Positions 1-28,485 of a stretch of DNA of 28,485 bases are shown one piece after another. Source of the DNA: Myxococcota bacterium. Its GTDB lineage: Bacteria > Myxococcota > XYA12-FULL-58-9 > JALHOP01. The notes beneath the pieces are model-generated. The model did no database searches and had not been told where the DNA came from. It worked only from the letters and a program-made list of their open reading frames with translations. How positions within the stretch are numbered: the first letter of the stretch is position 1; each line of letters starts with the position of its first letter. A program made the translations under genes and the position numbers. The stretch is from assembly GCA_041288095.1 (NCBI GenBank), contig JBGGMJ010000130.1, positions 1-28,485 of the forward strand, given 5' to 3'.

Positions 1-2
1 AG

Positions 3-3000
3 TGTCGCCGCTTGGGCGCACGCCTCGCCAAGAACTACGACTACAAAGAAGCGAGTGAGTTCACGTCGATGCGCGCGCGCATCGAAACGCTCTTCGCCAA
101 GCACGAAGCGACGATCGGCACGCTGCGCAACGTCGCGACCGAGGGCGGGACGCTGAAGCGCCTGTTGCGCATGACGGTCGGTGCCCAAGGCGGACTCCAG
201 CTCGATGGCATCATTGCCGGTGTCGGTCGCGTGCTCGACGCGCAAGGGCCGGCCCGAGCCTATCTGCAAGACGTTTCCAAGCGGTTCCCCAGCGCGACCG
301 AGCAACTCATGCAGGTCTTGGGTCCGCGTCTCGACTGGTTCGAGACCGCCATCGTGAACGCCGGCACGACCCGTCAATCCGATCCATTGCTGCCGATCTT
401 CGACGGCGCGTGGCTCGGCAACGTGACCGCCGAGCTCCGCCGGGCCGAGCACACGGCTGGGCGCATCTGGAAGCTGGTCGACGGCCTGCCCGACAGCGTG
501 CGCGACCAGATGATGGTCGAGGTCGTCTCGGAAGACGCCATCAAGAGCGCCATGATCGAGAGCGCCGCACGCCGGCTCACCGAACGCCTCACCGGCCGCG
601 GCACCGACGCCAACAAGACCGCGTTCGACGTTGCAGCCGTACAGAGTCGGCCGCTGCCGGCGCTCGCTGGCCGGCCGAGGCTCGGCTACCTGTGCGCGGC
701 CCGAGGCATCCTGCAGGCGCCCGTGGAGCATGCCGTGGACATCGATCGCTTCGCGAGTGTCGCGCTCCGCGACGGTGATCGTCCCGCCTATTCCATCGAG
801 CACGAGCAGCGCGAAGAGGCGAAGCTCACCGACGCCGGCCGAGGTGACTACAACTTCTGGTGCCGCACGTTCGATCTCGACGCGCCACCGCATTCGTTCG
901 TCAACGAGCTCATGGGGTGGCGCACCTATCACGCGCCTGCTCTGCAAGAGATCGTCGCCCGCTGCGAAGCCGATGGCGACGCGCCCGATCTCGAGCGCAC
1001 CCTCGGCGAAATCGCTCAGCTCAGCTCCGGCACGCACTCCATCCCGGAGAGCGATGCACGTGGCGGCGTCGCGCGCATCGACAGCATCGCGCGACGTCTC
1101 GCGACGTCCGTGCAAGCCTTGGGCGATTTGACCCCCCTGCTCGACGTTTCGACACAACCTGTCTCCGTCCTGGTGGCGGCCGCGGCGGTGCTGCCGCGCG
1201 CCAAGGACAAGGCCGCGGCTCTGGAGCTCGTGACCCCGTGGCTGCGTCGACCCGACGCCCGCCTCCGCGAAGCCGCGCGCAAGTGCATCGCCGAGATTCG
1301 CGAGATCGGCGTGACCGACCTCATGGCTGAGCACCTGCGCGACAAAGATGATCGTCTCGTCCAGCTCTTGACGATGAACGACGTCGCCAATCTCCCCAAG
1401 GCATCGTGGGCGCTCGAGCACCTCGAAGAGCTGACCCGCGGTGAAGACGGCGCCGTCCGCGCCTTCGCAGCTCACACGCTCGCCACCCTCGCCAACAACG
1501 CGAAGGACCGCGGCGCGACAGAAGCCGGCAGCGTCTTGGTTCGCCTCCTCGGTCACGGCGACATCCACGTGGTGGAAGTGGCCTGCGAAGGGCTGCGTTC
1601 GCTCGCCGATGCGGGTAACGCCTTCACCAGCAAGCTCGCCGTCGACTGGGTGCTGCGCAATCGTCCGCATCCGCATGTTGCCGGCCTGCTCGAGCACATC
1701 GGCGAAAGCCAGCGCCTCATCGAGACCTTGACGCTCGAGGCTCGCGGCGCGCACGCGGCGCTGGTCGCCAAGCTCGGCGGCCAGGCCTCGCGGCCGCGCA
1801 TCGGCACCGCTTTTCGCAAGCTGAAAAGCAAGCAGGTCAGCCAGCGCAATCTCGCGGACACCGTGCTGAGCGCGGCCCGGGCGACGAAAGGCACGCCCGA
1901 CCTCGAAGCGGTGAGCGACCGCCTCAAGCTGGCGCTGCGACTGGTGAGCAAGTTCGAACACTGGACCACGACACTCGGCGCCGAGCTGCAAGACGCCCTC
2001 ACGACGCTCGACTACCCCGACGCCATCGTCGACGACGCCGTCGCCGAGCTGAGCGGCAAAGAGCCGCGCGGCTACCTCTCGAGTTGCCCCGAGCTGGTCA
2101 CGGCGATGTTCAGCTCGACCGATTTCTCGACCGCTGAGATCTGCGTCCTCGAGACCGGCCGCATCCCCGCGGAGCTCGCCGAGCTCGCGAACCATCCGAT
2201 CACGGCGGAAGGTTCGTGGCGGACTCTCAAGCTCGCGGACACGTTCAAGGACCCGGAGCGCTTCGGCGCGCTGGTCAAGGTCAAGCTGGCCTTGTCCTCG
2301 GATTTGCCGGGGCTGGTCGGCGAGGTCTTGGCGCACATCCTCGACAAGAAGACGCCGACCGCTATCGCGGGCATCGCCTACGACGCCATCGCCGATGTCC
2401 TCGAGTGTGAGATTCCCCTGCTCGATCCGAGGCTCGATGCCGAGCAGCGCAAGGAAGCGCTCGCGAAGGCGGAGCCCCTGGACCCGGCGATCGACGCGCT
2501 GGTCGAGCGCGCGGTGGTCGACCGCCTGGCGACGGTGGAGCCGACGAGCGAAGAAGCCAAGGCGCTCGTGCAGTACCTCGCGAGCGGCGAGTCCGCGGTT
2601 GCCCAGCGCCGCCTGAGCGACGCCATGGATCGCGCTATCAGCGAGCCGCAAGCGCGCCTCATCCTCGAGCCGGCACGCGCCCTGGCCCGCCGCCGCCAAA
2701 CCAGCGCGGACACGAAGACGCCGTGGCTCATCACCGTGCTGCGCGCGGCACCGCGAGCCACCATCGACCAAATCGTCACCGTGCGTGACGCTCGGCGCAC
2801 GACCGCCGCGGCAAGCGATCCCGCGAGCGTTGCTCTCGCGGGCGACCGCGTCGAGACTCTCGCGGCCGCGGTCATGGACAAGCGCGAGGACATCCCCGCG
2901 GATTTGCTCTCACCCCTGCTCGCCACCCTCGCCGACAGCGAGGACGACGCCAGCCGCCAAGCGAAGGTCGGCGGCCTCCGCGAAGTGATGTCCAACAAGG

Positions 3001-4787
3001 ACATTCCGTGGACGCCCGAGCGCATGAACGCCCTGCGCAACGGCTTGCTGGTCGTCCAGGCGAACAACCGTTACAACGCCATCGAGCGCAGCCTCGAGCA
3101 GGCACTCCGCTTTGCCGGACGTCTGCTCGACGCGAACCGCGGGCTCTCCGAGACGGACCTCGGCAAGCACTTCGAGATCCTGGCGCGCTGCTCCGACATG
3201 GACGCCAAGACCCAATACGCGAACAACGTCGTGAAGATGTACCTCGCGCTGGGCAGCGAAGGCACTCTGTCGCCGGTCTTCATCGAGCAAGTCGGCCGCT
3301 GGATTGCCGCGGTGGACGCGGGCACCGACACGCTATCGGAGCGCGATCGCAAGCGCGAAGTCGTTCTCTCGGGCCTGGTAGGTCTCTTGCCGCTCGACGA
3401 CGCGACCATCACACAACTGGTGCAGTCGTGCGCCGCCCTGTCGCTCCAGCGGACCGGCGATGTCTTCCGTGTCTTGAAGGATCGCATGGGAGAGGCACTG
3501 CTCACGCCCGACGACGTCAAGCGCATCGTCAGCAGCGGCGGCAGCGCCGAAGAGAACCTGTCGATCTTCGACAAGATGTTCGGCAGCCGCGTCTCGCTCA
3601 CGCGCTACAAGCCGAGCGCCCTCTCGACCTTCAACGACCCCCTCAAAGACGCCTGGAACGACAGCAACGAGGTCAAGGATGCCAAGCGCGCCATGCGCCG
3701 CAGTCTCGGCAGCCTCTTCGACGTCCTGGCGGCCCCGCGCGGGCAAGCCGCGGATGTCGAGCAAGTTGCCATCAGCAACCACGTCGGCAACTTCGTCTTC
3801 GGTGCGTGGTCACGTGGTGAAAACGAGGCGCGGAACGCGGAGCCGGCAAAGGCCTCCGGCAAGTCCGACAGGGCGACGGTGCTCTCGAGCGCCGACTACG
3901 CGGCTCACAAGGCGAACAGCGATCGCATCGAGGACGCGGCGCGCGCCCGCATCCTCGACGGCAAGCACCCCGTGGAGCAGCAGAGCCTGCTCATGATGCC
4001 GAACAGCATGGCCATCGCCAAGGCGTTCGACGGCTCCTTCGCTCGGACTATCGACACCGAGTGGGAGCCCGCCGCTCAGGGTCCGCGGCTCAACATGAAT
4101 CGTATGATCCTCTCCGAGCTCAACCGCATCGCCGCCGTCAGAGCGGCCGAGGAAGCCGAAGCTCGCGGTGAAACCGTCAACATCAGCGTCCCGAACGTCG
4201 ACGTTTGCGAGGTCCCGCGCGAGGTCGAAACAGAAACGAAGAACGTCAGGCTCCTCATCAACCTCATCATCGACAACTCGGACAGCACCAAGAAGCAGGA
4301 TCGTTTGGGCTACTTCAAACAGCTCTCGGTCATGCTGCTGAACTCATTCAGCGCCGTCGAGAAGCTCGAGCTGTCGAGCGCCCTGATCAGCTTCTCCGAC
4401 TTCGGCAACTTGCTGATGGCGCCCTCCCGCAAACACGACATCAAGACGATGGTCCAGGCGCTCGGCCCGATTGCGCCGGACCGGGGCACGAACCTCGCGG
4501 ACGGCCTCGACAAGAGCCGCGTCGCGGCGTCGACGGGCACCTACGACAAGGTGATTCATATCGTCCTCACCGACGGTCAACCCGATCGACTCGGCGATGC
4601 CCAGGCCGCGATCGCGACTCTGCGAGCCATGGGCCACGTCGTCGTCGGCTTCGGTGTCGGTCCCGACGCCCTCCATCTCGGCAACGTCTTCGGCGCCGGC
4701 GACACCATCTCCGAGAGCGATCCTGATCTGCTCTCCGGTCGCGTCTACAATTATTTGAAGGAAGTGGTGGACCGTGTTGCTAGTTGA
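3..4787 (+). CDS. Giant HEAT-repeat protein with C-terminal vWA (MIDAS) domain; 5'-truncated by the window edge
   Basis: The frame is open from base 3 (TGT CGC CGC TTG...), so the TTG at 12 is probably not the true start. HEAT-like units lie at ~1220-1610 (LVTPWLRRPDARLREAARKCIAEI; LEELTRGEDGAVRAFAAHTLATLA; LVRLLGHGDIHVVEVACEGLRSLA). The MIDAS is complete: LIIDNSDS (DxSxS, 4272-4286), GTN (T at 4488), IVLTDG (D at 4572). It is preceded by GPRLNMNRMI (4080-4109). Confidence 0.88.
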   Translation, partial: CRRLGARLAKNYDYKEASEFTSMRARIETLFAKHEATIGTLRNVATEGGTLKRLLRMTVGAQGGLQLDGIIAGVGRVLDAQGPARAYLQDVSKRFPSATEQLMQVLGPRLDWFETAIVNAGTTRQSDPLLPIFDGAWLGNVTAELRRAEHTAGRIWKLVDGLPDSVRDQMMVEVVSEDAIKSAMIESAARRLTERLTGRGTDANKTAFDVAAVQSRPLPALAGRPRLGYLCAARGILQAPVEHAVDIDRFASVALRDGDRPAYSIEHEQREEAKLTDAGRGDYNFWCRTFDLDAPPHSFVNELMGWRTYHAPALQEIVARCEADGDAPDLERTLGEIAQLSSGTHSIPESDARGGVARIDSIARRLATSVQALGDLTPLLDVSTQPVSVLVAAAAVLPRAKDKAAALELVTPWLRRPDARLREAARKCIAEIREIGVTDLMAEHLRDKDDRLVQLLTMNDVANLPKASWALEHLEELTRGEDGAVRAFAAHTLATLANNAKDRGATEAGSVLVRLLGHGDIHVVEVACEGLRSLADAGNAFTSKLAVDWVLRNRPHPHVAGLLEHIGESQRLIETLTLEARGAHAALVAKLGGQASRPRIGTAFRKLKSKQVSQRNLADTVLSAARATKGTPDLEAVSDRLKLALRLVSKFEHWTTTLGAELQDALTTLDYPDAIVDDAVAELSGKEPRGYLSSCPELVTAMFSSTDFSTAEICVLETGRIPAELAELANHPITAEGSWRTLKLADTFKDPERFGALVKVKLALSSDLPGLVGEVLAHILDKKTPTAIAGIAYDAIADVLECEIPLLDPRLDAEQRKEALAKAEPLDPAIDALVERAVVDRLATVEPTSEEAKALVQYLASGESAVAQRRLSDAMDRAISEPQARLILEPARALARRRQTSADTKTPWLITVLRAAPRATIDQIVTVRDARRTTAAASDPASVALAGDRVETLAAAVMDKREDIPADLLSPLLATLADSEDDASRQAKVGGLREVMSNKDIPWTPERMNALRNGLLVVQANNRYNAIERSLEQALRFAGRLLDANRGLSETDLGKHFEILARCSDMDAKTQYANNVVKMYLALGSEGTLSPVFIEQVGRWIAAVDAGTDTLSERDRKREVVLSGLVGLLPLDDATITQLVQSCAALSLQRTGDVFRVLKDRMGEALLTPDDVKRIVSSGGSAEENLSIFDKMFGSRVSLTRYKPSALSTFNDPLKDAWNDSNEVKDAKRAMRRSLGSLFDVLAAPRGQAADVEQVAISNHVGNFVFGAWSRGENEARNAEPAKASGKSDRATVLSSADYAAHKANSDRIEDAARARILDGKHPVEQQSLLMMPNSMAIAKAFDGSFARTIDTEWEPAAQGPRLNMNRMILSELNRIAAVRAAEEAEARGETVNISVPNVDVCEVPREVETETKNVRLLINLIIDNSDSTKKQDRLGYFKQLSVMLLNSFSAVEKLELSSALISFSDFGNLLMAPSRKHDIKTMVQALGPIAPDRGTNLADGLDKSRVAASTGTYDKVIHIVLTDGQPDRLGDAQAAIATLRAMGHVVVGFGVGPDALHLGNVFGAGDTISESDPDLLSGRVYNYLKEVVDRVAS

Positions 4788-5175
4788 TTCCATGTCCCGC
4801 CGCGCGAGCAAGCAGCTCGCCTATGCCGCGCGCTTCGAGCACCCGACCTTCCTCTACGGCACCAAGCTGGAGGTCGCCGCCGCTCACCTCGAGATCGAGC
4901 GCGCCGCCGGCAGCCGCGTCGAGCTGCTCGACCAGCGCACCATCATGGATGCGACCTTACTCGAGCAGAAGCTCGCTAAAGCGAACAAGCTGCACATTGC
5001 CATCGACTGGATCGTGACCCCCGAGATCGTCGAGACCTTCCGCCGTGCGTTCACGGTCCGCGGGTCGCGCCGATTCTTCGCGGTTCTCTCGAGCTGCGTC
5101 ACCTTGCCCAGCGACCTCGGCGTCGATCTGCGTGACGTGTTCTCGATTCTCATCGCCTGGGACGAGGTGCTGTAA
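4774..5175 (+). CDS. Small hypothetical protein, probable degenerate stand-alone AAA+ alpha/beta core
   Basis: It fills the gap between the two giant ORFs. The GTG at 4774 overlaps the upstream stop (alternative ATG at 4792), and its TAA overlaps the next ATG (TAATG, 5173-5177). Third codon positions are GC-rich. Segments KQLAYAARFEHPTFLYG, HIAIDWI, RRFFAVLSS and LGVDLRDVF parallel AAA core motifs. Confidence 0.75.
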   Translation: MLLVDSMSRRASKQLAYAARFEHPTFLYGTKLEVAAAHLEIERAAGSRVELLDQRTIMDATLLEQKLAKANKLHIAIDWIVTPEIVETFRRAFTVRGSRRFFAVLSSCVTLPSDLGVDLRDVFSILIAWDEVL

Positions 5176-8100
5176 TGCGACGTGTAAGCGGACTCAAAGC
5201 CAAGGCTGGCGCGGAAGGCGCGACCGAATCGACGGAGCAACCCCAGAGCAGACCCGCCGCCCTCCGCATGCAGAACGCCGCGGAGTTCTACCAGGTCCTC
5301 GGCGAGCGCCACTTCGGCGACGCCTCGACCCCGGTCGACGCCGCTCAGCTTGCCAACGTGCTCGGCGTCCATCGCTTCCGCGAGATGACCGCGCGCGTCC
5401 GCGATGAGGAAATCCGCAAGGCGGCGACCACACCGGGCGCGACGGTCACTCCAGATCGAATCTTCCGCGCCTGGGCAGGCCTCTTGGTCGACGACCTCAA
5501 GCGTCAGACCAACGCACCGGCGGACAGCGAAAGCGCCTTCAAGGAGGCGCTCGGCTGGGGCGAGAAGGTCCTGCTCGAGATGCGCTCGGAGCGGCGAATC
5601 GTCTACCGCAAGACCCTGCAGTCGACGACCGACTTCATCGGCATGGTCGGCGCTTACGAGCCCGAGGTTGCTCTGGCGCGCGAGCTCGCGAAGCGCGCCG
5701 AGCTCGGAGGCAGCAGCATCCTCATCGACGCGCTCGAGCGGTGCTACGTGCCCGGGGACATCCAACGCGCCATGGCCGCGCAGGTCACGACCCTCCCGAA
5801 AATCGCCAGCACCGCTCCTCAGGCACCCGCCGCGCTGGTGCAGGTGCGCCTCGACGACCTCGGCATCATCGACACCGTGCTGCTCGGCGACAACGCCTAC
5901 ATCTCCGAGATCGCGAAGCTCCGACAGAGCCTCGGCCTCAAGCGCTCTGTGCCCGGCTTGCAGCTCAACCTGCGCGATCAGGTCGACGGTCCGCTGGAGC
6001 TGCGTGAGACCTTCGGACGGCTCGCCGCCTCCCTCACCACCGGTGTCGACCAAGCGGCGCGTGAGCTCATCGTCATGCTGGCTCGCTTGCAGTCGAGCCC
6101 CGAGGTCACCACCGCGGTGAAGAAAGTGGCCTTCCTCCAGGTCGACGCGACCTTGCGGCGACTCTCGAAGGAAGCAACGGCGGCCGGCACTCAGTCGGCC
6201 GTGTTCGCGTCGTTCGCGAAGGCTTTGGTCGAAGTGCGGGCCAAGTTCGAGGAGGAGTTCCACAAGGCAGCCGGGAACAAGCTCGATCCGGCGATGCCGA
6301 AGATGCTGCGCGACAGCGTCGACAGTCTCATCAGCGACGTCTTCAAGGTCACCGGCGATGCCTTCTTCGCCGCCGAGCATATGGCCACCGCGAAAGACCC
6401 TGGCGCCATCCTGTTGCGCAAGGTGCTCGACGCTCCGGCGCGCGACGCGCTCGTCAACGCTGCCTTGTCACAAGCCTCGACGCCGGCGGCGCGCGCGGCA
6501 CAGATCGCGTTGATCGCGGACAAGGCGAAACGTGAAGCCGAGCTCGCCAAGCTCGTGGCGGCACACAAGGACTTCCGCCCCCCGGCGGAAGCTTCGGCGT
6601 TGCTCTTGTCGTGGCCCACCGACGTGCCACGGCCCAACACCGAACAAGCCGCCAAAGAAGACCGCGTCAAGCAGCTCGCGAGCCTCGGCGACAACAAGCT
6701 GGAACAGCTCATCGAGCAGGGCCTCGGCGAAACCGAAATCTTCAGCGAGCTCCTGCGCTTGGGTGGCCAGGGCCGCTTCCACGTGGGCGTCGACGACAGC
6801 AAGATCCCTCCGGCCATCGAGAAGATCATCCAGGGCCAGGCCAAGCCGGACAAGAACGCTTGGTTCGGCGGCGACACGCTGACGCCGCTGCTCGAGTCGC
6901 CCGCTATCGCGGCGCTGCCGGCGCAAATGTTGGCCGGCGCCAACGACGACGACGTGCGTAAGAGCTTGATCCGCGCCATTCGTAGCCAGAACGGCCAGCT
7001 CATCCACGAGGAGAAGGGCCTCCGCGCGCTGTTGCGGCACCCCGACCCGAAGTGCCGGATCAAGCTGCGGACCGTGCTCGAGGCGTTGGATCACACCGAC
7101 AAGAACCCCGATCCCGCGATGCCCGGACGCACGCTGAGCGCCGTCGAGCCGGGCATCAACGTGATCTTCGCTTATCGCGTCCTCGTGGAGTGCAGCATCG
7201 GCCTCGGCGCCGCGTCGGACGACGACATCCGCGCCGCTGGGCGTAAGCTGCTCAAGCGGACCGGCATCTCGTGCCTCGCGCCCTACGCGAGCATGTCGCT
7301 CGAAGAAAATCTCAACATGCTGATCAAGAAGCCGACTGACGGCGTGCCGCCGGACAGCCCGCACTTCTTGGCGTTGCTCGACCACCTGGACTTGCCCGAG
7401 ACCGCGCTCACCTCGATCGCCGCTCGCGATGATCTCGACGCGTTCCCGCCATCCACCCTCTTCGAGCTCTTCACGCGCTCCGTCGAAGACAAGTCCGTGC
7501 CCGTCGAAACGGTGGCCACTCTTACCGTCGCCGCGACCACGCTTCGCGCGAGCGGTACCAACGATGTCCATGCGACCAACGTGTGGGCGACCTTCAACGA
7601 TCTCGCCACGCGCAAGTACGACGCGAAGCTCGGGTCGCTCATCCTAGCCGGGATGTCCGGTAAAGCGAACATCGACGTCGTCTACCGGGCCGCCGCGTCA
7701 CTCGCCGCTGAAGGCCAGCTCTTCGACGCCAACGAGGTAGCCAACGCGGTCATGGCGCGCGATCCGGTCGCGACGCAAGCGCTCGTCAACGAGCTCGGTG
7801 CCCAGGCCCCGAAGTTCTTCCAAGCGCTGTCACTGGAAACGCGCGCGAAGCTTCTCGAGCGGGTCCTGAAGGGGCTCGAGTCCGCGACCGACGCCTCGGT
7901 GCTCGACATGGCCGGTCCCTGCTTCCAGCGCCTCGCGGAGCTGACCGCGGCTGGTCATCAGCCTGGCAAGGACATGGTCGCGGCGCTCGAGGGCATCGTC
8001 ATCAACGCGGTCACGCGCGTCGCCAAGAATCCACTCGAGACCGCGGCGCTGGCGCAAATCTTCGCCGACGCCCAAAGCAGCGGCGTCGACATCGCCAAGG

Positions 8101-10718
8101 TCGTCAAGACCATCATGACGGACGCCAAGACGAAGTCCCTGCAGACGTTGACGCCTGCTCAGCTCGCCGGTGTCCGCTTCGAGGTCGCACGCCTCGACCC
8201 GAGCAGTGACGTCGCTGATCTCAAGGCCGCGATCCCGGGCGGGAAGCTCGACGTCGGTCCCTACATGGCTGCCTTCGCGCTCGCCGAGCATCGCGCGCTT
8301 CCGGACGATGTCCTGCAGCTCCTCTGCCGCAGCGCCATCGCTTGGGCCGCCGACCAGAAGGCCTTTGGCCGCGTCGTCACTTTCCGCAAGAACCTCGCCG
8401 ATGCCGGTCAGCAAGATCGCCTCGCGATCTTCGACGCCGCCCTCGACGCCGCGATGAAGGACAAGCCCGACGTGTGGAGCGCGGTGCCCGAAGCGCGCGC
8501 GCTCCTGGCCATCAGCAAGCTCGAAGAACTGCGGCCGGAGATTCTCGAGCTCGCCTCCGGCGGCGACGACGTCGGTGAGCGCGCTCGCGCCCTGTGCGAT
8601 CGCATCGCCGCGTCCGGTCCCTATGCAGCCGAGCTCGTTCCGCAAGTGCTCTCGGCGCTGCGCCGCGAAGTCCGTGCCATGCGTCCGTCGCTCGACGATA
8701 TCCACGTCGGCCTCGAGGTCCCCGAGGACCCGCAGGCACCGGTGCGCAAAGCCGTTCTCGAGGTGCCGACCAAGAACTTCAATGGGCTCCCGCTTCGCCT
8801 ATTCCAGGGCGACACCAACCACGGCCGTGTGCCGGACGCGCTGCCTTTCACCGCGACGCCCACGGTCATGAACAACATGAAGCGCATGGCCGAAGCGGCC
8901 GAGAGCGAGGCCCCGTTCGTCGTCTGCTTGGGCGACCCCGGCCCCGGCAAGACGTACACAGCCAAGGTCTACGCGTACGAGACCGGTTCGCCGCTCGTCG
9001 AGCTCGACGGCGGTCCAGAGCGCCGCGCCGACGAGGCCGCCGGCGCCTGGGGACGCGACAAGCACGGCATGCCGGACTACGCCCGCGCCGCGGAGCTCGA
9101 GGTTTTCACCAAGGGCGGCATCATCGTCGACGACGAGTTCCAGGCGAGCCGCAGGTTCATCCTCGAGCAGCGTGGCGAGCAGGCATCGCGCTTCAACAAG
9201 AAGATCCTGATGCGCACCAACGAGACCGAAGTGGTGGAGCGCCATCCGCAAACCAAGATCTTTCTCATCGGCAACCTGCTGCCCGAAGAGATCCCCGCCG
9301 AGATCATGGAGTGCGCGAAGGTCATCTACTTCGACCCGCTCCCGATCGAGGAACAGATTGCGTTGGCTCAGCCCAAGGCACCGACGCTCAATCCCGACGA
9401 CCTCCAGCTCCTCGGCAAGATGCAAGTCACCGTCGAGGTGCAGAACAAGCACGAGAACTTCGGAAAATCGATCGCGCTCTCGGTGCGCAACCTGACGCGC
9501 GCCGCCAAGCGCGCCGAGCAGTTCCGCAGGGATCCCGAGCTCGCGACCGCGCGCTCCGCCCGTGAGAGCTACATCGACGGTGTCGTGAATCCGACGGTGA
9601 AGGCCAAGCTCAGCGAAGGCTTCAAGCTCGTGTTCGGCATCACGCCCGAAGAGACGTTGCCGGACCCCGCGAGCATCGAGCTCAAGCAAGGCCCGCGTTC
9701 GGTCAACATCGGCGAAGCCACCGTCTCGCACGGCCCCCACAAGCCCCTCGACCCCGCCAAGGTCACTGGCTACACCAACGGCATCGAGGTCCCGTACATC
9801 TTCGGCGACCGCGAGCGTGTCGAGCTCGAAGCGATGGCCAAGGCCATGCAGATGAACGAGAGCATGCTCTACGTCGCCGAGCGCGAGTCGGGCATCATGG
9901 GCATGATCGAGGCCATGTCACAGCTCACGGGTCTCGACCTCTGGGCCAAGGACATGACGCGCGAGATCACGGTCGCCGAGCTCTTCGGTGAGACCGCGTC
10001 GCGGCGCATCGACGACAAGAACTTCGAGACGTACTTCGCCCCCGGCATCATCAACAAGCTGAACAAGGCCAACAAGGGCGGCATCGTCGTGCTGCGCCAC
10101 GTCGATCGCCTGAAAGACGCGACCCGCATCCGTCTGCATCGCATGCTCGAGGAGCGCAAGATCCCCGGCGAAGGCGGCAAGATGGTCGATATGCACCCGA
10201 ACCTGCACATCATCATGACCACCTCGCCGAGCGAGAACGGCAAGATCGGGCTCGCGCTGCAGAACCGCATCACGCAGCGTTACCTCACGGCCAAGACCCC
10301 GGAAGAGGTGCAGGAGCGACTCGTCGCGATGGGCGAGAAGCTCAAGGTTCCGGCGATCATCGTCGAGGACATGGTGCGCTATCAAACCATGTGGACGAAG
10401 ATGCGCGGCAGCCTCATCGCCAAGTACGTGCTGCCGCACAACCTACCGCGACCGGGCATGACCAGGCTCATCACCTGGCTCAATGACTTCGCGAAGGTCG
10501 CCAAGGGCACCAGCGGCAAGGCCGGCGATGTCTCCGCGCAGATCCGCGAGACCTTGATCGAAGGCGGCCTCACGCACTACGCGGTGCCTGACCGTCGCGA
10601 CTACGACCCCTCGGGTCAGGCGAAGAAAGCCGATCTCGACCTCTTGCGCGAGATCCTGACCGCCATGGCGGACGGTAACGACGAAGAAGTGCTGAAGCTC
10701 AACGGCGGGATCAAGTAA
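5175..10718 (+). CDS. Giant helical/HEAT-like protein with two C-terminal tandem AAA+ modules (dynein-related/midasin/MoxR clade, AAA_5-like)
   Basis: 1847 aa. Module 1 (~8847-9640): FTATPTVMNNMKRMAEAA, Walker A GDPGPGKT (8931-8954), Walker B GGIIVDDE (9114-9137), RHPQTKIFLIGN (sensor 1), SVRNL (sensor 2). Module 2 (~9795-10718): NESMLYVAERESGIM, ELFG, GGIVVLRHVDRL, LHRMLEERKI, MHPNLHIIMTTSP, ALQNRI. HEAT-like motifs at ~6930-7260 (NDDDVRKSLIRAI; LLRHPDPKCRIKL; ASDDDIRAAGRKLL). Confidence 0.9.
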   Translation: MRRVSGLKAKAGAEGATESTEQPQSRPAALRMQNAAEFYQVLGERHFGDASTPVDAAQLANVLGVHRFREMTARVRDEEIRKAATTPGATVTPDRIFRAWAGLLVDDLKRQTNAPADSESAFKEALGWGEKVLLEMRSERRIVYRKTLQSTTDFIGMVGAYEPEVALARELAKRAELGGSSILIDALERCYVPGDIQRAMAAQVTTLPKIASTAPQAPAALVQVRLDDLGIIDTVLLGDNAYISEIAKLRQSLGLKRSVPGLQLNLRDQVDGPLELRETFGRLAASLTTGVDQAARELIVMLARLQSSPEVTTAVKKVAFLQVDATLRRLSKEATAAGTQSAVFASFAKALVEVRAKFEEEFHKAAGNKLDPAMPKMLRDSVDSLISDVFKVTGDAFFAAEHMATAKDPGAILLRKVLDAPARDALVNAALSQASTPAARAAQIALIADKAKREAELAKLVAAHKDFRPPAEASALLLSWPTDVPRPNTEQAAKEDRVKQLASLGDNKLEQLIEQGLGETEIFSELLRLGGQGRFHVGVDDSKIPPAIEKIIQGQAKPDKNAWFGGDTLTPLLESPAIAALPAQMLAGANDDDVRKSLIRAIRSQNGQLIHEEKGLRALLRHPDPKCRIKLRTVLEALDHTDKNPDPAMPGRTLSAVEPGINVIFAYRVLVECSIGLGAASDDDIRAAGRKLLKRTGISCLAPYASMSLEENLNMLIKKPTDGVPPDSPHFLALLDHLDLPETALTSIAARDDLDAFPPSTLFELFTRSVEDKSVPVETVATLTVAATTLRASGTNDVHATNVWATFNDLATRKYDAKLGSLILAGMSGKANIDVVYRAAASLAAEGQLFDANEVANAVMARDPVATQALVNELGAQAPKFFQALSLETRAKLLERVLKGLESATDASVLDMAGPCFQRLAELTAAGHQPGKDMVAALEGIVINAVTRVAKNPLETAALAQIFADAQSSGVDIAKVVKTIMTDAKTKSLQTLTPAQLAGVRFEVARLDPSSDVADLKAAIPGGKLDVGPYMAAFALAEHRALPDDVLQLLCRSAIAWAADQKAFGRVVTFRKNLADAGQQDRLAIFDAALDAAMKDKPDVWSAVPEARALLAISKLEELRPEILELASGGDDVGERARALCDRIAASGPYAAELVPQVLSALRREVRAMRPSLDDIHVGLEVPEDPQAPVRKAVLEVPTKNFNGLPLRLFQGDTNHGRVPDALPFTATPTVMNNMKRMAEAAESEAPFVVCLGDPGPGKTYTAKVYAYETGSPLVELDGGPERRADEAAGAWGRDKHGMPDYARAAELEVFTKGGIIVDDEFQASRRFILEQRGEQASRFNKKILMRTNETEVVERHPQTKIFLIGNLLPEEIPAEIMECAKVIYFDPLPIEEQIALAQPKAPTLNPDDLQLLGKMQVTVEVQNKHENFGKSIALSVRNLTRAAKRAEQFRRDPELATARSARESYIDGVVNPTVKAKLSEGFKLVFGITPEETLPDPASIELKQGPRSVNIGEATVSHGPHKPLDPAKVTGYTNGIEVPYIFGDRERVELEAMAKAMQMNESMLYVAERESGIMGMIEAMSQLTGLDLWAKDMTREITVAELFGETASRRIDDKNFETYFAPGIINKLNKANKGGIVVLRHVDRLKDATRIRLHRMLEERKIPGEGGKMVDMHPNLHIIMTTSPSENGKIGLALQNRITQRYLTAKTPEEVQERLVAMGEKLKVPAIIVEDMVRYQTMWTKMRGSLIAKYVLPHNLPRPGMTRLITWLNDFAKVAKGTSGKAGDVSAQIRETLIEGGLTHYAVPDRRDYDPSGQAKKADLDLLREILTAMADGNDEEVLKLNGGIK

Positions 10719-10721
10719 CGG

Positions 10722-11573
10722 TCAGCTACTCGAGGCGCTGAGCTTGCGATAGAGCTCGGTGCGGCGGTCGCGGAAGAAGCCGAAGGCGGCGCGGTTGCGC
10801 CGTACCTGCTCGAGGTCGAATGTCGCGGTGATGACACCGGCCTCGCTGCGTCCGAGCTCGGCGACCTTGTTGCCACGATGGTCCGCGATGAAGGAGTGAC
10901 CGTAGAACTCCTGACGCGGCTCCTTGCCAAAGCGGTTGGCGGCAACCACCGGCACGACGTTCGAAACCGCGTGTCCGATCATGGCGCGCTGCCATGGGTC
11001 CTTGGTGTCGAGGTTGGGTTCCTCGGGCTCGGTGCCGATGGCGGTCGGGTACATCAGGAGGTCGGCGCCCTCGAGCATCATGCCGCGGGCGCACTCGGGG
11101 AACCACTGATCCCAGCAGATGCCGACGCCGATGGTTCCGAACTTGGTGCGCCAGGCTTTGAAGCCGGTGTCGCCGGGCCGGAAGTAGAACTTCTCTTCGT
11201 AGCCCGGGCCGTCCGGGATGTGCGACTTGCGGTAGACGCCGAGCACCTTGCCGTCGGCGTCGATCATCGCGAGGCTGTTGTAGTAGCACTGCCCATCACG
11301 CTCGAAAAAGCTCGTCGGGATGGCGACGCCCAGCTCCGCTGCCAGACGAGAAAAATGAGCAATCGTCGGGTGACCCTCGAAGGGCGCGGCCAGGGCGAAG
11401 TACTCGTCCTTCTCGAAGGTGCAGAAGTAGATGTTCTCGAATAGCTCGGGGAGCAGCACGACCTGCGCCTTCTTCGAGGCGGCCTCGCGCGTGAGCGAGG
11501 TGCACAGCGCGATGTTCTTCTGGGTATCGGTGCCGAATGCGGCCTGAACCGCGGCGACGGTGATGTTCTGCAT
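10722..11573 (-). CDS. aguB: N-carbamoylputrescine amidase (nitrilase family)
   Basis: Nitrilase E-K-C triad motifs LLPELF, YRKSHIPDGPGYEEKFYF, ICWDQWFPE, plus YPTAIG and C-terminal GFFRDRR. Start set at ATG 11573 (MQNITV) with a GAGGA Shine-Dalgarno (SD) upstream. It lies 11 bp downstream of agmatine deiminase. Confidence 0.93.
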   Translation of the reverse strand: MQNITVAAVQAAFGTDTQKNIALCTSLTREAASKKAQVVLLPELFENIYFCTFEKDEYFALAAPFEGHPTIAHFSRLAAELGVAIPTSFFERDGQCYYNSLAMIDADGKVLGVYRKSHIPDGPGYEEKFYFRPGDTGFKAWRTKFGTIGVGICWDQWFPECARGMMLEGADLLMYPTAIGTEPEEPNLDTKDPWQRAMIGHAVSNVVPVVAANRFGKEPRQEFYGHSFIADHRGNKVAELGRSEAGVITATFDLEQVRRNRAAFGFFRDRRTELYRKLSASSS

Positions 11574-11584
11574 GGTGTTCCTCG

Positions 11585-12625
11585 TTACGCCGGCTGTTGC
11601 TGGCTGATGCAATGGAAGGCGCCACCACCGCTCAAGATCGCCAAGGCCCTGCACCCGATGACCCGGCGTCCGGGGAAGTGCTCCGCGATAGCGTCAACAG
11701 CGGCTCCGTCGACATCGGAGCCGTAGGTCGGCACCACGACCGTGGTGTTGGCGATATAGAAGTTCAAATAGCTCGCCGGCATGACGCGGCCGTCTTCGTC
11801 GCGCACCACTCCAGGCGAGGGGATGACGTTGACGTTCAAGGCACGCCCCTTGGCATCCACCATCGCGGTCAAGTCGCGCTCGATCTCCGCGAGCACGGGC
11901 TTGTTCGGGTCGTCGTCACGCCAAGAACGCATGCACAGGACCTTGCCGGGAGCGGTGAAGCGCGCCAGCGTGTCGATGTGCCCATCGGTGTGGTCGTTCA
12001 CCAAGCCTTCGTTCAGCCACAGCGTGCGCTCGACACCGAGGTTGTCCTTGATAGCGGTCTCGACGGCCTCTGCGGTAAGCGTTGGGTTGCGGTTCGGATT
12101 CAACAGGCACTGCTTGGTCGTGAGGCACGTGCCTTCGCCGTCGAGCTCGATGGAGCCGCCCTCGAGGACGACCGGTGAAACGAAGGTCGTGAGCCCGGCG
12201 GCCTGGGCGATGCGCACCGCAACGTCGTTGTCGTGGTCGAGGTTGTATTTGCCGCCCCAGCCGTTGAAGGCAAAGCGGGCGCAAGCGGGACCGCTGCCGG
12301 TAAGGAAGAGCGGCGCGATGTCGCGAAGCCAGATGTCGCCGAAGGGAATGGCGTGGAAGTCGACCGGCAAGCCACGCAGATGACGCTCGGCCTCGTGGCG
12401 GGCGGCGTCCGTGGGCACGAGCATGGAGATGCGCTCGCCGCGGGCGCGGCCGTTCTCGTCGCGGTCGGCGATCTCTTCGCAGAGCGCCGTGACCTCTTCT
12501 TGCGCCGGCGCCAAATTGTCGCGCCAGAGATCCGCGGCGCTCGGCCACGCGAGCCAAACGGTGCGATGCGGTTCCCATTCCGCGGGCATACGGTAGCCGA
12601 GACGCTTGGGCGACGGGTCGGTCAT
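11585..12625 (-). CDS. aguA: Agmatine deiminase
   Basis: RMPAEWEPH, DIWLRD, FNGWGGKY, LEGGSI, DHTDGHID, ASYLNFY and GGGAFHCISQQ (catalytic Cys). Strong SD AAGGAGG. Confidence 0.93.
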   Translation of the reverse strand: MTDPSPKRLGYRMPAEWEPHRTVWLAWPSAADLWRDNLAPAQEEVTALCEEIADRDENGRARGERISMLVPTDAARHEAERHLRGLPVDFHAIPFGDIWLRDIAPLFLTGSGPACARFAFNGWGGKYNLDHDNDVAVRIAQAAGLTTFVSPVVLEGGSIELDGEGTCLTTKQCLLNPNRNPTLTAEAVETAIKDNLGVERTLWLNEGLVNDHTDGHIDTLARFTAPGKVLCMRSWRDDDPNKPVLAEIERDLTAMVDAKGRALNVNVIPSPGVVRDEDGRVMPASYLNFYIANTTVVVPTYGSDVDGAAVDAIAEHFPGRRVIGCRALAILSGGGAFHCISQQQPA

Positions 12626-12677
12626 GCCGCCTCCTTACTGGACGACAGGGCCTACGGGAAGCGTGTAGAGGTGCTAA

Positions 12678-13943
12678 ATGGATCTCCTAGCCGCCCGCGG
12701 CCAGATGGCCATGTCGCTGGGCTTCCACATCCTCTTCGCGGTGGCTGGGATCGCGATGCCGGTGCTCATGGCGGTGGCGGAGTGGCGCCACTTGAAGACC
12801 GGCGACGCCATGTACCTCGAGCTCGCCAAGCGCTGGGCGCGCGGCACCGCAATCTTGTTCGCCGTGGGCGCGGTGTCAGGCACGGTCTTGTCGTTCGAGC
12901 TCGGGCTCTTGTGGCCGACATTCATGCGGCACGCCGGACCAATCATCGGCATGCCCTTCTCGCTCGAGGGCTTCGCGTTTTTTCTCGAGGCCATCTTCAT
13001 CGGCATCTACCTGTACGGCTGGAACCGGATGCGCCCTCGCCTGCATCTCTGGGCCGGGGTCGTGGTGGCGCTTTGTGGGGCGCTGAGCGGTATCTTCGTG
13101 GTGGCGGTGAACGCGTGGATGAACGCGCCGACGGGGTTCACGTTGGTGGACGGGCAGCTCACCGACATCCATCCGCTGCAAGTGTTCGCGAGTCCCGCGT
13201 TCCCGTCGCAGGCCTTGCACATGACCTTCGCGGCGTACGCGGCAATCGGATTTTTGGCCGCGGGCATTCACGCCTGGGCGCTATTGCGCACACCCGGGAG
13301 TCGCTTCCACACGCTCGCGCTCGGCATCGCGCTGGGCATGGCCGTGGTCGCGGTGCCGTTACAGCTGTTCACCGGGGATCTCGCCGGCAAGCACATCGCC
13401 GAGTTTCAGCCGGTCAAGCTCGCCGCGGCCGAGCGGCACTTCGAGACTCGAGCGGACGCGCCCATCACCGCCTTTGGTCTCGTCGAGATTCCCTACGGAC
13501 TGTCCATGCTTGCATACAACGATCCGCATGCGGTCGTGCGCGGCCTCGAAGACTTTCCCGAGAGCGACTGGCCGCCGATCACCATCGTGCACGTCGCCTT
13601 CGAGATCATGGTGGGCTGCGGCAGCGCCATGTTCGGCGTCGTGCTCTGGGTCATCTTCCGCGTCGTACGCAAGAAGAAGGTCGCCGCGTCACGGCCCCTT
13701 TTGTGGGCCTGCGTTTTCGCGGCACCGCTCGGCATGATCGCCATCGAAGCCGGCTGGACCGTGACCGAGGTCGGCAGGCAGCCTTGGATCATCCACGGCG
13801 TCATGCGCACCGCCGAAGCGGTCACTCCCATGCCGGGGCTCATCGTGCCGTTCCTTACCTTCTCGATCCTGTATCTGGTGCTCGGCGTCATCGTGGTGGT
13901 GCTCTTGCGCGCCCACGTCTTCGCGGCGGGAGACCTGGGATGA
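12678..13943 (+). CDS. cydA: Cytochrome bd ubiquinol oxidase subunit I (short Q-loop type)
   Basis: ARGQMAMSLGFHILF, FAVGAVSGTVLSFE, LEGFAFFLEAIF, NAWMNAP, QPVKLAAAE, FEIMVG and EAGWTVTEVGRQPW. SD GAGGT. Confidence 0.95.
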   Translation: MDLLAARGQMAMSLGFHILFAVAGIAMPVLMAVAEWRHLKTGDAMYLELAKRWARGTAILFAVGAVSGTVLSFELGLLWPTFMRHAGPIIGMPFSLEGFAFFLEAIFIGIYLYGWNRMRPRLHLWAGVVVALCGALSGIFVVAVNAWMNAPTGFTLVDGQLTDIHPLQVFASPAFPSQALHMTFAAYAAIGFLAAGIHAWALLRTPGSRFHTLALGIALGMAVVAVPLQLFTGDLAGKHIAEFQPVKLAAAERHFETRADAPITAFGLVEIPYGLSMLAYNDPHAVVRGLEDFPESDWPPITIVHVAFEIMVGCGSAMFGVVLWVIFRVVRKKKVAASRPLLWACVFAAPLGMIAIEAGWTVTEVGRQPWIIHGVMRTAEAVTPMPGLIVPFLTFSILYLVLGVIVVVLLRAHVFAAGDLG

Positions 13944-14920
13944 ACGCCACCGAATTCGTGTATCTGACGATGGGAGTGGCGCTGGTCGTCTACGCGCTCT
14001 CCGCTGGAGCGGACTTCGGCGCCGGTGTCTGGGATTTGCTTTCGCGCACAGTGGAGCAGCGCAAAGCTCTCGAGAAGGCCATCGCCCCCATCTGGGAGGC
14101 AAATCACGTTTGGCTCATCTTCATCATCGTGGTGATGTTCACGGCGTTCCCGAAGGCGTTCGCGTTGCTCTCCATCGCCTTCCACGTGCCGCTCACATTC
14201 GTGCTCATCGGCATCGTGCTGCGCGGCGCCGCGTTCGTGTTTCGTTCCTACGGCCTCGTCGCCGAGGGCACGCGGGCGCGGTTCGGCCGCGTCTTCGCCT
14301 GGGCTAGCGCGCTCACGCCGATCTGTCTCGGCTGGGTGCTCGGCGGTATGTCGTCGGGGGCCATCGTCGTCCGCGGCGAGGTGGTTGAGAGCGGCTACCT
14401 CGCCGGCTGGACGACGCCGTACGCCATGGCGGTCGGCGGTTTCGCCCTGGTGCTCTTCGCCTTGCTCGCGGCCGTCTACATGACCGTCGAAACGGACGGC
14501 GAGGTACGCGAGTGGTTTCGCCAGCGGGCCATCGCCTGCGAGCTGCTCGCGGCCCCCGTGGCGCTGGTGACGTACCTACTGGCGCCCGCGGCGTTGGTCG
14601 CCGGCGGCATCCCCGCTCAAGCGCTCACCGCGGGCGCCGCTTGCGTCACGGTGGCGGCTTTGTGGCGCCGGCGCTTCGCCGTGGCGCGCGCGGCGGTGAT
14701 CGCTCAGGTGGCGCTCATCGTCATCGACTTCGGGCTGGCGATGCGCGGCGACTTCGTGCTGGGCGTCGTCGGCGTCGCCAATAGCGGAACACAAGCGCCA
14801 ACGTTGCCGTTGCTCATCGCCATCACGCTCGGCGGCTCGGTGCTGCTCGTGCCGTCGATGATCGCGCTGTACCGTCAGTTCAAGAGCGCGGAATCGCCTA
14901 GCCCGTCACGACCATCGTGA
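13940..14920 (+). CDS. cydB: Cytochrome bd ubiquinol oxidase subunit II
   Basis: ATGA overlap with the cydA stop. Motifs YALSAGADFGAGVWDL, IAPIWEANHVWLIF, FTAFP, LRGAAFVFR, and many TM helices. The 895-aa ORF call from 12233 is a spurious upstream extension. Confidence 0.93.
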   Translation: MNATEFVYLTMGVALVVYALSAGADFGAGVWDLLSRTVEQRKALEKAIAPIWEANHVWLIFIIVVMFTAFPKAFALLSIAFHVPLTFVLIGIVLRGAAFVFRSYGLVAEGTRARFGRVFAWASALTPICLGWVLGGMSSGAIVVRGEVVESGYLAGWTTPYAMAVGGFALVLFALLAAVYMTVETDGEVREWFRQRAIACELLAAPVALVTYLLAPAALVAGGIPAQALTAGAACVTVAALWRRRFAVARAAVIAQVALIVIDFGLAMRGDFVLGVVGVANSGTQAPTLPLLIAITLGGSVLLVPSMIALYRQFKSAESPSPSRPS

Positions 14921-15191
14921 CGCTGCCACCAAGGGTAGCGTTCGCCCCGACGGCCCACTCGGGAAGCTGACCACCCGCCGCCTTGAAGCGCTCGAGGGCT
15001 TGCCGGCAGGTGATCTGAGTACCGCCGTTGTCGGTTACCGTGTCGCCGGGATTGAACGGCGTCATCGGCGTGTCGGGGCTCTGCGTCGACCATGACTTCG
15101 GCCGTCGGCTCGCGATCGACACCTCGGGCTGCAAGTCCCTGAAGATGCTGACTTGGGCCAGGCGCTCGAATTCTCCAACCGTCAACGACAT
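14898..15191 (-). CDS. Small hypothetical protein (97 aa)
   Basis: ATG at 15191 with AAGGGGA SD, and GC-rich third positions. It fills the cydB-parB gap, and its 3' end overlaps the cydB 3' end by 23 bp. Confidence 0.62.
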   Translation of the reverse strand: MSLTVGEFERLAQVSIFRDLQPEVSIASRRPKSWSTQSPDTPMTPFNPGDTVTDNGGTQITCRQALERFKAAGGQLPEWAVGANATLGGSVTMVVTG

Positions 15192-15250
15192 GAGGTGTCC
15201 CCTTAGCGTGCCGTGAGTATCGACGCCCGGGGCCACGGGTTGCGTTTTCC

Positions 15251-16228
15251 TCAGGTTTCGTCGGCGTCTGGGACGTATCCGCCGCGTGACAGGTCGGCAC
15301 TCTGAACCCGATCGGCCTTCATGCCCCGGGCTCGCTTGGTCATGCCCGCCAAGAGCTCTTCGTAAGGAGGAATGGTCTTCATGAAGCGCAGCGGGTTGAT
15401 GCGCGCCACGACGAAGCTCTTCAGGTACGGCGACGTCAGGCCCTTGGCCTTGAGCTTCTGCACCGCCTCGTTCACCGCGTCGTCGAGCGCGAGCAGGATG
15501 CGCGCCTTCTCCTCGCGCATGGGCAGGGACTTCGCGAGCGGCTTCTTCTCGAAAGCATCGAGCTTCTTGACGATGGGGTGGTAGACGGCGCCGGCGAGCC
15601 TCCCGCGTTGCTCGTAGGCGAAGCCCAAGGTCACGAGCGCCGGCTCTTCGAGCTCGAGCGAGAGCTTCTCCTCGCTGAGATCGTCTCGGTCCGCGAGGTC
15701 GCGGTACATGCGCACGACCTCGGTGGCGCGCTCGCGCAGGTTGTGCGCCTTTTCGATGTTGAGCGCGAGGATCTGATAGGCGACCCGCACCTCGGGGACC
15801 ACCAAGGCGAGGATGGCCTTGGCGCCAAGCTCCGTCATCGCGGTGAGCCGATGACCACCGTTCGGTGTGTAATAGCGGTCATCCTTGCGCACCACGATCA
15901 AGGGGTCCAAGAAGCGCTTGGTCTTGTCCATGGCGCGGGTGAGCTTGGCGACATGGGCGTCGGAGACGTCACGCTGGAACGGCGTGCGCTCGACCTTGTC
16001 GATGGGCAAGGCCGCGAAGAGGAGCACGTTGCCGCCAAGGGGCTCGCGGTAGATCGACAACACGGTGCCGCCGTCGTCGGCGATCTGGCGCGCAAGCTCG
16101 CGAACCTCGCTCGGCGGAGCGGCCGCGGCGAGCTCCGTGGCGGTGAGCGTCGTTGGCTTGATCTTCACGCCACGGCGGGCGCGAGGCGTGCCCTTCTTGG
16201 TCAGCGGTCGCTTCTTGGTGGCCATCAC
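15251..16228 (-). CDS. Orphan ParB/Srx N-terminal-domain protein
   Basis: LPIDKVERTPFQRD, FLDPLIV and YYTPNGGHRLTAM (GxxRxxA nucleotide-binding motif), then LNIEKAHNLRERA. Lys/Arg-rich N-terminal tail. Start is GTG 16228 or the adjacent ATG 16225. No parA nearby. Confidence 0.85.
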   Translation of the reverse strand: MMATKKRPLTKKGTPRARRGVKIKPTTLTATELAAAAPPSEVRELARQIADDGGTVLSIYREPLGGNVLLFAALPIDKVERTPFQRDVSDAHVAKLTRAMDKTKRFLDPLIVVRKDDRYYTPNGGHRLTAMTELGAKAILALVVPEVRVAYQILALNIEKAHNLRERATEVVRMYRDLADRDDLSEEKLSLELEEPALVTLGFAYEQRGRLAGAVYHPIVKKLDAFEKKPLAKSLPMREEKARILLALDDAVNEAVQKLKAKGLTSPYLKSFVVARINPLRFMKTIPPYEELLAGMTKRARGMKADRVQSADLSRGGYVPDADET

Positions 16229-16245
16229 GGTCCAAAACCTAACGA

Positions 16246-17574
16246 CTAGATGCCGTCGACGCTCTTCTTGATGGCGTCGGCGCCCGGATGCCCTGGAGCC
16301 ACGGTCAACAGGCGGTCGACGGCTTCGCGGGTTTGCTCCGCCGCGGCGCGGCGCGCATCAGGCTCGCGCTCGGCCAGCGTCATCTGCGCCGAGATGGCCG
16401 CACGCTCGACCAGGAGCAGCACGTTGTCGCTCTGCACCGCGAGACCTCTCTCGGTGGCCGCGCGGGCCGCTTCGTTGCGTCCGCTTTTGCGCTCAAGCCG
16501 CGCGACCCAGAGAAAATTGTCGGGCTCGGCCGGCGCGAGGACGGTCAAGGCCCGATAGGCCTCGAGCGCCACATCGCTCTCGCCTACCTTGGAGGCGGCG
16601 GCGGCGAGCATACCGCGGACCTGCAAGTCGAAGGGGTCGCGCCGGGCCGCATCGCGCAGCGGTCCAACAGCGAGACTCGGTCTATCGGCCGCGAAAAAGG
16701 CGATGCCGAGAGCCCGTGGCGGGTCGGCGTCGAGGGGTGCCAGAATCGTGGCCTCGTTCAGCCAGACGGTCGCCATGGCGTGATCGCCGGCGCGCATCGC
16801 GAGCACCCCCGCGACCATCAGCACACTCGCGTGGCGCTGCTCGGTCATCAGCTCGCGCACGCGGGCAAGATGCTGCTCGTCGATGACACCACGCTCCGAG
16901 ATCGTCAGCAGCTCCGCAAGCTCGACACGCATGCTGTCCGGCAGCGGATCTTCGGCGGCGCGCACGGCGTTGCGCAGGATGCGGCGGCCACGCTCCAGAT
17001 CCGTCGCGCGCATGGGAATCGCGACCACGCCGCGAAGGGTGTCGGCGCATTCGGCGAACAAGCGCGCCCGCGCCTGCGCTTGGGCAAGGCCGAGGCGCAC
17101 GTCAGGTCGTAGCGGAGCCAACCCGGCCGAACGCTGCAACACCACGATGGCGTCGTCGATGTGGCCCTGCTCGAGCGACACGAGTCCCAGCCGATAAGCA
17201 ATCTCGGCGCGGGCGGCGTCGTCGGGCGCGGTCGCCTCGGCGCGCATGAGGTCGGCGCCGGCCACCTCCCACTGCTCTTCGGCCGCCGCGGCCAAGCCTT
17301 CGAGGTACCCGCGCACGTGAACCGGCAAGGCGCAGCGCTCGAGCCGCTGGTCGGCTCGCCCCGGCTTCCCGAGGGCGACCCAGGTTTCGACGACCGCGCG
17401 GGCGTTGTCGAGGCTGACCTCTTCCTTGCACAGCGCCTCGGCGAACATGCGGTGGGCGTTGGCCTGGTCGCCGGTCTGCTGCAGGCGTCGCGCTTCGTCG
17501 GCAATACGAAGATGCCGTGCGCCCGAGGCGCAGCCGCTTAGCACTACCGCCATCGCGAGGTAGGAGCGTCGCAC
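16246..17574 (-). CDS. Tetratricopeptide-repeat lipoprotein
   Basis: GTG 17574 gives MRRSYLAMAVVLSGC (lipobox LSG/C). Many TPR units (IAYRLGLVSLEQGHIDDAIVVLQRSAGLAP; RALGIAFFAADRPSLAVGPLRDAARRDP; ALEAYRALTVLAP). The longer call to 17928 would overlap the divergent gene. Confidence 0.82.
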   Translation of the reverse strand: MRRSYLAMAVVLSGCASGARHLRIADEARRLQQTGDQANAHRMFAEALCKEEVSLDNARAVVETWVALGKPGRADQRLERCALPVHVRGYLEGLAAAAEEQWEVAGADLMRAEATAPDDAARAEIAYRLGLVSLEQGHIDDAIVVLQRSAGLAPLRPDVRLGLAQAQARARLFAECADTLRGVVAIPMRATDLERGRRILRNAVRAAEDPLPDSMRVELAELLTISERGVIDEQHLARVRELMTEQRHASVLMVAGVLAMRAGDHAMATVWLNEATILAPLDADPPRALGIAFFAADRPSLAVGPLRDAARRDPFDLQVRGMLAAAASKVGESDVALEAYRALTVLAPAEPDNFLWVARLERKSGRNEAARAATERGLAVQSDNVLLLVERAAISAQMTLAEREPDARRAAAEQTREAVDRLLTVAPGHPGADAIKKSVDGI

Positions 17575-17614
17575 TTGCCAGCACCATAGACGCGCTCCTA
17601 AAGAGGCGGCAAGC

Positions 17615-18493
17615 GTGAAGATCATCCAGCGCATCGGAGCAGCGCCCCTCACCTCGCTGCTCATCGCGGTCGCGATCTTCGCGACGGTCCGCGCCGTGGC
17701 GTCGCTCACGGCCGAAAGACCACTCGCCGAGCGCCCTGGGTTCGACGAGGCAATGAGCGCGCTCGCGAGCTTGGATCCGACCACGTTCGTGGTCGTGGCT
17801 CCGCCGGAGCAGACGGAGGCGCTCGACCACGTGCCGGCGCACCTCGCCGCGAGCGATGCGGTCCACGCGCGGGAGGCTTTGCTCACCCGCTGGTCGAGCT
17901 TCGTCGCCGTCGGCCCGCGCGGAATCACCCTCCAAGGCCTCGGGGCCGAAGTCGAACGCCGCGCTTTCGGCGAGGTCGACCTCGTCCGCTACGACAACCC
18001 GAGTGGCGAGCGCGTCATCTTCGATTTGGCCCGCGACCTCGACCAGGTGACGGTCACCCTCGAGGGCGAGACCACGGTCACGTGCAACCAGCGGGAGGCC
18101 GACGGCCTTCACTGCCCGGGCCGGCCGAGCTGGAATCACGTGGGGCCCGCGCGCTTGACCGTGAGTGGCAGCGCCTGGCCCGCCACCTGGGCGCATCCCG
18201 TGACCGGCCACGATCTCAAGATCGCGCTGCCCGAGCTGCCTCTCTCCGAGGCCATCGTCCTCGAAGCCGCGCTCGACGACGGCGTGGCGCGCAACGGCGC
18301 TCCGGTCGAGCTCGAGCTGCAAGTCGGACCCATGGTCCGCAAATACGTACGCTCGGCTGCTTCCGGCGTGCTCGCAGCGCGCTTCCCAACGACGCCCGGC
18401 TCCTTCGCACCGGTGGTCCTCACCATCCGCACCGCGCAAGACGGCCAGCGGCACCTCGGCGTTCGCCTGCGCATCACCACGAGGCGCCCATGA
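17615..18493 (+). CDS. Hypothetical membrane-anchored/exported protein
   Basis: GTG preceded by AGAGG. N-terminal hydrophobic helix (LTSLLIAVAIFATVRAVASL), then a beta-rich region with a Cys pair (CNQREADGLHC) and WAHP. ATGA-coupled to the glycosyltransferase. Confidence 0.8.
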   Translation: MKIIQRIGAAPLTSLLIAVAIFATVRAVASLTAERPLAERPGFDEAMSALASLDPTTFVVVAPPEQTEALDHVPAHLAASDAVHAREALLTRWSSFVAVGPRGITLQGLGAEVERRAFGEVDLVRYDNPSGERVIFDLARDLDQVTVTLEGETTVTCNQREADGLHCPGRPSWNHVGPARLTVSGSAWPATWAHPVTGHDLKIALPELPLSEAIVLEAALDDGVARNGAPVELELQVGPMVRKYVRSAASGVLAARFPTTPGSFAPVVLTIRTAQDGQRHLGVRLRITTRRP

Positions 18494-20016
18494 CCCGTCT
18501 CGTCCGCTTTGGCGTCTTCGTGGGGTTGGTGCTCGCCGGCGTCGCCCTCGAGCCCGCGCAACCGCCGACCGACGACATGCGCTTCTACGTGCCGGCGGCG
18601 CAGAGCTACGCCGGCTGGCTTTCGCGCGCCTGGTCGCCGCCTTCGTGGTCACGCGCCGCCATCGACAGCGCCTTCAGCGCGAACCACGAGCACCCGCCGG
18701 TCGCGAAATACGTGATGGGCCTGGGCTGGCTCGTCTTCCACGGCATCTTCGGCCTCGATGATCTCACCGCCTGTCGCCTACCGATCATCATGCTCTGGGC
18801 ATGGACGTGTTTGATCATCTTCCGCTGGGTACTGGCGACGGCTGGTCCACTCGCGGCCTGGGCTTCGGTCACGTGTTTCGTCGCCATGCCGCGCGTCCTC
18901 TTCGACGCGCACGCCGAGACCCTCGACTTCACGGTCACCGCCTTCGTCACGGCGGCCGGCTGGTCGTTCTTGCAAGCGCTCGACAGTCCGCGAAAGAGGA
19001 CCTTGGCGAAGACTGTCGCGCTGCACGCGCTGGCGCTCGGCAGCAAGCTCAACGCGCCTTTCGCCGTTGCCGGCGAGGTAGTCTACTGGCTCCTGCGCGA
19101 CCGGCCGAAGCTGCGCGGCCTCGATTTGCGCCTGTCGCCGATCCCCGTGGCGCTGCTCTTGGTGGTGCTCGCGGCGCCGGTCCTCGCCATCGCGCTCTGG
19201 CCTTGGATGTGGTTCGACACGGCGGCGCGTCTCGGCGCCTACGTGCGCTTCCACTTGAATCACTACAACATCCTCTTCTTCTTCTCGGGCACGCTGTACG
19301 ACGATCAGGTAGCGCCTTGGTACGCGCCCATCACCATGCTGCTGGTGACGACGCCGCTCGTCACGCTCGTCCTCGCGCTCGTCGGCGCGGTGAAGGGAGC
19401 TTCGAGTCCGCTCAAGCGCTTCGCCGGCATTCAGATCGCGGCGCAGCTCGTCGCCGTTTGCCTGCCCGGCACGCCGAAATACGGCGGCGTGAAGCTCTTC
19501 CTGCCCGTCTTCCCCTACCTCGCCATGTTCGCGGGCCTGGGTTTCGCGACGGTGGCGCGCGAGCTGGCGCGTCCCTTCGCCCGCTACGCCCTGCTCGCGG
19601 CGTGTCTCTTGCCGTCGGCGATCGGCGTCGTCGCCTACCGGGGCTACTGGCTCTCCTATTACAACGAGCTCATCGGCGGGGTGCGTGGAGCCACACGGGC
19701 CGGCTTCGAGCGGCAGTATTACGATCTCGGCTACCCCGCCCTCCGCGACGCCCTGAAGGAGCACGCCCGTGATCGCGCCCGGGTCGCGGTGCTCCCGAAC
19801 CCCAAGGAATACGCCGGCTACCTGCGAAAGTGGGGCTTCGAGCCTGGCCCCCCCGAAACCGCCGAGGTCGTCGTTCTCACGCATGAGCGCCGCTGGCCCG
19901 ACTATCCCGACCTGCAAGCCCGCTGGCGGCGGGGGGGCCGGCTAACCACCGTAAAGGTGGGTGACGTCCCGGTTTTTTCCATCTATCGCGGCGGTCTTCC
20001 CGAACGCATTCATTGA
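18490..20016 (+). CDS. GT-C fold membrane glycosyltransferase (GT39/GT83, PMT/ArnT-like)
   Basis: Start ATG 18490 (MTRLVRF), overlapping the upstream stop. Acidic pair after TM1 (TDDMRFY), NHEHPPVAKY, HAETLD, LALGSK, LWPWMW, YYNELIGG, and about 10 or more TM segments. Confidence 0.85.
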   Translation: MTRLVRFGVFVGLVLAGVALEPAQPPTDDMRFYVPAAQSYAGWLSRAWSPPSWSRAAIDSAFSANHEHPPVAKYVMGLGWLVFHGIFGLDDLTACRLPIIMLWAWTCLIIFRWVLATAGPLAAWASVTCFVAMPRVLFDAHAETLDFTVTAFVTAAGWSFLQALDSPRKRTLAKTVALHALALGSKLNAPFAVAGEVVYWLLRDRPKLRGLDLRLSPIPVALLLVVLAAPVLAIALWPWMWFDTAARLGAYVRFHLNHYNILFFFSGTLYDDQVAPWYAPITMLLVTTPLVTLVLALVGAVKGASSPLKRFAGIQIAAQLVAVCLPGTPKYGGVKLFLPVFPYLAMFAGLGFATVARELARPFARYALLAACLLPSAIGVVAYRGYWLSYYNELIGGVRGATRAGFERQYYDLGYPALRDALKEHARDRARVAVLPNPKEYAGYLRKWGFEPGPPETAEVVVLTHERRWPDYPDLQARWRRGGRLTTVKVGDVPVFSIYRGGLPERIH

Positions 20017-20035
20017 GGCTAAGTAGCGCACCGCC

Positions 20036-22717
20036 ATGAACAACTTCGACGTTTTGCCATCAACGTTGGCCGACCGGGACCCCCAAGAGACCTCCGAATG
20101 GATCGAGTCTCTCGAGAGCGTGTTCGCGGTCGACGGACCCCGACGTGTCCACTTCTTGCTGGACACCGTCATGCGCAAGGCGCGCGAGCACGCGAGCACG
20201 TTGCCGGCGCTGACCAACACCGACTACGTCAACAGCATTCCGACGAGTCTCGAGCCCGAGTACCCGGGCGACTACGAGATGGAAAAGCGCATCCGGCGCA
20301 TCATCCGCTGGAACGCCGTCGCCATGGTCGCGCGCGCCAACAAGGAATACGACGGCATCGGCGGCCACCTCTCGAGCTACGCCTCGGCCGCGCATCTCTA
20401 TGAGGTCGGCTTCAACCACTTCTTCCGTGGACGCGAAGCGCCCGGCGGTGGCGACCAGGTCTTCATTCAGGGGCACTCGGCGCCCGGCATTTACGCGCGC
20501 GCGTTCCTCGAAGGGCGCCTCACGCAAGAGCAGCTCGATCACTTCCGCCGCGAGACCAGCGGCAAGGGCCTGTCGTCGTATCCGCACCCGTGGCTCATGC
20601 CGGACTTCTGGCAGTTCCCGACGGTGTCGATGGGTCTCGGCGGCCTCGCCGCGATCTACCAGGCGCGCTTCGCCAAATACCTGCACAACCGGGGCCTGAA
20701 GGACACCACGAACAACCGCGTCTGGTGCTTCATGGGCGACGGCGAGTGTGACGAGCCCGAATCGCTCGGTGCGCTGACCATCGCGGCGCGCGAAGGTCTC
20801 AACAACCTGGTGTTCGTGGTCAACTGCAATCTGCAGCGCCTCGATGGACCTGTCCGCGGAAACGGAAAGGTCATCCAGGAGCTCGAGGGTGTCTTCCGCG
20901 GCGCCGGCTGGAACGTCATCAAGGTGGTTTGGGGCCATCAGTGGGACCCGATCTTCGCCAAGGACATCGACGGTGTCTTGGTGCAGCGCCTCAACCAGCT
21001 CGTCGACGGCGAGTACCAGCGCTACACCAGCGAGACCGGCGCTTACATCCGCCAGCACCTCACCCAGAACGATCCCAAGCTCCTCGAGATCTTCTCCGAG
21101 CTCTCTGACGAGGACCTGCGTACCATCCGCCGTGGCGGACACAGCCTGTCGAAGCTCCACGCCGCCTACCACTGGGCGTGCCAATCGGAGCGCGCTCCCA
21201 CCGTCATCCTCGCCAAGACCGTGAAGGGCTTCGCGCTGGGCGAAGGCTTCGAGGGCTCGAACGTCACTCACCAGATGAAGAAGGTGGGACCGGCGCAGCT
21301 CAAGAAGTTCCGCGACGCGCTCGAAGTGCCGGTGAGCGACGAAGAGCTCGAGCACATCCCGTATTACCACCCGGGCCCGAAGAGCCCCGAAGTCGAGTAC
21401 TTGCAAGCGCGCCGCGCGGCCTTGGGTGGTCCGCTACCGCGGCGCAAGAATCGCAACCCCGAGGTGAAGACGCCGCCGGTTTCGGTCTTCGAGGAGCTGC
21501 ATCAGCCTTCGAAGGTCAACGCCGATCCGTCGACCACGGTCGCGTTCGTGCGCCTGTTGCGCAAGCTCCTGCGCGACAAGGAGTTCGGCAAGTTCGTGGT
21601 GCCAATCGTCCCCGACGAAGGCCGTACCTTCGGCATGGAGTCGCTCTTCAAGGAGATCGGCATCTACGCCGCCGACGGCCAGAAGTACGAACCGGCGGAC
21701 GCCAAGATGTTGCTCGGCTACGTCGAGAAAAAAGACGGCCAGCTCCTCGAGGAAGGCATCACCGAGGCGGGGTCGATGGCCTCGTTCACCGCGGCCGGCA
21801 CGTCGTACGCGACGCACGGTGTGCCGACGGTGCCGTTCTACATCTTTTACTCGATGTTCGGTTTCCAACGCGTGCAGGACCAGATCTGGGCGTTCGGCGA
21901 CGCGCGCGGCCGCGGCTTCCTGTTTGGCGCGACCGCAGGCCGCACCACGCTGAACGGCGAAGGCCTGCAGCACGAGGACGGCCATAGCCACCTGCAGGCG
22001 ATGGCGGTACCGAACTGCCTGGCCTACGACCCCGCGTATGCCTACGAGATCGCGGTGATCGTGCGTGACGGGCTCACCCGCATGCTCGACAAGAACCAGG
22101 ACGTCTTCTACTACCTGACGCTCTACAACGAGAACTACGCCATGCCCGCCCTGCCCTCGGGCATCGAGGACGGCATCCTGCGCGGCTTGTACAAGCTCAA
22201 GGACGCGGACGCGGGTAAGGCCAAGCTCACCGCAAACATCTTCGGCAGCGGATCGATCATCAACTCGGCGCTCGAGGCTCAGTCCATTTTGGCGGACTAC
22301 GGCGTCGCCGCCACGGTGTGGAGCGCGACGAGCTACCAGCAGCTCTACCGCGACGCGCGCAAGATCGAGCGCTTGAACCGCATGCAGCCGGACAAGAAGC
22401 CGGGCGTGCCCTACATCACCGAGACACTCGAGGGCGCATCGGGACCGGTGGTGATGACGAGCGACTGGGTGAGCGAGCTGCCGTCGCTGCTCGCGCGCTT
22501 CATCCCGAACCGCGTGGTGCCGCTCGGTACCAACGGTTTCGGCCGTTCCGACACACGCGAGGCGTTACGACGCCACTTCGAGATCGACGCGGCGAGCACC
22601 GTCATCGCGACGCTGCACGCGCTCATGCTCGACGGCAAGGTGACCGCCAAAGTGGTCAAGGACGCGATGAAGAAGCTCGACTTCGATCCGTCCAAGGTCG
22701 ACTCGGCCGAGGCGTAA
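20036..22717 (+). CDS. aceE: Pyruvate dehydrogenase E1 component, homodimeric type
   Basis: DRDPQETSEW, IGGHLSSYAS, LSSYPHPWLMPDFWQFPTVSMGLG, TPP motif GDGECDEPES...NCNLQRLDGPVRGNGK, YSMFGFQR, TTLNGEGLQHEDG and GFGRSDTREALRRHFE. Confidence 0.97.
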   Translation: MNNFDVLPSTLADRDPQETSEWIESLESVFAVDGPRRVHFLLDTVMRKAREHASTLPALTNTDYVNSIPTSLEPEYPGDYEMEKRIRRIIRWNAVAMVARANKEYDGIGGHLSSYASAAHLYEVGFNHFFRGREAPGGGDQVFIQGHSAPGIYARAFLEGRLTQEQLDHFRRETSGKGLSSYPHPWLMPDFWQFPTVSMGLGGLAAIYQARFAKYLHNRGLKDTTNNRVWCFMGDGECDEPESLGALTIAAREGLNNLVFVVNCNLQRLDGPVRGNGKVIQELEGVFRGAGWNVIKVVWGHQWDPIFAKDIDGVLVQRLNQLVDGEYQRYTSETGAYIRQHLTQNDPKLLEIFSELSDEDLRTIRRGGHSLSKLHAAYHWACQSERAPTVILAKTVKGFALGEGFEGSNVTHQMKKVGPAQLKKFRDALEVPVSDEELEHIPYYHPGPKSPEVEYLQARRAALGGPLPRRKNRNPEVKTPPVSVFEELHQPSKVNADPSTTVAFVRLLRKLLRDKEFGKFVVPIVPDEGRTFGMESLFKEIGIYAADGQKYEPADAKMLLGYVEKKDGQLLEEGITEAGSMASFTAAGTSYATHGVPTVPFYIFYSMFGFQRVQDQIWAFGDARGRGFLFGATAGRTTLNGEGLQHEDGHSHLQAMAVPNCLAYDPAYAYEIAVIVRDGLTRMLDKNQDVFYYLTLYNENYAMPALPSGIEDGILRGLYKLKDADAGKAKLTANIFGSGSIINSALEAQSILADYGVAATVWSATSYQQLYRDARKIERLNRMQPDKKPGVPYITETLEGASGPVVMTSDWVSELPSLLARFIPNRVVPLGTNGFGRSDTREALRRHFEIDAASTVIATLHALMLDGKVTAKVVKDAMKKLDFDPSKVDSAEA

Positions 22718-22789
22718 GGACGCATTCCAAGTTGCACGGCACGGCCCAAACACCATAAAGAAGCGGTGCAATTCGGCTGGAGCCCCAGA

Positions 22790-23305
22790 ATGCGTTTCTT
22801 GTCGTTGGCGGTTGTGTTCGGTGGTCTGTTGCTCGCGAGCGCTGTCGCTCGCGCCCAGGAAGAAGGCGGCAGCGAGATGCTGGCCGGCGCCGGCCTCGTG
22901 TTCGGCACCGAGACCGACACGCTGGGCCTCCAAGGTAACTTCTGGATGGGCCTGCCCCAGGTCAAAGGCCTGCGCCTCGGCGGCGACTTGGTGATCTACC
23001 TGCCCTTCGACCGCGGCGACGTCGACCTCTTCTGGCTGTCGATCAATCCCGGCGTGCAATACGTCTTCGACATCGGTGGCGTGCCGATTCGGCCGTACGC
23101 CGAAGCGGGCCTCGCGATTGCCTTCGTGCGCGCCAGCTTCCCCGGCGGCCAGAGCGACTCGGAGACCGAGCTCGGCATCAACCTCGGCGGCGGTGTCGAG
23201 TACGACGCCGGCTTCGCGCGCATCTACGGCATGCTGCGCTATCAGATCTTGGGTGACGACGCCGACCAGCTCGAGCTCGGCGGCGGTCTGCGCTGGGCCT
23301 TCTGA
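22790..23305 (+). CDS. Small outer-membrane beta-barrel protein (OmpA-TM/OMP_b-brl-like), paralog 1
   Basis: ATG 22790 with GGAG SD. Signal peptide ending ARA/QE, alternating hydrophobic beta-strands, RPYAEAGL, GINLGGGVEY, and C-terminal LRWAF. Confidence 0.85.
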   Translation: MRFLSLAVVFGGLLLASAVARAQEEGGSEMLAGAGLVFGTETDTLGLQGNFWMGLPQVKGLRLGGDLVIYLPFDRGDVDLFWLSINPGVQYVFDIGGVPIRPYAEAGLAIAFVRASFPGGQSDSETELGINLGGGVEYDAGFARIYGMLRYQILGDDADQLELGGGLRWAF

Positions 23306-23850
23306 TGCGCCTCGCTGTCGCTTTAGCGGTCATCGCCGTCTCGGCGGTCGCGGCCCCTGCCTCCGCGGGCGAGGTCATCATCGGCGCCGGCGTCGGCTAT
23401 GGCACCAAGATCGAAATGCCGGGTCTGCAGCTCGGCGGCTACTACGCTTTCGCCGGCAAGCTCGCGAATCTCCGCGTCGGCGGCGACATCGACGGCTTCA
23501 TGCCGAACAGCGACCGTGGCGTCGGCGGCGAGGGCAAGGTCACGTGGTTCGACGTCAACCTCAACGCGCACTACCTCATCCCCGGGCTCCCGGAAGACTC
23601 GCCGTTCTCGGTCTACGCCCTCGGCGGTCTGTCGCTCGCCATCGTCCATGCGAGCTTCACCTACGACGAAGGTGTGAACCAACGCGATCTCTCCGAGACC
23701 GAAGCGAAGCCGGGCGTGAACCTGGGTGCCGGAGCCGAATACGACATCAAGTTCGCGGCCGCTTACTTCGAGGGCAAATACGTCATCAGCTCCGCCGATC
23801 AGCTCGTGGTCTTCCTGGGCCTGCGCTTCGCCTTGCCGACTGGGCAGTAG
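23305..23850 (+). CDS. Small outer-membrane beta-barrel protein, paralog 2
   Basis: TGATG coupling to paralog 1. Signal peptide (ASA/GE), WFDVNLNAHY, YALGGL, GVNLGAGAEY and FEGKYVISSADQLVVFLGLRF. Confidence 0.85.
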   Translation: MRLAVALAVIAVSAVAAPASAGEVIIGAGVGYGTKIEMPGLQLGGYYAFAGKLANLRVGGDIDGFMPNSDRGVGGEGKVTWFDVNLNAHYLIPGLPEDSPFSVYALGGLSLAIVHASFTYDEGVNQRDLSETEAKPGVNLGAGAEYDIKFAAAYFEGKYVISSADQLVVFLGLRFALPTGQ

Positions 23851-24356
23851 CCGATGCGCTTCACCCCGCTCGTTGCCGCTTTGGCGGTCACTGCCGTGGC
23901 CGTGCCCGCTCTCGCGGATCACACCGTGGTGCAGTTCGGTCCCGCGTACGGCAGCGAGATCAAGACCCTCGGCGGTCACGTCGGGGTCTACTACGGCTTT
24001 CGCAACGAGGGTGACGCCGAATACACGACGTTCCGCTTCGGGCTCGAGGCCGACGCCTTCTTTCCCAAAAGTGGCGACACGGTCGACGGCAGCTCGAAGC
24101 TGAGCTGGTGGGATCTGAACGGCAACGGTCATTGGCTCTTCCTCGAGCCCGACGAAGTCCCGGTGGCCGCCTACCTGCTGCTCGGTATCAACGTGGCGCG
24201 CATCGGCAGGTCGTTCACCTATGATGCGGGCGTGGTCCCGCGCGACGAGGACACGCACGCCTGGAAGCTCGGCGGCAACATCGGCGGCGGCGTCGAGTAT
24301 CGCTTCGGCTCGGTCGCGATCTTCGTCGAGGGCAAATACGTCATCAGCTCCGCCGA
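23768..24356 (+). repeat. 31-nt perfect direct repeat (23768-23798 and 24326-24356) shared by barrel paralogs 2 and 3
   Basis: TCGAGGGCAAATACGTCATCAGCTCCGCCGA is present identically in both genes, encoding EGKYVISSA. Confidence 0.85.
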
Positions 24357-24423
24357 ACAGGCCGTCGGCTTCACGGGCGTGCGCATCACGCTGCCCAAGA
24401 AGAACCGCGTCGACGGTCTCTAG
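23854..24423 (+). CDS. Small outer-membrane beta-barrel protein, paralog 3
   Basis: Signal peptide (ALA/DH), WWDLNGNGHW, YLLLGINV, GGNIGGGVEY and VEGKYVISSAEQAVGFTGVRI. Confidence 0.85.
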   Translation: MRFTPLVAALAVTAVAVPALADHTVVQFGPAYGSEIKTLGGHVGVYYGFRNEGDAEYTTFRFGLEADAFFPKSGDTVDGSSKLSWWDLNGNGHWLFLEPDEVPVAAYLLLGINVARIGRSFTYDAGVVPRDEDTHAWKLGGNIGGGVEYRFGSVAIFVEGKYVISSAEQAVGFTGVRITLPKKNRVDGL

Positions 24424-26106
24424 ATGTCTTGCGTGCGCGCTTCCTTTCTATGCCTCGTAGCCCTGCTCACGGCTTGTGGTGATACGCCCAAGCGGACATG
24501 GCCACGGGTCGCCCCGAGGGCGCCAACGCAGCGCGCGACCGATCATCGCGGCGACGACGACCTGCTATCGGCGGGCCTGGGGCTCGCGGGCCTGCAGTCA
24601 GCGACGCCGCCCCCTTTCGCGGACGTGGCGCGGCCGACTCCCACGGAGTTGCGACGCCGGGCCATCTGGTCGAGCTGGCGTGGCATCGCCGATGTCGCCA
24701 GCCTCGCGGCTGTCGCCAACGTGCCCGGCCGCGAATTCACGGCGTTGCTTACGCTACCCACCTCGAAGCAACCGCATCGCGTCGTCGTGCAAGTGCCGGA
24801 TGGCTTCGACCTCGAGCACCGCTGCTTGGTCGTCGCGGCTTCGTCGGGATCGCGCGGGGTCTACGGCGCCATCGCGGTCGCGGGCGCGTGGGGGCTGCCT
24901 CGCGGTTGCGCCGTCGCCTACACCGACAAGGGCGCGGGCAGCGACTACTTCGACCTGGCGAGCGACACGGGTGTCCGCTTGGACGGAACACGCGGGACCC
25001 GCGGTGAGGCGCTCGCGTTCACGCCGGCGTCTGGCGCCGGCGGCGTCGCCGTAAAACACGCGCACTCCGGAGACAATCCCGAGAGTCTCTGGGGCAAGTA
25101 CGTGCTGCAGGCAGCCGAGCTCGGGCTCGAGGCGTTGCACGAGGCCTATCCACTGGCGGGTGACTTCGACTTCGAATCGACGCGCGTCATCGCAACCGGC
25201 ATCTCGAATGGCGGTGGAGCGGCGCTGCGCGCGGCGGAGGTGCCGGGGTTCTGGCTCGACGGCGTCGTCGTAGGCGAGCCCAACGTCAACGCGCCCGGCG
25301 GCCGTCCACTGTTCGATTACGCCACCGAAGCGGCGCTGTTCATGCCGTGCGCGCTGCTCAAGAATGTCGCTCGCTGCGCCTCGCTCGCCGGCGCCGGCAT
25401 GGTGACGGGAACGACGCTGTCCGCTCGCGCCGACAACGCGCGGGAGATCTTGCGAACCAGCGGCTTCACCGATGAGGCGCTGGCGACAGGCACCGACGTC
25501 ACCGCGGCGGATCTGTGGCGCGCCATCGCCGTAAGCTACGCCTCGGCCTACAGCGCCGCCGGACCGGCGGACCATCCATGCGGCTACAGGCTTGCCCTGC
25601 TCGCCGAGGACGGCGCCGAGCGGCAGGCCACCGAGAGCGAGCGCGCTGCTTGGTACGCCGATGCTTCCGGCATCCCCCCCGGCAGCGGCGTCGCTATCGT
25701 CGACACCAAAGCGAGCGGCGACGACCCAACGTTCGCGGGGCTCGAGTGCTTGCGCAAGCTGGTGGTCACGCCCACGGTCGGCGACGCCATCGCGGCGACA
25801 CGCGCCGAGCTCGCGCGGCCCGGCCTGCCGGTGCTGATCGTCCACGGCACCCACGACGGGCTCATTCCCGAAGCCTTCAGCAGCGCGCCGTACGTCGCCG
25901 TCTCGCGGATGGAAGGTCGCGTCGTCCGCGCCTGGCGAGTCGAAGGCGGCCAGCACTTCGACGCCTTCTTGGCGAGGCCCGGCTACCGCGAACGTTACGT
26001 CGCTCTCCTGCCGCACGTGCACGCCGCGCTCGACGCGCTGTGGACGCACTTGGACGGCACTACCCCGATGCCAGCGGACCAGTGGATCGCGAAATCTCGG
26101 CCTTGA
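24424..26106 (+). CDS. D-(-)-3-hydroxybutyrate oligomer hydrolase family protein (3HBOH), predicted lipoprotein
   Basis: DDLLSAGLG, ELRRRAIW, SSGSRGVYGAI, GCAVAYTDKGAG, KHAHSGDNPE, nucleophile-elbow GISNGGGA, IVHGTHDGLIP and QHFDAF. Lipobox LTA/C. The ATG directly follows the upstream TAG (alternative GTG at 24433). Confidence 0.88.
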   Translation: MSCVRASFLCLVALLTACGDTPKRTWPRVAPRAPTQRATDHRGDDDLLSAGLGLAGLQSATPPPFADVARPTPTELRRRAIWSSWRGIADVASLAAVANVPGREFTALLTLPTSKQPHRVVVQVPDGFDLEHRCLVVAASSGSRGVYGAIAVAGAWGLPRGCAVAYTDKGAGSDYFDLASDTGVRLDGTRGTRGEALAFTPASGAGGVAVKHAHSGDNPESLWGKYVLQAAELGLEALHEAYPLAGDFDFESTRVIATGISNGGGAALRAAEVPGFWLDGVVVGEPNVNAPGGRPLFDYATEAALFMPCALLKNVARCASLAGAGMVTGTTLSARADNAREILRTSGFTDEALATGTDVTAADLWRAIAVSYASAYSAAGPADHPCGYRLALLAEDGAERQATESERAAWYADASGIPPGSGVAIVDTKASGDDPTFAGLECLRKLVVTPTVGDAIAATRAELARPGLPVLIVHGTHDGLIPEAFSSAPYVAVSRMEGRVVRAWRVEGGQHFDAFLARPGYRERYVALLPHVHAALDALWTHLDGTTPMPADQWIAKSRP

Positions 26107-26139
26107 CCGCGACTTTCACCCCTCCTAGAGCCATGGAGA

Positions 26140-27384
26140 ATGTACGCTCCCTTGCTCCTCGCGCTCGCCGTCGCCGCCGACCCCGGGACTCCTAGCGCCG
26201 TCTTCGTGACCACCGAGGTCGACGCGGAGTTGCAACAGCGCATCCTGCGCGTCACCGACTGGAACAACGCGCTCGACCGCACCGTCCTCGACATGACCGA
26301 AGCGCAGCGCCGGCTCACCGACCTCCCGGCGCCGCGTATCGTCGACGTCGCGGCGATGCGACGCACGCTCGAGACCGCCACCGACCGCGACGCGAGCTTC
26401 GACACGGCGGGCGCCCTGGCGCTACGCCGGGAGGTGCTCCAGGCCTACGACAACTCGGTGCTGCCGAACGTGGAGCTGCAGGTGTTGGCCGCCACGGCAT
26501 CGCAAGACATCGCCGCCTCCGAGCTCGCCGAGGGCCACGAGAAGGAAGCGCTCGAAGCCGCGCGCACGGCCCAGCGTCGCTTCCCCAACGTACCCCTCGA
26601 TTCGAAGCGCCACCCGCCGCAGGTCGCCCAGCTCTTCAAACGCGCCGCGGTCGAGCTCAAGCGCGCCCCGACCGGCGAGCTCACCATCACCAGCAACCAG
26701 CCCGCCCGCGTGATGGCGGACGGCATCGCCCTCGGCAAGATCGATCGCAAGCTCACCGTAAAACTGCCGCAAGGCACCTGGCGCATCTGGCTCGCCGACG
26801 ACAACGGCACCTCGTTGCAGCACCACGTCGCGGTCGCCTCGACACCCGTGACCGTGGACATCGACCTGGCGCTCGAATCGTCACTCTCGTGGACCACCGT
26901 GCCCCTGCTGCGCTGCCAGGACACCTGCGACGCCTTGCTCGCCCGCCTCGCCGCGCGCGTGCGCACCGACGAAGCCGTGGGCTTGTCCTTGAGCGACGAC
27001 CCCGGCGCCCCTGCTACCGGCCTGTTCGTGCGCACCGACGGCGGCACGACGACGAGCAAGCCAGTTGTCGCTTTAGCGGACCTGACACCAACGTTGGCGA
27101 CGACCGCGCAGGCCCAACAGCCCGACCGTTTTTCGGCGTGGTCACTCGTGCCCTTCGGGGTCGGCCAATTCGCGCAAAAGCGTTACATCGCCGGCAGCAT
27201 CTACGGGGCGGTGCAAGCGGGGCTGCTCGCGTGGAACATCGCCGAGGCGTCACGCGGCACCAACGAAGACGCGGCGGCCGAGAGCGACCGGCGCAAGCGG
27301 CAGAACCTGTCAGCGGGTCTGTTGGTGGGCGCCATCGTGGCGAGCATCACCGAGGCAATCGTCGTCGATGCGATGAGCGACTAG
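26140..27384 (+). CDS. Exported protein with helical region, PEGA-like domain and C-terminal hydrophobic segments
   Basis: Short signal peptide MYAPLLLALAVAA. PEGA-like GELTITSNQPARVMADGIALG...VKLPQGTWRI. C-terminal SLVPFGVGQF plus two hydrophobic helices. Confidence 0.75.
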   Translation: MYAPLLLALAVAADPGTPSAVFVTTEVDAELQQRILRVTDWNNALDRTVLDMTEAQRRLTDLPAPRIVDVAAMRRTLETATDRDASFDTAGALALRREVLQAYDNSVLPNVELQVLAATASQDIAASELAEGHEKEALEAARTAQRRFPNVPLDSKRHPPQVAQLFKRAAVELKRAPTGELTITSNQPARVMADGIALGKIDRKLTVKLPQGTWRIWLADDNGTSLQHHVAVASTPVTVDIDLALESSLSWTTVPLLRCQDTCDALLARLAARVRTDEAVGLSLSDDPGAPATGLFVRTDGGTTTSKPVVALADLTPTLATTAQAQQPDRFSAWSLVPFGVGQFAQKRYIAGSIYGAVQAGLLAWNIAEASRGTNEDAAAESDRRKRQNLSAGLLVGAIVASITEAIVVDAMSD

Positions 27385-28484
27385 TACAACCCGGTCAGAT
27401 AGTAGAACCCGATCGCCACGAACACCGCCATCGTCTTGATGCAGGTGATCGCGAAGATGTCGCGATAGCTCTGCCGGTGCGTGAGGCCCGTCACCGCGAG
27501 CAGCGTGATCACCGCGCCATTGTGCGGCAGCGTGTCCATGCCGCCGCTCGCCATGCTGGCGATGCGGTGGAGCACCTCGGGGGAGATACCGGCGGCGTTG
27601 GCGGCGGCGATGAACTGCTCCGCCATCGCGGCCAGGGCGATGCTCATGCCGCCCGAGGCCGAGCCGGTGATGCCGGCCAGAGTCGTGACGGTGATGGCTT
27701 CGTTGACCAGTGGATTGGGGATGGCCGAGAGCGCGTTCTTCACCGCGAGGAAGCCGGGGAGCGCCGCGATGACGGCGCCGAAGCCGTACTCCGATGCCGT
27801 GTTCATCGAGGCGAGCAAGGCACCAGCGACCGCGGCCTTGGTGCCGTCGGCGACTTTGACGATGATTTGCTTGTACGCCAAAGCGAACACCACGACGATA
27901 CCCGTGACCAGCGCGCCCAAGACCGCCCAGATGGCGGTGACCGACGAGAGCTGCGTCACCAGCGGTTTCGTCATGCCCGCGAGCTGCACCTCGACGGACG
28001 AGGGGTACGCAGCGGCGATCCAGCGGGTGTAGAGAAAATTCGAAACGCCGACGACGACGAGCGGCACCACCGCCACCAGCGGATGCACGAGGCGCGACGC
28101 ATCGACCTGCTCGGGCTCCTGAGCGTGGCCGGTTCCGTAGCCTTCACCCGCGGCCGCTGCCTGGCGCCGGCGCCAATCGAGGTAGAGCATGCCGACGGCG
28201 AGGATGAACACGCCGCCGAGGCAACCCAAGATGGGCGCGGCCCAGGTGTTGGTGCCGAAGAAGGTCGTCGGGATGATGTTCTGGATCTGCGGCGTGCCCG
28301 GCAGCGAGTCCATCGTGAAGGTGAAGGCGCCGAGGGCGATGGTGCCGGGGATGAGGCGCTTGGGGATGTTGGCGCCGCGGAAGATCTCGGCGGCGAACGG
28401 ATAGACCGCGAAGACCGCGACGAAGAGCGATACGCCGCCGTAGGTGAGCAGCGCGCAGACCAGGACGATCGAGAGGATGGCGTT
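27381..28484 (-). CDS. GntP-family permease, probable D-beta-hydroxybutyrate permease subfamily; 5'-truncated by the window edge
   Basis: The frame is open to the right edge (NAILSIVLVCALLTYGGVSLFV...IPKRLIPGTIALGAFTFTMDSLPGTPQIQN). Also LAGITGSASGGMSIAL and GGMDTLPHNGAVITLL. Its stop overlaps the convergent stop in CTAG (27381-27384). Confidence 0.9.
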   Translation of the reverse strand, partial: NAILSIVLVCALLTYGGVSLFVAVFAVYPFAAEIFRGANIPKRLIPGTIALGAFTFTMDSLPGTPQIQNIIPTTFFGTNTWAAPILGCLGGVFILAVGMLYLDWRRRQAAAAGEGYGTGHAQEPEQVDASRLVHPLVAVVPLVVVGVSNFLYTRWIAAAYPSSVEVQLAGMTKPLVTQLSSVTAIWAVLGALVTGIVVVFALAYKQIIVKVADGTKAAVAGALLASMNTASEYGFGAVIAALPGFLAVKNALSAIPNPLVNEAITVTTLAGITGSASGGMSIALAAMAEQFIAAANAAGISPEVLHRIASMASGGMDTLPHNGAVITLLAVTGLTHRQSYRDIFAITCIKTMAVFVAIGFYYLTGLY

Positions 28485-28485
28485 G

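What the first reader, a model, noticed from the sequence alone, without database searches (positions are those of the whole stretch)
3..10718. Candidate split, midasin-like bacterial mechano-ATPase: giant HEAT-vWA protein + mini pseudo-AAA + giant HEAT-tandem-AAA protein
Seen: three co-oriented genes with overlapping stop/start codons. They encode a >1590-aa helical protein ending in an intact MIDAS, a ~130-aa protein, and an 1847-aa helical protein ending in two AAA+ modules. Known: MoxR-clade AAA+ ATPases work with vWA partners (RavA-ViaA, NorQ-NorD, CbbQ-CbbO, CoxD-CoxE), but those ATPases carry a single AAA module of a few hundred residues. Tandem AAA modules of this clade plus a MIDAS is the architecture of eukaryotic midasin/Rea1 and VWA8. 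The motif style here recalls midasin modules (F..TPT...N..RMA..A before Walker A, xHPxxxIFxxxN, SVRNL). Inference: this is a multi-subunit bacterial remodelling machine in which long alpha-solenoids on both partners scaffold or select a large client. It could serve complex assembly, or it could be a conflict/predation system like the MoxR-vWA ternary systems of multicellular bacteria. I do not recognise this architecture as a named system.
Basis: partly seen in the sequence, partly recalled or inferred. Interest (0 to 1): 0.88.

Follow-up and report, generated by a model that had tools for sequence, protein, structure and literature searches.

The report
Split bacterial midasin-like ATPase machine
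Three adjoining genes of an uncultured bacterium encode a rare three-part relative of the eukaryotic motor protein midasin (a giant arm ending in a metal-dependent gripper domain, a tiny dead ATPase-like protein, and a giant arm ending in one live and one dead ATPase module), whose cellular target is still unknown.

Summary
The window carries three co-oriented genes. g1 (3-4787) is cut by the contig end and is about 2100 aa when complete; it ends in a vWA domain with a full MIDAS motif. g2 is 127-133 aa. g3 is 1847 aa and ends in two AAA+ modules. The g3 family profile matches solved midasin at E 5e-75, against CbbQ at 4e-12 and NorQ at 1e-7. The folded tandem superposes best on Mdn1 AAA3-AAA4 (Z 24.9). 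In 7 of 7 family members, module a keeps Walker A, Walker B and sensor 1 but lacks the arginine finger. Module b has lost those three motifs but keeps the finger. This implies one composite ATP site per chain. g2 models as a lid-less, P-loop-less AAA+ core and is predicted to dock on module b's lid (score 0.73, best control 0.00). The triad is syntenic in all 4 genomes of one genus and evolves faster than its neighbours. It is a degenerate offshoot of a tandem-AAA_5 plus vWA class found elsewhere in the phylum. The same genome also encodes a 4157-aa single-chain protein with six AAA modules and vWA domains. The client, the stoichiometry and the AAA-vWA contact are untested. I file it as a new variant of a known kind.

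The parts
3..4787 (+). g1, C-terminal 1594 aa of a ~2100-aa protein: long non-membrane arm plus a C-terminal vWA domain
   Evidence: ORF. The N-terminus lies on contig C201. Orthologues are 51-73% identical.
1068..1607 (+). HEAT/Arm-like stretch of g1 (residues ~356-535), weak
   Evidence: Pfam HEAT_2 7.5e-6 (26.6 bits, cut-off 27.7), plus weaker Arm and HEAT hits. PADLOC OloA 4.9e-5 over residues 356-533.
4248..4784 (+). vWA domain of g1 with the MIDAS motif (DNSDS at 4272-4286, GTN at 4485-4493; the D of TDG is D1524, inside VLTDGQ at 4563-4580)
4774..5175 (+). g2, 133 aa from GTG 4774 or 127 aa from ATG 4792: an AAA+-like alpha/beta core without P-loop and without lid
   Evidence: It has 12 close homologues only. 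It is predicted to bind the g3 C-terminus.
5175..8744 (+). g3 N-terminal extension (~1190 aa), no recognised domain
   Evidence: No Pfam, NCBIfam or PDB hit. It is conserved into the distant family members P0010 and P0011. The Atlas gave no usable hit.
8880..9644 (+). g3 AAA module a (large domain 1236-1400 plus lid): live. Walker A is GDPGPGKT (8931-8954), Walker B is IIVDDEF (9120-9140), sensor-1 is N1367, the lid carries SVRNL (9480-9494). There is no arginine finger (AEIMECAKV, 9297-9323).
9828..10715 (+). g3 AAA module b (large domain 1552-1717, lid and C-terminal helices): Walker A, Walker B and sensor 1 are lost (AERESGIMG, IVVLRHVD, IIMTTS). The arginine finger R1698 is kept (LALQNRIT, 10251-10274). 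The lid helices are the predicted g2 docking site.

Best explanation
g1, g2 and g3 form one cytoplasmic AAA+/vWA machine of the dynein-midasin branch, split over three chains. Shown: g3 ends in a tandem AAA cassette that is homologous as a unit to fully active tandem-AAA_5 proteins of the same phylum. Shown: its fold is closest to two neighbouring modules of the Mdn1/Rea1 ring. Shown: module a keeps the ATP-binding and hydrolysis motifs, and module b keeps only the arginine finger. Inferred: each g3 chain has one composite ATP site at the a|b interface, as dynein's AAA1 site is completed by AAA2 (that comparison is recalled, not from a call). The b-to-next-module interface would then be dead. 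Predicted by modelling: g2, a stripped AAA+ large domain, sits on the lid and C-terminal helices of module b. Inferred: a lid normally packs against the next large domain of a ring, so g2 acts either as a third, silent ring position or as a cap. Inferred from MoxR-vWA systems and midasin: the MIDAS of g1 grips an acidic residue of a client or of the ATPase. ATP turnover at a|b is then converted, through the ~1200-aa and ~1900-aa arms, into pulling or remodelling of a large client. The client is unknown.
For: Midasin affinity, sequence: the family profile against the PDB gives midasin at 5e-75 to 2.5e-60, CbbQ at 4e-12 and NorQ at 1e-7. A phmmer search of 1.84 billion representatives gave 75 hits at E<=1e-3; of the 13 I scanned with Pfam, 3 were true midasins, one was an archaeal six-AAA+vWA protein, and the rest were AAA_5 proteins, five of them also with midasin-type lids. 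Midasin affinity, fold: Mdn1 6or5 Z 24.9 (rmsd 4.1, 510 aligned), Rea1 6hyp Z 21.9, dynein about 20-22. NorQ and CbbQ reach 17-19 but cover one module only. The model has pLDDT 84.6 and pTM 0.81, with helix-2-insert and pre-sensor-1 hairpins in both modules. Motifs: complementary motif loss in 7 of 7 family members and in the short relative P0014; the one module recovered from P0012 has the module-a pattern. Both modules are intact in all 12 proteins of the other tandem classes. Homology: the cassette aligns to the active class at hhalign E 1.7e-47 over 664 columns. g2: AAA+ cores head both fold searches (33 matches at E<=1e-3, RuvB TMq 0.66; rows 1-19 are all AAA+, Z 10.6-9.4). Complex: score 0.73, best control 0.00; at least 86% of contacts shared between runs; partner pLDDT at least 65; the mark was reached by 116 of 157 solved complexes and 2 of 215 mismatched pairs. 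Co-inheritance: the triad is syntenic in 4 of 4 genomes of the genus. g1, g2 and g3 homologues also share an ENA contig of 35,741 bases, and g1 and g2 homologues share a Logan contig of 27,711 bases. vWA partners lie directly upstream of related tandem-AAA genes in 2 of 7 other loci.
Against: No AAA-vWA contact was tested, because the single complex job went to g2. The g2 model is only moderate (pLDDT 66.4, 4-row alignment). g2 shows no sequence homology to AAA profiles (hhalign probability under 2%). The complex score is the model's own confidence, and my own alignments were used, so the calibration holds only roughly. The arms were not folded and have no recognised domains. The neighbouring genes (polyamine synthesis, cytochrome bd, PDH E1) say nothing about a client. 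The triad evolves much faster than its neighbours: 51-75% identity for g1 and g3 against 87-92% for the flanking genes. That is unusual for a housekeeping assembly factor. The ring stoichiometry (3 x g3, or 2 x g3 plus 2 x g2, or no ring) is open. The gene contexts of the distant members P0008, P0010 and P0011 could not be fetched.
Confidence: 0.55

Rival explanations
1. A conflict system (anti-phage, inter-bacterial or predation-related), analogous to the MoxR-vWA ternary systems. The AAA-vWA pair would sense or process an invader or prey protein, and the fast-evolving arms would provide specificity.
For: The triad diverges far faster than the flanking housekeeping genes: g1 is 51-73% and g3 54-75% identical, against 87-92% for the neighbours. 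Accessory genes are variable: g4 is present in 2 of 4 loci and g0 was detected in 3 of 4. The distribution is narrow and patchy: full-length matches in 4 of 401 genomes of the phylum. The NCBI title of one orthologous MAG names Bdellovibrionales; that this order is largely predatory is my recollection.
Against: No effector domain (nuclease, protease, TIR, pore-former) was found by Pfam or NCBIfam in g1-g3, g0 or g4. PADLOC gave only two weak partial hits: OloA at 20.8 bits on the HEAT-like stretch and IetA at 14.2 bits on the P-loop. The chromosomal position, next to the same housekeeping genes, is fixed in all four genomes. There was no match on plasmids or phages. No third component of the published ternary systems is present.
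Confidence: 0.15
2. The machine is not a ring. a-b-g2 forms a closed three-domain ATP switch on a single chain, and g1 and g3 act as a nucleotide-gated scaffold or tether of a cytoskeletal or adhesive kind, not as a processive remodeller.
For: The only complete ATP site is intramolecular, so oligomerisation is not needed for chemistry. g2 is predicted to occupy module b's lid surface, where a next ring subunit would be expected (inference). The arms are very long. Accessory proteins g0 and g4 each have one TM-like segment and could anchor the assembly.
Against: The cassette is homologous to fully active tandem proteins. In the model its two modules superpose on ring neighbours of Mdn1, Rea1 and dynein. 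Alternating live and dead modules are common in ring AAA+ proteins (general knowledge, recalled). No stoichiometry was modelled.
Confidence: 0.2
3. A decaying, functionless remnant of an active tandem-AAA plus vWA system.
For: Module b has lost Walker A, Walker B and sensor 1, and module a has lost its arginine finger. Sequence divergence is fast.
Against: The 1847-aa and ~2100-aa frames are intact in all four genomes, down to 51-54% identity. The losses are complementary and identical in 7 of 7 members, including members only 21-24% identical to the window protein. K1259, E1321, N1367, R1438, R1698 and the MIDAS residues are invariant. g2 is the best conserved of the three.
Confidence: 0.03

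Closest known systems
Midasin (Rea1 / Mdn1 / MDN1), the eukaryotic pre-60S remodelling AAA+ protein
   Same: The AAA modules are of the same AAA_5 type. They are the best sequence match (5e-75) and the best structural match (Z 24.9 and 21.9). They share the pre-Walker-A TPT..N motif, the HPxF..N sensor block and the lid R motif. A MIDAS-bearing vWA domain belongs to the system, and long non-AAA arms are present.
   Different: There are two modules per chain instead of six, and only one is live. The vWA is on a separate protein. No D/E-rich tether was seen. The vWA is not specifically midasin-like: its best PDB matches are PTMP1 and TRAP. An extra free pseudo-AAA protein is present. The host is bacterial. 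In the module tree the family does not nest within any one midasin module.
MoxR-vWA two-component systems (NorQ-NorD, CbbQ-CbbO, RavA-ViaA, CoxD-CoxE)
   Same: A helix-2-insert-clade AAA+ is encoded next to a partner that ends in a MIDAS vWA domain, and a chaperone or remodelling logic is presumed. NorQ and CbbQ superpose on single modules at Z 17-19.
   Different: Those ATPases are single-module homohexamers of about 260-500 aa. Here there is a live/dead tandem on an 1847-aa chain, a vWA partner of about 2100 aa, and a third pseudo-AAA subunit. Sequence affinity to CbbQ and NorQ is far weaker than to midasin. The genome's four AAA_3 MoxRs are not hit by the family-only module HMM.
Unnamed tandem-AAA_5 proteins with N-terminal extensions and vWA partners, found in the same phylum (loci L024-L030) and noted earlier in this scan as a widespread two-gene system
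   Same: The whole tandem cassette is homologous (hhalign E 1.7e-47 over 664 columns). The N-terminal extensions are long, in 1277-1782-aa proteins. An upstream protein with a C-terminal vWA is present in L026 and L028.
   Different: In those proteins both modules keep Walker A, Walker B, sensor 1 and the arginine finger. Their first module carries a ~40-aa insert. No g2-like gene was found outside the narrow clade. The N-terminal arms and the vWA partners are not homologous beyond the vWA domain.
Single-chain prokaryotic six-AAA plus vWA giants (G000:C190, 4157 aa; the archaeal protein P0015; earlier scan notes on Omnitrophota)
   Same: The same AAA_5 module type is combined with vWA. Live and dead modules are mixed.
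   Different: Those giants are fused in one chain with six modules. Here the parts are split over three chains with two modules.
Cytoplasmic and axonemal dynein motor domain
   Same: Dynein motor domains are the top Foldseek matches for the tandem (E 2.7e-17, TMq 0.57-0.59). The modelled modules superpose on dynein's AAA1-AAA2 region (chain residues 1737-2346, Z up to 21.9); that AAA2 supplies the arginine finger of dynein's AAA1 site is recalled.
   Different: There is no stalk, microtubule-binding domain or linker, sequence identity is only 11-13%, and there are two modules, not six.

Membership tests
Midasin (Rea1/Mdn1/MDN1) | Six concatenated AAA modules in one polypeptide | tested here: not met
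   Two modules per g3 chain. No further AAA gene lies within about 3 kb upstream in C201 or the orthologous loci.
Midasin (Rea1/Mdn1/MDN1) | AAA_5-type modules with helix-2 insert and pre-sensor-1 hairpin, closest to midasin modules | tested here: met
   PDB profile search: midasin 5e-75 against CbbQ 4e-12. VIA: Mdn1 Z 24.9. Both hairpins appear in the DSSP string of the model.
Midasin (Rea1/Mdn1/MDN1) | Midasin-type lid domains (Pfam AAA_lid_7, AAA_lid_5, MDN1_4th) | tested here: inconclusive
   The window protein has no lid hit at E<=0.1. The distant family members P0010 and P0011 hit AAA_lid_7 at 5.6e-7 and 7.2e-5. The structural alignment to Mdn1 spans model residues 16-653, which include both lids, with 510 residues aligned.
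Midasin (Rea1/Mdn1/MDN1) | Linker, D/E-rich tract and MIDAS domain in cis, C-terminal to the ring | tested here: not met
   The vWA is on the separate protein g1, upstream of g3. I saw no long acidic tract before the vWA in the translation.
Midasin (Rea1/Mdn1/MDN1) | MIDAS motif DxSxS...T...D | tested here: met
   D1424, S1426, S1428, T1496 and D1524 are invariant in 4 of 4 orthologues.
MoxR-vWA two-component systems | Single-module MoxR ATPase that forms a homohexamer | tested here: not met
   g3 carries a live/dead tandem on one chain. Oligomeric state was not tested.
MoxR-vWA two-component systems | Adjacent gene for a vWA/MIDAS partner | tested here: met
   g1 ends 388 nt upstream of g3 with only g2 between them. 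This order is conserved in four genomes.
MoxR-vWA two-component systems | Physical AAA-vWA interaction | not tested
Tandem-AAA_5 + vWA class of the phylum (unnamed) | Tandem cassette homologous as a unit | tested here: met
   hhalign probability 100%, E 1.7e-47, 664 columns.
Tandem-AAA_5 + vWA class of the phylum (unnamed) | Both modules catalytically intact | tested here: not met
   Module b lacks Walker A, Walker B and sensor 1 in 7 of 7 family members. All 12 proteins of the other tandem classes keep them.
MoxR-vWA ternary conflict systems (Kaur et al. 2020, PMC7159879; passages read) | [quoted passage not shown] | tested here: not met
   Pfam found no such domains in g1-g3, g0 or g4. PADLOC gave only weak partial hits.
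AAA+ superfamily (for g2) | AAA+ alpha/beta core fold | tested here: met
   Foldseek: 33 matches at E<=1e-3, headed by RuvB (TMq 0.66). VIA wide: rows 1-19 are all AAA+ large domains, Z 10.6-9.4, with 121-133 of 133 residues aligned. The model is only moderate (pLDDT 66.4).
AAA+ superfamily (for g2) | Walker A and B motifs, lid domain, detectable sequence homology | tested here: not met
   The alignment shows no GxxxxGK[ST] and no hhhhDE. At 127-133 aa there is no room for a lid. Pfam and PDB sequence searches were empty. hhalign against both AAA profiles gave probability under 2%.

The most novel reading that the evidence does not exclude
g2 is a free-standing third ring position. The working particle would be a pseudo-hexamer of two g3 chains (a-b) and two g2 chains, or a trimer of g3 capped by g2, with only one live ATP site per g3. 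It would carry two kinds of giant arm, one ending in a MIDAS gripper. That would make it a minimal, split, mostly dead 'proto-midasin'. It would show how dynein/midasin-type rings with fixed live and dead positions can be assembled from, and perhaps evolved out of, bacterial tandem modules. In this predator-like lineage it would serve a fast-evolving, lineage-specific task.
Probability: 0.15. Interest if true: 0.8.

Novelty: new variant of a known kind. Interest (0 to 1): 0.6.

Why it matters
The papers I could read place the concatenated dynein/midasin AAA ring at the base of eukaryotes, derived from single-module MoxR ATPases (PMC3495828, passages read). I found no paper on prokaryotic midasin-like proteins in three full-text searches.

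This operon adds a bacterial system built from midasin-type modules in a two-module, one-live-site format. It has a separate MIDAS subunit and a separate orphan pseudo-AAA subunit.

Because the parts are on separate chains, several questions become directly testable with small constructs:
- how many live sites such a motor needs;
- what a dead module contributes (here, only the arginine finger);
- how a MIDAS gripper couples to the ATPase.

It also documents, within one genome, both a split and a fused (six-module plus vWA) version of the same module type.

Tried and rejected
- **Arm homology.** g1 and g3 helical parts: hhalign probability 0.3%. Rejected.
- **g1 against other vWA partners.** Against the partners in L026 and L028, only the vWA domains align weakly.
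- **g2 as a recognisable split-off AAA module by sequence.** Rejected.
- **Known defence system.** PADLOC gave nothing convincing.
- **Mobile element.** No tblastn match on plasmids or phages.
- **Contexts of distant members.** The genome-contig scan returned one locus only. Two metagenome scans, with A1 and with A6, returned none. The neighbourhoods of P0008, P0010 and P0011 therefore remain unknown.
- **ESM Atlas on the g3 arm.** No usable hit.
- **Tree building.** Its deep nodes are weak (0.00-0.5). I therefore reject any claim that modules a and b are orthologous to particular midasin modules. The higher HMM scores on AAA3 and AAA5 may only reflect that those modules lack inserts.
- **MoxR outgroup.** It was limited to the four AAA_3 genes of this genome. 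CbbQ, NorQ and RavA were compared only through the PDB searches.
- **NCBIfam.** Nothing useful.
- **Earlier scan notes.** Nothing for this genome or this sequence.
- **Garbarino and Gibbons 2002.** Not held, so I did not see its statements on module relationships.
Full report
**1. Observation**

The window is the first 28,485 bases of contig C130 of a 5.85-Mb, 212-contig assembly that is 90% complete. GC content is 63-71%.

Three co-oriented frames fill positions 3-10718:
- g1: 3..4787, open at the 5' end, 1594 aa.
- g2: 4774..5175, 133 aa from a GTG.
- g3: 5175..10718, 1847 aa.

The g2 stop and the g3 start share one base (TAATG). g1 and g2 overlap by 14 nt only if g2 starts at GTG 4774. The conserved ATG at 4792, which public gene calls use (127 aa), leaves a 4-nt gap.

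g1 is cut by the contig end. Contig C201, read in reverse complement, overlaps the first 204 residues at 94% identity. From its first start codon it encodes 710 residues of g1, about 506 of them upstream of the window's first residue. That gives about 2100 aa in total. Complete orthologues have first-start ORFs of 2098, 2143 and 2117 aa. The 94% overlap probably reflects strain heterogeneity in a metagenome-assembled genome (inference).

**2. The three proteins**

*g1.*
- Pfam sees only a weak HEAT_2/Arm/HEAT stretch at residues 386-535, below the gathering score.
- The L004 orthologue hits VWA_2 at 5.1e-8.
- A profile of four orthologues hits vWA structures in the PDB: PTMP1 at 5e-9, and TRAP more weakly (E 0.047).
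- The MIDAS residues D1424, S1426, S1428, T1496 and D1524 are invariant.
- There are no convincing TM segments.

*g3.*
- Pfam finds AAA_5 at 1578-1687 and a borderline AAA at 1251-1386.
- A nine-sequence family profile (9 rows, two of them identical sequences) searched against the PDB gives midasin entries at E 5e-75 to 2.5e-60, CbbQ at 4e-12 and NorQ at 1e-7.
- An exhaustive phmmer search of 1.84 billion representatives with the C-terminal 668 aa gives 75 hits at E<=1e-3. Only 6 are below 1e-30; these are the family itself.
- Of 13 hits that I scanned with Pfam, three are true midasins (MDN1_4th, AAA_lid_5 and AAA_lid_7). One is a 4005-aa archaeal six-AAA+vWA protein. The others are prokaryotic AAA_5 proteins, five of them also with AAA_lid_7 lids; P0013 had no hit.
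- The AF2 model of the 668 aa (15-row alignment, pLDDT 84.6, pTM 0.81) shows two complete large-plus-lid modules. Each has a helix-2-insert hairpin and a pre-sensor-1 hairpin.
- Foldseek ranks dynein motor domains first and Rea1 at rank 42.
- A VIA-align second look puts Mdn1 6or5 first: Z 24.9, rmsd 4.1, 510 residues aligned, chain residues 846-1498. Rea1 6hyp follows at Z 21.9 and dynein at about 20-22. NorQ and CbbQ reach Z 17-19 but cover only one module.

*g2.*
- No Pfam, NCBIfam or PDB sequence hit.
- The four orthologues are 64-85% identical to the window protein, and 74 columns are invariant.
- The AF2 model is moderate (pLDDT 66.4, pTM 0.59). Its order of elements is a0-b1-a1-b2-a2-b3-a3-b4-a4-b5.
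- Foldseek gives 33 PDB matches at E<=1e-3, headed by RuvB, Rif2, RFC, NSF and DnaA cores.
- An independent all-against-representatives VIA search lists only AAA+ large domains in rows 1-19 (Z 10.6-9.4, 121-133 of 133 residues aligned).
- The protein has no P-loop, no Walker B and no lid.
- Profile-profile comparison with the AAA families shows no sequence homology.
- The 'mini pseudo-AAA' reading is therefore supported at fold level only.

**3. Motif logic**

| Set | Walker A Lys | Walker B Glu | Sensor-1 Asn | Arginine finger |
|---|---|---|---|---|
| g3 family, module a (7 of 7) | kept | kept | kept | absent (EC, EN, RH, KH, DH, EE where midasin has NR) |
| g3 family, module b (7 of 7) | lost | lost | lost | kept (N/S-R; R1698 invariant) |
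| 12 proteins of the other tandem classes, both modules | kept | kept | kept | kept in 23 of 24 modules (phy_L026 module 2 reads NRH) |

Notes on the table:
- The short relative P0014 shows the same pattern as the g3 family in both modules. Only one module of P0012 was recovered, and it has the module-a pattern.
- In P0008, module b still reads DD at the Walker B position.
- In P0021, the Walker A columns of module 1 are gaps in the trimmed alignment, so that motif was not read.

In rings of this clade the finger of module i+1 completes the site of module i. This is established for dynein AAA1/AAA2 and for MCM and chelatase SRF/DRF fingers (recalled, not from a call). The pattern therefore implies one composite site per chain at a|b and a dead b|next interface. 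This step is inference from sequence.

**4. g2 docking**

The one complex job paired the g3 cassette with g2.
- Score 0.73 (three runs: 0.73, 0.63, 0.78); best of three controls 0.00.
- At least 86% of contacts are shared between runs; partner pLDDT is at least 65.
- The mark was reached by 116 of 157 solved complexes and 2 of 215 mismatched pairs. The calibration holds only roughly, because my own alignments were used.
- The interface joins g2's a0 helix and C-terminal strand (residues 8-24, 93-100, 111-133) to g3 fragment residues 354-359, 400 and 573-643. In g3 numbering these are 1533-1538, 1579 and 1752-1822, which is mainly the lid and C-terminal helices of module b.
- A lid normally packs against the next large domain of a ring, so g2 may be a third, silent position or a cap (inference). 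I had no coordinates to check the geometry.

**5. Distribution and relatives**

- The word-indexed search of 5.8 billion clusters found 5 g3 relatives, 12 g2 relatives (all 64-100% identical) and 4 g1 relatives.
- Among 61 related genomes, the cassette was found in all 3 other genomes of the genus. In 57 genomes of other genera it was found only as one weak hit.
- Among 401 genomes of the phylum, 13 matched at E<=1e-10. Only the 4 of the genus matched over the full length.
- The other 9 genomes carry matches in open frames of 491 to 4140 aa. In the seven loci I fetched, the proteins are 865-1782 aa and have two intact AAA_5 modules.
- A vWA-ending protein lies directly upstream in 2 of the 7 loci fetched (L026 and L028). 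It was not seen beside the other five, and L030 is cut by its contig end.
- hhalign of the g3 family against this class gives E 1.7e-47 over 664 columns. The alignment covers the pre-AAA segment, both modules, the inter-module beta domain and the C-terminal helices, but not the first ~1100 residues.
- The g3 arm itself is conserved into the most distant family members, P0010 and P0011.
- In the FastTree module tree, family modules a and b are each monophyletic (support 0.90 and 0.91). They lie outside the genome's four AAA_3 MoxRs and do not nest within one midasin module. Deep nodes are weak.

**6. Context and evolution**

- Downstream genes: N-carbamoylputrescine-amidase-like CN-hydrolase and agmatine-deiminase-type PAD genes on the opposite strand, then cytochrome bd, a TPR protein, a PMT_2 glycosyltransferase, PDH E1, three small OMP beta-barrel paralogues and a 3HB-oligomer hydrolase.
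- The same CN-hydrolase/PAD pair flanks the triad in all four genomes.

Identity of window proteins to the three orthologous loci:

| Protein | Identity |
|---|---|
| CN-hydrolase, PAD (neighbours) | 87-92% |
| g1 | 51-73% |
| g3 | 54-75% |
| g2 | 67-86% |

The machine is therefore vertically inherited at a fixed site but evolves fast.

- A 420-431-aa gene with one TM-like segment (g4) follows g3 in 2 of 4 loci but not in the window. The two copies are 32% identical to each other. A paralogue lies on C101.
- A ~220-aa ORF (g0, one hydrophobic segment) precedes g1 in C201. It was detected in L004 and L010 but not in L011.
- PADLOC gives no convincing hit. Plasmid and phage collections give none.

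**7. Interpretation**

The best reading is a three-chain AAA+/vWA machine of the dynein-midasin branch, with one live site per g3 chain.

- *Shown:* the gene structure, the domain identities, the midasin-type affinity, the complementary motif loss, the synteny and the fast divergence.
- *Predicted:* g2 docking on module b.
- *Inferred:* composite-site chemistry, ring or arc assembly, MIDAS-mediated client binding and force transmission through the arms.
- *Unknown:* the client, the stoichiometry and the physiological role.

The fast divergence and the variable accessory genes keep a conflict or predation role alive. The absence of effectors, of a defence-island context and of mobility argues against it.

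**8. Comparison with the literature**

- Zhang and Aravind 2012 (PMC3495828, passages read) state that MoxR gave rise to a six-AAA protein early in eukaryotic evolution, which then diverged into dynein and midasin.
- Kaur et al. 2020 (PMC7159879, passages read) define the MoxR clade and its vWA coupling.
- The NorQD cryo-EM paper (PMC13036017) was seen only as a search listing and abstract.
- Three full-text searches found no paper on prokaryotic midasin-like or tandem-AAA_5 systems. Subscription journals are largely not covered.
- Earlier AI notes of this scan describe bacterial six-module giants and call the tandem-AAA plus vWA pair a widespread, unstudied two-gene system. I treated these notes as leads.
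- I also confirmed that this genome holds a 4157-aa protein with six AAA-type modules and two vWA domains.

**9. Verdict**

The system is a new, degenerate, split variant of the MoxR/midasin-type AAA-vWA theme and not a new category. It is rare and narrowly distributed. Its separate parts make it a convenient model for asking what dead modules and MIDAS grippers do in such motors.

Noticed in passing
G000:C190:4577-17113 (- strand) = L050:2075-14548 (-): The same genome encodes a 4157-aa single-chain protein. It has six AAA_5-type modules (residues 117-277, 395-562, 676-842, 1022-1193, 1491-1645, 1818-1975) and vWA domains at 3624-3775 and 3982-4088. Only modules 3 and 4 keep both Walker A GKT and Walker B DE. 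This is a fused, midasin-like architecture beside the split one.
   Followed up: partly
P0015 (archaeal protein, 4005 aa, named 'AAA family ATPase [Thermoproteota archaeon]' by NCBI): It has six intact AAA_5 modules plus a C-terminal VWA. In the module tree, odd modules (1, 3, 5) and even modules (2, 4, 6) form two clades, each with support 1.00. That is the pattern expected from triplication of a tandem pair.
   Followed up: partly
L004:15544-16806 (+) and L011:3551-4846 (-); paralogue at G000:C101:4327-5535 (-): A 420-431-aa gene with one TM-like segment and no Pfam or PADLOC hit follows g3 directly in 2 of 4 orthologous loci. It is missing from the window and from L010. A 35%-identical paralogue lies elsewhere in this genome.
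   Followed up: partly
G000:C201 reverse complement 157-822 (upstream of the g1 start at 1034): A ~220-aa co-oriented ORF with a Gly/Ala-rich hydrophobic segment. It is conserved upstream of g1 in L004 (53% identity) and L010 (63%) but was not detected in L011. It may be a fourth, membrane-associated component, or it may be a spurious high-GC frame.
   Followed up: partly
window 1-614 and G000:C201:3-614: Two contigs of the assembly overlap over 612 nt at 94% protein identity and break inside g1. This suggests strain heterogeneity in the MAG.
   Followed up: no
window 22766-24423: Three consecutive small paralogous genes (179, 181 and 189 aa) match the OMP_b-brl outer-membrane beta-barrel family. 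They sit between PDH E1 and a 3HB-oligomer hydrolase.
   Followed up: no
L028 (G212:C70:60000-79999) 7653-17428: A three-gene row in a phylum relative: tandem-AAA_5 protein (865 aa), then a protein ending in vWA (872 aa), then a second tandem-AAA_5 protein (1428 aa). The AAA modules of the two ATPases are each other's closest relatives.
   Followed up: partly
midasin hits P0018, P0022, P0025, P0030; phylum tandem proteins L024-L030: In four eukaryote-type midasins, modules 2, 4 and 6 are split by an insert near HMM position 60, while modules 1, 3 and 5 are contiguous. In the phylum's tandem proteins the first module carries a ~40-aa insert at the same place and the second does not. In the g3 family neither module has the insert.
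   Followed up: no

Follow-up and report, generated by a model that had tools for sequence, protein, structure and literature searches.

The C-terminal 628 residues of an 1847-aa protein encoded in the window (the whole stretch of 28,485 nucleotides analysed, contig JBGGMJ010000130.1 of the Myxococcota bacterium assembly GCA_041288095.1) probably constitute an ATPase of the MoxR/midasin/dynein (AAA_5) clade built of two fused modules, in which each chain has a single complete site and the arginine finger of module 2 (M2) completes the site of module 1 (M1). The features of the gene are as follows.

5175..10718, + strand: AAA+ gene, 1847 aa (ORF list and its translation), about 1220 aa without a family followed by the tandem modules M1 and M2
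8907..9359, + strand: M1 large (alpha/beta) domain, residues ~1245-1395
8931-8954, + strand: M1 Walker A GDPGPGKT, residues 1253-1260, with Lys1259
9120-9137, + strand: M1 Walker B IIVDDE, residues 1316-1321, with Asp1320/Glu1321
9273-9275, + strand: M1 sensor-1 Asn1367
9312-9314, + strand: Cys1380, at the finger position of the M1 Arg-finger segment IPAEIMECA, residues 1373-1381
9360..9584, + strand: M1 lid domain, residues ~1396-1470, helices in the AF2 model
9486-9488, + strand: Arg1438 of M1 sensor-2 SVRNL, residues 1436-1440
9585..9803, + strand: beta-rich M1-M2 connector, residues ~1471-1543, strands at model residues 284-321
9804..10289, + strand: M2 large domain, residues ~1544-1705
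9876-9899, + strand: M2 degenerate Walker A AERESGIM, residues 1568-1575, Lys replaced by Ile and Thr by Met
10086-10106, + strand: M2 degenerate Walker B VVLRHVD, residues 1638-1644, Asp-Glu replaced by Arg-His
10266-10268, + strand: Arg1698 of the M2 Arg finger IGLALQNRI, residues 1691-1699
10290..10715, + strand: M2 lid and C-terminal helices, residues ~1706-1847

The seven motif strings listed in a preliminary description of this DNA were all recovered in the ORF 5175..10718, at the positions it had assigned to them. It had described M1 as keeping Walker A, Walker B, sensor 1 and sensor 2 without a finger Arg, and M2 as having lost Walker A and Walker B yet keeping its Arg finger; both are confirmed by the coordinates and by phmmer alignment to midasin (6or5), in which Cys1380 is aligned with the Arg of midasin ...NRF, AERESGIM with GETGTGKT, and Arg1698 with the Arg of ...RNRG. 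M2 has neither Walker A, Walker B nor sensor-1 Asn, and the position of its lid that holds the sensor-2 Arg in intact relatives is not Arg.

M1 and M2 are both genuine AAA+ domains. The whole protein matched the Pfam family AAA_5 over two stretches (1e-08, 35.7 bits against a cut-off of 22). When scanned alone, M1 matched PF00004 AAA (6.9e-05, 23.7 bits against a cut-off of 21.2) and gave AAA_5 below the 22-bit cut-off (0.0076, 16.7 bits), and M2 matched AAA_5 (8.7e-06, 26.2 bits). On the AF2 model, NorQ and CbbQ superpose on M1 (model residues 1-269) with Z ~18 and rmsd 2.6 Å over about 250 of 256 residues, and NorQ superposes on M2 (model residues 310-613) with Z 16.4. Residues 1-1219 gave no Pfam family at the cut-off and no AAA match even at E up to 10, so that six tandem modules were not found. 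The protein is alignable over its full length with P0007 (32% identity) and over its first ~250 aa with P0008. The C-terminus of the chain is the M2 lid, and a VWA domain sits on a separate upstream protein, not on the same chain.

The AF2 model of the two-module unit (pLDDT 85.3, pTM 0.82) places the modules side by side, a geometry predicted from a 13-row alignment. Taken as a single unit, the model can be superposed both on Mdn1 (residues 869-1498; Z 24.6, 496 residues, rmsd 4.4 Å) and on human dynein (residues 1873-2530; Z 22.8, 535 residues), the dynein stretch being what we take to be AAA1-AAA2. Since it matches neighbouring modules of Mdn1 and AAA1-AAA2 of dynein, it is most likely that the M1 site is completed by the finger of M2 from its own chain. 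In dynein, the site of each module n sits in its cleft with module n+1, whose large subdomain provides the finger (PMC4047620). By the same arrangement, M1 would bind ATP and supply Lys1259, Asp1320/Glu1321, Asn1367 and Arg1438, and M2 would pack on M1 in the manner of the following ring module of midasin and dynein, supplying the trans-acting finger Arg1698, which is predicted to reach the ATP of M1. The M2 pocket, with Ile-Met at the Walker A Lys-Thr and Arg-His at the Walker B Asp-Glu, would be dead, and the M1 residue facing it is not Arg, so that M2 would act as a built-in activator and structural module.

To establish how far the pattern extends, as the preliminary description had proposed, both modules were aligned to homologs (alignment A1, 13 rows, 11 of them of the family, P0010 and P0011 being overlapping fragments), and counts were taken over the rows that hold each region. 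In M1, the Walker A Lys followed by Ser/Thr is present in 10/10 family rows, the Walker B Glu in 10/10, the sensor-1 Asn in 11/11, and the sensor-2 Arg in 11/11 (13/13 rows of A1). The finger Arg of M2 is present in 10/10 family rows; in this module, the Walker A Lys position is followed by Ser/Thr in 0/11, and Walker B Asp-Glu is found in 0/10, with Arg at the Asp position in 8/10. None of the 11 family rows has Arg at the canonical M1 finger column, where residues vary (C/N/H/E/G). Cys1380 is itself not conserved, being Asn in the three closest relatives. The complementary pattern of a live M1 and a dead M2 is thus conserved across the family, down to about 22-27% identity. The family comprises four species of one uncultured Myxococcota genus and a few metagenomic sequences, its distant members P0007-P0009 being present in Logan assemblies only.

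Some rows depart from this pattern in detail. An Arg lies within 1-2 residues of the M1 finger column, two residues upstream of it as aligned, in 4/11 family rows (G003, P0007, P0008 and P0009), the register in P0008 being ambiguous due to a two-residue gap in the alignment; the protein of the window has no such Arg upstream of its M1 finger position. The Walker B Asp of M1 is replaced by Asn in G003, the Gly preceding the Walker A Lys by Ser or Ala in P0005, G003, P0008 and P0009, and the M1 Walker A of P0007 begins with Ser. Judged from these Walker A and Walker B departures, the M1 site could be a slow switch and not a motor. The Lys of the M2 P-loop is retained in P0008 to P0012, and M2 may bind nucleotide in this branch.

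Related two-module AAA_5 proteins outside the family (P0014, P0015, P0022, P0040, P0050 and P0056) all have Walker A, Walker B and finger intact in M1 as well as in M2 (6/6), in contrast with the one live and one dead module that had been claimed for the window protein and are borne out in its family. They resemble the window protein in layout, lid and beta-connector motif, the conserved ...IGEA/IGD... motif of the connector being common to both groups, and differ from it in being mostly shorter or having other N-termini. The cluster of P0015 is named 'midasin' by the sources, and no publication on the intact two-module proteins was found in literature searches. In a tree of 15 rows, the nine degenerate rows are on one side of a branch with support 100/100, and the intact two-module proteins are their nearest neighbours. 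The half-dead state arose once, and the family of the window protein is a degenerate offshoot of intact two-module AAA_5 proteins. M2 is under purifying selection: dN/dS was 0.19 (versus G001) and 0.16 (versus G002) for the M2 large domain, and 0.11 (versus G001) and 0.26 (versus G002) for M1. The degenerate state would thus have been derived once from two-module ancestors with both sites intact and then kept by purifying selection.

Two claims of the preliminary description are not supported by these data. Matched losses were taken there as a sign of selection; the tree shows a single loss event, and the M1 finger position varies, with an Arg nearby in 4/11 rows. To judge from the aligned residues, variation of the M1 finger looks like drift after the M2 site died. 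The protein was also presented as an intermediate between MoxR and midasin, a role for which the existing intact two-module AAA_5 proteins are better candidates.

The AAA+ gene is the last of a three-gene cassette, which contains in addition:

3..4787, + strand: upstream HEAT-VWA gene, cut by the contig end, encoding a HEAT-repeat protein of at least 1594 aa with a C-terminal VWA at nt ~4263-4667
4792..5175, + strand: 127-aa ORF separating the HEAT-VWA and AAA+ genes, with a stop codon that overlaps the ATG of the latter

The upstream HEAT-VWA ORF matched PF00092 VWA at its C-terminus (2.5e-08, 34.8 bits). This domain contains DNSDST, GTN and LTDG, which fit the MIDAS consensus. Full-length relatives of the HEAT-VWA protein have 1950-2143 aa, and the copy in G003 likewise has a C-terminal VWA. 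The order of the cassette is conserved in 4/4 genomes of the genus, and the 127-aa ORF shows 67-86% identity in three related genomes. The AAA+ protein most likely works with the upstream HEAT-VWA giant as a remodeller of the MoxR-VWA type.

The MoxR-VWA pairs (NorQ-NorD, CbbQ-CbbO and RavA-ViaA) belong to the same AAA+ clade, whose Walker A (GxxxxGK[ST]), Walker B (hhhhDE), sensor-1 Asn and sensor-2 Arg are all found in M1; each module superposes on NorQ/CbbQ with Z 16-18 and rmsd 2.6-3.6 Å, and the gene of the VWA-domain partner adjoins the ATPase gene, as it does here. Remodelling via the VWA partner is the likely mode of action here as in these pairs (PMC13036017). The ATPases of the pairs have one module in about 260-500 aa and assemble into homohexamers whose six sites are equivalent, whereas the window protein has two fused modules, one complete predicted site and ~1220 aa of unassigned N-terminal sequence ahead, and is paired with a VWA protein that is about 2000 aa long and has HEAT repeats. 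Midasin (Mdn1/Rea1) is the best PDB sequence match of the window protein (6or5, 1.7e-06) and the best structural match over both modules, and is also a giant protein with a VWA/MIDAS partnership. The midasin-type lid AAA_lid_7 was detected in the family members P0008 and P0009, and was not detected by Pfam scan in the protein of the window. Midasin carries six modules and the MIDAS in one chain; here there are two modules, with the VWA on a separate protein.

The dynein stretch taken to be AAA1-AAA2 is superposed by the two-module model with Z about 21-23. Unlike the window protein, dynein has six modules in a closed chain, together with a linker and a stalk. A structural ATP is still bound by AAA2 of dynein, whereas M2 is without the P-loop Lys-Thr and the Walker B pair. 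In dynein the next module completes each site, and some modules have lost nucleotide binding yet stay in the ring (PMC4047620). Its AAA5 and AAA6 sites are dead. In the Torsin-LAP1/LULL1 system, the ATPase is completed by an AAA+-like partner without nucleotide-binding motifs and with a strictly conserved Arg at the finger position, and the assembly proposed is a ring of alternating subunits, (LAP1-Torsin)3, in which three sites are live (PMC4358337). The same division is found here, as M1 is a catalytic module without its own finger Arg (Cys1380; 0/11 at the canonical column) and M2 a partner of AAA+ fold without nucleotide motifs and with a conserved finger Arg. Torsin and LAP1 are separate proteins of another AAA+ clade in the eukaryotic ER, whereas ATPase and activator are here fused in a bacterial chain of the MoxR clade. 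The design of a live ATPase with a dead activator therefore has precedents in Torsin-LAP1 and dynein, and the fused MoxR-clade form is the one found here.

Chances are roughly balanced that three chains form a head-to-tail ring. Only slightly less probable is its fuller version, an (M1-M2)3 pseudo-hexamer in which three live M1/M2 sites alternate with three dead M2/M1' sites, with the VWA partner in the pore as in NorQ-NorD. Every characterised relative functions as a ring of six modules, and in both NorQD and midasin the VWA finger inserts into the pore (PMC13036017). The M1 finger and M2 site of the intact relatives make sense only if chains meet head-to-tail. Paired beta-strands are kept in both modules of the model (71-85 and 125-135 in M1, 386-404 and 443-453 in M2), where H2/pre-sensor-1 inserts are expected. 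A second M1 docked on the full unit gave an ipSAE of 0.50 (runs 0.52, 0.50 and 0.50) against 0.00 for the best control, with partner pLDDT at least 76 and at least 88% of contacts common to the runs. This passes a mark reached by 116/157 solved complexes and 2/215 mismatched pairs, and was classed as 'weak support'; scores of 0.60 or lower include only 18 of the 116 passing solved complexes, but both passing mismatches. The docking reported no interface, so the location of the second M1 is not given, and the pass may reflect memory of solved AAA+ rings. Furthermore, no sign was seen in the sequence that the dead M2/M1' interface is still kept, and a ring-free unit is equally expected to show the motif pattern.

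Such a ring-free unit, somewhat unlikely, would be a one-site nucleotide switch or clamp at the tip of a long N-terminal arm, and the VWA protein would bind at some other place; for want of a partner, the M1 finger and the M2 site would both have decayed. Complementary losses are precisely what a loss of oligomerisation would lead one to expect. Outside a ring, the M1 finger is without a target and the M2 site without a finger, and both therefore degenerate alike, so that the pattern does not discriminate between ring and no ring. The loss of the AAA6 site in dynein, which accompanies an altered AAA6/AAA1 interface (PMC4047620), is consistent with a unit of this kind. So are the free drift of the M1 finger column (C, N, H, E, G) and the weakness of the docking support for a second M1. 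On the other hand, no characterised member of the MoxR/midasin/dynein clade is known to work outside a six-module ring, and apparent pore-facing inserts are retained in both modules. The conserved VWA partnership also argues against it, as the solved cases use the ring pore (PMC13036017).

A mixed ring of the two-module unit and other AAA-like subunits, for instance the 127-aa protein or MoxR paralogues of the genome, is improbable. In its favour are the conservation of the 127-aa ORF and the translational coupling of this ORF to the AAA+ gene, its ESM Atlas model (pTM 0.79), which is nearest to AAA+/IstB/pol III delta-like cores (TM 0.63-0.71 by query), and the 56 AAA_5 matches in the genome. 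However, a TM of about 0.7 is weak evidence for a small alpha/beta domain, our own AF2 model of the protein is of low confidence (pLDDT 54.7), and no match to it was found in Pfam or PADLOC. A stacked double ring of ClpB/p97 type, with homomeric M1 and M2 tiers, is suggested by the two modules per chain, the usual layout of type II AAA+ proteins, but is highly improbable, as each tier needs its own finger and neither module has both site and finger (M1 sites being fingerless and M2 fingers siteless, no site would be complete), the modules lie next to each other in the model, like those of midasin and dynein, and the relatives by sequence and structure are the single-tier MoxR, midasin and dynein.

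Returning to the pseudo-hexamer, the further proposal that an alternating live/dead trimer is driven by the giant VWA partner, as a bacterial split relative of midasin, is tentative and rather doubtful.

The number and identity of the sites needed in ring ATPases is an old question, usually approached with engineered rings, such as ClpA with alternating inactive modules (PMC7568338). For this question, a naturally occurring MoxR-clade protein whose chains each carry a fixed live/dead pair would offer a clean system, and it would help to show how VWA partners couple to MoxR-clade rings. The practical weight is limited, as the family is tiny and the design principle has precedents. Bacteria carry fused two-module AAA_5 proteins, intact as well as half-dead, which bear on the origin of six-module midasin and dynein from MoxR-like ancestors (PMC3495828). 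If the pseudo-hexamer is true, three sites that are not adjacent can drive a MoxR-type ring and, together with the intact two-module relatives, the family would form part of a living series that begins with the single module of MoxR and leads to the six of midasin and dynein.

The open reading frame at 5175..10718 of the forward strand (5544 nt, from the ORF list and its translation) encodes a protein of 1847 amino acids with two tandem AAA modules, M1 and M2. The seven motif strings of the preliminary description were all found at the coordinates claimed for them, as follows, all on the forward strand.

Residues 1253-1260, nt 8931-8954: GDPGPGKT, Walker A of M1.
Residues 1316-1321, nt 9120-9137: IIVDDE, Walker B of M1.
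Residues 1373-1381: IPAEIMECA, finger segment of M1, with Cys1380 at nt 9312-9314.
Residues 1436-1440: SVRNL, sensor 2 of M1.
Residues 1568-1575, nt 9876-9899: AERESGIM, degenerate Walker A of M2.
Residues 1638-1644, nt 10086-10106: VVLRHVD, degenerate Walker B of M2.
Residues 1691-1699: IGLALQNRI, finger of M2, with Arg1698 at nt 10266-10268.

Pfam AAA_5 matched the whole protein in two stretches (1e-08). Scanned alone, M2 matched AAA_5 (8.7e-06) and M1 matched AAA (6.9e-05), with AAA_5 under its cut-off. The top PDB sequence match was midasin 6or5 (1.7e-06), which aligned Cys1380 opposite the Arg of a midasin finger motif, Arg1698 opposite the finger Arg of another midasin module, and AERESGIM opposite GETGTGKT; the motif assignments are thus right beyond plausibility by eye. 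For the N-terminal 1219 amino acids all Pfam families were below cut-off and ESM Atlas gave no matches, and the NCBIfam scan gave no useful match.

Conservation was assessed in an alignment of 13 rows, comprising 11 of the family (the protein and its relatives with a live M1 and a degenerate M2) and two intact relatives. The counts below are over family rows covering each region, two of which, the search matches P0010 and P0011, are fragments that overlap each other and do not count as independent.

Conservation of the ATPase motifs in family rows
M1 Walker A Lys followed by Ser/Thr: 10/10
M1 Walker B Glu: 10/10 (Asp replaced by Asn in G003)
M1 sensor-1 Asn: 11/11
M1 sensor-2 Arg: 11/11
Arg at the canonical M1 finger column: 0/11 (C, N, N, H, N, H, H, E, H, H, G)
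M2 Walker A Lys: 5/11
Ser/Thr after the M2 Walker A Lys position: 0/11
M2 Walker B Asp-Glu: 0/10 (RH, RN, RY, RN, HN, DD, RN, RH, RN, RH)
M2 finger Arg: 10/10

The pattern of a live M1 and a dead M2, whose conservation was to be checked against homologues, thus holds across the family rows, and the complementary motif losses first read from the sequence are confirmed by the motif positions, the midasin alignment and these rows. The Cys that the window's protein has at the M1 finger column is not conserved in the family. An Arg two residues upstream of this column in G003 (a related genome), P0007, P0008 and P0009 counts against a clean reading; G003 carries an additional Arg adjacent to the column, and a two-residue gap makes the register ambiguous in P0008. 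M1 is imperfect in G003 (Walker B FIVDNEF, with Asp to Asn; Walker A GDPGSAKS, with Gly to Ala) and in P0005 (Walker A GAPGVSKS). Outside the family, all six two-module relatives (P0014, P0015, P0022, P0040, P0050 and P0056) have Walker A, Walker B and finger in both modules.

In eight of ten family rows, Arg stands where the dead module would have its Walker B Asp (window 10086-10106 and relatives), and the degenerate P-loop of M2 is rich in Asp/Glu (ERE, ESE, DND, PDE). Speculatively, a salt bridge may occupy the M2 pocket instead of nucleotide.

An AF2 model of residues 1220-1847, built from the 13-row alignment, had a pLDDT of 85.3 and a pTM of 0.82, and its top Foldseek matches were dynein motor domains (TM 0.62-0.64, normalised to the query). 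In a second comparison, by VIA-align, with 884 chains aligned, the two-module model superposed on Mdn1 869-1498 (Z 24.6, 496 residues, rmsd 4.4 A), on human dynein 1873-2530 (Z 22.8, 535 residues) and on yeast dynein 1763-2352, the dynein ranges being what we take to be AAA1-AAA2. The single-module proteins NorQ and CbbQ superposed on M1 (Z about 18, rmsd 2.6 A), and NorQ on M2 (Z 16.4). Because of its superposition on the Mdn1 and dynein module pairs, the model places M2 beside M1, in the position of the next module around the ring. Module n of dynein has its site in the cleft that it forms with module n+1, and the finger comes from the neighbouring large subdomain (PMC4047620). Given the side-by-side model and this rule, Arg1698 of M2 would complete the ATP site of M1 in the same chain. 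One live site per M1-M2 pair is well supported and is regarded as probable.

The motif pattern does not by itself separate a trimeric pseudo-hexamer, with three live and three dead sites as originally proposed, from a unit that has lost ring closure, because without a ring the M1 finger would have no target and the M2 site no finger, giving identical decay. Closure of three chains into such a ring is put forward tentatively, with slightly less than even confidence. In its favour, all known characterised relatives are six-module rings, the VWA partners of NorQ and midasin put a finger into the pore (PMC13036017), and in the intact two-module relatives the M1 finger and the M2 site would be useless unless the chains met head-to-tail. 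Docking of the full unit with a second M1 (898 residues) gave an ipSAE of 0.50 against 0.00 for the best control, with no interface listed, a partner pLDDT of at least 76 and at least 88% of contacts common to the runs. The tool grades this result as weak support; its pass mark is reached by 116 of 157 complexes of solved structure and by 2 of 215 mismatched pairs, but scores of 0.60 or lower include only 18 of the passing solved complexes and both passing mismatches. The predictor may also have passed the pair because it had learned solved AAA+ rings. A unit without ring closure, its M1 finger and M2 site decaying for want of partners, fits the motif pattern equally well and predicts losses at exactly the two places where they are observed. 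A stacked double ring is ruled out by motif logic and by the geometry of the side-by-side model, because with M1 fingerless and M2 siteless neither tier would have a complete site.

Close homologues are only three (63-80% identity, word-indexed search), and among 41 related genomes the protein is present in four species of one genus, with one weak match elsewhere. A search from an alignment of closer relatives recovered only the three already-known genomes in genome_contigs and none in the JGI metagenomes. An exhaustive HMMER search gave 62 matches at E <= 0.001 in three groups. The first, more distant but with the same architecture of about 1800 amino acids, comprises P0007 (38%), P0008 and P0009 (27%), two fragments and also the shorter P0012. 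Of these, P0007 can be aligned with the window's protein from end to end at 32% identity, and P0008 shares the first ~250 and last ~740 amino acids. The second consists of two-module AAA_5 proteins of other architectures, and the third of many proteins of 2000-5400 amino acids, with domains checked in four. One of these, P0013 (4005 aa), resembles midasin in having six AAA_5 stretches and a C-terminal VWA domain. Elsewhere in the window's own genome, G000:C190:13568-15799 (reverse strand) belongs to a 4179-aa open frame with at least three AAA_5 matches, which may be a multi-module midasin-like giant.

Two features lie directly upstream of the AAA+ gene.

3-4787, forward strand: HEAT-repeat giant with C-terminal VWA, truncated at the contig start and so of at least 1594 aa.
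4792-5175, forward strand: 127-aa ORF between the two giants, with a stop codon that overlaps the start codon (ATG) of the AAA+ gene.

The VWA domain was detected when the last 247 amino acids were scanned alone (PF00092, 2.5e-08) and missed by the whole-protein scan; the giant carries DNSDST, GTN and LTDG, which fit the MIDAS consensus. Its length in three related genomes is 1950-2143 aa. The 127-aa ORF (67-86% identity across the genus genomes) had no Pfam and no PADLOC match. The nearest structures to its ESM Atlas model were AAA+/IstB/pol III delta-like cores (TM 0.63-0.71 by query), and on this Atlas lead its product may be a third, degenerate AAA-like component; our own AF2 model (pLDDT 54.7) was too poor for structure search. 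As the triad of VWA giant, 127-aa ORF and AAA+ giant is kept in all four genomes of the genus, the system is an unusually large MoxR-VWA pair to which a small third component is added. PADLOC matches of the two giants were marginal (IetA 0.0051, OloA 4.9e-05) and make no case for a known defence system.

Downstream, 10722-12625 (reverse strand) encodes side by side a carbon-nitrogen hydrolase (N-carbamoylputrescine amidase-like) and a Porphyromonas-type deiminase (agmatine deiminase-like), likely a putrescine pathway pair. They also adjoin the cassette in the related genome G001, not in G003, and are taken as unrelated neighbours. In G003, a 431-aa ORF of no Pfam family (L010 11867-13162, forward strand) starts 4 nt past the AAA+ gene and is absent there in the window and G001. 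At 22766-24423 (forward strand), three successive ORFs of 179, 181 and 189 aa each match OMP_b-brl, above the Pfam cut-off only for the middle one.

There are precedents for the design in which a dead AAA-like partner, retaining just its finger, completes an ATPase. The delta-prime subunit of clamp loaders and the alpha3beta3 ring of F1-ATPase are two of them. Others are Torsin-LAP1, with a proposed alternating (LAP1-Torsin)3 ring (PMC4358337), and the dead modules in the dynein ring (PMC4047620). A ClpA with alternating inactive modules has been engineered (PMC7568338). Searches of open-access text found no paper that deals with fused two-module proteins of the MoxR clade or with this AAA+ family.

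In a maximum-likelihood tree of 15 rows, the nine degenerate rows were together on one side of a 100/100 branch, and therefore degeneration was one inherited event; it is a single event retained along long branches, not replicated evidence. The tree omitted P0003 and P0004 (the G001 and G002 proteins, already entered under those names) and three fragments: P0010, P0011 and P0006, the last with 100% identity to the window's protein. M2 is not in decay: dN/dS of its large domain is 0.19 against G001 and 0.16 against G002, beside 0.11 and 0.26, respectively, for M1. Ratios against G003 (0.55-0.79) were rejected as unreliable for apparent saturation, since dS against G003 (0.67) does not exceed the values for G001 and G002, which are much closer relatives. 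The earlier argument that the matched losses speak for selection is unsupported as stated. At the M1 finger column, Arg seems to have been lost by drift once the M2 site was dead. What is selected is that the M1 motifs and the M2 finger are retained and that M2 stays a folded module.
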